This document shows positions 1 to 64,000 of a stretch of 64,000 nucleotides of DNA, piece after piece. The position numbers and the translations under genes are program-made. The stretch comes from a candidate division WWE3 bacterium (GTDB lineage: Bacteria; Patescibacteriota; WWE3; 2-01-FULL-39-13). The first letter of the stretch is position 1; the number at the start of each line of letters is the position of its first letter. The stretch spans positions 18,317 to 82,316 of the forward strand of contig JALWZX010000011.1 of the NCBI GenBank assembly GCA_027002375.1. Reading direction: 5' to 3'. A model generated the notes under the pieces. The model saw nothing but the letters and a program-made list of their open reading frames with translations, ran no database searches and was not told where the DNA came from.

Positions 1-49
1 TACGCAACTACCAGCTTTACAAGCGCTATGGACACGATATAATTCTTGC

Positions 50-568
50 ATGGGACAACAAATCAAGCGTATTCCTCGTACAGAAATAGGAAAAAGGTTA
101 ACCCTCGAAAGCATTCAGGATATCCTATACGGCACAGATTACCAACTGAATACTTTAGATACTGGTGAAGAAATTATCGTGGGAACAAGAACAGATGTAG
201 AAAACCCATTAAACAGATTTGCACATACGAACAACGAATATCTTTTTCCACTTGCTGTTACGACTTATGTTAATGTTTGGGAACATGGACTCGGCGTTCT
301 ACATATTACCACTCCAAATCGGGGGCGTCCCGGTTCACGCATAAAAGTAACCGTGATATGTGCAGTACCTGAAAAAAACGACAAATTTGTAGGATTAGGT
401 TTACTTGGACCTACCGTTAACTTCACCAATGCGTCTATCTATATTAATCAGATTGAACAACTAATGAGAAATGTGCAAGAAACACATAATACAGATTTTA
501 CAGATTACTCTCCGCTGTTTGAATTAATCCGTGCAATAAGCCACCCTACCTCGGCAGATAACTCTTGA
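50..568 (+). CDS. hypothetical protein (172 aa)
   Basis: Intact ORF with no recognisable motif. A possible -35/-10 (TTACAA..TATAAT) lies at 20-46. It ends with TGA. Confidence 0.35.
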   Translation: MGQQIKRIPRTEIGKRLTLESIQDILYGTDYQLNTLDTGEEIIVGTRTDVENPLNRFAHTNNEYLFPLAVTTYVNVWEHGLGVLHITTPNRGRPGSRIKVTVICAVPEKNDKFVGLGLLGPTVNFTNASIYINQIEQLMRNVQETHNTDFTDYSPLFELIRAISHPTSADNS

Positions 569-2087
569 AATTCTCAGGTGTAATGTAAACCTTAGTAGTT
601 TTCCCTGTAATAATTTCTAGCGCGGCTTTGCGTGCCATATTCTCTAACATTCTCTGAAGCGAACGAATTCCACTATCAAAACCAAGAGGTCTAATCAAAA
701 CTGGCCAAACATCTGGCGAAAACTCTAACTGATCTTCTTCTAGCCCTGTTGTCTGACGAACACGTGGCAATAAATAATCGCGCGCAATAGCCTGCTTTTC
801 TTCATCTGTATACGAACCCATCTTTATAACTTCCAAACGATCAAGCAAAGCCGCGCTAAACGTACCAATCTTATTTGCGGAAACAATAAACATCACATCA
901 GACAAATCAAACGGATAATCCAAATAGTGATCTCTAAACGATGTATTTTGCTCAGGGTCTAAAATTTCAAGCATTGTTGCCATAACATCAGCCAACAAAC
1001 CTGCCTGCCCAGATGCCTTATCAAGCTCATCAAGCAATATTATTGGGTTTCGCACATCTGTTCTAACCAATGCCTTAATTATCTGACCAGGTTCTGCACC
1101 TTCAACGGCCTTATTTCTTCCACGAATTTCTAAAATTGAACCAATAGCACCCATTGAAATACGATAAAACGGCCTATTTAATGCTTTTGCGATACTCTTT
1201 GCCATTGTAGTTTTACCTATACCCTGAAGCCCCACCATACACAAAACTGGCGATCTTTTCATAGCCTTAAAATCCTTCTTTTGTGCCAACAATTTTCGCA
1301 TAGCAATATACTGTAAAACACGTTCTTTCACTGGCTCTAATCCATAGTGATTTGCATCCAACGTCTGCTTAACTCGCTCAATATCTAAAACCTCATCTGC
1401 AAACTTGTTCCATGGAACCTTAACCACCCAATCAATATAATTACTCAAAATGTCGTATTCACGCGAATAAACACCCGTTCGCGCCATTCTTTCTAAACGC
1501 TTAATCATCGTATAAATCTGTTCTTTTAAATCTTCAGGCGAAGCACTTTGTTCAATCTTTGTTCGCAATGCTTCAATTTCCTGCATTTCTTGACTATTTT
1601 TATTTGTGGAAATTCCGCCGTTCATTCCACTCCCCTGCTTATTAACTGTTTCTACTCTTTCAGTTTGCGTACCACCATCTTGCTTACTACTTGCATAATT
1701 ATCATCGTGATTAGTCCCAGTTTGGGCGCTTAGGTTTTGATTAACATTATTCTGACCAACGCTACTACTAATATCAGCCTGCCCAATGCTGTCCCGATTA
1801 GTACCTATTTGAGTGTCTAAATTCACGTTAACGTTATTCGGCCCCACATTACCGTCAACACCAAATTGCCCAGTGCCATTTTGATTGGTTGTACTTTGGC
1901 CAGTTACTTCTCTAACATCACCACCTTGATTACCACCCGTTGTATTGTCTTGATTTGAACTAGAATTGTTTTGAGAATTAAAACTACCAACAGAACCCGT
2001 ATTTACAACATCGTTTCTATTATTTCCCCCACTAAAATCATTAAAGGAATTATTATTTGAAAAAGAATTGTGTTGGGCAGTATCCAT
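546..2087 (-). CDS. Lon-family AAA+ ATPase module without peptidase S16 domain, with N-terminal Q/N/G/T-rich low-complexity region
   Basis: Walker A is GLQGIGKTT. The sequence is collinear with the LonA helical and AAA+ core (HYGLEPVKERVLQYIA..., ILLDELDKA, LLDRLEVIKMGSYTDEEK, sensor-2 GIRSLQR). The ORF ends just after ...ITPENFKSYLPR, where the LonA protease domain would begin. No Ser-Lys dyad region (GPSAG) is present. The N-terminal ~170 aa are N/Q/S/G-rich. Confidence 0.75.
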   Translation of the reverse strand: MDTAQHNSFSNNNSFNDFSGGNNRNDVVNTGSVGSFNSQNNSSSNQDNTTGGNQGGDVREVTGQSTTNQNGTGQFGVDGNVGPNNVNVNLDTQIGTNRDSIGQADISSSVGQNNVNQNLSAQTGTNHDDNYASSKQDGGTQTERVETVNKQGSGMNGGISTNKNSQEMQEIEALRTKIEQSASPEDLKEQIYTMIKRLERMARTGVYSREYDILSNYIDWVVKVPWNKFADEVLDIERVKQTLDANHYGLEPVKERVLQYIAMRKLLAQKKDFKAMKRSPVLCMVGLQGIGKTTMAKSIAKALNRPFYRISMGAIGSILEIRGRNKAVEGAEPGQIIKALVRTDVRNPIILLDELDKASGQAGLLADVMATMLEILDPEQNTSFRDHYLDYPFDLSDVMFIVSANKIGTFSAALLDRLEVIKMGSYTDEEKQAIARDYLLPRVRQTTGLEEDQLEFSPDVWPVLIRPLGFDSGIRSLQRMLENMARKAALEIITGKTTKVYITPENFKSYLPR

Positions 2088-2182
2088 GTGATTAGTATAT
2101 CAAAGGTATGTTTTTATAAAAAGCACATTGTGAAGCTTGCACAGTCATCATTTTGCACTTTTCTCACTAAAGCGAGTATAGA

Positions 2183-2698
2183 TTACTGAGCAAAACCAGA
2201 GTAATCATCGTTGTCTACAACAGTAACGCTCGTTTTCACATTTCCTGACTGAGTATTATTAGTGGAATTCGTATTCGTTTCTGTATCACCAGTTGATATA
2301 CCATCATAATCAGAATTTGTATTGTTCGTATTTGAAGGCAAAGTCACGTTACCAAACCCATCGCTGTCCTCATTATTCTTATTTTGCCCACTATTTCCCG
2401 TGCCAAACCCGTCATAATCTTGGGAATTAGCATCGTTATTCATATCACCATTGTATTCTGTCTCAACACCAGCAACTGCACCATTATCGTTATTTTGATC
2501 TGTAGCATCAACTTTTTCTACAGGTGCTGTATCAGTAATCTCTTTATTTTCTGTGCCACTAGTAGTTGCATCATCATGTGCAACTTGGCTTTTCTTAGAC
2601 ACAATTACCCCTGCTACTGCGCCGAATCCAACAAAAAGAACTACTATAACAATTGGTATTATCATTGATTTAAATTCCATTTTAATTTTAGTTGTCAA
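2183..2698 (-). CDS. membrane-anchored low-complexity protein (N-terminal TM, D/N/G/T-rich tail with D[YS]DG[FI] repeats)
   Basis: Hydrophobic segment IIPIVIVVLFVGFGAVAGVIV. Repeated DYDGFGTG/DSDGFGN/DYDGISTG/DYSGF motifs. Confidence 0.45.
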   Translation of the reverse strand: MTTKIKMEFKSMIIPIVIVVLFVGFGAVAGVIVSKKSQVAHDDATTSGTENKEITDTAPVEKVDATDQNNDNGAVAGVETEYNGDMNNDANSQDYDGFGTGNSGQNKNNEDSDGFGNVTLPSNTNNTNSDYDGISTGDTETNTNSTNNTQSGNVKTSVTVVDNDDYSGFAQ

Positions 2699-2766
2699 TT
2701 TTAGTACTACTATGTTCCAAAATTAACTCTCACTATTTTAATGGTATTCACAAACAAAAACAATCT

Positions 2767-4239
2767 TTAGTTCTGCCCTTCGACTTTTGGCAAACGTCCA
2801 AATAATATTATCGAAGGCTCTACCATTTCACCCGATAGTATATCACAGATGGTCTGACTTGTCTTTACCAAAATTGGCTTTAATAAAACACCTATATCAA
2901 AAACTTTATCAAATACATTCTGCAAAATCTCTGCTTTTTCTTTATCATTCTTTTTCCATGGTTCATTCGCATTCAGATACTCGTTTGATTCCCTAACTAA
3001 TTGGGAAATCTCATTAATAACGTCATGAAGGCGGAATTCCTCATAACTATTCAAAATATTTTCATGCTCAGATATAACCTCTTGATACTCACGAACTTCG
3101 GCTAGAACTTCAACATCACGCCCCATTTTATTAATTCGCGAAACTAAATTGCCTAGCCCATTAACCAAATCAGACGTATATTTACTATCAAACAAACCAA
3201 AACTTGCATCAGAATCGTCTTTGTATGGCAAATAAGCAAGCACCAAATAACGCGTAGCATCGATACCATAACGATCTATTAGAGCTGGAACATCAATAAC
3301 ATTACCCTTAGACTTACTTATTTTATCACCACCAACAGTTAAAAAACTGTGAACAAACGTAGACTTAGGAACATCATACCCTGCAGAAAGCAACATCGCT
3401 GGCCAGATAACATTATGAAACCACGAAATATCTTTACCCAAAACATGCGTAGCGTACTGCCAAAAATCTTGATTTTTATTAATTTCTAGAGAAGATAGAT
3501 AATTGATCAACGCATCTACCCAAACATAAACAGTTTGTTTGTCATCATCAGGAAAACCAACAGCCCATGAAACCTTATCAGCAGGTCTTGAAATACTTTG
3601 ATCTTCTAGCCCACCCTGAATTCTTGCTACTATTTCGTTCTTCTTACCAATTGGGTAAATTTTAAGAGTATCATTTTCTATTAATTTAAGTAGTTTATCA
3701 GAATATTTAGATAGCTTGAAAAAATAATTTTCTTCTTCAATCTTTATAACCTGATCTGGCCTATGAAGTGGGCACAAACCATCTTCAGTCATCTCGGATT
3801 TTGTTAAAAATTTTTCACACCCATAACAATAAACACCTTCGTACTTATCTTTATAAACATCACCTGCGTCAATCAATTTCTGCACAAAATTTTTAACAAA
3901 ATCCTCATGCTCCTTATTCGTTGTTCTTACAAAATAATCATAAGAAATCAACACATCATCAAATTTTTCTTTAAAATAATTCGACCTCATATCAACATAA
4001 TCTTGTAAATTATCATACCCAAGCTTTTTCGCAGACTGCTCAACCGTTGTACCATGCTCATCAGTGCCTGTGGTAAAAAACACGTTTTGACTTCCAAATA
4101 ACAATCTATAATGTCTAGCCAAAACATCCGTAACAGTAGTCGTCAAAAGATGCCCAATATGAGGCTCGCCATTAGCATAAAAAATCGGCGTAGTTAAATA
4201 TTTCTTTCTATTCATTTTATTATCATTAGTGGAATTCAT
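2767..4239 (-). CDS. metG: methionyl-tRNA synthetase (short form, no C-terminal tRNA-binding extension)
   Basis: HIGH motif (PHIGHLLT) and KMSKS motif (KISKSKGN) are present. A zinc knuckle (CYGCEKF...CPLH) is present. It has a class I aaRS anticodon-binding helical C-terminus. Confidence 0.9.
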   Translation of the reverse strand: MNSTNDNKMNRKKYLTTPIFYANGEPHIGHLLTTTVTDVLARHYRLLFGSQNVFFTTGTDEHGTTVEQSAKKLGYDNLQDYVDMRSNYFKEKFDDVLISYDYFVRTTNKEHEDFVKNFVQKLIDAGDVYKDKYEGVYCYGCEKFLTKSEMTEDGLCPLHRPDQVIKIEEENYFFKLSKYSDKLLKLIENDTLKIYPIGKKNEIVARIQGGLEDQSISRPADKVSWAVGFPDDDKQTVYVWVDALINYLSSLEINKNQDFWQYATHVLGKDISWFHNVIWPAMLLSAGYDVPKSTFVHSFLTVGGDKISKSKGNVIDVPALIDRYGIDATRYLVLAYLPYKDDSDASFGLFDSKYTSDLVNGLGNLVSRINKMGRDVEVLAEVREYQEVISEHENILNSYEEFRLHDVINEISQLVRESNEYLNANEPWKKNDKEKAEILQNVFDKVFDIGVLLKPILVKTSQTICDILSGEMVEPSIILFGRLPKVEGQN

Positions 4240-4404
4240 ATGATGATTTTAACACAAAATAAAAAGCTAGTAATGGTAAATATCCTGACTAAAGTTTAGA
4301 ATTTTCTATGATTGTGTTTGTTCACACATCTCCCACCTGAAATGGATTAATTCTATAGGCGTGGTAACGATTAAAACAAACACCACCTCACCCAACACCG
4401 CAAA

Positions 4405-7400
4405 TTAGTTTACGCAAGAATTCAAGTCAACTTTTGCGTTCCCCTTACAATACATATAAGTTTCTACATCTGACGATTTATTGCATGTGTTATCTAATAT
4501 AAATCTATCACATCTTTTCTCGTTATTTGTGCTTGAAACTAAAACAAGATTTAAATCACCGCTTGGATCACTACTATAAAAGTCGTTATCAAACCTAAAC
4601 ACTATGTCACCATACGGATAAAACCCATCTAAAAGTGGCACCCTAAATGGGTATTTATGATTTGATAAGTCTTCTACAAATGCTGTTCCAATCAACCTAT
4701 CATTCAGCATTATAGAAAGTTTCGCCCTTTTAGATTTAGCGATACCAGACACCTGCGATCTAGCTATCACGTATTCGATACGGCTGTTCTGCGTATCATC
4801 GCCGACAACTCTTATATCTCCGCCACAATACATGTGTAAGTCGAAATTCTCATCAAAAAAGTTATATTTGCAGTATGAAGCAGATAAATTGTCATAAACT
4901 ACATTAGTATCATTATCTTTAATACTCTTTATTACCAAGTTAACGTCTAAACCTGATTCTTCAGACGAATCATCGTTATCATAAACAAAATCCAAATCTT
5001 TTATATCAGTACCTACAGGCACTTCTACAACATAATCATTAAAATCATCTTTATCAATATAAACACTAGTATACTTTGTATCACCATTGTAGACAGAAAT
5101 TCTCGGCAACCTGTCAACATCACCAAAATTCTCTTTCTTTGCCGACATAACTATTTTTTTAGTTCGCGGACTTTCAGGTTTCAAGCACCTTATTGCAACG
5201 GGTGAATTCCAAATTTCAGTATCATTCCCACCTGTACCTTCTATATTTTTAGCAACAATATAAACCTTATGCTCCACTTCGTCATTTATGTAATTATCTA
5301 AATTCACAGAAAACCCATGATATGCGAATTTCTTTCCACCGAATTGTACTTCGAGATCGCTTCTATAATCATCGGCAACCATATCTTTAATTCTATTACT
5401 AGGGTCATCTATCGCTATATTTATACCAACGCCCTCTGCTGGTTTGTCTTGATCCCTAACCCATCCTTTTACAGTACATATGTCATTTTTAGCCACAACC
5501 ATACCTTGTGGGTCAAATAAGTTCAGGTCATTAATAACGTCGGTAGCTTCGTCTGAACAACCATCGTCACTTATCACTACTTTGTATTTAAATTTACTAT
5601 TTAGGGGGAATTCATCAGTTGTATTTCGCTCATCCTTGTAGTTGTACACATCGGCGAAATTGTAATCAGTATTTTTTGCAACAGCAACGTTGTTAACAAT
5701 GGTCTTCTCAACAGTTATGCCATCAGACACATAAATTCTGCTTAATTTTAACCGTGCACCATCTGAAATATCAGACCCTGTCTTTATGCTTACTGTAACT
5801 TTAACCGATGGGGCTGGATTTATTGATTGTATCACATTAATATTATCGAATTTAATACTATTATCCGAGAAACATATATTGCCTGGTGGCGGATTATTAT
5901 CGATTGTATATTTCAATAAATACCACGAATGATTTTTAACCTTTATCGTGTCATTACTTAAATCAACCGTCTTAGGTGCCACAGTGTTCAACACATTATC
6001 AGCATTTCTGTAATCTACCAAAACACCATTCAATGCACTACGATCTGCATCATATATACAGCTACTACCCCTGCTCTCTTCATAACATCCAACAACATAT
6101 TCTTGAACATTAGACTTATCTAAATTAAGTCCACCCGGTAAATTTAACTTTACGCTTGAATAACCATCTCTGATATGCCTGTTAACGATTACAAAATAAA
6201 CAGCATTCTTTTTATCTGTATAAGCGTATGTGCTAACAGTTTCTTCCTTGTCATTATTTGTTTCTAACATATATGGTGCCCTCGATATGTACTTGTCATA
6301 TAATTTAAAGGTTAAATACGGAGGACTAACATTTCCATACCCACTTATAATTGAATCGCCGCCCCATGTAGAGAAGTGCGTAGCACCATATACCCCCAAT
6401 TTTGCGTATCTACTCAACATGTCAGCGGTAAATAATTCATCCGAAACGGTACCCCATGCCACACTGGTCGAACCTGAAGTTTCCCATTCTGTTGGTATAT
6501 ATTTAACATTAGAAAGCCCTTTGTTATTCAAATATTGAGTAGAACATTCATAAAAAGCATCTAAGAACTTATAGCTTTCAATATCTTTTTCTATTTTACT
6601 TTTAACATTATCAGAAAGATTAACATTTACATTCCCAATAACAATCTCTTTACCACGTTCATCTGACGTAACAATTTCGTTTACACTTCGATCGCAATAG
6701 ACATCCTTACCGTAATTCGCAAGTGAGTTGTCTACACATGCCTTCTTGTCAACACTATCGTTTACCCTACACAATCCATCACCCCATGCGCGAAGTGGGT
6801 AACTGTGAGGTGTCCAAAAATCTGGTTTCGCAATATTACCGTTATCAACTTTGTTAAAACCGTCCCAAAACCCATTCAAACTATATTTCCATGAATCACC
6901 GTAACCAATATATGCACCAAGTTCTACATCAGAATATCTCTGTTTAAATCTTTTTGCAAAAAGTGCGTACATTTCGCCATACAATTTATAACGCGCATAA
7001 ACTCTGTCGTGTCCAATACCATAATTATAACTATTATCATAATTGGTCCACCAAATCTCGGGCTCTGAACCAAACTCTACATATTTAATAGGCTTTCCAA
7101 CTTCTTTTGAATAATCAATTATGTCAAAAAGTTCGCGAATCATCTCATCGAAATCAGGATTGTTTATGACATCATTTCTAATTGCGTCGGCATTTGTATT
7201 GCAGTGCCCGCTTTTACAACTTGACGGTTCTATAGTCGCCCCTGGTTGTACAGAAAAGATAAAATCGCCATTTATACTCTTGGCTAAAGATAAGTATTTA
7301 TCTAATAACCCACTTGTTAAAGGAAATCTACCATCTTTAAAAACAACACGATTAAAATCACTATCATCTACCAGCTCTTGCCCAACCGAATTCCCATTAT

Positions 7401-10400
7401 TATCAACTTCTCTTATACTAAATTTGTCAACTATCAATTTAGTATTATCGTCATTTCTGTCAGTTAACCCAATAACGATTCTAACCACCCCAGCATCTTT
7501 ATTAAGTAACGGATTATATGTAAAGTAGATACTTTTGGTTTTATGATTAGAAGTATTATCAACGTTTTGTACATTCTCATCAAACAACATTGTAGATCCA
7601 ATATAAAACCTTAACTGATCTTTATATACAACCGTTCCCCTTAATCGCATTTTGTTATTAACCATAGCATGATCACCTATTACAGAGTATACAACTGACA
7701 CTTTATATTTAGCACCTTTCTTAAACTTTTTGGCATCAATATATTGAAAAATTCTACCACTTCGAACAAATTCTACAGAACTACCATCATACTTTTTTAT
7801 ATAGTCATCCGAACCAGATGCGAATGACCATTCGTTAATATCTGGGTTTGGTATATACACATAAGATTTGTCACTATACCTGTATAAAGGCACTTTCAAA
7901 TCTTTTAATGGTGCAATATATAAACTCTCATCGTTTTCATTCAAGACTGACGATGCCTTAGGCGTTAAATTTTGACCTAGAAGAGCTCTACTAAAAGCTG
8001 AGACATACTTATTTTCGACATTCATCTCTAAACTTGAAATTTCTGTACCAGAGAATCCAGTTATTTCGTCAGTTTCGTTGTCATTAGTTACATTTTTCAT
8101 CAAAGTAACATTATCAATATAAAAATCGTTTGAGGCATTTGAATCTGAAAGAAAGTATAAATTATACTTTCTTCCGCTATGTGCTTTGAACACTAGATTT
8201 ATATTATCCCAATTCTCAGATTTGCTAACATCTTGTACAACAACAACACTGTCATCAGTAGCATCCTTAATAAAAACCCTCAATTTTCCTCTCTCTACAA
8301 ATACATCTGCACTAATAGAATATGTATTAGAATCTAGCAACAAATCACTATCATATTTAATTCCCACCTCTGCACCTTCTGCGTGAATCTTTTGACTCTT
8401 TTTTCCGGTAGCTGATTTGACACTCGTAACCAAGAATCCCTGTGGGACTGTTACCGGCCCCACTCTTCGCCATTTATTACCTACTGTACCAACAGTACAA
8501 ACCTGTGATTTCTCAACCTCAGTTTTGGTGTCATTAGTTTCAAAACCTGCCGAATCGCCTACATCAAATGTTTGTACGCCTGTGCCGGCTGTCGTAAGAA
8601 TTAATTCACTAATAACATCTCTACCATCACTGTTATCCTTTAGCATAATATCGAAACCGTTTGGCCATCGTGGCTTTAAGTAATCAGGTAAGTTAGAATT
8701 AGAATCCCCAATAGCACCATTAAATACAGGGTTCTCTATTATCCACGATCCCGACACCCACTTTTTAGTATTATGTTTTTTGACTGTGACCAATTTAGTT
8801 GATCCACTTTCCCCAGCGTACACAATATCAAATGTACCGTTATCATTGTCTAACCACGTCATTTTCAACAACACTTTTTTACCATTCAACTTTTTCACCC
8901 ATTCATCGTCAACATCTATTAGTATATTTTTATCAATGTATCGCGCAGAATAATATCTCCAATCGTTTTTACCTTCCCCAGTTGATTTAGTCAGGTCTCT
9001 AAATTCCTTATCCTTAGACCAAGCTGTTAAATCATCACTATTTTTTGGCGACCACCTATTAGCTAATTCCAAATCAGTTTTCATACCGTATGTGTAATTA
9101 AAATAATCAAAACAATAAAAGTTATCGTTGACGGGCCGACCTTTAAAAGTTATCCATATAGTATCGTTGTCTTTTGGTGGAATTCCTAGGTATTTATTAC
9201 CGAATGCTATTATATCTTGTGGTATCTTATACCACGATCCAGTTACTGGATCATTTGGATCATTAGACATCCATAACATTATTCTTCTATTCCTTCTAGC
9301 AACTGAATTTCTAAAAGTCCACTCGAACAATGCTCTAGATGACACATATGGTTCATAGAAATGATGATATTCTCTATTAGACGGATACCCCCACCCTAAT
9401 GCCTCAGCTTCTAACCACATGGTATGCATATGCACATCAAAATCGGCGGGCGTGTACTTAGGATATTGTAACTGCATATAGATCCTGTTGTATCTCTTGT
9501 CAAATGCTTTCAAACATCCAGTCTGAATAGGATATAGACCACTTTCTTGAATTCCAACTCTGTATTTAGCCAAATACTTACGCCATGCCTCACCCATAAA
9601 TGGAAAAACATAACCTGAACTGGTCTGTACTGAAATATCCTTAGACACATCTTTCCACTCTTCCCCAATCTCAGATACAACGGGTACAATATAATCGTAA
9701 ACATATCTAGGATCCTTAGTCTCTTTGTACTTATATGAGGAATTCATAAACGCATCTCTCCACGCGTCTGTTGAACACCCGCCATATTGTGTAGTCATCC
9801 ATGGCTTAGCTTCACCAGCTGACCCTGGACCATAAACAACTCCTATAACACGATCGTCATTCTTAAATTCTTTTGCAAAGCTTCTTGTCCATTTCTTCAT
9901 TTCACTAATTGTGGAGGGCGACAAATAATTCAGTCTCCATGCCGAACATTTCGCATCGTCATTTACATAAATCATGTTACTGGGGTTTGAAGCTATTCTT
10001 TGTGGAACGTATGCATCGTACTGTTGCCCGTTTGGAAGTTTACTAAAATCACTATATCCACTGGACATCAATCTGATAATAACTTTGTTTTCAGGTCTAA
10101 GCTTGTTCAACTGATTCTTAATTCTGCCCCAATCGCCATCCGTTTGCGCCCAAGAAACATTCATTAAGATAATGTGAACACCAGGGTTCCTATCTATCCA
10201 CCTTTGAGCATCGTCTATATCGCTCCTATCAACCATTAAGCCACTTGTGTTAATCGTATCCTTACGCACTGGCTCCGGAAGCTTGTATGTCTTTACATCC
10301 ATATCGTCAGAATCGTTAGGGATAATTCCACCGGCTGGTATGTTTTCTACATTATCCGACAAGTCAGGTGTACTATTTTTTTCATTCTGCGACGCATCGT

Positions 10401-11211
10401 GTACAACTTCATACTCAACTTCTAGCACAGGAGATATATCAATAGTAGAAGAGTGTTCTTTAGAGTAAAAGTTATATTGAACATTGCTAGATGAAAAGGA
10501 ATCTATATACATACCATTATTCTTTATTGTTCCATTTACCAAATCTTGAATTAAATCGGTAACGTCTATCGTTACATCACCATTTATACTAGAAATCATA
10601 GGCGATTGTGCATAAGTCTTGTCACCCATTTGTGGCCTTGTATTCCACGTTACACTTCGCTCGTTCCAATCACCTTCAACACCTTTCACTTTAAACCAAA
10701 TAGAATTTTCATTACTTCTAGCATTAACATGCAATTTTAATTTAGCACTTCTTATAACTTTTCCATTTAATTGGATTAGATCAAACTTTATTAATGGTCG
10801 TTTTATACCTGGCCTAACCGCAACTTCTGTAATATTACCGGCATTGACATCTGGATTCCATCTATCAACAAAAGTGTCTTCTACAGCTCCCAAGTTAACT
10901 CTTGAAACACCCAAAACCTTCGTATCTTTAGATATGCTTGCACTGTTACCTTCTACATTAGCCATTGATAGTTCATGCACATAATCAGGGCATACGCCTT
11001 CAGTAGTAAAGGTAGCATTGTGTACACCACCCTCAAAATCACCATTAACAATTTTACTGGAATCTTCTGACGAGGCTTTTTGTATAAAATTTACACTAAG
11101 AAAAGTAGCACCAACTAATACAAAAGCTAGAATTGCAAGCAAAATTACAACAAGATAATTTTTCCTGAGAATCTTAACACGATAATATAACTTCTTAAAA
11201 GGTCTGGACAT
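4405..11211 (-). CDS. giant (2268 aa) membrane-anchored surface protein with DNRLRE-like module, two glycoside-hydrolase-like TIM-barrel regions and beta-sandwich/CBM-like modules
   Basis: N-terminal TM anchor (LVVILLAILAFVLVGATFL). DNRLRE-like motif (RPLIKFDLIQLNGKVIRSAKLKLHV). Clan GH-A-like signatures (YVEFGSEPEIWW ... IPTEWETSG). A second TIM-like region (GVVYGPGSAGEAKPW...). Several Ig/CBM-like stretches. Confidence 0.7.
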   Translation of the reverse strand: MSRPFKKLYYRVKILRKNYLVVILLAILAFVLVGATFLSVNFIQKASSEDSSKIVNGDFEGGVHNATFTTEGVCPDYVHELSMANVEGNSASISKDTKVLGVSRVNLGAVEDTFVDRWNPDVNAGNITEVAVRPGIKRPLIKFDLIQLNGKVIRSAKLKLHVNARSNENSIWFKVKGVEGDWNERSVTWNTRPQMGDKTYAQSPMISSINGDVTIDVTDLIQDLVNGTIKNNGMYIDSFSSSNVQYNFYSKEHSSTIDISPVLEVEYEVVHDASQNEKNSTPDLSDNVENIPAGGIIPNDSDDMDVKTYKLPEPVRKDTINTSGLMVDRSDIDDAQRWIDRNPGVHIILMNVSWAQTDGDWGRIKNQLNKLRPENKVIIRLMSSGYSDFSKLPNGQQYDAYVPQRIASNPSNMIYVNDDAKCSAWRLNYLSPSTISEMKKWTRSFAKEFKNDDRVIGVVYGPGSAGEAKPWMTTQYGGCSTDAWRDAFMNSSYKYKETKDPRYVYDYIVPVVSEIGEEWKDVSKDISVQTSSGYVFPFMGEAWRKYLAKYRVGIQESGLYPIQTGCLKAFDKRYNRIYMQLQYPKYTPADFDVHMHTMWLEAEALGWGYPSNREYHHFYEPYVSSRALFEWTFRNSVARRNRRIMLWMSNDPNDPVTGSWYKIPQDIIAFGNKYLGIPPKDNDTIWITFKGRPVNDNFYCFDYFNYTYGMKTDLELANRWSPKNSDDLTAWSKDKEFRDLTKSTGEGKNDWRYYSARYIDKNILIDVDDEWVKKLNGKKVLLKMTWLDNDNGTFDIVYAGESGSTKLVTVKKHNTKKWVSGSWIIENPVFNGAIGDSNSNLPDYLKPRWPNGFDIMLKDNSDGRDVISELILTTAGTGVQTFDVGDSAGFETNDTKTEVEKSQVCTVGTVGNKWRRVGPVTVPQGFLVTSVKSATGKKSQKIHAEGAEVGIKYDSDLLLDSNTYSISADVFVERGKLRVFIKDATDDSVVVVQDVSKSENWDNINLVFKAHSGRKYNLYFLSDSNASNDFYIDNVTLMKNVTNDNETDEITGFSGTEISSLEMNVENKYVSAFSRALLGQNLTPKASSVLNENDESLYIAPLKDLKVPLYRYSDKSYVYIPNPDINEWSFASGSDDYIKKYDGSSVEFVRSGRIFQYIDAKKFKKGAKYKVSVVYSVIGDHAMVNNKMRLRGTVVYKDQLRFYIGSTMLFDENVQNVDNTSNHKTKSIYFTYNPLLNKDAGVVRIVIGLTDRNDDNTKLIVDKFSIREVDNNGNSVGQELVDDSDFNRVVFKDGRFPLTSGLLDKYLSLAKSINGDFIFSVQPGATIEPSSCKSGHCNTNADAIRNDVINNPDFDEMIRELFDIIDYSKEVGKPIKYVEFGSEPEIWWTNYDNSYNYGIGHDRVYARYKLYGEMYALFAKRFKQRYSDVELGAYIGYGDSWKYSLNGFWDGFNKVDNGNIAKPDFWTPHSYPLRAWGDGLCRVNDSVDKKACVDNSLANYGKDVYCDRSVNEIVTSDERGKEIVIGNVNVNLSDNVKSKIEKDIESYKFLDAFYECSTQYLNNKGLSNVKYIPTEWETSGSTSVAWGTVSDELFTADMLSRYAKLGVYGATHFSTWGGDSIISGYGNVSPPYLTFKLYDKYISRAPYMLETNNDKEETVSTYAYTDKKNAVYFVIVNRHIRDGYSSVKLNLPGGLNLDKSNVQEYVVGCYEESRGSSCIYDADRSALNGVLVDYRNADNVLNTVAPKTVDLSNDTIKVKNHSWYLLKYTIDNNPPPGNICFSDNSIKFDNINVIQSINPAPSVKVTVSIKTGSDISDGARLKLSRIYVSDGITVEKTIVNNVAVAKNTDYNFADVYNYKDERNTTDEFPLNSKFKYKVVISDDGCSDEATDVINDLNLFDPQGMVVAKNDICTVKGWVRDQDKPAEGVGINIAIDDPSNRIKDMVADDYRSDLEVQFGGKKFAYHGFSVNLDNYINDEVEHKVYIVAKNIEGTGGNDTEIWNSPVAIRCLKPESPRTKKIVMSAKKENFGDVDRLPRISVYNGDTKYTSVYIDKDDFNDYVVEVPVGTDIKDLDFVYDNDDSSEESGLDVNLVIKSIKDNDTNVVYDNLSASYCKYNFFDENFDLHMYCGGDIRVVGDDTQNSRIEYVIARSQVSGIAKSKRAKLSIMLNDRLIGTAFVEDLSNHKYPFRVPLLDGFYPYGDIVFRFDNDFYSSDPSGDLNLVLVSSTNNEKRCDRFILDNTCNKSSDVETYMYCKGNAKVDLNSCVN

Positions 11212-11366
11212 TAATGTAATTATACAATATCTCTATCAATATGAGAACTACAACAAACCATTATCTGCCACAGGTTTATGCATATTATAATATGCTTTAG
11301 CAAGCACTTTTATCAAAAAAATCACAATCTCTTGTATTTCAAGCAATCACCCCTTACAATCAAACC

Positions 11367-12572
11367 ATGACCACTGAAATAACATACTTAATATCATCAA
11401 TAATTGTTACCTTTACCTTATTTGGTGCAGTAATGTATTTCATGAACAAACGTTTCAAAGAAATTCAAGACAAGAATTCCACCAAAGAAAAAGATGAAAT
11501 ATTAACAAAATGGCTTGAAAACATGCAACAAACTCTAGAAACTCGACTTGAAAATGTGCAAGGAACTGTAAACGGGCAACTAAAAAATGTTCAATCTGAA
11601 TTACACCAAACCACAAATACATTAAACAAACGATTCGATTCAAATGCGCAAGATCTAAACAAACGTCTAGACCACTCTGCAGAACTAATGAGCAAACTGC
11701 AAAAAGAACTTGGCTCAATGAGTGAAATTGGTCGAAGCATGAAAGATCTGCAAGACTTTTTAAAATCACCAAAATTAAGGGGAAACATAGGCGAAGAAGT
11801 TTTAAAGGATATGCTAGAACAAATGCTGCCATCTGATCAATACAAACTGCAACATACCTTTTCTACAGGCGATCGCGTAGATGCTTTACTAAAACTAACA
11901 GAAGGTTACGTGTCTGTTGACTCTAAATTCCCAATGGAAAATTTTACAAAAATGATGCAAGCTGAAACACAAGATGATCGTGAAAGATGTAGAAAAGACT
12001 TTCACAAAGATGTTAAAAAGCATATTAATGACATTTCGAAAAAGTACATATTAACAGATGAAGGTACTGTGGATTTTGCTTTGATGTACATACCTAGCGA
12101 AGCGATTTATTACGAAGTGGTAGTAAACAACCCAGAGCTTGGCAAATATGCTTGGGAAAAACGCGTTTTACCAGTATCACCAAACGTATTTTACTCTTAC
12201 TTAAAGGCAATAATGATAGGTTTAGAGGGCAAAAAAGTAGAATCACGCGCGAAAGAAATTTTAAGACAAATTCAGGGTATCAAAAAAGATGCAGAAAAGT
12301 TTTCTGATGGGTTGCGGGTTTTAACAAAACATATAACAAATGCTAAAAACTCTGCCGACACAGTAAATAGCAGCTTCGAAAAACTAGACGCAAAAATTGA
12401 CAATTTAAGTAATGTTCAAATAGCTGGTGAAGAGAAAGCAAATATAATTGAAAGTGATATGGGGAATTCAACCGAAAATGTTGCATTAGAATCGAATTCA
12501 AATGATTCAAATGGCAAAAACAACAGCACCGACACCTCGCATGATTCAGAACAAATTGGTTTGATAGATTAA
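11367..12572 (+). CDS. rmuC: DNA recombination protein RmuC
   Basis: N-terminal TM followed by a long coiled coil. Conserved RmuC core (PKLRGNIGEEVLKDMLEQMLP ... VDALLKLTEGYVSVDSKFPMENF ... MYIPSEAIYYE). Confidence 0.8.
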   Translation: MTTEITYLISSIIVTFTLFGAVMYFMNKRFKEIQDKNSTKEKDEILTKWLENMQQTLETRLENVQGTVNGQLKNVQSELHQTTNTLNKRFDSNAQDLNKRLDHSAELMSKLQKELGSMSEIGRSMKDLQDFLKSPKLRGNIGEEVLKDMLEQMLPSDQYKLQHTFSTGDRVDALLKLTEGYVSVDSKFPMENFTKMMQAETQDDRERCRKDFHKDVKKHINDISKKYILTDEGTVDFALMYIPSEAIYYEVVVNNPELGKYAWEKRVLPVSPNVFYSYLKAIMIGLEGKKVESRAKEILRQIQGIKKDAEKFSDGLRVLTKHITNAKNSADTVNSSFEKLDAKIDNLSNVQIAGEEKANIIESDMGNSTENVALESNSNDSNGKNNSTDTSHDSEQIGLID

Positions 12573-12574
12573 TT

Positions 12575-13510
12575 ATGAACCCGAATATTGCAGATATTGA
12601 GCTACCACTTAATGCAGACCCTAAAGATACAATTGCTACACCAACATCTAGCGATCCCACAGATGAAAAAGAAATGCCACCATCACACGAACAATCTATT
12701 TCACCCGCACAGATAAAAAACATAAGAGCATCTACAGCAATGTTGTTTTTAACCCTAATGCTACTCTTGTCATCATGCCAAAACACAAGCGATACCATAA
12801 ACTTAGCAAACCAAATAAATGCTCTTAACCAACAATTAATTGCAACAGCTATTCCCCAAGAAAGATATGAATTCTTAATGCAAAACCCACCTCAACCATT
12901 TGAATATAATGGGTTTCCAGCTTGGTTTGGTGATTACATGAAACAAATAGAATCAAATAAAAGCGATAAAACGTTTATAAAAATTGAGAACCCCGACGAT
13001 AATGGTGCTTTTGCAATCACATTCAACCTATTAGACCTGTTAGATACAGATAATATATTGCCTTCAAATGCAAAAACCGTACAAACACCCTTCGCAGTTT
13101 TATTAACAATATCGCCAGAAGACATTATTAGATCTTTTGAAAACAAGGGAATACAACATGCAGCTACCCACGCATTACCACTTCACACTCCTGAATCCGT
13201 AACATCTAATCATTCAATACAATACACACCAACACTAGTTATGCCGTCTGAAAACGAAGATTTTCCAATATTGGGCAGAGCATTTTCAATGTGCCTAAGA
13301 GAAACAGACACTGACAAAAACCAAACAATTCGCGAAACAGGAATCGCTTATATATTGCTAGGAATAAAAGAAGGTAACAGCATAAGGCCACTAACTTCAG
13401 CCGACATAACAAATCCAAAAGATAAAGAACTAGCTTTATTCTTAGTCATCAATAACCCAGACAATTCAGAAAAATACATTCCCTTCTCTCAATACGTAAA
13501 TGTCAACTAA
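12575..13510 (+). CDS. putative lipoprotein of unknown function
   Basis: Hydrophobic segment followed by a lipobox-like LLLSSC. No catalytic motifs recognised. Confidence 0.5.
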   Translation: MNPNIADIELPLNADPKDTIATPTSSDPTDEKEMPPSHEQSISPAQIKNIRASTAMLFLTLMLLLSSCQNTSDTINLANQINALNQQLIATAIPQERYEFLMQNPPQPFEYNGFPAWFGDYMKQIESNKSDKTFIKIENPDDNGAFAITFNLLDLLDTDNILPSNAKTVQTPFAVLLTISPEDIIRSFENKGIQHAATHALPLHTPESVTSNHSIQYTPTLVMPSENEDFPILGRAFSMCLRETDTDKNQTIRETGIAYILLGIKEGNSIRPLTSADITNPKDKELALFLVINNPDNSEKYIPFSQYVNVN

Positions 13511-13511
13511 A

Positions 13512-14225
13512 TCAATATTTCTTACTATCCCCACCAAACCGCCTCTCACGACCAGCATAATCCTTCAAAGCCTTTTTATACTCATCAACACCAAAATCTG
13601 GCATAAACGTATCCGTAAAATAAAGCTCGGCGTCAGCTATCTGCCAAATCAAATATCCAGAAGTCCTCAAATTTCCCCCTGTTCTAATCATAAAATCAAC
13701 ATCAGGTTGCCCAGCAGTATACAAATGCTCACTAATCGTCTCTTGTGTAATATTTTTTGGTGGAATTCCCTCACTAACAATTTCTTTAACAGCTTTTGTA
13801 ATTTCTGCTCTACCCTCATACCCAATAGCCCAATTAACAACAAGTTTAGGATTATCAACTTTTTGAGACATTTTCTTATTCGCCAACCTAGCCAGCCCCT
13901 TAGGAAAACCATCCCAAGAACCAATATGTCTATTCTCTACACCATTCTTACGTGCTCGATCAAACAAGCTCTCATTATTAAGCTCAGCCTCAAAAAGCTT
14001 CATCGCAGCAGACACAAAATCTTTACTACGCTTAAAATTCTTAGGAGACCATGCCCAAAGAGTCAAATACTCAACACCAATATTAGCAGAGTACTCAATC
14101 AACTCTTCAATACGTTTCAAAGCCTCTTTATGCCCCTCTACATAAGGCAAATTATGTGATACAGCCCACCTTCTGTTACCATCCATAATAATGGCTACAT
14201 GGGTGGGGGTATTTAGCTTAAACAT
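13512..14225 (-). CDS. uppS: isoprenyl transferase (undecaprenyl diphosphate synthase)
   Basis: HVAIIMDGNRRWA motif. IRTGGNLRTSGYLIWQ...WPDF-type C-terminus typical of cis-prenyltransferases. Confidence 0.9.
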   Translation of the reverse strand: MFKLNTPTHVAIIMDGNRRWAVSHNLPYVEGHKEALKRIEELIEYSANIGVEYLTLWAWSPKNFKRSKDFVSAAMKLFEAELNNESLFDRARKNGVENRHIGSWDGFPKGLARLANKKMSQKVDNPKLVVNWAIGYEGRAEITKAVKEIVSEGIPPKNITQETISEHLYTAGQPDVDFMIRTGGNLRTSGYLIWQIADAELYFTDTFMPDFGVDEYKKALKDYAGRERRFGGDSKKY

Positions 14226-14342
14226 TTATTTATTTGTTAAATATATCATAAAATTACTGATTGCCAAATTATAACATACAGTTAACAATCATTAACAAAT
14301 GTCGTATAATTTGTCAGAAGTGGTTGTAAAACATACCCTAAA

Positions 14343-15365
14343 ATGGAAGAAGCACATATTAAGGAACATACACAAAATAAAATAACATTGGTTTGTAACC
14401 CAATATTCGTTGCTGCAACGCATTATGAGGACGCATTAACACCAAGAGATATACCTATAGCATCTTTTCAAGAGTTTGAACACAGTCCTGATCCAGTAAT
14501 TAGTTGGGCGTTACACAGGGTTGCCGAAACGTCTGCGTCAGATGCTTTGCGTCAAATCAGTAGCGAATTGATTTATAGAAGACCACCCTACTATGTACGA
14601 ACCGCCCCATCCCCAAAGGCTAAAGGGATATTTGACATGGTAGTTGCCGACGCTTTGGAACCAATTAATATAGGGAAAAATACACTTCTACTATTTTCAC
14701 ACGCCTCAAGGATCATCTCAAAACATCCAGATATTGGTTCGAGAAAAGCATATGTACTTGGGTTACTTGAAAACCAAAAAGAAACTGATCGATTGTTAGG
14801 CTCATCATCTATCCAGGCAATAATAGCATTTGCAACAGCATTAGGTTTGCAAAGAAGAGATTTTATTACTATAGATATGCACGATCCTCGCCACTCTAGA
14901 TTTAGAATCGAAGACGATACTGGAGTGGACGTAACTGCAATTCACTCTTATTTGAAACAATCCTTAGGACGCACAAAATTAGACACACGGACACTCGTAG
15001 AACTAGGTGAGTTGTGGAAAAGTATAGAAATGCCATTAATATCTGCTACATCACGTAGTAGAGTTAATAGTTTTACCAGTATAATAGTAACAAAAGCTTT
15101 TACTGATATCATCGTTACACATTATAAAGAAAACCGAATTGTCCCACGGGAAGCACGAAAACTTGCTGGTAAAAACCCGCTTACAGGTCCAATATATGGC
15201 AACATATCAATAGTATTCGAGTCGACCGCAACGCTTGCTTTACTTAGAGCATTGAAAAGCACATCAATAGACAGGGATACACTAATTACTGTCATAAAAA
15301 ACAACTATCCAACCACGCAATTCAGTCTAGCCAAACCAAGAATGTCCATAAAACCAACCGTGTAA
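14343..15365 (+). CDS. hypothetical protein (340 aa), compositionally GC-shifted relative to neighbours
   Basis: Intact ORF. Visibly higher G+C and more CGN/GCG codons than flanking genes. Co-oriented with the downstream aldolase and kinase. Confidence 0.45.
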   Translation: MEEAHIKEHTQNKITLVCNPIFVAATHYEDALTPRDIPIASFQEFEHSPDPVISWALHRVAETSASDALRQISSELIYRRPPYYVRTAPSPKAKGIFDMVVADALEPINIGKNTLLLFSHASRIISKHPDIGSRKAYVLGLLENQKETDRLLGSSSIQAIIAFATALGLQRRDFITIDMHDPRHSRFRIEDDTGVDVTAIHSYLKQSLGRTKLDTRTLVELGELWKSIEMPLISATSRSRVNSFTSIIVTKAFTDIIVTHYKENRIVPREARKLAGKNPLTGPIYGNISIVFESTATLALLRALKSTSIDRDTLITVIKNNYPTTQFSLAKPRMSIKPTV

Positions 15366-15380
15366 AACCAATGCAAATCC

Positions 15381-16358
15381 ATGGCACGCATAATAACTGA
15401 CCAACAAACCAACAACTTAGATGACACAACAATAGTGGTGAGAATTCCAAATACTAATGCTACAATAGAAACAATGACTGAACCACAAAAAGACAAACCT
15501 ACCCTAAAACAACCAATTAAAATTTTCGCGATAGACCACAGAGGCTCACTTAAAAAGATTCTAAACGAAAACCTATTATCAAAATTCAAGTTATTAACAA
15601 CGAAAACGTTCGCCCCTTATAACACAGCGGTTTTAGTCGATCCTGAATATGGGGCTGAAACGATTGAATTTGTAAAAAACAATCATCTTCAACTGCTTCT
15701 GACTCGTGAAAAAACTGGTTATACACCAAGCGATGGCGGTCGCGAATTAGAGTTATACGAGAAATTTACTTCTCAAAAGCTAAAAGAAATGGGGGCAAGT
15801 GCAATCAAACTTTTATATTATTACAATTCAAAAGCTCCTAATACGTTCGACCAGCTTACAATGCTGAAAAAGGTTAAAGCCGAAGCCGATGCGGTTAATT
15901 TACCACTTTTGGTTGAACCTATTACCTACCCTTTAGAAAATGATGTGGAATTCAACCGTGGTACCGAAACCTTGCGTGCTATCGAAGCAATTCAACCACA
16001 TTGTGATATTTTAAAGATTGAATTCCCAACTAACACGAACTTTCATAAGTTATTCGACAAAATGCCAGAAGATATAGACGAACAAGTTAATGCTGGGTTA
16101 AACGAAGGTATTAAGTATCTAGAAAAATTCCCTACTCTAATCGATAAACCCTGGGTTCTGTTAAGTCGTGGCATGCCATTTGATGTTTACATTGAAGCAT
16201 TAAAGCTCTCTAAACAATATGGAGCAAGCGGTTACGCAGTCGGTCGTGCGGTATGGCAAGAAATTTCTGAAATGAATTCCAACTGGCAAAAAATCGAGGA
16301 ATTTATAACAACAACTGCCCTCGAAAGAATGCAAGAAATTTCAGCTACATTTGATTAA
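15381..16358 (+). CDS. class I ketose-bisphosphate aldolase, LacD/tagatose-1,6-bisphosphate aldolase-like
   Basis: IFAIDHRGSL matches the LacD N-terminal motif (AFDQRGAL). TIM-barrel-like repeat pattern with AIKLLYYY...ADAVNLPLLVEP...CDILKIEFP. Confidence 0.55.
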   Translation: MARIITDQQTNNLDDTTIVVRIPNTNATIETMTEPQKDKPTLKQPIKIFAIDHRGSLKKILNENLLSKFKLLTTKTFAPYNTAVLVDPEYGAETIEFVKNNHLQLLLTREKTGYTPSDGGRELELYEKFTSQKLKEMGASAIKLLYYYNSKAPNTFDQLTMLKKVKAEADAVNLPLLVEPITYPLENDVEFNRGTETLRAIEAIQPHCDILKIEFPTNTNFHKLFDKMPEDIDEQVNAGLNEGIKYLEKFPTLIDKPWVLLSRGMPFDVYIEALKLSKQYGASGYAVGRAVWQEISEMNSNWQKIEEFITTTALERMQEISATFD

Positions 16359-16425
16359 GTTTGGCAAGAACAAACTATTTCAATTACATACTTCACCAAT
16401 CTACATATTTTGTTAATATCTAATT

Positions 16426-17292
16426 ATGTACATATCAATAGATATCGGTGGAACCAAAACAAGAGTTACGTCAAAGTCAAAAATTGACCAACAAAACCTA
16501 ATAGATTTTGAAAAATTTCACGTTTTCAATACACCAAAAAACTTAAAATCCCTTAAATCACATATCAAAGAAACAATACTCGATAATTTTCAAATAAAAG
16601 AGACAGAAATAGATGCTCTAATTATAGGCGTAGCTGGAATGATAGACAGAAAAGAACAAAAAGTGTTATTTGCACCCAATGTTCCCTATCTAAATACAAA
16701 AAAAGTATTAGAAATCGTGCCGTTCAAGAACCTAAAGAAAAATACAGCTTTCGTAGAAAACGATGCATCTCTAGCAGGTCTAGCCGAATCAGTTGCAGGT
16801 GTCGCAACAGCATACAATGTAGTTGCATACATAACAATCAGCACAGGCGTAGGTGGTGAACGTATAATAAACAAAAAAATAGACGACTCAAGATACAATT
16901 ACGAACCCGGCCATCACATAATAGATCGCGAAGGCCCAACAGACACCAAAACTGGCATACATGGCTCATTTGAAGCATTTTCTTCAGGCAATGCTTTTAG
17001 AGAAATTTATCAGTTGTCCCCGCAAGATTGTGTAGACGACTTAATCTGGGAATCTTACGCAGAAGATCTATCGGTTGGTTTGTACAATGTAATCATGATG
17101 TGGCAACCCGAAGTAATAGTGCTAGGCGGTGGACTTTCACAAAAAGCTGATTATTTTTTAAAGCATTTACAAGAATATCTAGACAACATGGTTTGGTTCA
17201 ACCGCCCTATTCCAGACATAAAAGTCTCACATTTCGATAATAAAAACGTACTAATTGGCGGTTATGTCTATCTAAATCAAAAAATAAATTAA
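16426..17292 (+). CDS. ROK-family sugar kinase (glucokinase-like)
   Basis: N-terminal ISIDIGGTKTR. ENDASLAGLAE motif. Second ATPase motif ITISTGVGGERI. EPGHHI motif. ASKHA-fold signatures. Confidence 0.65.
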   Translation: MYISIDIGGTKTRVTSKSKIDQQNLIDFEKFHVFNTPKNLKSLKSHIKETILDNFQIKETEIDALIIGVAGMIDRKEQKVLFAPNVPYLNTKKVLEIVPFKNLKKNTAFVENDASLAGLAESVAGVATAYNVVAYITISTGVGGERIINKKIDDSRYNYEPGHHIIDREGPTDTKTGIHGSFEAFSSGNAFREIYQLSPQDCVDDLIWESYAEDLSVGLYNVIMMWQPEVIVLGGGLSQKADYFLKHLQEYLDNMVWFNRPIPDIKVSHFDNKNVLIGGYVYLNQKIN

Positions 17293-17318
17293 TATTTTGG
17301 GGGGAATCAAGCCGAAAA

Positions 17319-18494
17319 TCACTGTTTCTCAGCTGATCCTGCAAACAAACCTTTCGCTGTATACCAAAAGAATGGGTTGTTATTTTGCTCTTTTTCCCAA
17401 AGCCACCATTCTGCGCCCCACACATAAATATCTTTAACACCTGACTTTTGCGCATAGTTTAACGTTTGCCAAAAGTGTCTCTTAGACATTGTTTTGTCTT
17501 TTTGTTCCTGTGTTAATTGGGAATTCAAACCTGGTCCCCATGGCTCAGCTTGCAATTCAGTAACAATTAATTTATCAAATGGAACACCAGTTAAATGAGC
17601 TTTTATTTTATATGTCCAATGAGCCAATGGATACTGAAAATAGATTGATTTCCCAAAAACTAACCCCCAAAAATCGAACCAAATACGTCTATACATCGAA
17701 ATTGCTAAATAATCTGCCAAATTATAAGTCATAAACCATACCCCACCCTCGCCACTATCTTGTATTACAATTGGGCGATTATGATCGTCAGCTTTTCTTA
17801 CAATTGCAACCTCATCTTTGACCTCATCTACCGTTACAGGCTCACAAACTCCAAACGGAAAAAATGGCTCATTTTCAACCTGCCACATTTTAATATTATC
17901 GTAATCTTTTAGTTCCATGACAGTTCTTTCAACAAATTCATATTGTTCAATCTTTTTCATTTCCGAACTGTTGATTTCATGCCACCATTTTGGTGCAAAA
18001 CACTCTGGCCATCGTGGCACCTTTCGCCCAACTGTAAGAATAACATCTGCATCGCGTTTTTGAGCTTCAGCTAATTGCCATTTAATTCTAGAGTAATCAT
18101 AGCGGTCGTTTTGGGGCTCGATTTCGCTCCAATATGCAACCAACCGCAAATGTTTAACACCTAAATCATCTAAAATCTTTGTATAAGTATCTCTCCAATC
18201 GAGCCCCATCTCTTCAGAATACAAATCACTAAAAGTGATACCCCAATTAACATTTTTGGCTGGTTTTGGTCGCCAAATAAAAAATAATATAAGTGGAAAT
18301 GCTAAAAACAGAATAAACGTAATGGTTAAAATTTTAAGTAGTTTTAAGCTAAACAGCTTTCTTAACAAGCATTCTGCCTCTTGTACATCGTTATTTCCAA
18401 CACAAACAATTCTTTGCTTTATTTTTTTGTGGGAATTCTTATCGTTTTTTACAGCTTTTTCATTGCTAGTACTATTAGATAACTTTTTAGGCAT
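17319..18494 (-). CDS. membrane-anchored glycoside hydrolase, clan GH-A (GH5/GH113-like)
   Basis: Basic cytoplasmic N-terminus plus TM. Catalytic acid/base motif WQVENEP. Nucleophile motif VTELQAEPWG. Aromatic-rich barrel. Confidence 0.6.
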   Translation of the reverse strand: MPKKLSNSTSNEKAVKNDKNSHKKIKQRIVCVGNNDVQEAECLLRKLFSLKLLKILTITFILFLAFPLILFFIWRPKPAKNVNWGITFSDLYSEEMGLDWRDTYTKILDDLGVKHLRLVAYWSEIEPQNDRYDYSRIKWQLAEAQKRDADVILTVGRKVPRWPECFAPKWWHEINSSEMKKIEQYEFVERTVMELKDYDNIKMWQVENEPFFPFGVCEPVTVDEVKDEVAIVRKADDHNRPIVIQDSGEGGVWFMTYNLADYLAISMYRRIWFDFWGLVFGKSIYFQYPLAHWTYKIKAHLTGVPFDKLIVTELQAEPWGPGLNSQLTQEQKDKTMSKRHFWQTLNYAQKSGVKDIYVWGAEWWLWEKEQNNNPFFWYTAKGLFAGSAEKQ

Positions 18495-18825
18495 TAAAAC
18501 AATTATACTAGTTTTTCAAAACATATGTAATCATCGATTTTTCACGCATGAATTGAGTTAATTACATAATAATTAGCGATCATTTATCACTGACTTACAT
18601 AGTGATACCTGTGATGATATTCAATACCATTTCTGAAAACTTTAGATTTAGTTTACAAAAATTTTTGTTTTGTACTTATTATCATAGAAAACAATAAATT
18701 TTTGCACGTAACCTCTCATCTCTAAAACACCAATTGCACATTGTCTACCACTCAACTTCCGTACACTTATTTTACACAAACATGGCGTATAAGATATGCG
18801 TAAATTCATGGTATAATTTAATTAA

Positions 18826-21800
18826 TTGAGTATGAACCTGTCCAACATATTTGCAAAAATCAAGAAACGTCTTGCTATTGTCTCGTATTTGCAAAAGTGC
18901 TCTATTTATTTAACAGATATTGCCACCAAATTTTATGCACATTTGTCAAAGCGCTTTTACTGCTATGACAGTGCGAACGCACATATTGCGTTACTCTTAA
19001 GTATCCCTAAACTAATCGAAAAACATCTACAGCGTTCTTTTGCGGTTTTAATAACCCCAGCTAAAACCCTAATGATTTTGCTTCTAATATTATTTTTAGT
19101 GGTCGGTCCATTAACAACAAGCATGTCCTATGCTCAGAAAGAAAACGTGAGAAACAATCAGTCAGTCTACAAGTCTGATACCACTTCTCCTATCAAAAAT
19201 GTGTTACTAGCACTAAAAGACAGTGAAGGCGCCAATAAAGGTGATAAAACAAGTAAAGATATTCAAATTCCCACTACAAAACCACCTTTAGAGCCAGAAA
19301 ATTCAGATAACGTAATTCAAGCAAATAAGCCGATAAAACTTAAAATCAAAGATGAAACCATTAAAGCTAAAAAGTTGAGATACATTGTTGAGCGTGAAAA
19401 AACGCATGAAATGATCGAAGTCACTAGCATAATTGATGATATTAATAACCAGTTGGTATTAAAGCCAAAAAGGGCATTTAGACCGGGAAAATATAAGTTA
19501 CAAGTAGTAGAAAATATAGACGTAGACTCGACCAAAAACGAAAATGTACAAGCAAAGCAGAAAGACGCCAATAACGCACAAACAAAACCAAGCAATAACG
19601 ATCAGTCACCAACAGAACAACCCAATACTGATCGATCGACAACAGACCAAACTGACAACTCGTTAGATGAACAAGTCAACAGTACACAAACAACTGATTC
19701 CCCTTCTCAGCAACCTATATACGAACAAGAATTTTTATGGGGAGTCTTAGCATACAATAGCGACAAGGCACAATACCTATTGTATGAAACCGCTCAATTT
19801 CAAATCGGGGTCCTTGACGAACAAGGAAACATAATTTGCGATGCTGACATCGATTTAACAATCACAAACAAAGATGCAAATCATAAAACCATATTATCAA
19901 CGAAAACAGGCACTATAACTGAAAGCAACGAGTGTATTAAACATGATTTCACTCTAGAACCTGACTACAAGAGCGAATTACAACTCACCCATTCAGGAAA
20001 ATATACGGTAGAAATAACAGCAACAACAAAAAATGGAACATATAAAACAACCGATTCTTTTGAAGTAATAGAACCAGATGATGTTCCGTTTTTAATACAA
20101 AGAAATACGCCAACAAGAGTCTATCCAAAAAAAGATTATCCAGTTGAAATAACAATAATTCCAAATGAAGATTTTAATGGCGAAATTGTTGAAACAGTAC
20201 CAAGAGATTTTCTAATAAAAAGATCATATCTTGGAATTCCATATACAAATATTCAAAAAACGTCAGGAGATAAAAAAATAATATGGAAAATCAAGCTAGA
20301 AAAAGACGTGCCTGTGATTCTCTCTTATAAATACGATGCGCCGAATATATCACCACAATTTTATTTATTAGGTCCGATAGAGTTTGTGAGAACAACTGAA
20401 ACCACTACCCTATCTGATGAACCGAACCAAGATACTGATAATAATCGAAATCTATACAAAGATAATGAGTTAGATAACGCCAAAGATAAAAACAATAACA
20501 AGAACGCCGATAAAAACAACAGTACAAAGAAAAGCGATAATAACCAACAAACCAAGAATAAAAGTCAACAAAATCAAAATCCAAATCAACGAGACCAAAA
20601 TAAAATTAAAAATGTCGAGACTATAAGAAATATTGATATACCCTCGATAGACCTCGAACCAAACAACACCTACGCATCTAAAGTAACGACAAATAAAAAA
20701 GTAATATTTACAGAACAGAGAGAATGGCAGCTTGCCAATGACGCTATCGATGATTATGCAATATACACAGACACAAATGGAACACATGATACTGATAACT
20801 CATCGTACACAGGCGTACCCTTCAACAATCAAGTAGCACAGGGAGGTATCTTTACTCAAAATGCCAACGACATTGATGTAGGTTTAGGTTCTGATGGTCA
20901 CTATTTATTTGGATATGTAATACAGGCTAGAAACGATTCGTATGGCAATCGTATCTCTTATCTGTCTAGGGTCACATTAGACGAAACAGAAAATTTAACA
21001 GGACACGGCCAAGGGTATAGAAGAAACGCAACAAATGACAGATATTACACATACGGATATGGAATTGTAAATGCATCTTCTGGTGATAACATACGTGTAG
21101 AAGTTATTAGACAAGGTGATAATACAGCGTCACACACATTAGAAGCAAACCGATCCTCTTTTTGGTTAGTTAAATTAGACGACGATTGGGCATATTTAAA
21201 GTTACAAGGCCAAGACAATCAATCAACCTCGACTTCCCTGCAAGATATTAACTTTACCACATCGATAGAAAATACAGATACGGATACTTTTGGACACAGT
21301 ACGTCGACAAACTCAAATCAAATTACATTGAAATCATCAGGTCATTACTTGGTCACATACTCTGTAGGTGTTGACGGCGCTACAAGCAGAACTTCTGTAA
21401 CAACAAATTTAGCACTGAACGGTACAGCAATACCACAATCATATGATTACTCATACATACGATCGTTAAACTCTACAACACATGGTACTGCAACAAACAT
21501 GTCGATCATAAACGCATCTGCAAACGACGTTCTAACTTTAAAATGGGGCGCTACTGGTGCACACAGTTCATATGGAACTCAAACAAGATCAGACCGAACG
21601 TTTATTGCAGTTGTTAAATTGCCTGACGATGGCGATTATTTAATGGCACATGACACAAGTGGGACTCAAAACGTAGGCGGGTTAAACAATACGCTAACAT
21701 TCGACACATCAGACGAGGCAGATTCAACTTCTTTTTCATTTAGCACATCAACAGGTACAGCTACAATACAACAAGATGACACCTATTTATTTATGAGTGG

Positions 21801-24800
21801 TGCAAGAAGTAACAGAACAACAGGTACAGCCCGTCTAACAAGTGCGGGTTTATTTTACGTAAATGGGACACAACAAAGTGTTGGAAACACAGGTGTATAT
21901 GTCAGAGGTGATCAAGGTACACCAGACACATTTGATGGAGGCTGGACTGGTGCTGGCATTTTTGACCTGTCACAAAACGATCAAGTAACATTTAGACAAG
22001 TTGATGAAGGTGATAACGGTGGTGACGATAAGTTTGTAGCAAATGCACTCGGTTTAACCGCAATAAACCTAGATACAATCTTAATTCCAGTAACAAACGA
22101 TAGCCCTAATGCACCACAAACACCTTATGTAAATAATGATACAGCTCAGAGTGGGCAAGCTTCCCCTGTTTCTAACTTAACTGATATAACACCTGCGTTT
22201 TCTGCAATTTATGATGATAATGACGCATCTGATACCGCCCCTTTTTACCAAATTCAAGTAGGTGACGATACAGATTGGTCAGATGCACCAGAACTTTGGG
22301 ACAGTAACAAATCTTCTCTAACAACAGCCGTAAACGAAAATTCAAGATCTGAAGATATTATATATAATGGAACAGCTCTAACTGCAGGCTCAACATATTA
22401 CTGGCGAATAAAGTTTTGGGACAATAACGGTGCAGAAGGTGCGTGGTCAGCTACACAGCAATTTAGCATGGCAACAAATAACGATCCAAACGCACCACAA
22501 ACACCTTATGCAAATAACGATACTGCGCAATCCGGTCAGGTATCACCTGTTTATAATTTAACAGATACTACACCGGCCTTCTCTGCGATTTATGATGATG
22601 ATGATACTACAGACAAGGCTTCATATTATCAGTTACAAGTAGGTGACGATACAGATTGGTCAGATGCACCAGAGCTTTGGGACAGCACCAAGACGGCATT
22701 CACAACATCATTAGATGAAAATTCTAGGTCAGACGATATAATTTACGGTGGCTCTGCACTAACACTTGGCTCAACATATTACTGGCGAATAAAGTTTTGG
22801 GACAACAGAGGTGGTGAAGGCGCGTGGTCAGCTACACAACAATTTTCTCTAGCAAGTTCAGTCGGTAATGATGGCGACGTGGCAATTTATCAAGATACAA
22901 ATGGAACACATAATACCAATAATACATCATATACTGGCGTTCCGTTTAATAATGTTGTAACGCAAGACCCAACTTTTTCTCAAAACGCAAATGATATTGA
23001 CGTAAAACTTGTAAATGGTGGACACTATCTAGTTGGTTACAAAGTAGAAGCTCAAAACACATCTTACGGAAACAGAATTGGCTATCTGTCAAGATTATTG
23101 CTAAATAGTACAGAAGAATTATCGGCACATGGGCAGGGTTATAGAAGAGATGCAACGAACAACCGTTACTACGCTTACGGTTATGGTATTATAAGTGCAA
23201 ACGCGAGTAATAATATTAGGGTTGAAGTAATTAGAAACGGTACTAATTCTGCAGAACACGATCTCATTGCAAATAAATCTAGTTTCTGGTTAGCTAAACT
23301 AACAGATTCTTGGGCGTATTTAAGATTACAAGGTCAGGATAATCAAACGACATCGACTTCCCTACAAGATATAAACTTCACAACTTCTATAGAAAATAGT
23401 GATACGAATACATTCGGTCATAGTACATCAACTAACTCAAATCAAATTACTCTAAAACAAGCAGGCCATTATTTAGTTACGTACAATGTCGGTATAGACA
23501 GTACAACAGATAGAACATCTATTACGACAAACCTTGCTCTAAATGGGACTGCGATACCGCAATCATATGGTTACGCTTACGCTAGAGGTTTAAACGGTGC
23601 AACAGATGCAACAGCATCAAACATAACAATAATAAATGCATCCGTAAACGATATTTTAACATTAGAATGGGGCGCAACAGGCGCATATGCAACAAATGGA
23701 TCTCAAACAAGATCAGACAGAACTAGTATTCAAATTGTAAAGCTACCAGACACAGGTGATTATTTGCGAATTCACGAAAATACAGATGGTCAAGATATCG
23801 GTGGTCTAAATAACACAATAACATTTGATACATCAGATGAGGCAGATGCTAACTCTTTCACCTACTCTACCTCAACAAGCCAAACAACAATAAATAAAGG
23901 TGCTTTTTACATTTTTACATCAGGCGCACGGACACATAGAACAACTGGTGGCACAAGGTTAACCTCTAAAGGCGCATTTTTTATAGATGGCACTCAATCA
24001 GACTTAGCTAATACAGGTACTTATATTAGAGGTGTCCAATCACCAAATAATACACTAGATGGTGGTTGGTCAGCCGGCGGAATTCTATCGTTATCAAAAA
24101 ATAACGTTGTTGATTTTAGACAAATAGACGAAGGTGGCAACGGAGACGATGATAAGTTTGTCGCAAATTCATACGGAATAACAGCAGTAAACCTAAATTC
24201 TTTCTATACAATCTCAATATCAGGAACGTGCCAACAATACGATGAATCTACCAATTGTGCAAATGGTGAAACAGTAAAAGTAGCAGTAGACGGCCAACTA
24301 CAATCGCAAACCACAACAACATCATCGGGCACCTTCACAATTTCGGGTATTCCTAAACCAGCGAAAAATTCAGTAATAACCGTATTTCTCGACAATGTTA
24401 GTGATTCGAATGAGGCTGTAACAATAACTAAATACGCTGGCTCAGGTGATATATCAAATCTAAAACTATACGAAGAACATCTTACTTTAGGAAACGAGTC
24501 AAACACATCACCAATATCGAATTCTGATGTTGCCAAATACGACAACTCTGTCTCATCAGATGAAGATATATTTTTCGACGTAGACTCTAGTAATAACTTA
24601 ACGGTCGACTATACAGCACAATCAACACAAGAAAAATTATATGTACTAGCTAACAACACTTTCAGGCCAGATGACACAAATGCAACAACTGTTACTACAG
24701 AAAAAGTAAAAGTAGACGGGGGGCTAACGCTAGATCAAACAACATTCAAGATAACTGGATCTGGTACTGGTTCAAGTGTACCAATAACTTTTGGCTCAAA

Positions 24801-27051
24801 CGGGATTCTAACTGCGAATTCCCCATCAACAGTAGAATTTAGTGGCACATCAGCGACAGAAATTCCGGCATTAACCTATTACAACTTAAAACTAGCACCA
24901 TCAAGTGGCTCACCCACCCACACGCTTGGCACTGCCACATCGCAAACTATAGATATAAACGGCTCTCTAACGATAGGCGATTCTACAAATACAGTAACGG
25001 CAGATCTTGGCACATACTCACCCGCAATAAATATCAATAAAAGTTTAATAGTTAATTCTAACGCCACCATGTCAGGTTCATACTCAAACACTATTAAAAC
25101 CGCAGGTTCGGTAACCGGTGGTGGCGTGATTAACATCTCAGGCACAGGTTCGTTTGAAAATAACGCTTCTGCAAATGTTTCTTTTGGATCTTCAACGGGT
25201 TCTAATAACTGGTCGTTCAGCAATTTAGCTTTCACGAATTCTGTATTCACACCTGTAACAATAACGTTAAATTCGGGTGGTACAGGTACGATTCAGGTAA
25301 CCAATACTCTAACAATCGGCAATTCTGCAGATACAGAGACAACCATTTTAGATAACGAAACAAATGATCGTAACTTAGATTTAGTCGATTTAACAATTAC
25401 TGATAAGGGGGAATTTAAGGCATCTTCGACTTCCACACAAAAAATTGCACAAAACTTTACAAATAATGGTACGTTTACGCCAAACAATTCAACCATAGAG
25501 TTTGATGATTCAACTAAGACTTCCAAATTATTATATTCTAGTAACACAACATTCTATAATCTAACCGTAAATACAGATAATAAACAAATACAATTCGACG
25601 AAACTGAACAAACAAATATAACAGGAACATTAACATTGCAAGGTTCAGCCTGCGGAACTAGCAGAGTACTAGTAGATTCTACAACAGACAACGACCAATT
25701 TGATATAAACGCAACAGGATCAACAACAACAGAATATGTTGATATAGAAGATTCAAATGCAGTAACAGCGCTAACAGCACGAAACGCAACTGAAGATAAT
25801 GGCGGTAACACTAACTGGACAATAATCGCAGGATCTTGTGGTTCAAACACCCCACCAAATGACCCGACATCTTTAACACAGGCTAAAACAGACGATACAG
25901 TTTTAAACACAGGTGACTATACAAACGAAACTTCAATAAAATTTTCTGCATCGGCAAGTGATACTGACAACCCTGATGGCTTAAAATTGTGTGTAGAAAT
26001 ACAACCAGTTGGCACAGCGTTTACAGGCACATCTACACAATGTTCAGACGAACAAACATATACTGGTTCAGCTCTCACATTAACTACAACGATATCTGGT
26101 TTAGATGCAGACGAATCTTATCATTGGCAAGCAAAAATCACAGATACAGCAAATTCTGATTCTAACTGGGTTTCATATGGGGGAAATCTAGAGACGGCTC
26201 GCGATGTAGGCATAGACACAACAGCACCAACCGTTGCAACTATATACGATGGCGATGTTAACGGTGTTGATAAAGAGATTAGCTCGAGCTCCCTATCAGA
26301 ATTATCTGCAAATTGGGATAACTTTGATGCAACAGTATCCGGCATCAAAGAATATGAATATTCAATTGGTCTAACTCAGGGTGGCACAGAAATTCTAGGT
26401 TGGACATCAAATGGAACAAGCACATCAGTAACGGCAACGGGTTTAACATTGCAAACTTCAAAAGTATATTATTTCAATGTAAGAGCAACTGATAATGCAA
26501 GTAATATCTCTAATGTTGCATCATCAGATGGGCAGATTGTAGCACCAAGTTTGCAGTTTTCTGTAACACCACCGACAGTAGAATTCTCTAACTTAAATGC
26601 ATTGAATGGATATTCAGCAGAACAAACTGCAACATTAACTACATCAACTAATGCTTACAATGGGTACGAGATTCGGGCATTTTTGGCTAACTTGCTGACA
26701 TCCAGCGACGGCGTAAACACAATCCAAAACTTTGACGGTGGCACCTACTCTGCCCCTGCTTCATGGGATTCTTCAGATAGAGGTTTCGGATACACATCTA
26801 GCGACACTTCAATACAAGGTGTAGATAAATTTAATTCGTCAACATGTGCAGGGGGCGGAGCCGCTCCTTGTTATGCACCATTTGCAACATCATCACCTGG
26901 CGACATAGTCGCAGATCACGAATCCACAGTAAGCGGCTCCGCGATATCAAATGAGCAATTCAACGTAACTTACAAAGTACAAACTGACTCAACGCAACCT
27001 GCATCTAAATATTCGACAACAGTTATATACGCAATTACAGCTAAATATTAA
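18826..27051 (+). CDS. giant (2741 aa) secreted adhesin-like protein with rhamnosidase-N-type FN3 tandem domains, duplicated ~440-aa lectin-like module, FN3 domains and C-terminal WxL-like (YxL) anchoring domain
   Basis: Signal/TM segment (LMILLLILFLVVGPLTTSMSYAQ). The true start may be the internal Met at 19072. Two FN3-like units with the GH78-N signature (...STYYWRIKFWDN.G.EGAWS). Large internal duplication. C-terminal FN3s (YHWQAKITD, YYFNVRATD). Final ~170 aa are homologous to the C-terminus of ORF 28362-29477. Confidence 0.75.
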   Translation: MSMNLSNIFAKIKKRLAIVSYLQKCSIYLTDIATKFYAHLSKRFYCYDSANAHIALLLSIPKLIEKHLQRSFAVLITPAKTLMILLLILFLVVGPLTTSMSYAQKENVRNNQSVYKSDTTSPIKNVLLALKDSEGANKGDKTSKDIQIPTTKPPLEPENSDNVIQANKPIKLKIKDETIKAKKLRYIVEREKTHEMIEVTSIIDDINNQLVLKPKRAFRPGKYKLQVVENIDVDSTKNENVQAKQKDANNAQTKPSNNDQSPTEQPNTDRSTTDQTDNSLDEQVNSTQTTDSPSQQPIYEQEFLWGVLAYNSDKAQYLLYETAQFQIGVLDEQGNIICDADIDLTITNKDANHKTILSTKTGTITESNECIKHDFTLEPDYKSELQLTHSGKYTVEITATTKNGTYKTTDSFEVIEPDDVPFLIQRNTPTRVYPKKDYPVEITIIPNEDFNGEIVETVPRDFLIKRSYLGIPYTNIQKTSGDKKIIWKIKLEKDVPVILSYKYDAPNISPQFYLLGPIEFVRTTETTTLSDEPNQDTDNNRNLYKDNELDNAKDKNNNKNADKNNSTKKSDNNQQTKNKSQQNQNPNQRDQNKIKNVETIRNIDIPSIDLEPNNTYASKVTTNKKVIFTEQREWQLANDAIDDYAIYTDTNGTHDTDNSSYTGVPFNNQVAQGGIFTQNANDIDVGLGSDGHYLFGYVIQARNDSYGNRISYLSRVTLDETENLTGHGQGYRRNATNDRYYTYGYGIVNASSGDNIRVEVIRQGDNTASHTLEANRSSFWLVKLDDDWAYLKLQGQDNQSTSTSLQDINFTTSIENTDTDTFGHSTSTNSNQITLKSSGHYLVTYSVGVDGATSRTSVTTNLALNGTAIPQSYDYSYIRSLNSTTHGTATNMSIINASANDVLTLKWGATGAHSSYGTQTRSDRTFIAVVKLPDDGDYLMAHDTSGTQNVGGLNNTLTFDTSDEADSTSFSFSTSTGTATIQQDDTYLFMSGARSNRTTGTARLTSAGLFYVNGTQQSVGNTGVYVRGDQGTPDTFDGGWTGAGIFDLSQNDQVTFRQVDEGDNGGDDKFVANALGLTAINLDTILIPVTNDSPNAPQTPYVNNDTAQSGQASPVSNLTDITPAFSAIYDDNDASDTAPFYQIQVGDDTDWSDAPELWDSNKSSLTTAVNENSRSEDIIYNGTALTAGSTYYWRIKFWDNNGAEGAWSATQQFSMATNNDPNAPQTPYANNDTAQSGQVSPVYNLTDTTPAFSAIYDDDDTTDKASYYQLQVGDDTDWSDAPELWDSTKTAFTTSLDENSRSDDIIYGGSALTLGSTYYWRIKFWDNRGGEGAWSATQQFSLASSVGNDGDVAIYQDTNGTHNTNNTSYTGVPFNNVVTQDPTFSQNANDIDVKLVNGGHYLVGYKVEAQNTSYGNRIGYLSRLLLNSTEELSAHGQGYRRDATNNRYYAYGYGIISANASNNIRVEVIRNGTNSAEHDLIANKSSFWLAKLTDSWAYLRLQGQDNQTTSTSLQDINFTTSIENSDTNTFGHSTSTNSNQITLKQAGHYLVTYNVGIDSTTDRTSITTNLALNGTAIPQSYGYAYARGLNGATDATASNITIINASVNDILTLEWGATGAYATNGSQTRSDRTSIQIVKLPDTGDYLRIHENTDGQDIGGLNNTITFDTSDEADANSFTYSTSTSQTTINKGAFYIFTSGARTHRTTGGTRLTSKGAFFIDGTQSDLANTGTYIRGVQSPNNTLDGGWSAGGILSLSKNNVVDFRQIDEGGNGDDDKFVANSYGITAVNLNSFYTISISGTCQQYDESTNCANGETVKVAVDGQLQSQTTTTSSGTFTISGIPKPAKNSVITVFLDNVSDSNEAVTITKYAGSGDISNLKLYEEHLTLGNESNTSPISNSDVAKYDNSVSSDEDIFFDVDSSNNLTVDYTAQSTQEKLYVLANNTFRPDDTNATTVTTEKVKVDGGLTLDQTTFKITGSGTGSSVPITFGSNGILTANSPSTVEFSGTSATEIPALTYYNLKLAPSSGSPTHTLGTATSQTIDINGSLTIGDSTNTVTADLGTYSPAININKSLIVNSNATMSGSYSNTIKTAGSVTGGGVINISGTGSFENNASANVSFGSSTGSNNWSFSNLAFTNSVFTPVTITLNSGGTGTIQVTNTLTIGNSADTETTILDNETNDRNLDLVDLTITDKGEFKASSTSTQKIAQNFTNNGTFTPNNSTIEFDDSTKTSKLLYSSNTTFYNLTVNTDNKQIQFDETEQTNITGTLTLQGSACGTSRVLVDSTTDNDQFDINATGSTTTEYVDIEDSNAVTALTARNATEDNGGNTNWTIIAGSCGSNTPPNDPTSLTQAKTDDTVLNTGDYTNETSIKFSASASDTDNPDGLKLCVEIQPVGTAFTGTSTQCSDEQTYTGSALTLTTTISGLDADESYHWQAKITDTANSDSNWVSYGGNLETARDVGIDTTAPTVATIYDGDVNGVDKEISSSSLSELSANWDNFDATVSGIKEYEYSIGLTQGGTEILGWTSNGTSTSVTATGLTLQTSKVYYFNVRATDNASNISNVASSDGQIVAPSLQFSVTPPTVEFSNLNALNGYSAEQTATLTTSTNAYNGYEIRAFLANLLTSSDGVNTIQNFDGGTYSAPASWDSSDRGFGYTSSDTSIQGVDKFNSSTCAGGGAAPCYAPFATSSPGDIVADHESTVSGSAISNEQFNVTYKVQTDSTQPASKYSTTVIYAITAKY
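20750..22080 (+). repeat. intragenic duplication unit A1 (~443 aa lectin-like triple module) of giant adhesin gene
   Basis: Protein segment IYTDTNGTHDTDNSSYTGVPFNN...KFVANALGLTAINLD is ~70% identical to A2. Confidence 0.8.
22095..22478 (+). repeat. intragenic tandem repeat b1 (128-aa rhamnosidase-N-type FN3 unit)
   Basis: NDSPNAPQTPYVNNDTAQSGQ...STYYWRIKFWDNNGAEGAWSATQQFSMA. ~85% identical to b2 at the DNA level. Confidence 0.8.
22479..22862 (+). repeat. intragenic tandem repeat b2 (128-aa FN3 unit)
   Basis: NDPNAPQTPYANNDTAQSGQ...STYYWRIKFWDNRGGEGAWSATQQFSLA. Confidence 0.8.
22875..24205 (+). repeat. intragenic duplication unit A2
   Basis: IYQDTNGTHNTNNTSYTGVPFNN...KFVANSYGITAVNLN. Collinear with A1. 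Confidence 0.8.
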
Positions 27052-27164
27052 TTATGTGGAATTCAAGCAAAACCTTAAAACAAAAGAAAAATCTAGAAGC
27101 ACAACCACACAAGCGTCGAAAAGTTACCGAGTCTACCAAGTTCAAAAGCGAAACACCACGGACT

Positions 27165-27257
27165 AAAGCCCGTAGTTTCTTATCGCCAATTACCATATTA
27201 ACTAACCCTATCCACACACTAAAGTGTATGAATTTAAGTTTGGTGACAATAAGGCTA
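27165..27257 (+). repeat. MITE-like interspersed repeat, copy 1 (hairpin + TTATCGCCAAT ... AAGTTTGGTGACAATAA)
   Basis: Shares the ~90-bp consensus ...TTTCTTATCGCTAATTATTATATTGACTAACTCCATCCACACATTAAAGTGCGTATTTTTAAGTTTGGCGATAATAAA with 5 other loci. Confidence 0.6.
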
Positions 27258-28352
27258 GCACTAATATTGGCTGTTCTTACTTTACTAATTTTATTGTTTC
27301 CGTTAAAAACACAGGCAAAAGATTTGATAATTAAGAATCAACTAGAAAGCGAAAATGCATACATACAAGATAATACACAAAATACACAACAACCTGTGTT
27401 TAGAAAGCCAACAATTGATTCCCACAATGATTTCACAGACAAAACCCTTTCTAACCCACAAGTTAAAGGAAAAGCAGTTTTATCAACAATAGCGATTGGC
27501 GTATCGCCTGCCATAGCTGAACTTCCCGTAGACCCTGTGAAAACTAAAGTTGCGAAAGTATATGTTTTTAACAATACCAATGTGCCACTACCAATACATG
27601 CTTTTTCTGATAATTTTTCTGTAAACGAAATTGTAATAGACAGTACAAAAGACAATTCAAACACTTTCGATGCTTCAAATTGGATAACAATAGACCCACC
27701 TGACTTTATACTTCAACCAAACGAAGAAAAAGAGGTCTATATCTCAATTTCGCCTACACCAAATGCAGAACCAGGTGGGCATTATGCCACCGTTTACTTT
27801 AGACCCTTAATCTCAGAAGAATATATAACCCCAGATAAAACCTACTTAACTGCACAAATTGGTGTATTATTGTTCTTAACTGTTTCAGGAAAAATCAAAG
27901 AATCTGCAAATATTTCTAACTTAACTTTACCTAAATACCCTACGCCAGATAACTTTTTACCAACAGTTTACATACAAAACAACGGAAACATACATATAAT
28001 TCCCAAAGGTAAAATAACAATCAAGGGCTTGTTTAGAAAAACAACACATGAATTCCCAATAGAAAATTCAATAGTTCTACCAAATACAGAAAAAAAGGTG
28101 GTTTCGCATACCAAGGCTTCATTAAAGACGGGACTATATCGAACATATTTTACAGGCAATTATGGTAGCAACAACAAGCCACTGGCCAGTAGCGACAAGA
28201 TATTCTTCGTATTCCCAAACCACAAGACACTTATTACTATATTTATTCTAATAATAGTTACACTTTTAGTTCAAAAGTTTCATAGAAACATACCATTGGC
28301 TATAAAAGTCTTGTTTGGTAAAATTGATGAATACAAAAGTGGCAGGAACTAA
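27228..28352 (+). CDS. CscA/DUF916-like cell-surface protein (signal peptide + C-terminal TM anchor), paralog 1
   Basis: Signal peptide MNLSLVTIRLALILAVLTLLILLFPLKTQA. Conserved core with paralog 29827-30915 (PTPNAEPGGHYATVYF vs PPTNAEPGGHFGSIVF). C-terminal TM LITIFILIIVTLLV plus basic tail. The ORF-track start at 27054 is extended through a repeat element and is probably artefactual. Confidence 0.55.
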   Translation: MNLSLVTIRLALILAVLTLLILLFPLKTQAKDLIIKNQLESENAYIQDNTQNTQQPVFRKPTIDSHNDFTDKTLSNPQVKGKAVLSTIAIGVSPAIAELPVDPVKTKVAKVYVFNNTNVPLPIHAFSDNFSVNEIVIDSTKDNSNTFDASNWITIDPPDFILQPNEEKEVYISISPTPNAEPGGHYATVYFRPLISEEYITPDKTYLTAQIGVLLFLTVSGKIKESANISNLTLPKYPTPDNFLPTVYIQNNGNIHIIPKGKITIKGLFRKTTHEFPIENSIVLPNTEKKVVSHTKASLKTGLYRTYFTGNYGSNNKPLASSDKIFFVFPNHKTLITIFILIIVTLLVQKFHRNIPLAIKVLFGKIDEYKSGRN

Positions 28353-28361
28353 TTTTGGTTA

Positions 28362-29477
28362 TTGCCACTTTTGTGTTTTTTAGTAATCAAAAAGGAGGTG
28401 ACTAGTACACAAATGAAAAACAAAAAATTATTTAAAGTTTTTTCTATGTTATCAGTTACTGCGCTCACGCTTTCACAGGTGGCACTTTCCCTGTCTATGC
28501 CAACTGCTCAAGCAGCATCACTGTCTGACGGCTCTGTTTCGCTTAGCGATTCACGACCCAGTCAAACCAATGTTACCTATACATCTTCATTTCAAAATGT
28601 TTCGGCAACATCAATTCAATGTATAGAATTAAACTTTAACACTGTAGCAAGTGGCACAGGTTCAGTACCAACAGGAATGTCTACTACTAGTGCGACATTA
28701 AATAGTTCATCAACATACATAACTCCAGCCAACTGGACTGTTGATGCAACAACCAATGGTACTGTTAAACTAACCTACGCAACTGGCGAAAGTGGAACAG
28801 ACGGTAATATCATATTAGATGGAATCACAAATGGTTCAACGGTAGACACAGGGTATTTCTTGCGATTTACAACATATAGTGATTCTAGCTGTACTACAGC
28901 TGTAGACAACGCAACTATAATGTTCATCTATACTAACGGGCAACTCGTTTCGTTAACGGTAGACCCAACATTGAGCTTTAGCGTTGCTTCAGTAGCCTCA
29001 GGTCAAACAGTCAACGGTGCAACAACAAATGTTGCTACATCAACAACAACAATACCTTTTGGAACAGTAACAACAAGTACAGATGTAGTCGCCGCACACG
29101 ATTTAACCGTCACAACAAATGCAACCAATGGTTATACCTTATATACAAGATATACGGGACAATTAACCAATGGATCAGGTGCAACAATTGATGATGTATC
29201 AGGTACAAACGCAACACCAGCATCTTTTGATACGGGCGAAGCCTTTGGTTATACTACAAACGATGCAACATTAAGTAGTGCACCAGTAGACAGATTTACA
29301 TCTAGCGGTGGTAATAAATGGGCTTCTTTCACAACATCAAATGCAGAAGTCGCATACGCCGATTCAGCAGTAGATACAGACACAACAAGAGTTGGTTACC
29401 AAGTAGGCATAGCCGGAACAACAGAAGCTGGAACCTACACAACAACTGTTGTATATACTGCAACACCTACCTATTAA
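28362..29477 (+). CDS. secreted protein with C-terminal WxL-like (YxL variant) domain
   Basis: Signal peptide ending AQA. C-terminal ~170 aa (LSFSV...IPFGTV...HDLTVTTNATNGYTLY...GTYTTTVVYTATPTY) are collinear with the C-terminus of the 2741-aa protein. The layout matches the WxL domain with Trp replaced by Tyr. Confidence 0.55.
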   Translation: MPLLCFLVIKKEVTSTQMKNKKLFKVFSMLSVTALTLSQVALSLSMPTAQAASLSDGSVSLSDSRPSQTNVTYTSSFQNVSATSIQCIELNFNTVASGTGSVPTGMSTTSATLNSSSTYITPANWTVDATTNGTVKLTYATGESGTDGNIILDGITNGSTVDTGYFLRFTTYSDSSCTTAVDNATIMFIYTNGQLVSLTVDPTLSFSVASVASGQTVNGATTNVATSTTTIPFGTVTTSTDVVAAHDLTVTTNATNGYTLYTRYTGQLTNGSGATIDDVSGTNATPASFDTGEAFGYTTNDATLSSAPVDRFTSSGGNKWASFTTSNAEVAYADSAVDTDTTRVGYQVGIAGTTEAGTYTTTVVYTATPTY

Positions 29478-29526
29478 AAATAATGTAAATGTAGAAAATC
29501 CTTATCTTGAATTAAAGATAAAAAAT

Positions 29527-29560
29527 AGAAGCCCCGGGCATACGCCCGGGGCTTCTTAGA
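29527..29560 (+). terminator. rho-independent terminator (GAAGCCCCGGGC-atac-GCCCGGGGCTTC + T-rich tail)
   Basis: Perfect 12-bp GC-rich stem 50 nt after the stop of ORF 28362-29477. Confidence 0.7.
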
Positions 29561-29826
29561 TAAAACATTCATCATTACCAAATTAAACACCTCCATTCCA
29601 AAACGAAATTCTATGATTCTTCTCGCTCATATCCTTCAACACGAAATACCAGCACCACTTTCAGACCCACCCTCTAAAACGAAGTGCCCCACCACCACTC
29701 GACATCAATTTCAAAACGAGACGTTTTTCACATTTACTTCTCTTTTTCCTACCCTATTGCTACAAAATTTAATTTGTGTAAAATCAAATTACAGTAAAAA
29801 ATATAAATCAAATTATAAATAACCAA

Positions 29827-30915
29827 ATGGCATACAAAACAGTTCCTACCCCAAAGATTAAAACATTTAGTAAGTTAACATTAACTTTAGTACTTTCTAT
29901 TACTATACTTTTGGCGTTAAGTTCCCATTCATTAGCACAAGAAGACACCAACACTCAAGAGCACAAACCAACGCCAGAGCTTATAAACGAAAAGCCATCT
30001 ACCAAAAATGACACAAACACTAACCAAAATAACAATCAAAAAACAGATACTCCTACGGAAGATACGGTCACAGACTCTACCACCATAGCCGTATCGCCAC
30101 CAACATTCGAGTTGGTAACAAACCCAGGCACACAAATCAAAAACACAATAAAAGTTAGTAACCCATCAGACAAGCCTATACATGTAACAACAGACATCAG
30201 AAACTTTGTGGCAGTCGGTGAAGAAGGCGCGGTAAACTTGACAGATGAAGACACAACTTATTCCCTAGCAAAATGGATAACAATAGCACCAACAAATGCA
30301 ACAATAAAACCAAAATCAACAGAAATTTTCACGTTCATAATCAACCCCCCTACGAATGCAGAACCAGGTGGCCATTTTGGCTCAATAGTATTTAGAACTG
30401 GGGGAAATCAAATCAATGAAACTGGTGCCTCAGTTGCACAAGAAGTTGCATCATTAATATTACTAAAGATAGCAGGACCTACTACAGAAAAAGCAACTCT
30501 AGAAGAATTCAAAACAACAGACTCAGTATACCAATCGATACCAATAACCTTTGAATATAAGGTAAGAAACGAAGGTAACGTTCACATTAAACCAACAGGA
30601 AAAATAACCATAACTAACATATTTGGCAAAGAAGTTGATTCATTTGCAGTTCCACCAAAAAATGTATTACCAAGTGCAACTAGAAAAACAGACGTAAATT
30701 ACGATAAAAAAGATTTGTTTGGTAAATACAATGCTACACTGGTATTAACCTATGGTGCAAACAATGAAACATTAGTTTCAAACACAATCTTTACAGTAAT
30801 TCCTGTTAAAAAGGTTGCTGTAGCACTTATAATAACTGCAATAGTCTTGTTCTTACTACTAAAAGGCCGTAAAAGAATATCGATGTCTCTAAAAGTACTA
30901 TTTGGAAAACAATAG
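29827..30915 (+). CDS. CscA/DUF916-like cell-surface protein (signal peptide + C-terminal TM anchor), paralog 2
   Basis: Signal peptide ...SSHSLAQ. Core shared with 27228-28352. C-terminal TM VAVALIITAIVLFLLL plus KGRKR. Confidence 0.55.
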   Translation: MAYKTVPTPKIKTFSKLTLTLVLSITILLALSSHSLAQEDTNTQEHKPTPELINEKPSTKNDTNTNQNNNQKTDTPTEDTVTDSTTIAVSPPTFELVTNPGTQIKNTIKVSNPSDKPIHVTTDIRNFVAVGEEGAVNLTDEDTTYSLAKWITIAPTNATIKPKSTEIFTFIINPPTNAEPGGHFGSIVFRTGGNQINETGASVAQEVASLILLKIAGPTTEKATLEEFKTTDSVYQSIPITFEYKVRNEGNVHIKPTGKITITNIFGKEVDSFAVPPKNVLPSATRKTDVNYDKKDLFGKYNATLVLTYGANNETLVSNTIFTVIPVKKVAVALIITAIVLFLLLKGRKRISMSLKVLFGKQ

Positions 30916-32239
30916 TGAAATGACCCATAAAGAACTCTATGAAATTCGCCGGGTTAAGGCCTGTGGCTTCTCATCGCTAATTATTATGTTGACCAACTCT
31001 ATCCAAGCACTAAAGTACGTGGTTTTAAGTTTGTCGATAATAAACACATTTTTATTATCTGTATTATTCACTACATCATTTTTGCTAACTTTATTTAGCA
31101 CTTTAATCACGATTTCTCCCACATCTATACACGCCCAAACACCAATAACAGTTTCATTAGACATATCAGACACAATATTAAGAATTCAAGGCTATGCGAG
31201 TCCGTATGCAAACATAACATTTATAGAAAATGAAGCAGTTATAGGCACTACTCAGGCAAATGTTTATGGGGAATTCAACAAAAATATTACATACGAAAGT
31301 GAAGGTATACACACTGTTTCATTTTATTCTACAGATCAAAACTCAAGCACATCGAGTACAATTACAATAACAGTTGCTGTATACACGCATGCCGTTACAA
31401 CCATTGAAGACATATTAATTCCACCAACGATAGATATAGATAACCCTATTCATACAACTAATTCAGAAGAAATTATCACTTTTAGTGGTCAAGCGACACC
31501 AAATACAACAATAACATTAATATCTGGGGGGCTATCGAAACAAACACAAACTCTAGTAACAGGCAACTGGAAAATTACATTTACAGGTGATCAGTTCACA
31601 ATCGGAACTCACACAGCAATTACCAAAACACAAAAGTTAAATGGCACATTAAGCGAAAATTCAAAAACTATTACTTTCAAGATTAACGAATACATCCCAC
31701 CTGAACCTGAACCAACACCTATACCTACCCCAGAAGAAACTACAGAAACATCAAAAAGCAAAAGTGATGAGACTAAGGGAAATGACGACGAAGACAAAAA
31801 AGAAGACAATACTGAGAACAAAGATACAAATATAGTTAGCAAAATCATAACTAAGATAAATGAAATAATTAACGGTAATGGCAATTCTGAGATTGAATAT
31901 TCATGCAATCTACACCCTTACTTAAAAAACTTTGACTATAATGGAAATTGTTTCATACCACATCGAACAGAAGAATTCGTAAACACTGTAACATACTGGA
32001 CTAAAAACTGGCGTGAAACAACAACCGCCATAAAGGGCTTCTTCGCAAACATTAATGCAGGTGAAAATTTAGACAACCTATCACCAAACGAAAAGCAAAA
32101 ATTAGAAAAAGAGATTAAACGATGTGACCTTGACAACGACAATTTATGCACACTTAAAGACTTTTCGATACTATTATATTATACTAATAACATCGAAGTT
32201 ACAGTTCAAACTGACAAAAGTCAGGATATAAGAAATTAG
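30902..32239 (+). CDS. surface protein with Ig-like N-terminal region, P/T/E/D-rich linker and C-terminal Cys-containing domain
   Basis: Hydrophobic leader. The start may be the internal Met near 30986; the 5' end lies inside a repeat element. Ig-like TIDIDNPIHTTNSEEIITFSGQATPNTTITLISGG. Linker PEPEPTPIPTPEETTE. Four-Cys C-terminal domain. Confidence 0.5.
   Translation: MENNSEMTHKELYEIRRVKACGFSSLIIMLTNSIQALKYVVLSLSIINTFLLSVLFTTSFLLTLFSTLITISPTSIHAQTPITVSLDISDTILRIQGYASPYANITFIENEAVIGTTQANVYGEFNKNITYESEGIHTVSFYSTDQNSSTSSTITITVAVYTHAVTTIEDILIPPTIDIDNPIHTTNSEEIITFSGQATPNTTITLISGGLSKQTQTLVTGNWKITFTGDQFTIGTHTAITKTQKLNGTLSENSKTITFKINEYIPPEPEPTPIPTPEETTETSKSKSDETKGNDDEDKKEDNTENKDTNIVSKIITKINEIINGNGNSEIEYSCNLHPYLKNFDYNGNCFIPHRTEEFVNTVTYWTKNWRETTTAIKGFFANINAGENLDNLSPNEKQKLEKEIKRCDLDNDNLCTLKDFSILLYYTNNIEVTVQTDKSQDIRN
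30947..31047 (+). repeat. MITE-like interspersed repeat, copy 2
   Basis: GGCTTCTCATCGCTAATTATTATGTTGACCAACTCTATCCAAGCACTAAAGTACGTGGTTTTAAGTTTGTCGATAATAAA. Confidence 0.6.
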
Positions 32240-32246
32240 TGGAACA

Positions 32247-32278
32247 CCGACAGCTTATGCAGTCGGCATTTTGCGTTT
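32247..32278 (+). terminator. terminator-like hairpin (CCGACAGC-ttat-GCAGTCGG) + TTTTG
   Basis: Located 8 nt after the stop of 30902-32239. The same hairpin plus T-run is repeated after groEL at 60634. Confidence 0.55.
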
Positions 32279-32337
32279 ATCTCGCCAAAGCTGGTTAGGC
32301 TACGCAAAACAATCTCATCTGATTGTTTACACAATCA
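32247..32337 (+). repeat. terminator-associated structured element B, copy 1 (~90 nt, three hairpins)
   Basis: CCGACAGCTTATGCAGTCGGCATTTTGCGTTTATCTCGCCAAAGCTGG...TACGCAAAACAATCTCATCTGATTGTTTACACAATCA. Confidence 0.55.
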
Positions 32338-32364
32338 TGTTGAAGTTATGAATAGTAAAATATA

Positions 32365-33504
32365 ATGAAAATACATGGTTTATCTTTAGCATTAAAAATA
32401 GCAATAATACTGATCGGCTCATGGCTCTTAATACATGGTTTAGCTTCTTTGGGAACCTTTTTAGCGCTAGCCTACCCAATCTGGTGGATACTAGCTCCAA
32501 AAAAAACGTATTGCATAGCATGTCGTGCGCAAAAAGAATCTGGCTACTGTAGCTTTTGCGAAGAACCAATAAAACCACGCCAACTATATCCAAAGAACTT
32601 AAGATCTGCCATATTGAATGCAATAACGATACTATTTCTTTCTTTATTTTCTATATTTGTCGTTTATATAGAATCACAAATAATTCAAAAAGTAATAAAT
32701 ATTAACACAGAAAAAACTGTAACATTCTCAATTAATGACAAAGGCCAATATAAAATGGGTGAGATATTTTCTATGGATATAGAGATAAGCGGTGTTCAAA
32801 AACCAGTAAACGCAATACGTGCAGACGTACAATTTGATCCAAAAAGACTAGAAGTAGTAAACATATCAACAGAAAATTCGTTCGCAGATATATTCATACA
32901 AAAAGAATATGACAATGAAAAAGGGTTCGCACGGTTAACTGGTGGTCTACCTAACCCAGGCTACAATGGCAACAAAGGTCTATTCGGTACTATCTACTTT
33001 AAATCTAAAAAAGCGGGTTTAACAGAGGTAAAATTTTTACCGACATCATTAGTCCTAGCAAACGATGGTCATGGTACAAACATATTAAAAGCACCGGAAT
33101 CAGCATTGTTTTTAATACTGCCCGAAACGATTTCCGCATACGAATCAAAGAAACAAGAAGTTATATTAAAACCATTAGTATTGGGAACTCAAACCGATAA
33201 GACAAAAGATCAACTACATCTTTACGATACTAAAACACACGATATCTCATCATCAGTCTTGGGAATGCAAGTAGAGCAACTAGACGAAAACGCTAAAAAC
33301 ACAGATCAAACCTCAGGCACACAAAATCAACAGGCAAATCAAAGTGAAAAGAATACCTATAAAAAAACTACGCGAACAAAGACAAAACAATTAGCACAGG
33401 TCACGCAAGACAATCAAACAGAAGAACAAAATATATTACAAAAAATACTAACCTACCTACATAAAATCGATATTTTTATATTAAGTATCTGGCAAATATT
33501 TTAG
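32365..33504 (+). CDS. membrane protein with zinc-ribbon (CxxC...CxxC) loop and cohesin-like domain
   Basis: Two N-terminal TMs flank CIACRAQ...CSFCEE. Cohesin-like beta-sandwich motif (VNAIRADVQFDPKRLEVVNIST...GLFGTIYFKSKKAGLTEVKF). Q/T/N-rich tail. Confidence 0.5.
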   Translation: MKIHGLSLALKIAIILIGSWLLIHGLASLGTFLALAYPIWWILAPKKTYCIACRAQKESGYCSFCEEPIKPRQLYPKNLRSAILNAITILFLSLFSIFVVYIESQIIQKVININTEKTVTFSINDKGQYKMGEIFSMDIEISGVQKPVNAIRADVQFDPKRLEVVNISTENSFADIFIQKEYDNEKGFARLTGGLPNPGYNGNKGLFGTIYFKSKKAGLTEVKFLPTSLVLANDGHGTNILKAPESALFLILPETISAYESKKQEVILKPLVLGTQTDKTKDQLHLYDTKTHDISSSVLGMQVEQLDENAKNTDQTSGTQNQQANQSEKNTYKKTTRTKTKQLAQVTQDNQTEEQNILQKILTYLHKIDIFILSIWQIF

Positions 33505-33587
33505 GCAGTTTGCGCTGTATTAAATGTGTACGCAAAATCTACAGCACTAGCGCCTTCTCTATTCTCACAACATGCTCTCTACCTTAA

Positions 33588-33680
33588 AGATAAAACTCCA
33601 CTGGATAATGCCCGCGGTTTCGCATCGCTAATTATTATATTGGCTAACTCCAACCACGCGCTAGTTTGGGAAACTCAGAA
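33588..33680 (+). repeat. MITE-like interspersed repeat, copy 3 (3' end divergent)
   Basis: GGTTTCGCATCGCTAATTATTATATTGGCTAACTCCAACCACGCGCTAGTTTGGGAAACTC. Explains the spurious ORF 33526-33717. Confidence 0.5.
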
Positions 33681-36600
33681 AATTTTTGTATCCTTCTCAT
33701 CTTTATATATCACATAATACAAAACTGGTATAAAAAGAAGCATAACAGTACCTGAAAATAGCAGTCCAGAAATAATAGCTCCACCTAAACCTCTCCAAAC
33801 TGGGTCAGAAATAGTTATGGGAATCAACCCCATTAATGTAGTTAATGAGCTTAATGCAATTGGCTCTAGCCTGCTTGCCGATGCATCAGAAATTGCTTCT
33901 TTTAGTTTCATGCCAGCAAACTCATTTTGCTTAATTTTCTCTACCAACATTATAGAATTGTTAACAACAATTCCAAACAAAGCCAATAAACCAATCAACG
34001 CAGGAAACGACAAAGGCGTGCCAGTTAAAGCAAATATAACAAACACTCCTGAGATCGCCAAGGGTATTACCATAAAAACAATAAAAGATTTTCTAAATGA
34101 TCCTAATTGAATAACCATTGTAATTATTATCAAGATCGCAGATATTATCATTGCTTCTATTATAGATTTAACAGACTTCTTATTCTCTTCATTTGCTCCA
34201 CCTGTTTTCCAAGTGTAGCCTTTTTCTAGTCCTAGTTCGGTAGAAGCATATTTTTCTACTTGTTTATTCAATGTAGGTGCAGAATACCCATCTGCCACAG
34301 AAGCTGTAACATACACTACCCTTTCGCCGTCTTCATGTGTTATATCAAATGGGTTTTCTTTTAACGTAATAACACCGAGAGATGATATTGGCATATATCC
34401 GCTTTTGGTTGGAATATAAATTCTATCTATATCTTCTGGTGTTTGAACATCAGTAGACGTTTTTAACACTATATCTTCATCATCAATGTAAACTGTATCA
34501 ATTGTTCCTAAATTAAAACCACTTGCAAAAGTTCTCAACCAAAACCCTACTTCTTTATTTGTTAATCCTAATTCACGCAATTTAGCTTCATTTGGCACGA
34601 AAGTTATCTTTCCTAAAGACGATTTGGCAGATTTTTCGGCATCATAAACACCTTGCATCATATTCATATAATTGACCAACTTATCAGCATAGCTATTAAC
34701 CTTATCTAAATCATCACCCAAAACCCTAATCTCTAAATCTGCGCCAACAGGTGGTCCACCAGAAATTTCTTTAACAGCAATATCACCAGCCGAAAAATCT
34801 GCCAACTTACCACGAAACGTTTCTGCTATCTCAAATGATGTTTCACCTCTCATATCACTATCTACGAGTTTCACAGAAATCAAAGCCTCATTAGATGACC
34901 CACCCCCGACAGACAGCATCGACTCAGCAAAAACCTTACCTACTTCAACAACCATATATTTTCCAACCTTTTTATACTCGGGCATACTCCTTAATTCGTT
35001 AGCCACTTTAAATGCACTTTCTCTAGTAATATCTAACTTTGTTCCAGATGGCATGGTTAATTGCACATATACAACGTCTTCATCTTTTTTGGGAAATAAT
35101 TCGTTCTCAACAAATCCCATCGGCACGAGTAAATACGAAAACAACGAGAACCCTAACACAACAACTAGCACCGTAACCCACGACTTTTTATTATTTAATA
35201 TCTTTTCAATAAACACTTTGTAATATTGGGAAATACCACCCAAATCTATAAACCCAACGGATATTTTATGTGAAATCCAACCAAGATATTTGTTCTTTTC
35301 AAGTCTATTAGTAAAATTTCGTAAAACAGTCACTATATCGCTACTACCATAGTCGTTTGAATTTGCATTAATATTTTTATCATCTTTAGAGTTGGCTTTT
35401 GAATTCATGTCAGAACTGCCTGAATCACCAGAGTTAACCCTTGAATTCTCCCTGTTAAAATTCGTGTCTTTCTTGATAAACAACCTAAACACAGCAACAA
35501 GCAAAATGTAAACCAAAAGAACAAATGGCAACATAATGCTTTTACCGACGAAAATACCAAGTAGAATTCCAATAAATAAAATAATCGAACTGTAAGCAAA
35601 CAACTTAACCCTGTCAGGCAATCGTGGCTTTAGAAAAATAATCATCAATGGTAGCGTAACAAGCACTGCAACGCTTGTTGATGCTAATAAAGTAGTAGAC
35701 ACGACAATGGGAATCGATTTTATAAATGACCCAATTACTCCTGTTGACAACAGCAAAGGTAAAAATGCCCACACAGTAGTTAATGTAGTTGTCCAAATTG
35801 GAACTATAAAATCACGCCAAACCAATGCACCTGTTTGCCTTTCATCAAACTTTCCTGTTCTGTGGTACCTTGTCATCGCAGAAACAATAACAATCGCATC
35901 GTCAACAACCAAACCAAGAGCCAACAACAACGAAAACATCGTCAAAAAGTTTAATGACAACCCAGCAAATTTCATAACAGCAAAAGCAATCAAGAATGTT
36001 AACGGAATACTAAATGAAGCTACACTGGCCTGTCGAATTCCCAGAAATACAACTAAAACAATAAATACTAATAAGAGAGTCATAATAAAATTACTGGACA
36101 ATGTGTCGAATTGATCTGCTATTAAATTCGCCGAATTATCAATGTCTGCAACTGTAAAACTACCATCGTATTCTGCTAGAGTAGAGTCGACAACCTCTTT
36201 AATATCATAATAAGTATCTTCAACCGGCTGATTTATTCTTTTATAAACACTAAAACTAACGGCACGACTAGCCTCGCCATTTTCTCCTATAACATATGTC
36301 GCCGTAATTTGATCTTTTGGCGCTTCAACAACATCTGCCACATCAGACAGAACAACTTGCGCAGGCGTACTAGGCATTGGCGATTCAGCAACTTCAATAG
36401 AATTAGCCGGGTCAACAACTCTTTGTGTAGCTCCTAAATCTAAAACCATATTTCTAATGTCATCGACACTAACAATGGTAGAATCTAGTGTTACCGAAAA
36501 GGAATTTCTACCAGTCTCTACACTACCAGCTGGATAACTTTTTAATTGGGAATCAATCAAAGATGCAAGTTGAGCCGGGTTCAAATTGTATTGTTGCAAT

Positions 36601-37229
36601 TTCTCTAAATCTACAACAATCTGAACCTCTAAAACTTCTTCACCATTAAGCTCCACCCTATCAACTTTTGGTAAATTCTCAATTTCATCAGACAAATTAC
36701 TAACCAATGTCATAAGAGACGCATCATCTTTATCAGTCAAAAGCGCAAATGTCCAAATAGGCACATCTTCAAAATCAATCCGCATGACCTTTGAATCTAA
36801 AGCGTCATCAGGCAGGTTATTAACAGAATCAACCGCTTGCTGAACATCTGTAACGGCTTTATCAGGGTCAAACTTAGATTCAAACTGTACTTTTATAATA
36901 GATAAATTTTCTTTTGATGTGGAACTCACACTTTCGATTCCATCTATAGACAGAATTTCTTTTTCAAGCGAGTTTGTAAGAAGAGTTTCAACATCTTCAG
37001 GGCCAGCACCAGGTAAAACTGTTGTAACAATAACAATAGGAATCTTAATTTCAGGCATAAAACGCCTAGAAAGTTCTTTATAGCTATAAATTCCCAATAT
37101 TAAGATACTTAAAATAAGCAAAATTACAAATCTAATATTCGTTATATATTTATAGAAAAACTTCTTTTCTAGTCCTGAATCATATCTTAATTGTTGTAAA
37201 TATTTAGAATCACTATCATTTCTTTTCAT
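33675..37229 (-). CDS. RND-superfamily efflux transporter permease (AcrB/MMPL-like) with inserted low-complexity loop
   Basis: AcrB-type N-terminus (IPIVIVTTVLPGAGPEDVE...). 12-TM two-repeat architecture. N/S/D-rich ~70-aa insertion. Confidence 0.8.
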   Translation of the reverse strand: MKRNDSDSKYLQQLRYDSGLEKKFFYKYITNIRFVILLILSILILGIYSYKELSRRFMPEIKIPIVIVTTVLPGAGPEDVETLLTNSLEKEILSIDGIESVSSTSKENLSIIKVQFESKFDPDKAVTDVQQAVDSVNNLPDDALDSKVMRIDFEDVPIWTFALLTDKDDASLMTLVSNLSDEIENLPKVDRVELNGEEVLEVQIVVDLEKLQQYNLNPAQLASLIDSQLKSYPAGSVETGRNSFSVTLDSTIVSVDDIRNMVLDLGATQRVVDPANSIEVAESPMPSTPAQVVLSDVADVVEAPKDQITATYVIGENGEASRAVSFSVYKRINQPVEDTYYDIKEVVDSTLAEYDGSFTVADIDNSANLIADQFDTLSSNFIMTLLLVFIVLVVFLGIRQASVASFSIPLTFLIAFAVMKFAGLSLNFLTMFSLLLALGLVVDDAIVIVSAMTRYHRTGKFDERQTGALVWRDFIVPIWTTTLTTVWAFLPLLLSTGVIGSFIKSIPIVVSTTLLASTSVAVLVTLPLMIIFLKPRLPDRVKLFAYSSIILFIGILLGIFVGKSIMLPFVLLVYILLVAVFRLFIKKDTNFNRENSRVNSGDSGSSDMNSKANSKDDKNINANSNDYGSSDIVTVLRNFTNRLEKNKYLGWISHKISVGFIDLGGISQYYKVFIEKILNNKKSWVTVLVVVLGFSLFSYLLVPMGFVENELFPKKDEDVVYVQLTMPSGTKLDITRESAFKVANELRSMPEYKKVGKYMVVEVGKVFAESMLSVGGGSSNEALISVKLVDSDMRGETSFEIAETFRGKLADFSAGDIAVKEISGGPPVGADLEIRVLGDDLDKVNSYADKLVNYMNMMQGVYDAEKSAKSSLGKITFVPNEAKLRELGLTNKEVGFWLRTFASGFNLGTIDTVYIDDEDIVLKTSTDVQTPEDIDRIYIPTKSGYMPISSLGVITLKENPFDITHEDGERVVYVTASVADGYSAPTLNKQVEKYASTELGLEKGYTWKTGGANEENKKSVKSIIEAMIISAILIIITMVIQLGSFRKSFIVFMVIPLAISGVFVIFALTGTPLSFPALIGLLALFGIVVNNSIMLVEKIKQNEFAGMKLKEAISDASASRLEPIALSSLTTLMGLIPITISDPVWRGLGGAIISGLLFSGTVMLLFIPVLYYVIYKDEKDTKIF

Positions 37230-37306
37230 TTTAAAATTGAAAGAGAGTTAAACTAACTATATTGCTTGAATTACAGGCATAGAGAATTTCATGCGTCGAA
37301 AAAGCC

Positions 37307-38710
37307 TCACTTCACACATATTCCTACGCCATCTTCGCTAACAACTTTATCACCTTCTACAACATTTCTGTTCATAATCACAGATTCATCATTAGCCAAC
37401 CCACTATAAATATAAGCAAACTCCCCATAAAGCGGGCCAAGTTCAATCTTTTTACTCTTTGCAATACAATCATCACCAATAAGTAGAACATATGCTCCAT
37501 CTTGTGTGTTATGAATAGCATCAATAGGAATATAAACACCTTCTGAATTCCCCGTATCATTTGCATAACCTAGAGGCACCTTAACCATAACAAATTCTTT
37601 GTTGCCCAAGATCGCATTATATTGCTCTGGTATATCATACAAAATTGAATAAAGAGTTCCACGTGTAGCCTCATTAGAAACAAAACTAGGCAGAACTTCA
37701 AAACTGTCATTATCTAAACTAATAATACTTGGCGATGTGGCAGAAACATTTTTTGCAGTGTTTTTTGAAACATAAGCAGTTGCTGTAATATCAGATGAAT
37801 CACCTAGTATTGTAGCAATTGGCGTTCCTGGGGAAACAAGTTGACCCTTTTTTATGAAAACTTGTTGAACAACACCAGTAAAAGGTGAAGCTGGATACAA
37901 AAGTGATTCTTGAATTTTAGCTAAATCGAGCTGTAATTTTAAAATTTCATGGTTTAAATCTAACGCCTTTTCTTGTACGTTAATTTGTTCAATTGTAGCG
38001 TCTTTTTGTAGCTCAGAAAGTTTGCTTGGTGGGTTATTTTTATCAGTTTGGTACTCTAATTGTCGCAAACCAGATTTCGCATTTTCAAGAGAAGCCTTAA
38101 ATTGTGCCCGTGACATTTGCATAGTTAAATCACCAGTTGCATCTATGATTTGATCCAACTGCGCTAAGATTTCCTCATTATAACTTATTAAATCTTTAGT
38201 GCCCTCTATCGATTTTTTATTAATCTCAGCTAATTCATCGGAGTTCTCGTCAGCTAAATTTGCAATATCTTTTTGTTTTTTCAGCAAATCTTTTTGGTCA
38301 TTATATGTTGCCTCAAAATTCTCGTACTGTTTTTGGGCAAGCTGTCTAGAAACAGTTTGCGCACTTGCACCTTGATAATTAGAAGACAAGCCTGCGAGCC
38401 AATTACCACGCTTGACAGCTTGCCCCTCATTCACGTAAATCTTCTGCACTACACCACCAGTTTGTGCTACGACAGTAACAACTCCGGCTTTATCAATTTG
38501 TGCTTGCACTTTTATATATGGAAATTTGCCGACTTTATACAGTTCAACCGATTTACTAATAGATTCACTGGTATTTATATGTTTTGTTTGGTTCTCGTGT
38601 TTAATTTGTCTAGAAACAACTAATAAACCCAACAAGACGGTTAAGAGAATAAAAAAAGAAACTATTGTATAGTTACCTATAAAATTTGTAAATCGCTTAA
38701 GAACATTCAT
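37307..38710 (-). CDS. efflux RND periplasmic adaptor (HlyD/membrane-fusion protein family)
   Basis: N-terminal TM, lipoyl-like hairpin (VVQKIYVNEGQAVKRGNWLAGL), long coiled coil, beta-barrel (FTGVVQQVFIKKGQLVSPGTPIATI). The start is chosen at the Met at 38710, because the ORF-track start at 38830 reads through a repeat element. Confidence 0.7.
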   Translation of the reverse strand: MNVLKRFTNFIGNYTIVSFFILLTVLLGLLVVSRQIKHENQTKHINTSESISKSVELYKVGKFPYIKVQAQIDKAGVVTVVAQTGGVVQKIYVNEGQAVKRGNWLAGLSSNYQGASAQTVSRQLAQKQYENFEATYNDQKDLLKKQKDIANLADENSDELAEINKKSIEGTKDLISYNEEILAQLDQIIDATGDLTMQMSRAQFKASLENAKSGLRQLEYQTDKNNPPSKLSELQKDATIEQINVQEKALDLNHEILKLQLDLAKIQESLLYPASPFTGVVQQVFIKKGQLVSPGTPIATILGDSSDITATAYVSKNTAKNVSATSPSIISLDNDSFEVLPSFVSNEATRGTLYSILYDIPEQYNAILGNKEFVMVKVPLGYANDTGNSEGVYIPIDAIHNTQDGAYVLLIGDDCIAKSKKIELGPLYGEFAYIYSGLANDESVIMNRNVVEGDKVVSEDGVGICVK

Positions 38711-38796
38711 ATCTAATGAAATATAGCGTAATCGGATAACAATAGCAATATTACTTAAATCATAATCATACAAATTAAACTCCTCGAGCTGAAACC

Positions 38797-38868
38797 CGTT
38801 AGTTTTATCGCTAATTATGGCTAACTCCATTTACGCATTAAAGTGCGGGTTATGAGATTGGCGACAAT
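38797..38868 (+). repeat. MITE-like interspersed repeat, copy 4 (short form)
   Basis: TTATCGCTAATTATGGCTAACTCCATTTACGCATTAAAGTGCGGGTTATGAGATTGGCGACAATAAT. Lies between two minus-strand genes. Confidence 0.55.
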
Positions 38869-41114
38869 AATTTGTTTATCTCATCAATCCCATAAACATA
38901 TAATCGATTTATCGCTCTAGTTGAAAAAACAAATAATCTTTTAGCAGAAATTGGGTTATTTGGATATAATTCTTTATTTGCATCTAATATAAAAACACTA
39001 TTAAATTCTAGCCCTTTTACCAAATCCCCAGGAACCAAGAATACACCATTATTACTAAATTCATCAAAAAACCTATCTACAAATACCAGGTCAAATTTAG
39101 CATCTTTATCTAACTTTTTACCTAAAGATTTTTCTGCATCTGCAAATTTCTTTGCCAACTTCTCAAATGTATCTTTTGCATTTTCACTATTAGGTTCTAT
39201 TATTCCAACAGCACGAAAGTCGCCGGCAAGTCGCATATTCACAACCTCTTTTACAACACTGTCTAACATTTCATCGTTATTATTAAATGTAGAAACCACA
39301 GGTTCGCTACCATGTCTATCAAATGGTTCAGGTAAATATGTAAAATCAGAAAACTTCTCTAGAATGCCCTTAGCAAATGTTATTATTTCTTTTGTTGTTC
39401 TGTAACTTATCTTAATATTGTAGTAATCAATATCATTTGAATCCCAAATATATTCTAAGTCTTGCCACGATTTCAAACTGCCATTGTCTTCTGTAGCTTG
39501 GTTTAAATCCCCCAAAATTGTGAATCCGTTTCCACGCACAAATGTATCTATCACTAAATAATTTAACAAACCTAAATCTTGAGCCTCGTCTACTATCACA
39601 TGCTTAAAACTTTTGTATGGCACTACGCCCCGCAATTTATACGCTATATAATAAACTGCCGATATATCATCAACACTCAATTGATTTTTGTTAAATTTTA
39701 TTTCAAAAGTATTTGGTACATAAGTAGACCGTAAGAATTCCCCATAAAACTTAATTGGGTCAAAAAGATTCAAAATCTTAGTTAATCGCCCAACAACAGA
39801 ATTTATACCCCTTAAACGACCCAATACAGCAGTATTACCCTGCTTATATTCTTCTGAATGGGCATCTGCGTCATCAGAATACGCATCGATCATATCAGAA
39901 ATTATGTCGTACGGCGCACGTATATCATATCTTGTAAAATATCTGTTCATTGAAAGATCGTTATATTGTGGAATTCTATCGATTTCCTTTTTTATGTAAT
40001 TCTTTTTATACTCGACAAATCTCTTTAACCCCTCTATAAACTCTATTGAATTCTTTTGTTTGCTATATTCATCTTTATGATTAAACGTTCTGCGAGAATC
40101 TATTTCGTAACCGAATCCCTTTAAAGACTTACGAATAAAACTTGTAAGCGTATTTCTGGCCAATGAGTAAATTTCTAGCTCAGGTAATGTTTGTGCCACA
40201 TAATTAACCAAAACCTTAGACGAAGACAGTAAAAGTGTATTATGTTCTGTTAAATAATCTTTGTATGTGTAAAAGAGATAAGACATTCGATGTATGGCTA
40301 CGGTTGTTTTTCCAGAGCCGGCGGTGCCTTGAACTACACAAATTCTAAACGGGTCTGATCTAATTATCTCATCTTGTTCTTTTTGAATGGTTCTGACAAT
40401 ATCTTCTAAGGCACCGCCGGCCTTTTTATTCAATTCACTAGACAGCAAGTCAATTCTTAAACTGTTATCGTAAATCGCAAGTAAATTATCATGCGAAACT
40501 TCTATATTTCGCCTCAATTGTAGTGCACCTTGAACTGTTCTATGCTCTTTTACCCACGGCTTACCCTCCACATCAACAGGAAAATCGTAAAATGCTTCTT
40601 TAGTAGGCTCTGTATAATTATAATATAGTGAAGCAATAGGTGAACGCCAATCCATAACCTGATATTCGCCATCTTTATGGTAGAAAGCATGTTTGCCTAT
40701 ATATAGAGACATAGTTTGACTTCCACCAAAAGTTTGCATACTGAAATTCGACTTCTCATTATCGCTTCTGTTAGCACTAACCCCAGTAGGCAAAAAATCA
40801 ATACGTGCAAAATATACCCTTTGCAATTGACCCTCTAATCTTTCAACAAATAATTTTAGAAACTGGTAACTTCGGGCTTCGAAGGTGTAATTAAGAGATT
40901 TTATCAAATCAACAGCGTCATCTTGCTTACCTTCTTTTGCAGCCTCTTTTAGGCCTTCTGCATAAAACTGTTCGAGTTTTTTTACTCTTCCACTATAAAC
41001 AGTATATTCCTGCCTTACTCTATTATATGTTTCTTTAAGATGATTTTCTTCTAACTTATATATATCGCCGTCCTCACCGCTATTCTTTTTTTTATTACGG
41101 GGAACTCTAGACAT
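38850..41114 (-). CDS. UvrD/HelD-family superfamily-1 DNA helicase
   Basis: Walker A VVQGTAGSGKTTVAIHR. UvrD-like C-terminal motifs (VFVDRFFDE...GLEFNSVFILD...LFVFSTRAINRLYVYG). ~750 aa with N-terminal coiled coil, as in helicase IV. Confidence 0.7.
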   Translation of the reverse strand: MSRVPRNKKKNSGEDGDIYKLEENHLKETYNRVRQEYTVYSGRVKKLEQFYAEGLKEAAKEGKQDDAVDLIKSLNYTFEARSYQFLKLFVERLEGQLQRVYFARIDFLPTGVSANRSDNEKSNFSMQTFGGSQTMSLYIGKHAFYHKDGEYQVMDWRSPIASLYYNYTEPTKEAFYDFPVDVEGKPWVKEHRTVQGALQLRRNIEVSHDNLLAIYDNSLRIDLLSSELNKKAGGALEDIVRTIQKEQDEIIRSDPFRICVVQGTAGSGKTTVAIHRMSYLFYTYKDYLTEHNTLLLSSSKVLVNYVAQTLPELEIYSLARNTLTSFIRKSLKGFGYEIDSRRTFNHKDEYSKQKNSIEFIEGLKRFVEYKKNYIKKEIDRIPQYNDLSMNRYFTRYDIRAPYDIISDMIDAYSDDADAHSEEYKQGNTAVLGRLRGINSVVGRLTKILNLFDPIKFYGEFLRSTYVPNTFEIKFNKNQLSVDDISAVYYIAYKLRGVVPYKSFKHVIVDEAQDLGLLNYLVIDTFVRGNGFTILGDLNQATEDNGSLKSWQDLEYIWDSNDIDYYNIKISYRTTKEIITFAKGILEKFSDFTYLPEPFDRHGSEPVVSTFNNNDEMLDSVVKEVVNMRLAGDFRAVGIIEPNSENAKDTFEKLAKKFADAEKSLGKKLDKDAKFDLVFVDRFFDEFSNNGVFLVPGDLVKGLEFNSVFILDANKELYPNNPISAKRLFVFSTRAINRLYVYGIDEINKLLSPIS

Positions 41115-41225
41115 CTAATTAAATTATCACACATTACTCGAAAGCACAACCTACTATTGTGCAATAATCCTAATCAAATTAAGCATATTTTGCATTGGAA
41201 AATATCTTCATTCACCTATACCTAT

Positions 41226-42035
41226 CTATTTACACTCACCATCAAATTTCTCTTGATCCTTCCAATTTCCACCGGCGTACGTATCTAGCCATTCCACTAG
41301 ATCACTACTCATGTCTTCTTCGTTTATGTTGAGTTGATTATTTGTAATATCAAATTGACCTTTTGCCAAAGATTCTAAAGCTGTAACATCTTCTGGTATA
41401 TCACACGACAATTTATTTTTCTGAGCATGAAACACTTTTAACTTTTTGAGGTTAGATATAGATTGTGGAATATTACCTTCAATCGCATTGTTCGCAATAG
41501 AAAGCATCTTTAACTCAGACAGATTTCCTATCTTCTCGGGAATTTCACCCCTGATATTATTTTGGTATATCTCAAGATATTCTAGGTTAGTCATATCTGC
41601 GAATTCACTTGCAAATTCCCCTTCAAACTCATTCATACTTATATTTAATTTTTTCAAACCGGTTAGAGTAGAAAACATTTCAACATCACCACTCAATTTA
41701 TTATTGCTTAAATCAAGAACCTGCAAATTTTCTAGCTTTTCCAAATCATTTGGCACCTTACCACTTAATTCATTCCCTGATAAATTTAAGGTTTGTAGAC
41801 CAGACAATACTGACAACCCCACAGGAATTTTACCTATCAAATTATTTTCACGTAAATCTAAATTAACCACATGTTTTTTGTCGTCACTACATTCTATGCC
41901 ATACCAATTACATACGCTCGTATCTGCAACCCAACCCGTATTATCTTTCCACTCTTTACCATTAGTTTCGTCAAAAAGCTTAGCCAATACAACACACTCC
42001 TCTTTTGACACATCAGCCACTTTTGTGCATACCAC
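41226..42035 (-). CDS. plant-specific-type leucine-rich repeat protein with LRRNT_2-like Cys cap
   Basis: CNWYGIEC cap followed by ~8 LxxLxxLxLSxNxLSGxIP-type repeats. No signal peptide of its own. It is in frame with the upstream ORF across a single TGA (see findings). Confidence 0.7.
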   Translation of the reverse strand: MVCTKVADVSKEECVVLAKLFDETNGKEWKDNTGWVADTSVCNWYGIECSDDKKHVVNLDLRENNLIGKIPVGLSVLSGLQTLNLSGNELSGKVPNDLEKLENLQVLDLSNNKLSGDVEMFSTLTGLKKLNISMNEFEGEFASEFADMTNLEYLEIYQNNIRGEIPEKIGNLSELKMLSIANNAIEGNIPQSISNLKKLKVFHAQKNKLSCDIPEDVTALESLAKGQFDITNNQLNINEEDMSSDLVEWLDTYAGGNWKDQEKFDGECK

Positions 42036-42089
42036 TGCTACATCACCAGCCTCGGTTAATTCACACGCCGAAGGTGAAACCGAATTATC

Positions 42090-44144
42090 TCAAGTGTATC
42101 CTTTTTCAACTTCACACAAAGAAGAACATCCATCAGAATTTGACAAATTACCATCATCACACAGTTCACCTTCGTCTATAACACCATTGCCACATAAACT
42201 TTCTTCAATACCACCATTATTCGTATCATTACCACCTATCCCATCATCGTTTCCATCACTGTTTTCATCGTCATTTTCATCATCGTCGTTAAGTGTAGCC
42301 ATTTCATCATCTGACATTTCGTTAACAGAAATAGATTTCACAGTCGCTACGGTTTTTGACTTTGTGGTTAAAACATATAACTCATCAGGTACAAAATCGT
42401 CAGTCGTTTCCAAATAATCTGACTTATTTGGTTCAAATATCTTAGACTGGTTACTCAACGAATCTTTCAAAATAACCTGAACGCCTCCACTTTCTATATC
42501 AGCATCAAAACGAACCTCGTAATACTTATTTTCTGCCAACAAAATGTCTTGATATATACCACTACCCTGTCTTTCACTTTCTATCTTCTGAAAACCATTG
42601 CCAGCTTCATAATGTCTATACGACACATTAGCATCCGTAAACTTAGGATACACCTGCCATCCTTTAGCTATCGTGCCGAAGTCACATGGCTCAGCATTAT
42701 CACCTGTAGTCTCATCTGCAACTGCACATACACGATATTTTATCGTAAAGTTGGGTCTCAAATCTTCTTTTGAATCATACGAATAGATAATCTGTGAACC
42801 ATCCGTACCATTACCCTTAGCTTCAAGTATCATTCCGTTATTGTCTTCTGGGTTACTTGTCCAATCTATTGTCAAAAACCTCAAATCTGCTTCATACTTA
42901 CCTGTATTGTTCACATCATTTAACACAGACGCAATCCCGTTTACGTCATTATCACCATTTGCACCAGGCACTTCCCACTTTTCAGAAGAATTTACATCAA
43001 TCCATGTAACATCCTTAATACTATCGTGCCAGTTTTTAGAGACACCCATAAATCTATAAACATTATCGACATCTCCAGAATTTTTAACATTAAAAGTGAA
43101 TGTAGCACTATCTATAATTGCATTACGGGGAATTTCAGCGAGATCCCAATAAAACAATGGCTTGTCAACGTTTGCCCCAACCATCAATTCTTCTTTGTCA
43201 CTAAAATTTTTGTCGTTTGACGAACCGCTTATATACGTATCGTTCCCACGAAAAGTTTTCTCACCTTTTTCGCATACAACGTGAACAGGCTTCAAATCAC
43301 CGCTTAAATCTTCTTCTATTCCATCGTCATCACCACTATCATCTATATTATCACTATCTTCATCGCCCGTATTATCTGTATCATCATTAGCATCTCCATT
43401 ATCGATCCCGTCAGAATCTGAACTATCTTCTTTATATTCGACAGATAATGTTGGTTCCTTTTCACCATTCTCAGAAGACCAAAATGTATAATCCTTATCA
43501 ACAGCATCTGTAACAAGCAAAACACCATAGTTACCATTACTTATTTGCTCGCTAACGATATCCGTAATATCAACTAATGTTGTATTTCCGTCTTTATATA
43601 TATAACCTTCTCCATGTGCTGTATTTAAAAACTCATTAACCAATTCGTTCCCGCTAATTGGCGGTAAGGGCCCACTGATTGCACCAACAGGATTAAACTT
43701 TTCGCCATCATACGTTCCAAGCAATTTTATAATCTCTTGTACATCTTGTTTTTTACTGTTCCACGATTCATCGAGCATGAAAGCGTAAATTTTGTTGGTT
43801 TCCTTATCAAAATTTTCAGTCGGCATTAACCTAACAGTAGCCTTCAAAATAGTTTTGTTAGAATCTAAATTTGCTAAATCAAACTTAATATACGAGACAG
43901 TCTCGCCACGCTTAAAATGAAGCATGTTATCTGTATATTCAGAACCATCTTTTGCATAGCTCTCATCCTCACTAGCCAGAATGCTCAAGCTATCAGTACC
44001 CAACACAGCCTTTTTATAACTATCAGACACCTCAGCATGTATAGTGCCAATGTTGTAAAAAGAATATAAGCCTACGATAAGCACAAAGGATAAAATTCCT
44101 GATAATGAAGTTTTAATGTTTTTTAAAAGTCTTTTTCTGGGCAT
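42090..44144 (-). CDS. secreted surface protein with two DNRLRE-like modules, poly-acidic linkers and C-terminal Myxococcus-type cysteine-rich repeat
   Basis: Signal peptide ...IGTIHA. DNRLRE-like motifs (VSYIKFDLANLDSNKTILKATVRLM; LFYWDLAEIPRNAIIDSATFTFNV). D/E/G-rich runs. Terminal CGNGVIDEGELCDDGNLSNSDGCSSLC. Confidence 0.6.
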   Translation of the reverse strand: MPRKRLLKNIKTSLSGILSFVLIVGLYSFYNIGTIHAEVSDSYKKAVLGTDSLSILASEDESYAKDGSEYTDNMLHFKRGETVSYIKFDLANLDSNKTILKATVRLMPTENFDKETNKIYAFMLDESWNSKKQDVQEIIKLLGTYDGEKFNPVGAISGPLPPISGNELVNEFLNTAHGEGYIYKDGNTTLVDITDIVSEQISNGNYGVLLVTDAVDKDYTFWSSENGEKEPTLSVEYKEDSSDSDGIDNGDANDDTDNTGDEDSDNIDDSGDDDGIEEDLSGDLKPVHVVCEKGEKTFRGNDTYISGSSNDKNFSDKEELMVGANVDKPLFYWDLAEIPRNAIIDSATFTFNVKNSGDVDNVYRFMGVSKNWHDSIKDVTWIDVNSSEKWEVPGANGDNDVNGIASVLNDVNNTGKYEADLRFLTIDWTSNPEDNNGMILEAKGNGTDGSQIIYSYDSKEDLRPNFTIKYRVCAVADETTGDNAEPCDFGTIAKGWQVYPKFTDANVSYRHYEAGNGFQKIESERQGSGIYQDILLAENKYYEVRFDADIESGGVQVILKDSLSNQSKIFEPNKSDYLETTDDFVPDELYVLTTKSKTVATVKSISVNEMSDDEMATLNDDDENDDENSDGNDDGIGGNDTNNGGIEESLCGNGVIDEGELCDDGNLSNSDGCSSLCEVEKGYT

Positions 44145-44410
44145 GTTACACCTTTGGGATAAGTATATTTAACTTCAACAGAGCCTTCTGTAAAAGACCC
44201 ATTGTTAACTCTTTCTGTGGTTTTGTCTGTTCCTGCTTCTTGCTTAGTATTAACGACTTGCATAGCTGAATAAATTACAACAGGTAATGCTAAAAACAAA
44301 AAGACTGCTATTGCTATTTGTTTTTTGCTAAGTGAAGTGCTTTGCATATTACATATATTTTACACTATATATTTAGGAAATCAAAATCTATGCAACATAC
44401 ATTGAATTCC

Positions 44411-44546
44411 TTTATAAGTTTGGCGATAATGAAACCACGGGCTTCAGCCCGTGGTTTCTTATCAGCAATTACTCTATATTGACTAACTCCATCCACACAT
44501 TAAAGCGCGTATTTTTAAGTTTGGCGATAATAAATTTAAAATATAG
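44411..44546 (+). repeat. MITE-like interspersed repeat, copy 5, with extra flanking 3'-end unit (AAGTTTGGCGATAAT present at both ends)
   Basis: AAGTTTGGCGATAATGAAA-CCACGGGCTTCAGCCCGTGG-TTTCTTATCAGCAATTACTCTATATTGACTAACTCCATCCACACATTAAAGCGCGTATTTTTAAGTTTGGCGATAATAAA. Confidence 0.6.
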
Positions 44547-44573
44547 TAAACCATTCTTGATTGACATATTAGT

Positions 44574-45893
44574 GTGGCAACTGTAAATTACTATATTATG
44601 AACGGAAAAATAATATTTACAACTCTAACCATCTTTGTAGTATCAGTAGTGGCGCTCGTTTTTATTAAAGACTTTAAAAATCGACGGGATGCAAAAACAG
44701 TTTATGTTGGACCAACAAAAGTTCTATGCCTAAGTAACAGGTTACAACGATGTTACCAAATAAAAGAAAATGAAAATGATGATTACAAATTATTCAATGG
44801 TACTATTCGAAACTTCTCATATGTACCAGGTTATGAATATAAATTACTCGTAGATGAAGTAACAGTTGAAAACATAAACAATGGTCAAAAATTTGTAACG
44901 TACGACTTGTATAAGCAAGTAGAGAAAAAAGAAGTTCCCTATGTATTAACAGTAACTCCAAACGATGGGCAAGTATTACCAATAAACAGATCATTCACGG
45001 TGGCAGGAAAAGCAAGAGGTGTATATGAAGGAAACATAGTAATAGAAGCTAAAGACCTAAAAGGCAACTTGCTAGCAAGAGTTCCCACAACAATGCCAAC
45101 AGACAAGCCAGGTGCAGAATCTGTCTGGCAAGCGCAATTATCGGTAAATACAAAACCTGGAACCAAAGCATTAATTGTAGCTTACTCACCTAGCCCGGCG
45201 AACGAATCAGAAACTAAAAAAACAGATGAAAACAAAAACAATGAACAAGACACACAAAAGAAAGACGAAAATAACAACCAAGACGCTCAAAAAGCAACTG
45301 TTAACCCACTATCTTACTCAACAATAGTTGTTTTTGATCCAAAAGCAAAAGCAATTCCTGTTCAAACATCTTTAGAAAATACATCATGGCTTTTAAAGTC
45401 GTACAAAACTCCAAACGGAACAGAGATAAAACAAGCGTCACAAACAACACCGGTAACAGCAACCTTCTTAAACGGTAAAATTGGCGGAACTTCAGGATGC
45501 AATAACTACCAAGCCAGTTACGAAACAAAAGGGGACACAATAACTGTAGGGCCAATAGCATCTACACGAAAAGCTTGTGAGGATAATGTAAATAAATTAG
45601 AAAACGATTACCAATTAAGCCTGCAATCTGTTGCTTACTATCAAGCACAACCAACATCTCTAATACTTTATAATTCACAAAGAGTACCTTTGCTAGAATA
45701 TACTAGAGTAATAAGAAGAAAACAGACACCAAATCAAGATCAAAATACAAGCGATCAGCAAGATGCCAACAAAGAAAATACAGACGACAATACACAACAA
45801 TCAGAAGATATGAATAACGACAAACAAGATACAAACAAGCAAACTGATCAAGAAAAAACTGATCAGAACACGAATGATCAACAACAAAATTAA
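44574..45893 (+). CDS. membrane-anchored DUF4377-like + Ig-like + META/HslJ-domain protein with Q/N/D-rich tail
   Basis: N-terminal TM. META-like region (WLLKSY...FLNGKIGGTSGCNNYQASYETKGDTITVGPIASTRKAC). Low-complexity C-terminus. Confidence 0.55.
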   Translation: MATVNYYIMNGKIIFTTLTIFVVSVVALVFIKDFKNRRDAKTVYVGPTKVLCLSNRLQRCYQIKENENDDYKLFNGTIRNFSYVPGYEYKLLVDEVTVENINNGQKFVTYDLYKQVEKKEVPYVLTVTPNDGQVLPINRSFTVAGKARGVYEGNIVIEAKDLKGNLLARVPTTMPTDKPGAESVWQAQLSVNTKPGTKALIVAYSPSPANESETKKTDENKNNEQDTQKKDENNNQDAQKATVNPLSYSTIVVFDPKAKAIPVQTSLENTSWLLKSYKTPNGTEIKQASQTTPVTATFLNGKIGGTSGCNNYQASYETKGDTITVGPIASTRKACEDNVNKLENDYQLSLQSVAYYQAQPTSLILYNSQRVPLLEYTRVIRRKQTPNQDQNTSDQQDANKENTDDNTQQSEDMNNDKQDTNKQTDQEKTDQNTNDQQQN

Positions 45894-45965
45894 AAAGATC
45901 AAAATACTGATCAATGAATGAGTCAAAATACAAACGAATGATTTCTAAATTAATACGAATTTAGA

Positions 45966-46003
45966 AAAAAAGGGGTGGCATTTCATGCCACCCCTTTTTC
46001 GTT
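45966..46003. terminator. bidirectional rho-independent terminator (AAAAAGGGGTGGCAT-ttc-ATGCCACCCCTTTTT)
   Basis: Perfect 13-bp stem with an A-tract 5' and a T-tract 3'. Lies between 44574-45893 and 46095-47591. Confidence 0.75.
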
Positions 46004-46094
46004 TTCGTCAAGCGATAGCAACTGTGCACAGCGATCGCAATGGAAATACTTAAACTTCCTCTACAAACAGCAAGCGCAATACAATATTTAAACC

Positions 46095-47591
46095 TTGATT
46101 CAAGTTGATTTTATATATAGAATCAACACAATAATTATGAGCAACAAAAATGGCTCATACAAAATAAAATCTCTAGATGAGCGCGATCATCTATGTACAA
46201 AGGCAGTAAATCTGAGAGAATCCGGTAATCTTAAAAAGTCGTTAATATTATTTGAGCGAATCAAAAATTTTGATCAAAAGCATAATAGGCATGAGCCCCT
46301 AATAGATATTTTAGGACATATTAGAATCGTATACACACGCCTCGCAGAATCATCATCATGCAAAAGTAAAAAATTACATTATCTTTACAACGCGCTACAA
46401 GCATTAAATGATGCAACAAACGTTTGTACAAGCCACCCATCAATCAGCATAGAAACTCAGTCAGTACTTCATGCCCACATTTCAAGTGTAATACTAAAAT
46501 TGTCATTGCTAGAAGATTATGATAACTACAAAAAGAACAAACTGTTAAATTCAGCCTTAGAACACATAGAGAAATCAATCAAAAACATTCCTGGATCGAT
46601 CGCACATAAGGCTTGGCCAGCAAATACTAAAGCACAAATATTATTAGAACTTGGCAATATAGAAGAAGCATTAACAACAGTAAAAAGTGCAGAAACATGG
46701 TTAAAAACAGGGAAAAACGCTGAACTGTCCTCGAATGATGCAACCTCTCATATAAAATTAGATGTTTGGACAACAGGATTATATTTAACAAAGGCAAAAA
46801 TCTACATGGCCGAATTAAAACCGATTTTAGCAAAATATTATATAGATCTAGTACTAGACTACCCGACCATAGAAAATCATCTTGAAGAACGAAAAAAAGA
46901 TGCTCAGATCCTTTTAGATAAACTAAAAGAAAAGTTTTGGTATTTAGACATATTGGAAACAAATCTAAAACCGACAAATCTAACCATAAAATCGAGCGTA
47001 TATGAGAGAAACTTAACACTTGAATCATATATTAAAAATCAACTCGCGTCTGCACCAAATCAAACACCGCTTTCCCTAGAATCCATAAAATTCTGGGACA
47101 CATATAACAATAACCCTATAGGTAAAATAGAAACCTCACTGGCAGAACTATATGTAAATTCCCATAAAAAAATCTCATCAAATAACCATAAGAATAACAC
47201 AAAAGACAATTTTGAAATAGACGAAATAAGTAATAGGTATCTTAAGATAGCCTATATACAAAAAGAAATCAACTATTCCCAAGTTAGCGATATAAATCAA
47301 CTGCGAAAGTATCTAACGGTCTTAAATACACTCACGGACACGAATGATGAGCTACGCGTTTATTCCACGCAACTACAAGCGCATATATTATATATGCTTC
47401 ACAGAACTAGAGAGTCTTTAGAAACATTAAGTTATTCGGCAAATCTACTCAATAACTTGAAAAACGAAACCGACTACTACAAGATATTAAAAATAAATGA
47501 ATCAAAAAGTTACATAAAAATATATTCATCAGAAAAAGAAGGGAAACTTCTAAAAAAGCACCTACACAATATAGATAACCTACTGAAATGA
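46095..47591 (+). CDS. hypothetical all-helical cytoplasmic protein (498 aa)
   Basis: Intact ORF with no TM and a helical-repeat-like composition. No catalytic motif seen. Confidence 0.4.
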   Translation: MIQVDFIYRINTIIMSNKNGSYKIKSLDERDHLCTKAVNLRESGNLKKSLILFERIKNFDQKHNRHEPLIDILGHIRIVYTRLAESSSCKSKKLHYLYNALQALNDATNVCTSHPSISIETQSVLHAHISSVILKLSLLEDYDNYKKNKLLNSALEHIEKSIKNIPGSIAHKAWPANTKAQILLELGNIEEALTTVKSAETWLKTGKNAELSSNDATSHIKLDVWTTGLYLTKAKIYMAELKPILAKYYIDLVLDYPTIENHLEERKKDAQILLDKLKEKFWYLDILETNLKPTNLTIKSSVYERNLTLESYIKNQLASAPNQTPLSLESIKFWDTYNNNPIGKIETSLAELYVNSHKKISSNNHKNNTKDNFEIDEISNRYLKIAYIQKEINYSQVSDINQLRKYLTVLNTLTDTNDELRVYSTQLQAHILYMLHRTRESLETLSYSANLLNNLKNETDYYKILKINESKSYIKIYSSEKEGKLLKKHLHNIDNLLK

Positions 47592-47624
47592 CAAGAAGAG
47601 CCTACAGGGTTTTATGAAAAATAA

Positions 47625-48062
47625 TTATCTTTCTATCACTAAAAGTGTAACAGGCAATACGGTATCGTCAAATTTACTTGGCGTAGTAACAATCAAATTA
47701 ACCCTTGAGTTTTCATGCTGTTTTGCAACTCTAAACCCCTTATCTTCATACTCTACAGGCAACACAACAGTTATCATTGCATCATCTTTTATCTGTATAC
47801 CATTAAGCACATCATAAAAAGTTTGAGTTCTATCTTTCGTTAAATTTAAATCAATATCAATTCGTCTCTCTCTCAAATTGTCAATATCAGTACTATTCGT
47901 CGAATCTTCTTTATTCACGACTGTAAATGTTTTCTGCGCACCAAGTACACTACTCTGTGGTTTGTCGTACTCGATAAATCCAGATGCCAAATATGGCAAT
48001 GTAAACAAGCCAAACAACATTAGAACCAATACTGAATTTTTTATCAAACTTTTATTTTTCAT
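47625..48062 (-). CDS. small secreted/anchored hypothetical protein
   Basis: N-terminal signal/TM LVLMLFGLFTLPYLASG. Its start overlaps the stop of the upstream gene by 4 nt, suggesting an operon with 48059-48631. Confidence 0.4.
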   Translation of the reverse strand: MKNKSLIKNSVLVLMLFGLFTLPYLASGFIEYDKPQSSVLGAQKTFTVVNKEDSTNSTDIDNLRERRIDIDLNLTKDRTQTFYDVLNGIQIKDDAMITVVLPVEYEDKGFRVAKQHENSRVNLIVTTPSKFDDTVLPVTLLVIER

Positions 48063-48631
48063 GATACTATATCCTTTTTGAGTTGATCTATTGTAACTAC
48101 ATTAACTACTTGATTATCAGTATTTTTCTTTGGGGAAACCTCTCGTTCAACGTCAACGACTAACAAAACTGTAGCCACAACCGATGCAATTAAAGAAAAC
48201 CAAAAAACAGACCAATATGATAACGCATAAAAAGATTGAACACCAAACATAATTGTTAATAACCATGCATAAGATAGCCAAATAAATGCCTGCGAAAAAA
48301 TCGTCTCAGAATTATGAATTAAACCTTGCATATTAGAATTGTATAATTTTGCAGATAATGACGGTGTAACATGTGTATCATGAAAAACATGCGCCTTTAC
48401 AACAACCCAAATCAATCCTCCCAAAACAGAAGCTAGCATAAAATAAGAAGAATATGAATTAATCGCGATAAAATTCTCAAAATTTTCGAACGACAATCTA
48501 ACACCATCGACGGCATAATCAGCTTGAAAATAATGTGTTAAAAAGACAATCCCTATAATTTTGGCAGCAACTATCAAAACTGCTGGAAATATTGCGTAAT
48601 CAATGAGTTTTATTAATGTTTTAGAAAACAT
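48059..48631 (-). CDS. integral membrane protein (4-5 TM), unknown function
   Basis: Multiple hydrophobic helices. Translationally coupled to 47625-48062. Confidence 0.45.
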   Translation of the reverse strand: MFSKTLIKLIDYAIFPAVLIVAAKIIGIVFLTHYFQADYAVDGVRLSFENFENFIAINSYSSYFMLASVLGGLIWVVVKAHVFHDTHVTPSLSAKLYNSNMQGLIHNSETIFSQAFIWLSYAWLLTIMFGVQSFYALSYWSVFWFSLIASVVATVLLVVDVEREVSPKKNTDNQVVNVVTIDQLKKDIVS

Positions 48632-48726
48632 AGGCAGAATTCCTTATATAACAAAATTGCTTATATAATAATTATAGTACAAAAGTAATAAACATCAAAC
48701 TATTTTTCAAATTACTGGCAATGCGG

Positions 48727-50034
48727 TTAAGTTCCAGCATCTTTGTTGGTTTCGTCATGAGCACCATTAGGATTTTCGTTATTCTTGTTATCGCCAGCAT
48801 TTTCTGTGTCTTCAGTATCACTGTCTTGTGCACCTTTTGCCTCTATTTTTTCGGTATATTGACTGCTTCCACTTATCCATCCTTCTTTACCGGGCTCGTA
48901 TTCTATTTTATACCACCCATTCGATTCCTCCAAAATGTCAAATGTTTCACCTACTTTTACTTGTGCAACTTCAGAATTGCTTCTGCCTGCACCTGATCTA
49001 ACTCTCAAAAAACCTAAGCTATTTGGTTTAATCTTAACTTGATCTTTCACACTAACGCCCTCTTTTTCACTATTAGTAATGTCAACTTCTTTGCCTAATA
49101 TCTGAGCAACAACTTTATTCGCATCGTCAGACAGACCTTCTTCGTGACTTGACCCCAAGTATGCAACTAATGTACCGTCTTCTAATTTAACATCTGTAGC
49201 ATTAATTTCGTTTCCCGTATCATTATATATTTTACCATTGTCATCAATAAAATAGTCAAACTTACTTACATTTGCTGTATTTCCCAATGTCTGCGAACCT
49301 CGTGTAGACAACCAATAATTAATCGCTTTAGCCCAATCTTGCTTATTAGTATAACCAGCATTGTCATAGTTGGTAAAACTGTAAAAAGAAACTCCCTCTG
49401 GTAAACCTTCGAGTTCCCCATTAACAGGTCTAATTGGTTCTAAAAATAAATCTACACTCACAGTTACCTCATAACCAGCTCTAGCTTTTAATGTCGTTTG
49501 CAAAGACTCGTATCCATCTTTTTTATACTCAACATTGTATGTTTCGTCATCTTTATGGTTCAGTAAAGATTTAGTAGAAACTTTCACGGGTGCTTTCCCA
49601 ACCTCTACACCGTCAATTACAATACTAACATCATCTAAATTAGGGGAAACAAAAGAAAGAAGTGCATCATCTCTACCTGTCTTCGTTAACCACGTATTTG
49701 ACCCAGACCTAAAAACATCGCTAATACCTAAATCTCTGATCACAACAACCATTGTATTAGCTGATGGATTAATCGTTGTCTTATATGAGTTCAGATCACC
49801 GTTCATTTCTACTTCAACATTCGTAGTCTTAACATCTGCATAGTTAACAGGCGTTTGTCCCCTATCCTCGCCATTAATCTTAACAGATGCCTTGCCATAT
49901 AATGAATCAACTTTTACAGCCACTTTGCCCATTTTCCCCTTATTAGAAAAATTAAATATTAAAGCACCAGTGGCAACAAGTATTGCGATTATAAGAATAA
50001 TGATTGTAAATTTATATAAATCAGGTTTTTTCAT
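48727..50034 (-). CDS. membrane-anchored PEGA-domain + bacterial SH3-domain protein
   Basis: N-terminal TM. PEGA-like VSIVIDGVEVGKAPVKV...YNVEYKKDGYESL. C-terminal SH3b-like FLRVRSGAGRSNSEVAQVKVGETFDILEESNGWYKIEY. Confidence 0.5.
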   Translation of the reverse strand: MKKPDLYKFTIIILIIAILVATGALIFNFSNKGKMGKVAVKVDSLYGKASVKINGEDRGQTPVNYADVKTTNVEVEMNGDLNSYKTTINPSANTMVVVIRDLGISDVFRSGSNTWLTKTGRDDALLSFVSPNLDDVSIVIDGVEVGKAPVKVSTKSLLNHKDDETYNVEYKKDGYESLQTTLKARAGYEVTVSVDLFLEPIRPVNGELEGLPEGVSFYSFTNYDNAGYTNKQDWAKAINYWLSTRGSQTLGNTANVSKFDYFIDDNGKIYNDTGNEINATDVKLEDGTLVAYLGSSHEEGLSDDANKVVAQILGKEVDITNSEKEGVSVKDQVKIKPNSLGFLRVRSGAGRSNSEVAQVKVGETFDILEESNGWYKIEYEPGKEGWISGSSQYTEKIEAKGAQDSDTEDTENAGDNKNNENPNGAHDETNKDAGT

Positions 50035-50246
50035 ATATAATTAGAAACTAACATTTTATACAATTGTATACAAGATTGTACATAAATTTTATGTGGAACT
50101 CAACGCTCGTATTGCGTCTTACGACTTTAAATATTAAAGAACATTTGTTTTCTTACGTCAAAAGACATAGCAACTAAACGTGCTCACAATGTAGACTTTT
50201 CAAATCTTCTAATATACAATAAGCTCAAGATTGGCACATTAATTAT

Positions 50247-50322
50247 GGTGAGGTAGCCAAGGTGGTCACGGCACCGGTCTGAAAAACCGGCTATGTGAGT
50301 TCGACTCTCACCCTCACCACCA
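50247..50322 (+). tRNA. tRNA-Phe (anticodon GAA)
   Basis: Manual cloverleaf. Acceptor GGTGAGG/CCTCACC. Anticodon stem CCGGT/ACCGG with loop CTGAAAA. T-arm GTGAG-TTCGACT-CTCAC. Encoded ACCA 3' end. Confidence 0.85.
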
Positions 50323-50446
50323 CATGAGATTAGCGAGCGAGAAATCATTGATATTAAATTATACTTAATCGTAATCTCATACCTGTTCCTACGCTTAAAC
50401 TTTAGGCGTAGAGTCAATAATATTCACAAGGGGGTGAACATTACAA

Positions 50447-50932
50447 ATGCCAGCACAACCAACTTTATACGCAGATCCTTATGCAAATTCTTACGCAGCT
50501 GATGCCGCAACAACTGCTGCAACAGGCGCATTCTTCGGAATATACATGCTTTTTTGGCTTGCAATCGCAGTATTAATGCTAATTGCTCAAATAAAGGTAT
50601 TTTCGAAAGCAGGAAGAAAATGGTGGGAAGCTTTAATTCCCTTTTACAACATATATGTATTATTAGAAATAGTACAAAGACCCGGATGGTGGTTAATATT
50701 ATTTTTTGTTCCATTCGTAAACTTCGTGGTAATGATAATCTTATTAAACGATCTATCAAAAGCTTTCGGTCACGGTGTCGGTTTCACCTTAGGTTTATTA
50801 TTTTTAGGCCCAATATTTTGGTTAATATTAGGTTTCAATAAAGACAAGTATGTTTTAGCTAAAGCTTCAACATCACAAAAACCGGTAGCAGAAACGGATG
50901 TTAAGCAAGAAACTGTACAAAAGGCAGAATAA
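50447..50932 (+). CDS. small multi-TM protein, DUF5684-like
   Basis: Strong SD (AAGGGGGTG) 8 nt upstream. Motifs KAGRKWWEALIPFYN, RPGWWLILFFVPFVNFVV, FGHGVGFTLGLLFL. Confidence 0.55.
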   Translation: MPAQPTLYADPYANSYAADAATTAATGAFFGIYMLFWLAIAVLMLIAQIKVFSKAGRKWWEALIPFYNIYVLLEIVQRPGWWLILFFVPFVNFVVMIILLNDLSKAFGHGVGFTLGLLFLGPIFWLILGFNKDKYVLAKASTSQKPVAETDVKQETVQKAE

Positions 50933-50961
50933 ATAATTCTACCGAAACATTTGTATGCGAC

Positions 50962-50992
50962 AGTCGCGGGCTTATGCCCGCGACTTTTTGTT
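50962..50992 (+). terminator. rho-independent terminator (AGTCGCGGGC-ttat-GCCCGCGACT + TTTTTG)
   Basis: 10-bp GC stem plus T-run 30 nt after the stop of 50447-50932. Confidence 0.75.
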
Positions 50993-51023
50993 AGAAAAGT
51001 CACAAACTAAAATTTTGTAATTT

Positions 51024-51225
51024 TTATCGCTAATTATTATATTAATCCGAACATAAAACCCGCGACTTTAGTCGCGTGGGTGAAGTTTAGTCAATCGCAT
51101 AATGTAATTATGCGACTATTTTCTAATGTAAGCCACGTACTTTAGTGTGTGGCAGTTCACTGAGCAATTCCACTCACACGCTAAAGTGCGTAATTTTAAG
51201 TTTGGGGGAATTAAAGTACTCTAGA
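51024..51225 (+). repeat. MITE-like interspersed repeat, copy 6 (composite/long form, ~200 bp)
   Basis: Starts TTTTTATCGCTAATTATTATATTAATCC..., contains the hairpin CCCGCGAC-ttta-GTCGCGTGGG, and ends ...CACACGCTAAAGTGCGTAATTTTAAGTTTGGGGGAATTAAAG. Confidence 0.55.
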
Positions 51226-51346
51226 CCCTAAACAATTAGCACACAGATAGATTTGCACAAACTCTAGTAGACCTAAAACATGTCTCACAGAATCAGTAGT
51301 TAAAATATTTAAAACAATTAAATTTTATGGTAAGTTTTCATTAATA

Positions 51347-52561
51347 ATGATAAAAAAAGAATGTCAAACTTGTCACAATCAATTCACAATCATAGATCAA
51401 GAAATTGATTTTCTAAAAAAGCTTGACTTTCCCCTACCGACTGACTGCCCTAAATGTAGAAAGGAAAAAAGAGAAAAGTTAGTAGATAAACCATTTTATG
51501 AGGAAGTCAAATGTGATAACTGCAAAAAAGAAATTTTAATTTGGCATAAAGTAGAACCAAACAAACAAATCTTTTGTAGAGAGTGCTTTAGAAAACTAAA
51601 ACACGAGGGCAAACTTGATCGACCACAACCAGGATACAAAGAAGGAATTCCATTTTTTGAACAACTTAAAGAGCTTCACAAACAAACACCAATAGTCGGA
51701 ACAGATATCTACCAAGATGATGAAGTTAACCAAAAAACATTAAGATCACATGAATGTTCATATACTACAAACACAATTGATTCATTTGATTTATCTAAAT
51801 GTGTTAACACCGTAAATTCACAACATCTAATCAATGCTAATAATTGTGTTGATTGTACAAACTCGATGGCTACTGAAAACTCAGTCGGCTTAGTTTCCTC
51901 ATACAGATGCAATAATTGCTCATATTTAAATTCTTGTTTTGTTTGCGACAATTGCCATTACTGCGATAATTGTGAAGACTGCCAAAATTGTTTCGCATGC
52001 TCTGGGTTGCGAAATAAAAAATATTATGTTTTTAACAAAAAATATTCGGAAAAAGAGTATAAAGCAAAAGTAAAAGAACTTTCACGACTTCCACATAATG
52101 AATTAATTGAAACAATAAAAAATTTTAAAAATACCTTACCCCTACCAGAATCTAGAAGACATCAAAACATAAACGATTGCAAATACACCAACGAAGTATT
52201 TAATTGTAATGGTTGTTTTTATGCATTTGAATCTAGAAACGTAAATAATAGTGGCTATTTATGGCATTCAGAAGCTATAAAGAACTCTTGGGATATTACA
52301 ACAATGGCCAGAAGAGTTAATGATTCATATAGCTGTTCAGACATGAGTTATGTAGAAAATTGTTACTTTTCATCAAGACTATTTGATTCGTCTAATTGTT
52401 ATTTCTCACATGATCTATATAAGTGTTATAACTGCTTCGGGTGTGTAGGTAATTCAAATGCAAAATACAACATATTAAATAAAGAATATTCACAAGAAGA
52501 TTATAATAAAATTGTAGCTCAAATTAGAGACGAAATCGGTTTACATTATAGTGAAGAGTAA
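51347..52561 (+). CDS. cysteine-rich protein: N-terminal double zinc ribbon + C(x2)C(x2-3)C tandem Cys repeats
   Basis: CQTCHNQF...CPKCRK...CDNCKK...CRECFRK, then runs such as CNNCSYLNSCFVCDNCHYCDNCEDCQNCFAC. The N-terminal ~85 aa are paralogous to 52581-52856. Confidence 0.5.
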   Translation: MIKKECQTCHNQFTIIDQEIDFLKKLDFPLPTDCPKCRKEKREKLVDKPFYEEVKCDNCKKEILIWHKVEPNKQIFCRECFRKLKHEGKLDRPQPGYKEGIPFFEQLKELHKQTPIVGTDIYQDDEVNQKTLRSHECSYTTNTIDSFDLSKCVNTVNSQHLINANNCVDCTNSMATENSVGLVSSYRCNNCSYLNSCFVCDNCHYCDNCEDCQNCFACSGLRNKKYYVFNKKYSEKEYKAKVKELSRLPHNELIETIKNFKNTLPLPESRRHQNINDCKYTNEVFNCNGCFYAFESRNVNNSGYLWHSEAIKNSWDITTMARRVNDSYSCSDMSYVENCYFSSRLFDSSNCYFSHDLYKCYNCFGCVGNSNAKYNILNKEYSQEDYNKIVAQIRDEIGLHYSEE

Positions 52562-52580
52562 CACTTAATTAAATAATATT

Positions 52581-52856
52581 ATGTCAGAAACAAAAATTTG
52601 TATAAAATGTTCAAGACAATTTGAGATATCAGATCTAGAAAAAGATATTCGCAAGAAAGCAAATGCCCCATTACCCGATAAATGCCACTTTTGCAGACTA
52701 AAAACACGTTATAATAAACTACCAATGTATGGTTTTAGAAAAGTAAAATGCCATTACTGTGGTGCAGAAATTGTAACATCTGTACCAGATACAGAAGGTC
52801 GCCCAATTGCTTGTAATAAGTGTTATAGAGAAAAGTTTCTTACCGAAATTAACTAG
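52581..52856 (+). CDS. small double zinc-ribbon protein (paralog of N-terminus of 51347-52561)
   Basis: CIKCSRQFEISDLEKDIRKKANAPLPDKCHFCR...CHYCGAEI...CNKCYREKF. Same C-spacing and F.I.D.E..F.KK...PLP..C..CR motif as the upstream gene. Confidence 0.5.
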   Translation: MSETKICIKCSRQFEISDLEKDIRKKANAPLPDKCHFCRLKTRYNKLPMYGFRKVKCHYCGAEIVTSVPDTEGRPIACNKCYREKFLTEIN

Positions 52857-52885
52857 AAGACACTAAGTCCATTTTTAACTTCTGT

Positions 52886-55048
52886 CTACAAAGGCGATTC
52901 AAAAGAATTCGTTTCATCTTCTTCATACAGTTTAACGTTATTTTTTATCACTTCGTCAACAACTTGATATATTTTATAATATTTTGTGTAGCTGTTACTT
53001 TTTATCTTGTGCACATAATCTATCTCCGGGTATGTAACAGTCAAGGTTTTACCCAAAAACGGCTTGCTAATCTTGCCATCAACACTAATCTTTGCCCAAA
53101 ACTTTCTAATGTCTAGATACGTAAAATCTTCTGGCAACAAATATGGTTTGAATTCCTCATATAAAATATTTGCATCACTTTGACCTAACCTGAAACTAAA
53201 GATAGAGCCGACATTTCCTAATATAGATTTCATAATATTTGGTTCAATTTGCCCTAAATACTGATGCGCAACAGTTAGTGCCAGTTTATATTTTCTTGCC
53301 TCAGAAAAAATATTCACAAAACTTTCTGTGCTAAACTTTTGAAATTCATCTACAAATAAGTTTGCCTGATGTCTTTCTTCGGTGGGCGCGTAAGTTTGTG
53401 AAAACATTTCTTGCAAAATTCTAGATATCATCATTGACCCTAAAAACGCGCTATTCCACTCACCCAACGCGCCCACCGACAAATTCACAAGTAAAATCTT
53501 TTTCTCTTTTAACACATCTCTAATGTAAAACGAACTTTTAGTCATACTAACAATTCTTCTAACTGTCGCATTAGAAAGCATTTGATTTACCTTACTAATT
53601 AGTGGCGAAACAGCTTCCCTACCATACTTATCAGAAAATGATAAGAATTCCACCGACCAAAAAGTCTTAACCACATCATCACCTATTTTCTCTATCAAAT
53701 CGTTGCGAAAAGTATTATCACTTAGTAATTTAGGAATTCTATCAATAGTTGCACCATTAGAATATTGAAGCGCCAAAACAACCTGCTTTAACAAAAACTC
53801 AAGCTTTGGGTTCCAATCAACACCAAAAAATTTCTTAAAACTTTCAACAACACCGTCAACATACAACTCTTCACTTCTGCTCACCCTTTCTAACGGATTA
53901 AAAGACAAAATAAAATCATGACTAGTAAAATCAGCATAAATCACATCGTCTTTTCTTTCTTTAGGAATTAATCTAAGCATATCTTTAGCAGTATCACCGT
54001 GTGGGTCAAGAAAAATAACACCCTCACCTTTATAAATATCATTCAACATCAAAAGTTCCATAAGTTTAGTCTTACCACTACCCGTTTTACCAACAATATA
54101 CACATGTTGATTTCTATCTTTTGGTGGAATTCCAACAAAATCAACCCCCAACCTACTAACATCATCAGCACCAACCGGTGCATCAATATCATAAAAGATA
54201 CCTCCAGGGGAAACCCCAACACCAACAATAGAAGTATCTTTACGTTTAGAAGCATCAGCAACACTTTTTGAAACAGGCAAAACTTTTTCGTTCTTTGTAA
54301 TTAACTTTCTAGACATATTTATACTCGCAGGAAAATGCAAAACAGTTGAAATTTCGTCAACAGACAGCAAATCATTCAATTTTATCTTAGAATATTCACC
54401 CGGTTCTATTTTTGAAAACTTAAAAGAATTTCCATTTTTAAGAGAAAATCTATCAAAATAAAGTTTGAAGTCAGAAACATCTAGAATATCTTTATCATTA
54501 GAAATAAGCCGAATTTCCACATCATACAAGCTACCCTCAAACTTATTTTTAGTAAGTTTAACAATCTCACGATTACCTCGTAACACAGATGCCGCACCAG
54601 TAGAAAAACTCACCTTCTCTGTAATACCCTTACTGTGCTTTTTCACCCAAACCTCAAGCGAAATAAACAAATCATTACCTTTAAAATTTTGAAAAATCTC
54701 AACCAAGTGATCAACATAATCAATATCTAAATTATCAAATGTTTTATAGGGAACTAAACCATCTTTACTCTGCACAACCCTTTTAATAAACAAGTCCCCC
54801 ACCCTTGGATACTCATTGGTAACCGACACCCCCATATCAGGAAACAAAGATTTAATTACATTACTAACACTATCTGCATTCTCATCGGGAACACCCAGAA
54901 CAAAATAAAGATAATTATCAACTCTCGTTAAACCAATTAAAAACGCACTCTTATCACAAAGTTTTGCGGTACTATTTATAAAGTCAGAAAATTTAGTTAA
55001 ATCATGAACATCTTCAGTTGAAGGTTTTAAATAATAGTATTTGTGCAT
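52886..55048 (-). CDS. FtsK/HerA/TraD-superfamily P-loop ATPase (HerA/DUF87-like), no TM anchor
   Basis: Walker A VGKTGSGKT, followed by IFLDPHGD. Walker B LFVDEFQKF. ARKYKLALTVAHQYLGQI motif typical of HerA/TraD/VirD4 ATPases. ~300-aa unknown N-terminal domain. Confidence 0.6.
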   Translation of the reverse strand: MHKYYYLKPSTEDVHDLTKFSDFINSTAKLCDKSAFLIGLTRVDNYLYFVLGVPDENADSVSNVIKSLFPDMGVSVTNEYPRVGDLFIKRVVQSKDGLVPYKTFDNLDIDYVDHLVEIFQNFKGNDLFISLEVWVKKHSKGITEKVSFSTGAASVLRGNREIVKLTKNKFEGSLYDVEIRLISNDKDILDVSDFKLYFDRFSLKNGNSFKFSKIEPGEYSKIKLNDLLSVDEISTVLHFPASINMSRKLITKNEKVLPVSKSVADASKRKDTSIVGVGVSPGGIFYDIDAPVGADDVSRLGVDFVGIPPKDRNQHVYIVGKTGSGKTKLMELLMLNDIYKGEGVIFLDPHGDTAKDMLRLIPKERKDDVIYADFTSHDFILSFNPLERVSRSEELYVDGVVESFKKFFGVDWNPKLEFLLKQVVLALQYSNGATIDRIPKLLSDNTFRNDLIEKIGDDVVKTFWSVEFLSFSDKYGREAVSPLISKVNQMLSNATVRRIVSMTKSSFYIRDVLKEKKILLVNLSVGALGEWNSAFLGSMMISRILQEMFSQTYAPTEERHQANLFVDEFQKFSTESFVNIFSEARKYKLALTVAHQYLGQIEPNIMKSILGNVGSIFSFRLGQSDANILYEEFKPYLLPEDFTYLDIRKFWAKISVDGKISKPFLGKTLTVTYPEIDYVHKIKSNSYTKYYKIYQVVDEVIKNNVKLYEEDETNSFESPL

Positions 55049-55093
55049 TTAGATAGGCAAAACAAAGGTTTAAATTTCACTTTTGTATAAAAC

Positions 55094-55657
55094 CTAGCGC
55101 ATCTTAGAAGCACCGTTCAACACTTCAGAGGGCTCTTCAGAAAGCCTAAGACTAATTATATTCGCATCACCATAATGTAATCCTCTAATGCTTGGATGTG
55201 GTCCTCCTTGATCAACAAGCGTTCTATTCTCTACCCAAGCCTTCAATGAATAAGGGGTTTCAGGATTATCTTCTTTTAAACACTCAATACCTGTAATATC
55301 TACTCTATTTTTGGCAACAGGCTGAACCAACGTAACAGTTATACGCTCCTCACGGCCAAAAGCCTTACCGACAATTTGTATCACGTCATCTTCACCATTT
55401 ACACACCTCATATCTAATTGATCAGGAGTTGCCGTAACAATATTAAATTCACCGAAATAACTATCACGGTATTGTCGGTATAATCTTCCTAATTTATCAA
55501 CTTTCGGATTCATTTTGAGACTTTTAATATCGCGGCGGCTTCGAAAAACCTCCTGCCAGATCTCAAATACAAGAGAAAGGTCACCTAAGTTCTCCTTCCA
55601 CACATCAGGAATAGACTCGTATCTGGGTGTCGTTGGGTCAGTAATTGTTGAATTCAT
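55094..55657 (-). CDS. hypothetical protein (187 aa), upstream partner of the HerA-like ATPase
   Basis: Intact ORF 46 nt upstream of, and co-oriented with, 52886-55048. Confidence 0.4.
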   Translation of the reverse strand: MNSTITDPTTPRYESIPDVWKENLGDLSLVFEIWQEVFRSRRDIKSLKMNPKVDKLGRLYRQYRDSYFGEFNIVTATPDQLDMRCVNGEDDVIQIVGKAFGREERITVTLVQPVAKNRVDITGIECLKEDNPETPYSLKAWVENRTLVDQGGPHPSIRGLHYGDANIISLRLSEEPSEVLNGASKMR

Positions 55658-55717
55658 GCCTACATTATACGCAACACACCTTGTTTGTCAACACTATAAC
55701 ACATTCAACCCCTTTTG

Positions 55718-56797
55718 CTAATTCCTAACATATCTAGCCAAACCACCCAGAAAACCAGTATCACACTGCCTTAAATTTTTCAACGAATCCGTACCATCTT
55801 TCACACCTATAGCAATCTTATTCTTACAATAATCAACAGCACCACAATCGACCAACATATTCTTAACAATTTCATGATCTTCGTCAGTAACACCTTTTTT
55901 CTTTAAAATCTCAACTAGAACTTCCCTATCTTTTGAATTCAAATGAGTTAAACCATATTGCATCAACAACGTCATCTTACCCTCCTCCAAATCATCTTTA
56001 TTTGATTTCCCCGTATCATTAGGGTTACCAAACATACCTAATAAATCGTCGCGAATTTGAAAAGCAACACCAACGCCTTTAGCGTATTCAGACAACACAT
56101 CCAAAACATCATCACCCGCGCCAGCCAAAATTGCCCCACAATGTAATGGATTTTCAAAAGAATAAACCGCAGTTTTCATATACATCATGTTTCCAATATC
56201 ATCTTCAGAAACGTTAAAGTTTTGGGAATTCAATACATCTAATCCTTCACCACCACTTGTTATAAACATTCTCTCGGTTATATTCTCAAAAAGCTTTATC
56301 TTTACAGCATCATCAACGTCTAATCCCGCCAACAAATTGTACGCAAAATCACCACCCATAAGACCTGCAACAACACCTATAGAATTAGTAAAATGTTCGA
56401 TATCCGTCACTTCTAAACCATACTTTTCAATAAAATCACCAGCTAACTTATGTGCAGTCGGTTCACCCCTTCTTAAATCAGACTTATCAAACACATCGTC
56501 AATTACAAGCCAATGAGCGTGCAACAATTCTATAATTGCACCTACCTTAAATGCCAAATTTTTATCCTTGCCACCTAACATTTCATATGAAAAATAAACC
56601 AAAACAGGCCTAATTCTTTTCCCCTTTCGTAAAGCAACAGAAGAAAACAAATCAAAAATATCTTTTACCTTATTAGAATATGGGGAATTCAACCGTTTAA
56701 CTTCCTCCATAAAATACTCTTCAAAAAATGGGTCAAATTCTGAAATAAAATTGTTTAGTTCTTTTTTAAAATCACTATCAGTAGACATATCATTCAA
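55718..56797 (-). CDS. polyprenyl diphosphate synthase (trans-isoprenyl diphosphate synthase family)
   Basis: First aspartate-rich motif LVIDDVFD. Second aspartate-rich motif FQIRDDLLGMFGNPNDTGKS. GKRIRP motif. Confidence 0.85.
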   Translation of the reverse strand: MNDMSTDSDFKKELNNFISEFDPFFEEYFMEEVKRLNSPYSNKVKDIFDLFSSVALRKGKRIRPVLVYFSYEMLGGKDKNLAFKVGAIIELLHAHWLVIDDVFDKSDLRRGEPTAHKLAGDFIEKYGLEVTDIEHFTNSIGVVAGLMGGDFAYNLLAGLDVDDAVKIKLFENITERMFITSGGEGLDVLNSQNFNVSEDDIGNMMYMKTAVYSFENPLHCGAILAGAGDDVLDVLSEYAKGVGVAFQIRDDLLGMFGNPNDTGKSNKDDLEEGKMTLLMQYGLTHLNSKDREVLVEILKKKGVTDEDHEIVKNMLVDCGAVDYCKNKIAIGVKDGTDSLKNLRQCDTGFLGGLARYVRN

Positions 56798-56896
56798 AGT
56801 TTAACAGATTAACAAATAAAGTGTATTAGAAATAAGCAAATTTTTATGCTCATCTCGCACTGAACAAAATCTACATTTAGCAATTAAGCATATTCA

Positions 56897-58006
56897 TTGT
56901 ATAATTTATGCATGGCATTAGATGCTAAAACACCATTAACAAATAGCGCATGGACACCTAATTCTCTAACACCCATACCTGAAATGCCCAATATTGATGG
57001 AGTTAATACAATTAATCCAATTAATCCGATACCAAAAACAACCTTTATTAATGATGAACAATCGCACCAGGCCGAGGTATTTGCCGAAGAACTTAAAACT
57101 TTATTGAAAAACGCGGCTTTGGTAACAGAAGATGGTTCTTTGGTAATTGGAATGACAGCAGGTGCTTTTCCTAAACCTGGTGAACTTATTGAAAAACTAC
57201 TATCTGCATTAGGTAAAAACACGTCAGGCGAGCCTACAATAACAATTCTCGGTGAAGCTGAATCCACAATATCAATCACTCCATTAAGCTTGAACAAAGA
57301 AACCATCGTTGAATTACTAGAACATCATCTGGGTTTAAATTCTAGTAGACTATTACAACTTTCGGAAGAAGAACTTATCACATTTTTAGAAATAGCATTA
57401 CAAGAAATGTCAGAAAGAGAAGAAATAATATTTGCCGTAGCCAAACAAATCATAAGTGGAAAATTAATCAATACGGATTCTATAAATTTACTTGGGCAAG
57501 AAGAAATCGAGGTTCAGGTCGGCCTAGAATGCACTGTTGAGGCTGTTATGAATTTACAAAAAGCAGCACAAAACACTAATGCCGTGAACGTAACTTCATT
57601 CTCAAAAGAGGACGTCCAATCAGTACTACCGCGAGGTGGTCACGGAAGACATTTTGGAGATTTGCCTGCATTTTTAAGAAATCACGGTTATAATATAAAT
57701 CAGGCATTCAAATGGGAAGAAGTTATAGATTCTTTGATAGATGAAACTGGCGTTCTTTACACCCAAATAAACGGAAACCATGCTGTAGTTGTATGTGGAA
57801 TAAAAATAGAAAATAACAAAGCATATTTTCTTGTAGCGAATTCCATGAACCCTGAAATACGAGCTATAGAAATAAACCATTTTCTGCAAATCATGTCAGC
57901 ACCGAGAATCGTCAATAATCCGCATGTTCCACAAAATTATAGAAGCTCTGCATTTCTAGCAACATGGACAAGAAAAGAAGTTTTAGATCAAATAAGAGTA
58001 ATGTGA
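56897..58006 (+). CDS. hypothetical protein, possible papain-fold (C39-like) cysteine peptidase
   Basis: C-terminal HAVVVCGIK...FLVANSMNP resembles the His-containing strand of C39/transglutaminase-like peptidases, with a candidate Cys in GLECTVEAVMNL. Weak. Confidence 0.35.
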   Translation: MYNLCMALDAKTPLTNSAWTPNSLTPIPEMPNIDGVNTINPINPIPKTTFINDEQSHQAEVFAEELKTLLKNAALVTEDGSLVIGMTAGAFPKPGELIEKLLSALGKNTSGEPTITILGEAESTISITPLSLNKETIVELLEHHLGLNSSRLLQLSEEELITFLEIALQEMSEREEIIFAVAKQIISGKLINTDSINLLGQEEIEVQVGLECTVEAVMNLQKAAQNTNAVNVTSFSKEDVQSVLPRGGHGRHFGDLPAFLRNHGYNINQAFKWEEVIDSLIDETGVLYTQINGNHAVVVCGIKIENNKAYFLVANSMNPEIRAIEINHFLQIMSAPRIVNNPHVPQNYRSSAFLATWTRKEVLDQIRVM

Positions 58007-58129
58007 TGCGCCATTTTTAATGCTAACAAATTATTATAATAATCAACCAACCACCGTTTGAACAAAACAAAAGCTTAATAAATAATCAATATTAGAATAT
58101 AATCAAAAATGTAACGCATACTACCCTAC

Positions 58130-58204
58130 GGCCCGATAGCCAAGTGGGAAGGCAGGAGTCTGCAAAACTCTTATTCGCGGGTTCGATTCCCGCTCGGGCC
58201 TCCA
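58130..58204 (+). tRNA. tRNA-Cys (anticodon GCA)
   Basis: Manual cloverleaf. Acceptor GGCCCGA/TCGGGCC. Anticodon stem GGAGT/ACTCT with loop CTGCAAA. T-arm GCGGG-TTCGATT-CCCGC. Encoded CCA. Confidence 0.85.
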
Positions 58205-58288
58205 AATTTTCGTCTAGAATTCATAAACTCACACATTCATTTCAAGTCCCCCTTCAAACCAGCCTGCTTTATCACTCAAACCCAAACA

Positions 58289-58317
58289 TTGACAATTATC
58301 TAACCTATTGTTAATAT
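58289..58317 (+). promoter_or_regulatory. sigma70-like promoter for groES-groEL (TTGACA-N17-TAATAT)
   Basis: Consensus -35 and near-consensus -10 about 40 nt upstream of the groES start. No CIRCE inverted repeat seen. Confidence 0.5.
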
Positions 58318-58354
58318 TTAACCGATATTTAAGTACATATAATTTCAAAATCAG

Positions 58355-58648
58355 ATGAAAATCGAACCATTATCAGACAGAGTAGTTTTAAAACTGCTAA
58401 ATCCAAAAGACAAAACTAAAGCTGGCATAATTTTGCCCGAAGAAGCGCAAGAAGAATCGCACATGGCTACTGTGATAGCTGTCGGTAATGGCAAGTTTAC
58501 AGAAACCGGCCAGCTTATCAAACCAAGTGTCGAAGTTGGGCAAACAGTTTTAATTAGTGGTAAATGGGCCGGAAATAATGTAACATTAGACGGCGTAGAA
58601 TATAAAATAGTTAATGATTCTGATATATTAGCAGTAATTAAAGATTAA
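58355..58648 (+). CDS. groES: co-chaperonin GroES
   Basis: 97 aa. IKPLSDRVVLK...AGIILPE...GKWAG...ILAVI signature. Confidence 0.95.
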   Translation: MKIEPLSDRVVLKLLNPKDKTKAGIILPEEAQEESHMATVIAVGNGKFTETGQLIKPSVEVGQTVLISGKWAGNNVTLDGVEYKIVNDSDILAVIKD

Positions 58649-58829
58649 TTTTACGGGGAATTCAATAGTCAAACATAATTTAATGGTGATTTTTCAAAAA
58701 AAAACACCAGTGTAAAAATAACTATGAAATTCTCCCTAAAAATAAAAAAGTGTAATTAGTATAGTTTGAGTCAAAAGTTAAAGAAGTGTCAGATGTGTTT
58801 TTCTGATAACTTCTACAATTTAATTAAAT

Positions 58830-60461
58830 ATGGCAGCAAAAAAAGTCATTTACGACCAAGATGCAAGAAATAAACTAAAACAAGGTGTAGACGCACTTGC
58901 AAATGCAGTAGGCGCAACAATGGGTCCACTAGGCCGAAACGTAGGCATAGAAAAATCATGGGGCGCCCCAACAATAACTCATGATGGTGTTACCGTCGCA
59001 AAAGAAGTTGAATTAAAAGATAAATTTGAAAACATGGGCGCCAAGTTAGTACTAGAAGCCGCAACAAAAACAAATGACGTCGCAGGTGATGGTACAACTT
59101 CTGCAACGGTTCTAGCTCAAGCATTAGTAGACACCGGTTTAAGAAACGTAGCAGCTGGTGCAAACCCGATGTTTATAAGACGTGGTTTAGAAAGCGCTGT
59201 AAAAGAAGTGGTAAACGAGTTAAAAACGATGGCAAAAGACATAAAAACTAAAGAGCAACAAGCACAAGTAGCAACAAATTCAGCTCAAGATGTGGAAATC
59301 GGAAACATTATTGCCGAAGCGATAGAAAAAGTTGGACCAGACGGTGTAATAACAGTAGAAGAAGGTAGAAGTTTAGACTTAGAACTAGAAACAAAAGAAG
59401 GTATGAATTTTGACCAAGGGTATCTATCACCCTACTTTGTTACAGACCCAGAAAAAATGGTAGCTGAAATAGAAGATGCTTACATATTGATAACGGATAA
59501 AAAAATAAGTAACATTCAAGACATAGTTCCTATGCTAGAGAACTTGGTAAAGATAACACAAAACCTAGTAATCATCGCTGAAGACATAGAATCTCAAGCA
59601 TTAGCAACATTAGTTGTCAATAAACTAAGAGGATCACTTAAAGTTTTGGCAATAAAAGCACCAGGATTTGGCGACAGAAGAAAAGCTATGTTAGAAGACA
59701 TTGCAATTGTAACTGGTGGATCAGTAATCAGCGAAGACACTGGTAGAAAATTGGATTCTGTTTCTATCGAAGATTTGGGCCGAGCAGACAAAGTAATAAC
59801 AACAAAAGACGATACAACAATAGTCGGAGGAAAAGGCTCAAAAGCAAATATAGAAGCACGTGTAACACAAATTAAAAGAGAAATAGATGAATCTACAAGT
59901 GATTACGACAAAGAAAAATTACAAGAAAGACTAGCAAAACTAATTGGAGGTGTAGCAATAATAAGAGTTGGTGCTGCAACTGAAGCTGAAATGAAAGAAA
60001 AGAAATACAGAGTAGAAGACGCAGTTAATGCAACACAAGCCGCAGTTGCAGAAGGTATAGTTCCCGGTGGTGGAATCGCTTACCTTAAAGCACGAAAAGT
60101 ATTAGAGAAAACAAAGCTAGAAAGTGATGAAAAAGTAGGTGCGACAATATTGTTTGAGGCACTAGAAAAGCCTTTTAGAACAATTCTTACAAACGCTGGC
60201 CTAGAACCAGGAAAATACATAAAAGAAATAGAAGAAAACTTAGACAAAAACCTTGGATTAAATGTACTAGACGGCAAGTTGTATGATATGGTAGAAGCTG
60301 GTGTTATTGACCCTGTAAGAGTTACAAGAACAGCAGTAGAAAACGCAGTTAGTGTAACAATAAGCATTTTAACAACAGATGCTTTAATAGCAGAAGAACC
60401 AGAAGATAAACCCGAGCCACCAATGCCACAAGCACCAGGTGGAATGCCAGGCATGATGTAA
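58830..60461 (+). CDS. groEL: chaperonin GroEL
   Basis: [12 protein letters not shown]...GPLGRNV...[11 protein letters not shown]... Gly/Met-rich C-terminus PGGMPGMM. Confidence 0.97.
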
Positions 60462-60518
60462 GATTTATAGATTAATCTAATCGCGCACAGTTGCTTACCT
60501 ATTTAATGAGCGATTTGT

Positions 60519-60547
60519 GAAGCTCCCGATTTCAATCGGGAGCTTCC
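60519..60547 (+). other. stable hairpin (GAAGCTCCCGAT-ttcaa-ATCGGGAGCTTC) without T-run, 3' of groEL
   Basis: Perfect 12-bp inverted repeat. Could be an RNase-protective 3' stem or a protein-binding site. Confidence 0.3.
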
Positions 60548-60633
60548 TATGCCTGCGTTGCATAAAATCTAACGCTTGCCTATCTACCTCCACACATCTG
60601 AAGAATTGGAAATTTTAACAGCATAGTAAAATA

Positions 60634-60665
60634 CCGACAGCCTACGCAGTCGGCATTTTGCATTT
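60634..60665 (+). terminator. terminator-like hairpin + TTTTG (second copy of element at 32247)
   Basis: CCGACAGC-ctac-GCAGTCGG followed by CATTTTG, downstream of groEL. Confidence 0.5.
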
Positions 60666-60726
60666 AGCTCGCTAAAGCGAGTTCGGCTACGCCGAAACAA
60701 CTTCATCTGATTGCGTAAGCAATCAG
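60634..60726 (+). repeat. terminator-associated structured element B, copy 2
   Basis: CCGACAGCCTACGCAGTCGGCATTTTGCATTTAGCTCGCTAAAGCGAG...TACGCCGAAACAACTTCATCTGATTGCGTAAGCAATCA. Compensatory TGATTGT..ACAATCA vs TGATTGC..GCAATCA. Confidence 0.55.
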
Positions 60727-60931
60727 CAGTTATGAAAAGTAAAACAAACCGCCCCTTTTCGCCTTCAACTCCCTATTCAGCGAACAACATGAATACCCAA
60801 TTTCAAATCCGTTAACACAGGCTAACCCAATTGCACATGTACAAACGCAACACAAATTTACACATTAGTCTTGCAATCAAGATTAGTCAATTCCGCTTTA
60901 TTACTAATCTACTTTCTGATAAACTAAAGAT

Positions 60932-62419
60932 ATGAAAAAACCTGCCATATTCAATAAAAACAAGAACAAGGAAACAATAAATACAGAACAAGAACATGAA
61001 CAAACAGGCATAACAGATAATTCTAGAAATACTATGAAACCATCTTCTACACAGCAACAACCACAGCAAAGCACGACTGAGCGAACAGAATCGGCAACTG
61101 ATACACAAGAAACAAACATGTCAAAAAAACAAAACGCTACAAAGCACGTAGATAGCAAATCCAACAATGCTGAATTCGCAAAAAAAGGTTCTTTACTCGG
61201 TGCTAGAGAGTTAAAAAAGATAGGCATTGGTTGTTTCGGAATACTAGCCTTCTTCATAACCCTACTTGTAATATTCTCCGTGTACAAATCAGTAACACGA
61301 AATGATATCCCTGTACAAACAGAAAAACATCTAGTCTGCCAAAACGATTCATGCATAGAAATTCCAGGTGCTGGCACAAACGAATGCGAAACAAATAAAG
61401 ATTGCAAAAAGGAAAATGTGGAAATTGTCCCGTCATACGCCTACATCAAAGATAAAACAGAAATATACACCGCAACAGTAGATGGCAAAGAAAAGAAAAA
61501 AGTGTTATCTATTAACGATCAAAACCAAGAATTTACAACACTAACATGGAAAGATAAAGATCAAATCACATATGCGAAATGTGAAATTAATCATAGCAAA
61601 GACTGTTCTATAGAAACTCTAAATTTAAAGAACAGATCTATAACACCGGAAATTATACAATCTTTATCTGATAAAATCAGAAAAATAAAATTTAACAACA
61701 ATAAAAAGTATTTTGCGTACATTGGACAAGATTCCACAGAGAAAAATATAAACTTAACATTCTACATAAAAACTGGCACCGTAAAAACGCCATTAAAAAC
61801 AATCAGCTCCAACCCCGATCCTACTAATATACAAACACGTATTTTGTTCACCAACGACAATAATTATATAGTTTTCTCGGCAATAGAAGTAACACATGAT
61901 GAGAAGGATAAGAATAAGATATACAAAGTTCCACAAATATACATATATCAAATAAATGGCATCCTATTCGATAGGATAGAAAACGCTACCGACCCATTCA
62001 TCGTGAATAAAGATACTATTGGTTTTTCTAAAAACAACCAATTAATGTACAAAAAGATAGGCAACAAATTAGAAACTTCTGTAACACCGTTTAAACAAAG
62101 TTATAATCCAGTAATATCATTTGACAAAAGAAATATAGCATATTGGAAAAACGAAGGCGGTTTTAGCGACGTTTTACTAGGAATTTATAATATTGATATG
62201 GGAATTCATAGAAACATATTAAGAGGGGTAATTATACCTACGTGGGTAACAAACAACTCCTTAGTAGGCATAAAAGCAGATGGCTGTATAGGTCAAGCAT
62301 GCCTATTATATGAATTTCAAACAACAAGTTTAGTTCTAGTTAATATAGAAAACGGCGATGTAACAATAGTCGATCAAGGAAAATCAATTTCAAATATTGA
62401 TTTTTTGCAACCAAATTAG
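60932..62419 (+). CDS. membrane protein with low-complexity cytoplasmic N-terminus, single TM and extracytoplasmic beta-rich domain
   Basis: TM IGIGCFGILAFFITLLVIFSVY. Cys-rich segment CQNDSCIEIPGAGTNECETNKDCK. Alternating beta-strand-like repeats. Confidence 0.45.
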   Translation: MKKPAIFNKNKNKETINTEQEHEQTGITDNSRNTMKPSSTQQQPQQSTTERTESATDTQETNMSKKQNATKHVDSKSNNAEFAKKGSLLGARELKKIGIGCFGILAFFITLLVIFSVYKSVTRNDIPVQTEKHLVCQNDSCIEIPGAGTNECETNKDCKKENVEIVPSYAYIKDKTEIYTATVDGKEKKKVLSINDQNQEFTTLTWKDKDQITYAKCEINHSKDCSIETLNLKNRSITPEIIQSLSDKIRKIKFNNNKKYFAYIGQDSTEKNINLTFYIKTGTVKTPLKTISSNPDPTNIQTRILFTNDNNYIVFSAIEVTHDEKDKNKIYKVPQIYIYQINGILFDRIENATDPFIVNKDTIGFSKNNQLMYKKIGNKLETSVTPFKQSYNPVISFDKRNIAYWKNEGGFSDVLLGIYNIDMGIHRNILRGVIIPTWVTNNSLVGIKADGCIGQACLLYEFQTTSLVLVNIENGDVTIVDQGKSISNIDFLQPN

Positions 62420-62420
62420 T

Positions 62421-64000
62421 ATGCCTATACAAGAATCTGCATCAAATATGGCAAATGCGGGGCGTAAGCACCCTGTTCCTCAAAATGTGATGGACGTCGA
62501 ATTCAAAGTCGTGGGCGATCTTACCGTAAGACAGGTAATGTACTTATTCGTTGGCGCTTTTTTGATGTATGTCTTTTACAGAATGGGGTTACCATTCTTT
62601 TGGAAATGGCTATTTGTAATAGGAATCGGGGCGCTCTCCGTAGCAGTTGCTTTTATCCCAGTACAAGAACGCGGATTAGATAAGTGGCTAGTAAGCTTTG
62701 TCACAGCATTAAGAAATCCGACACAAAGAGTTTGGAAAAAATCACACAACCCACCTGCATATTTTTTATCCGATTACGCTAAAATAATTAAAAACGAAAT
62801 AATAACACTAACACCAGCCAAAAGTAGAAGTAAGTTAGATGAATATCTAGGCACTCAACAACAACAGACAACATACGATAACGAAACAAAAGAAAAACTT
62901 GAGCAAATACAATTACTCTACGCTCAGACCTCAACTATAGCTAAAAAATTACCAACTAAGCAACAACCAACACTAGCAGACGTTCATAAAGATGAACTAG
63001 AATCAAAATCAGAAATGACAAATACAACTAGAAACATAAACCGACCAATAAAAAACATTTCCGCAACGCTAGACAAAGGCATACAGATAAAAGTGAAATC
63101 AAAAATGCCTGACACCATAACACTTACAGAAATACAAAACATTAAAAAACAAGAAAAAGACATAAGCAAACAAATAGACAGCCTATTAAAAACAACCAAA
63201 AAAGCGCAAAAACAATTTAAGACAACTAAGCTGTCAACAGAACATAAACAAAACAGATTACAATTCTTTAATACAAAATACACAGAAATAAAAAACGCAA
63301 AACAATCTTTAGAAGGACAAATTCAACAAAAACAAGACGCGATAAAAGACAACAGTACAGTATCTAACGATGTACTGAAACAGATCAAATCTCTACAAAG
63401 TGAAAATGCCACACTGGAGATGCAGTTAAAGGAACTTCAAAAAGAAATAAACTCTCTAGTGTCAATAAAATCAGCACCAACCGAGAAGTTAAAACTAAAC
63501 ATTAACAACAATCAAATATCAAATACCAAAAACAACCTGTCTCCTACAAAGAAAAAAGCCACAAACAAGCTAAATGTACATATACCCAAACTAAACTTTG
63601 AAATTCCTAAAACCCAAGAAGCCACAACTGTTACGAAACAGAGTACAACGGCACAATCTTCACAACCAAGTACATCAACAAATTCCGACAACTTGTCAAA
63701 TATGAACGAAGATAAAAAGAAGCAGGCAGATAAAGCATTAGCAAATATATTAAACAACAAATATAGAACAGCAAATATACTAAAAGCAGAAAAAACCAAA
63801 AGCCAAAAACCCAAAACTCAAAAAGATACAGCACCTTCAGAAGACACGAACATAATCCATGGCGTTGTAAAAGATGCATCTGGAAAATTATTAGAAAACG
63901 CGGTAGTTTTAATAAAAAATAATAAAGGAGACATAGAAAGAGCTTTAAAAACTAACAAGCTTGGACACTTTAAAACGCAAACTAAATTAGACAATGGAAA
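62421..64000 (+). CDS. partial (3'-truncated by window edge) PrgI-like membrane protein with long coiled-coil tail and carboxypeptidase-regulatory-like domain
   Basis: ATG 2 nt after the upstream stop, open to the window end (>520 codons), which is why it is absent from the ORF track. Motif EFKVVGDLTVRQVMYLFVGAFL plus two TMs resembles the PrgI/VirB3-like T4SS family. K/Q/E-rich coiled coil. The end region IIHGVVKDASGKLLENAVVLIKNN...GHFKT resembles a CarboxypepD_reg domain. Confidence 0.5.
   Translation, partial: MPIQESASNMANAGRKHPVPQNVMDVEFKVVGDLTVRQVMYLFVGAFLMYVFYRMGLPFFWKWLFVIGIGALSVAVAFIPVQERGLDKWLVSFVTALRNPTQRVWKKSHNPPAYFLSDYAKIIKNEIITLTPAKSRSKLDEYLGTQQQQTTYDNETKEKLEQIQLLYAQTSTIAKKLPTKQQPTLADVHKDELESKSEMTNTTRNINRPIKNISATLDKGIQIKVKSKMPDTITLTEIQNIKKQEKDISKQIDSLLKTTKKAQKQFKTTKLSTEHKQNRLQFFNTKYTEIKNAKQSLEGQIQQKQDAIKDNSTVSNDVLKQIKSLQSENATLEMQLKELQKEINSLVSIKSAPTEKLKLNINNNQISNTKNNLSPTKKKATNKLNVHIPKLNFEIPKTQEATTVTKQSTTAQSSQPSTSTNSDNLSNMNEDKKKQADKALANILNNKYRTANILKAEKTKSQKPKTQKDTAPSEDTNIIHGVVKDASGKLLENAVVLIKNNKGDIERALKTNKLGHFKTQTKLDNG

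Follow-up and report, generated by a model that had tools for sequence, protein, structure and literature searches.

A probable recent nonsense mutation within a six-Cys repeat separates a DNRLRE-type surface protein from a plant-type LRR domain in a WWE3-like bacterium

On the minus strand of the window, which is the whole 64-kb stretch of DNA analysed here, a 684-codon ORF opens with an ATG at 44144 and ends ...CEVEKGYT-TGA. This TGA, at window positions 42090-42092, joins it, without a change of frame, to an LRR-encoding open frame of 286 codons; past the TGA, the 286 further codons (DNSVSPSACELTEAGDVAVVCTKVADV...GECK) stay open until a TAG at 41226-41228. An earlier sequence-only reading of this DNA had described an in-frame TGA between a Cys-repeat protein and an LRR ORF in the same frame, which was confirmed on the minus strand with all 286 codons open. 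The position that it gave for the TGA, 42087-42089, is 3 nt off, as GAT, the next codon, sits there. The features of the locus are listed below, with reference to P0120, a distant homologue of 1258 aa, and to a co-occurring sister strain that is ~95% identical.

44123..44347, minus strand: 74-aa ORF, with a 22-nt overlap with the start of the 684-codon ORF, in another frame; homologous to P0120 residues 9-72 (E = 3e-10)
42093..44144, minus strand: upstream fragment of the probably disrupted gene, 684 codons (profile matches; collinear with P0120 residues 13-567, E = 3e-55)
Residues 1-37, minus strand: predicted signal peptide of the upstream fragment, MPRKRLLKNIK + LSGILSFVLIVGLYSF + IHA/EV (sequence inspection)
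About residues 44-236, minus strand: DNRLRE/CBM96-like domain 1
About residues 237-285, minus strand: acidic linker of the upstream fragment
Residues 302-468, minus strand: DNRLRE domain 2
About residues 470-612, minus strand: beta-rich domain of the upstream fragment
About residues 613-647, minus strand: second acidic linker of the upstream fragment
Residues 651-677, minus strand: first four Cys of the Cys repeat, within the upstream fragment
42063..42203, minus strand: single six-Cys 'myxo_disulf_rpt'/DUF4215 module that straddles the stop, residues 648-694, SLCGNGVIDEGELCDDGNLSNSDGCSSLCEVEKGYT[TGA]DNSVSPSAC
42090..42092, minus strand: in-frame TGA replacing Cys685 (Cys5 of the repeat); TGC in the sister strain
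41229..42089, minus strand: downstream fragment, 286 codons, same frame; LRR profiles, 31-36% identical to three LRR modules of P0120 (E about 1e-33)
Residues 686-712, minus strand: rest of the Cys repeat and linker, downstream fragment
42020..42035, minus strand: GTG candidate starts for a stand-alone LRR gene, chosen by ORF finders (42035 gives 269 aa; 42020 gives 264 aa)
Residues 713-752, minus strand: LRRNT-like cap SKEECVVLAKLFDETNGKEWKDNTGWVADTSVCNWYGIEC, downstream fragment
41964..41966, minus strand: codon ACT (Thr727), intact in the window; the sister strain (L003/L004) has a +1 T insertion, GAAACTAAT to GAAACTTAAT (sequence comparison)
Downstream fragment, minus strand: about 7 LRRs of 23-24 residues, plant-specific type (LxxLxLxxNxLxGxIP; sequence inspection)
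41226-41228, minus strand: TAG that follows the C-terminal cap ending GECK, downstream fragment
41960..43300, minus strand: mosaic patch with ~10% nucleotide divergence between the strains, dS 0.42, dN/dS 0.125 (strain alignment)

The domain identities proposed in the sequence-only reading were confirmed by profile matches to NF033679, CBM96, TIGR02232, and several LRR models. In the 684-aa ORF, DNRLRE_dom (NF033679) scored 101.7 bits in two stretches (cut-off 34) and CBM96 (PF24517) scored 45.8 bits (cut-off 26). This family has been described from surface proteins of archaea and bacteria and as a CBM that binds alginate (PMC2447325, PMC9971899), carbohydrate binding having been demonstrated for the founding CBM96 member only (PMC9971899), and the two DNRLRE/CBM96-like domains here are putatively carbohydrate-binding. 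The homology of the 74-aa ORF to P0120 comprises a signal anchor and a TE..NG.F...Y...V.CP..D segment, the latter being absent from the 684-codon ORF. The 74-aa ORF could be what is left of an earlier 5' end of the disrupted gene or, alternatively, a small gene in its own right. Its fusion to the 684-codon ORF by a -1 frameshift was rejected, as the product, an extracellular protein, would have a second hydrophobic segment midway along its length, and P0120 has no counterpart of this segment. No DNA-level duplication was found between the 5' ends of the two ORFs.

In the downstream fragment, repeats of the plant-specific type are recognizable by eye in the translation (e.g., LQTLNLSGNELSGKVPNDLEKLEN and LEYLEIYQNNIRGEIPEKIGNLSE), and LRR models matched at E values of 1e-18 to 1e-22 with scores above their cut-offs (LRR_1 73.7, LRR_8 71.8, LRR_4 68.2, and LRR_14 65.3 bits). 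Pfam LRRNT_2 scored 15.2-17.0 bits on the LRR part against a gathering score of 20.7; the LRRNT-like cap motif is common to P0120, P0002, and P0003. The best partial matches in NCBIfam were the LRR regions of Xanthomonas XopAC/XopL. A type III effector identity was rejected, since XopAC, XopL, and XopAE scored far under the cut-offs (for example, 75 vs 450 bits). As the sequence-only reading had noted, the LRR ORF has no signal peptide and would start at a GTG. The LRR frame contains no ATG over about 130 codons, the candidate starts are GTG or TTG only (42035, 42020, 42011, 41987), and no hydrophobic N-terminus or signal peptide was found at any of these candidates. The GTG candidates at 42020 and 42035 sit in coding-like, more G+C-rich sequence without an A/T-rich leader; the confident genes of the window (25/25) start with ATG behind an A/T-rich leader, with essentially no SD motif. 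The Cys-capped LRR is an extracellular-type fold, though the LRR ORF has no targeting signal.

The stop falls inside a conserved domain, not at a domain boundary or a natural C-terminus. TIGR02232 scored 47.9 bits against a cut-off of 20.8, with ORF residues 649-684 covering model positions 2-37 of 38 and ending exactly at the TGA; the match reaches 38/38 only if the TGA is read as Cys. Similarly, DUF4215 scored 26.7 bits (cut-off 27) for the 684-aa ORF alone and 28.2 bits with read-through as Cys. Many database matches of the homology search align to query residues 650-695. Our census of 70 repeat units from 12 other, unrelated proteins found Cys at the TGA-equivalent position in 65 units, and a further Cys 6-10 residues on, usually after PS-x, again in 65. 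The sixth Cys of the window repeat (...SPSAC) is encoded nine residues past the TGA. As encoded, the six-Cys unit is therefore incomplete, stopping at Cys5, and would be complete only if the TGA were Cys. The upstream protein had been said to end in this Cys repeat; the repeat itself is borne out by the TIGR02232 score, but it is not the end of the protein, because its last 10 residues lie past the stop.

At the base composition of the window, a downstream gene would by chance share the frame, with the 18 codons in between free of stops, with a probability of ~0.095. The open in-frame continuation alone is within chance, and it is the comparative evidence that gives it meaning. The searches yielded a single close relative (3.4 kb), the sister strain, whose allele (P0009) is represented by L003 from ENA ERZ23491340 and L004 from Logan SRR13853570. 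At the TGA site this orthologue has a sense codon, TGC (Cys), and the same frame continues ...GYTCDNSVSPSACELTEAGDVAVVCTNVADVSKEECVVLAKLFGET. The codon change is a C-to-A at the third codon position, because the sister strain carries TGC. Over the 40 codons from the TGA to a frameshift in the sister strain, there are six synonymous and two non-synonymous differences (dN/dS 0.09), and the probability of at least 6/8 changes being synonymous under neutrality is 0.0035. The sequence past the stop behaves in evolution like coding sequence of this frame, and these 40 codons are under purifying selection.

The locus could in principle hold two real genes that are expressed separately, one for a secreted protein of 684 aa and one for an LRR protein of 264-269 aa with a GTG start. 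Gene callers in three assemblies do annotate two genes, the 264-aa ORF contains the complete LRR module, and in-frame adjacency could arise by chance at the probability given above. Nevertheless, such an arrangement appears highly improbable: the stop would fall between Cys4 and Cys6 of a six-Cys domain, coding constraint acts on the 'intergenic' 17-22 codons, which include the one for Cys6, the sister allele is translated across the site without interruption, and a Cys-capped LRR of extracellular type would lack an ATG, a native-type leader, and a signal peptide. In addition, the sole collinear homologue found, P0120, is fused. We found no orthologues that are split and give the LRR part a start and signal peptide of its own, an arrangement that the sequence-only reading had named as contrary to a single gene.

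P0120 is the only collinear distant homologue found and carries body and LRR in one polypeptide: residues 13-567 are collinear with the upstream fragment, and the LRR modules follow, beginning ...FSCENVTDVSQKECEALVALYNSTNG... as in the window. It supports the fusion of body and LRR, not the exact junction, because it has no Cys repeat. P0002, P0003, and P0004 also contain this LRR module, in an internal or C-terminal position. A word-indexed search with the fused protein returned matches dominated by LRR proteins. Scanning of genome contigs with the fused protein as query gave no orthologue, and scanning of metagenome contigs with the fused protein and the adjacent UvrD-like helicase gave no match. 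A relative with a 92%-identical GroEL shows synteny up to a PEGA/SH3 gene, within the 10-kb flank. The placement of the organism near WWE3/Patescibacteria comes from a GroEL homology search; a GroEL scan of genome contigs reached at most 62% identity, with matches spread over many phyla.

The sister strain carries a lesion of its own, which the sequence-only reading had missed. About 125 nt downstream of the TGA site, its +1 T insertion causes a frameshift followed immediately by TAA, and this frameshift is present in two assemblies. The two lesions fall within the mosaic patch or at its edge; the patch is flanked on both sides by nearly identical sequence, the LRR part included (about 99.5% identical between the two strains). 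That both alleles are broken in the same 125-nt interval could hint at regulation and not decay. No simple-sequence repeat or conserved structure was found at either lesion site (the C-to-A substitution, and T to TT in GAAACTAAT). A phase-variable (contingency) locus is not supported, as neither lesion site has a repeat tract.

Since TGA and TGC differ by a single base, we considered a sequencing or assembly error, in which the true base would be C or T (Cys) and the gene would be intact in the organism. However, two assemblies built separately, ENA metagenome ERZ23491050 (sample SAMN10217877) and the Logan assembly of run SRR14510437, both have the TGA and match the window at 100% identity over 22 kb and 18 kb. 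The same 684-aa product is found in both and in the 83-kb NCBI contig, and the sister frameshift likewise occurs in two assemblies. A consensus substitution error outside a homopolymer is improbable in short-read assemblies. With the identical TGA in two independently built assemblies, an error, one of the options of the sequence-only reading, is therefore disfavoured, and we regard it as most unlikely.

The TGA could also be a sense codon. A reassigned genetic code (table 4 or 25, with UGA as Trp or Gly) was rejected because the giant ORFs of the window, TAA/TAG-delimited frames of 2275 and 2741 codons (about 5,000 codons), contain no TGA. There is likewise no TGA inside MetRS, GroEL, UvrD, and others, and TGG is used 188 times. 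Of the 32 genes, five others end in TGA. The earlier view that TGA is a genuine stop elsewhere in the window and that a reassigned code is unlikely thus holds. Decoding of the UGA as selenocysteine at the fifth Cys, giving a full-length selenoprotein and a Sec/Cys pair with the sister strain, would match the classical signature used for selenoprotein prediction, as the alignment puts the UGA exactly at a conserved Cys, which is also present in the nearest allele. The surrounding evidence nevertheless makes this exceedingly improbable. No Rfam SECIS family matched even at E <= 10, a permissive scan of 41850-42250 gave C/D-box noise only, and no stable or consistent hairpin lies immediately 3' of the UGA. 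In the 64-kb window, no tRNA-Sec was detected (ARAGORN and Rfam gathering thresholds gave tRNA-Phe and tRNA-Cys only) and no Sec gene occurs among the annotated ORFs. The site corresponds to a Cys with a structural disulfide role in an extracellular repeat and not to a redox active site; the UGA lacks conservation, the sister strain having TGC; and the same gene is broken in the sister strain, which fits decay. To our knowledge, the Sec trait has not been reported in Patescibacteria, whose genomes are reduced, and our literature search on the Sec trait in this group returned nothing relevant.

Leaky or programmed read-through, the remaining option of the sequence-only reading, would have most ribosomes stop at residue 684 while a fraction reads on via a near-cognate Trp or Cys tRNA, yielding a short form and a full-length LRR form. 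UGA is the leakiest stop codon in bacteria, the downstream frame is open for 286 codons, and a hairpin can be drawn 6-8 nt past the UGA in which one pair changes from A-U to G-C between the strains. However, this hairpin is no more stable than shuffled sequence (76-nt and 51-nt folds; z = +0.2, -0.1, +0.8), and different excerpts and alleles yield different predicted folds. The four substitutions nearby all fall at third codon positions and are synonymous, as in plain coding sequence, and the seemingly 'compensatory' A-U to G-C change was judged a coincidence among them. The open downstream frame can be explained by the recency of the mutation, the LRR part being about 99.5% identical between the strains. 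Moreover, the stop is not conserved, the sister strain having Cys, and the sister frameshift at the same junction could not be rescued by read-through. With no conserved stop, stable structure, or SECIS, programmed read-through is unsupported; we consider it very unlikely and infer that there is no read-through of functional importance, although low-level natural read-through of the UGA may occur.

Among the three options raised in the sequence-only reading, a recent pseudogenising mutation is the one favoured by the data. The two ORFs are, with high probability on this comparative sequence evidence, halves of one ancestral gene cut by a recent nonsense mutation, and not a recoding signal. The product of this ancestral gene of ~972 codons would have been secreted or displayed on the cell surface of a Patescibacteria (WWE3-like) bacterium and would have comprised, in order, a signal peptide, two DNRLRE/CBM96-like domains, a beta-rich domain, an acidic linker, one six-Cys module, and a capped plant-type LRR. 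The single secreted protein of ~970 aa (two DNRLRE-like domains, acidic linker, Cys repeat, LRR) interrupted by one nonsense codon, as previously proposed, is supported by the split six-Cys domain, the Cys codon of the sister strain, the purifying selection on 40 post-stop codons, and the intact collinear P0120. A single C-to-A change in the window strain would have turned the fifth-Cys codon from TGC to TGA, so that translation would end at residue 684. The truncated product would lack Cys5 and Cys6 of the repeat as well as the entire LRR domain, and the LRR frame would be left as an untranslated remnant or, at best, one whose product is cytoplasmic and poorly initiated. The mutation appears recent because the downstream frame remains open throughout and differs hardly at all from that of the sister strain. 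As the sister strain is intact at this codon and has its own +1 frameshift 125 nt on, the common ancestor was probably full-length and the LRR part lost twice independently. Relaxed selection, or selection against the LRR domain, may account for this parallel loss. Conceivably, though we think it rather unlikely, the two lesions, which spare the N-terminal 684-727 residues, are a parallel selected removal of the LRR domain from an episymbiotic CPR surface protein and not random decay. If so, the benefit could be phage escape or altered host-cell recognition, and the divergent recombined patch at the junction could be a part of the same arms race. A variant in which UGA decoding (Sec or read-through) gives regulated full-length amounts is far less likely than selected LRR removal.

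In essence, this is probably an ordinary, recent gene truncation, and its relevance is mainly to annotation. Public annotations of a 264-269-aa 'LRR protein' and a 684-aa 'DUF4215 protein' should be combined into a single entry marked as a disrupted gene, and the stand-alone LRR ORF should not be taken for a cytoplasmic eukaryote-like effector. An ordinary TGC-to-TGA mutation can mimic the selenoprotein signature of an in-frame UGA at a conserved Cys. Two co-occurring WWE3-like strains that lost the same LRR domain by different mutations in a recombined divergent patch fit rapid surface-protein turnover in candidate-phyla-radiation bacteria.

The locus resembles several known systems. With DNRLRE/CBM96 surface proteins it shares two DNRLRE-type domains that score above the cut-offs, and it differs in having no catalytic domain. 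The combination of DNRLRE, Cys repeat, and LRR was found here alone, while DNRLRE with LRR also occurs in P0120. Proteins of the TIGR02232/DUF4215 type have the same six-Cys pattern, CGNG...GE.CDDGN...DGCS..C..E.GY.C....PS.C, which scores here above the curated cut-off; typical members carry 6-45 tandem units, whereas the window has one unit as a spacer between domains, with a stop at the fifth Cys codon. The bacterial capped plant-type LRR proteins (P0120, P0002, P0003, P0004) share the N-terminal cap ...L..L....NG..W....GW......C.W.G+.C and repeats of 23-24 residues, and their module is C-terminal to other extracellular domains, as in the window. Bacterial selenoprotein genes are alike in having an in-frame UGA where homologues have Cys; the window differs in having no SECIS, no Sec machinery seen in 64 kb, a non-redox structural Cys, a UGA that is not conserved, and a sister gene that is broken independently. 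From nonsense-disrupted bacterial surface-protein genes nothing essential differs: a one-base stop within a domain, an open downstream frame, a relative that is intact at the codon, and a second, frameshift lesion in that relative are all shared. What is unusual is that both known alleles are cut in one 125-nt junction, with the N-terminal 70% kept.

The disrupted gene lies on the minus strand, where ORF1 (684 codons, ATG at 44144) ends in ...CEVEKGYT-TGA and its frame stays open for 286 codons beyond the TGA, up to a TAG at 41226-41228. The TGA occupies 42090-42092; the sequence-only reading had placed it at 42087-42089, which is the next codon, GAT. Domain searches of both ORFs matched the architecture proposed in that reading, with two DNRLRE/CBM96-type domains in ORF1 (NF033679, 101.7 bits; PF24517, 45.8 bits), one TIGR02232/DUF4215 cysteine-rich repeat at ORF1 residues 649-684, and, behind a weak LRRNT_2-like cap, an LRR domain in the downstream frame (LRR_1, LRR_8, LRR_4 and LRR_14, E 1e-18 to 1e-22). 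On inspection, a typical signal peptide opens ORF1, with a basic MPRKRLLKNIK, a hydrophobic LSGILSFVLIVGLYSF and then IHA/EV. DNRLRE domains occur in archaeal and bacterial surface proteins, and alginate is bound by CBM96, a related module (PMC2447325, PMC9971899); the product of the disrupted gene is consistent with a surface protein that binds a carbohydrate or ligand. At the base composition of the window, however, chance alone places a neighbour in the same frame, with 18 intervening codons free of stops, in about one of 10 cases, and comparative evidence was therefore needed.

The stop falls within a domain, the cysteine repeat. The TIGR02232 model (38 positions) aligned to ORF1 as positions 2-37, ending exactly at the TGA, and when seven residues were substituted at this codon the match reached 38/38 with Cys only. 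With the sister allele P0009 as query, an exhaustive search by phmmer returned thousands of repeat proteins, the units of which typically cover query residues ~650-695, past the TGA position. In 12 repeat proteins from this search, the TGA-equivalent residue was Cys in 65 of 70 units, with a sixth Cys 6-10 residues after it, usually behind PS-x, again in 65/70. Because Cys stands at this position in most of the census and the window encodes ...DNSVSPSAC 3' of the TGA, as in six-Cys units, the repeat is a six-Cys module in which TGA takes the place of Cys5 and Cys6 is encoded beyond the stop.

P0009 (727 aa), the second member of ORF1's 90% cluster, is encoded on two mutually identical contigs, L003 (ENA ERZ23491340, sample SAMN10217878) and L004 (Logan SRR13853570). 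Its codon at the TGA site is TGC, and the frame continues ...GYTCDNSVSPSACELTEAGDVAVVCTNVADVSKEECVVLAKLFGET. All four differences between window and sister in the first 12 codons past the site are synonymous, and of the 8 changes in the 40 codons from the TGA to the sister's own lesion, 6 are synonymous and 2 non-synonymous (dN/dS 0.09; P = 0.0035 for at least 6/8 synonymous under neutrality); this nominally intergenic stretch has therefore evolved as protein-coding in ORF1's frame. The sister's lesion is a one-base insertion at ~41965 (window GAAACTAAT vs sister GAAACTTAAT), where the window is intact, and it leads to a frameshift and an immediate TAA, leaving the LRR part as a separate call in another frame. 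Because neither allele is damaged at the site of the other's lesion, the common ancestor of both was a full-length ORF of ~972 codons from which the LRR part was severed twice. The comparison shows one ancestral gene, with TGC to TGA at repeat Cys5 in the window strain and a +T frameshift in the sister. The clustering of the two lesions at the repeat/LRR junction has a P of only ~0.09 (two lesions, 2.9-kb gene).

Two contig ends of the sister strain deserve mention. The final 55 nt of L003 (3412-3466) depart completely from the window at 41581 and then reach a TAA (...EFADMTNLDTSFALSIENM); this tail is absent from the window and is either a further LRR-truncating rearrangement in the sister strain or a contig-end artefact. 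At L004 2680-2698, Logan contig SRR13853570_328528 terminates in an untrimmed Nextera adapter, CTGTCTCTTATACACATCT.

Divergence between the two strains is uneven. Upstream of 43300 and in the LRR part they differ at 0-1 positions per 100 nt, and across 41960-43300 at ~10% (dS 0.42, dN/dS 0.125). Such a distribution marks a patch of recombination within a surface-protein gene, with both lesions inside this patch or at its border. Strong purifying selection over the patch shows a gene that was functional during most of the history of the alleles; the lesions are recent, because the LRR frame is still open and almost identical between the strains.

P0120, an intact distant homologue of 1258 aa, was the one protein in 1.84 billion representatives found to be collinear with the entire body. 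Reconstructed residues 14-612 matched P0120 13-567 (E = 3e-55), and residues 706-906 matched each of its three LRR modules at 31-36% identity (E ~1e-33). These modules each begin ...C-ENV-DVS-KECEALVALYNSTNG..W.N.DGW...NNVC.W.G+.C, to which the corresponding LRR start in the window, ...CTKVADVSKEECVVLAKLFDETNGKEWKDNTGWVADTSVCNWYGIEC, is very similar. Since P0120 is devoid of the Cys repeat, it supports the fusion of body and LRR but not the exact junction. The capped LRR module is also internal or C-terminal in the multidomain bacterial proteins P0002, P0003 and P0004. At the other end of the locus, a 74-aa ORF (window 44123-44347, minus strand) overlaps the start of ORF1 by 22 nt in a different frame. 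It is homologous to P0120 residues 9-72 (E = 3e-10) and carries a signal anchor and a 'TE..NG.F...Y...V.CP..D' segment that is missing from ORF1, whose start and signal peptide are its own. Rearrangement may therefore have affected the 5' end of the locus as well; alternatively, the 74-aa ORF is a small separate gene. A search for DNA-level duplication between the 5' ends of the two ORFs found none.

All 25 confident genes of the window have an ATG start and an A/T-rich leader with essentially no Shine-Dalgarno motif, a pattern suggestive of SD-independent initiation for this WWE3-like genome; TAATTA-ATG is one such leader. The LRR frame's only available starts are GTG or TTG codons embedded in coding-like sequence; it has no ATG for ~130 codons and lacks a hydrophobic N-terminus, while its Cys-containing caps are of the extracellular LRR type. 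On account of these starts and this N-terminus, we rejected the LRR frame as a stand-alone gene.

Assembly error was likewise rejected, since the TGA is present in the ENA ERZ23491050 (sample SAMN10217877) and Logan SRR14510437 assemblies, which match the window at 100% identity over 22 kb and 18 kb, and the 83-kb NCBI contig encodes the identical 684-aa product. ARAGORN and Rfam searches of the window found no tRNA-Sec or SECIS, around the TGA site none even at E <= 10. A hairpin can be drawn 3' of the UGA, but its stability does not exceed that of shuffled sequence, and the predicted fold varies with the excerpt and the allele; recoding was rejected on these grounds. A UGA at a conserved Cys is by itself insufficient for a selenoprotein call. 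Neither the TGA site nor the sister's +T site lies in a repeat tract. The giant ORFs of the window bear on the genetic code:

4405-11211, minus strand, giant ORF of 2268 codons
18826-27051, plus strand, giant ORF of 2741 codons

No TGA occurs in TAA/TAG-delimited frames of 2275 and 2741 codons, or in those of MetRS, GroEL, a UvrD-like helicase and others, and reading TGA as sense does not extend real window genes. TGG is used 188 times in the window and TGA ends five other genes. With giant frames free of TGA and TGA a stop elsewhere, a reassigned code (tables 4 and 25) is excluded.

The window is chromosomal. Its genes include MetRS, GroEL, polyprenyl synthase, RmuC, a DeoC-type aldolase, a ROK kinase, an RND pump, a type IV coupling-protein-like ATPase, tRNA-Phe, tRNA-Cys and many surface proteins. 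Among named GroEL sequences, the nearest come from candidate division WWE3 (80%) and from MAGs of the 'Patescibacteria group' (78%), species representatives reaching at most 62%; a relative with 92% GroEL identity (contig k141_223854 of ERZ27262694, equivalent to CAZDNW010000006.1 in GCA_964506905.1) shows synteny nearby. Features around the disrupted gene are as follows:

27054-33504, plus strand, five same-strand ORFs in a row, three of the five with weak surface-protein domains (WxLIP peptidoglycan-binding, Big_6, Cohesin)
44415-44545, plus strand, repeated element of ~100-130 nt, with diverged copies at ~27120-27290 and ~30925-31080
52886-55048, minus strand, type IV coupling-protein-like ATPase (T4SS-DNA_transf/DUF87/TrwB), adjoining housekeeping genes

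In the 92%-GroEL relative, PrgI-, TraC- and TraG-like genes follow GroEL (L086 13262-18109), and the ensemble resembles a type IV secretion or competence-like system, chromosomal and of conserved synteny. The ORFs at 27054-33504 look like a surface or adhesion gene cluster. The repeated element (three copies, 74% mean column identity) contains a long and very stable hairpin, GATAATGAAACCACGGGC-TTCA-GCCCGTGGTTTCTTATC (fold z = -4.8), with AAGTTTGGCGATAAT direct repeats on both sides. One copy is intergenic, between the disrupted gene and a META-domain gene, and the other two fall within called ORFs (27054.., 30902..), in their 5' parts. Rfam gave no match for the element, a candidate small RNA or MITE/REP-like element.

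In essence, the single interrupted gene of the sequence-only reading is borne out by the stop within the repeat, the sister's TGC, the coding constraint downstream and the P0120 fusion; of the causes it had listed, recent nonsense mutation stands, and sequencing error and read-through fall away. A recent nonsense mutation has very probably split one gene. Translation would end at residue 684, yielding a secreted product that keeps four of the six Cys of its now incomplete repeat and lacks the LRR domain; the LRR frame would persist as a silent remnant. The double loss of the LRR domain may reflect either relaxed selection or selection against the domain; a parallel, selected shedding of it in co-occurring CPR strains seems rather unlikely. 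The main value of the finding is an annotation correction, and the event itself adds one more case to a well-known kind.
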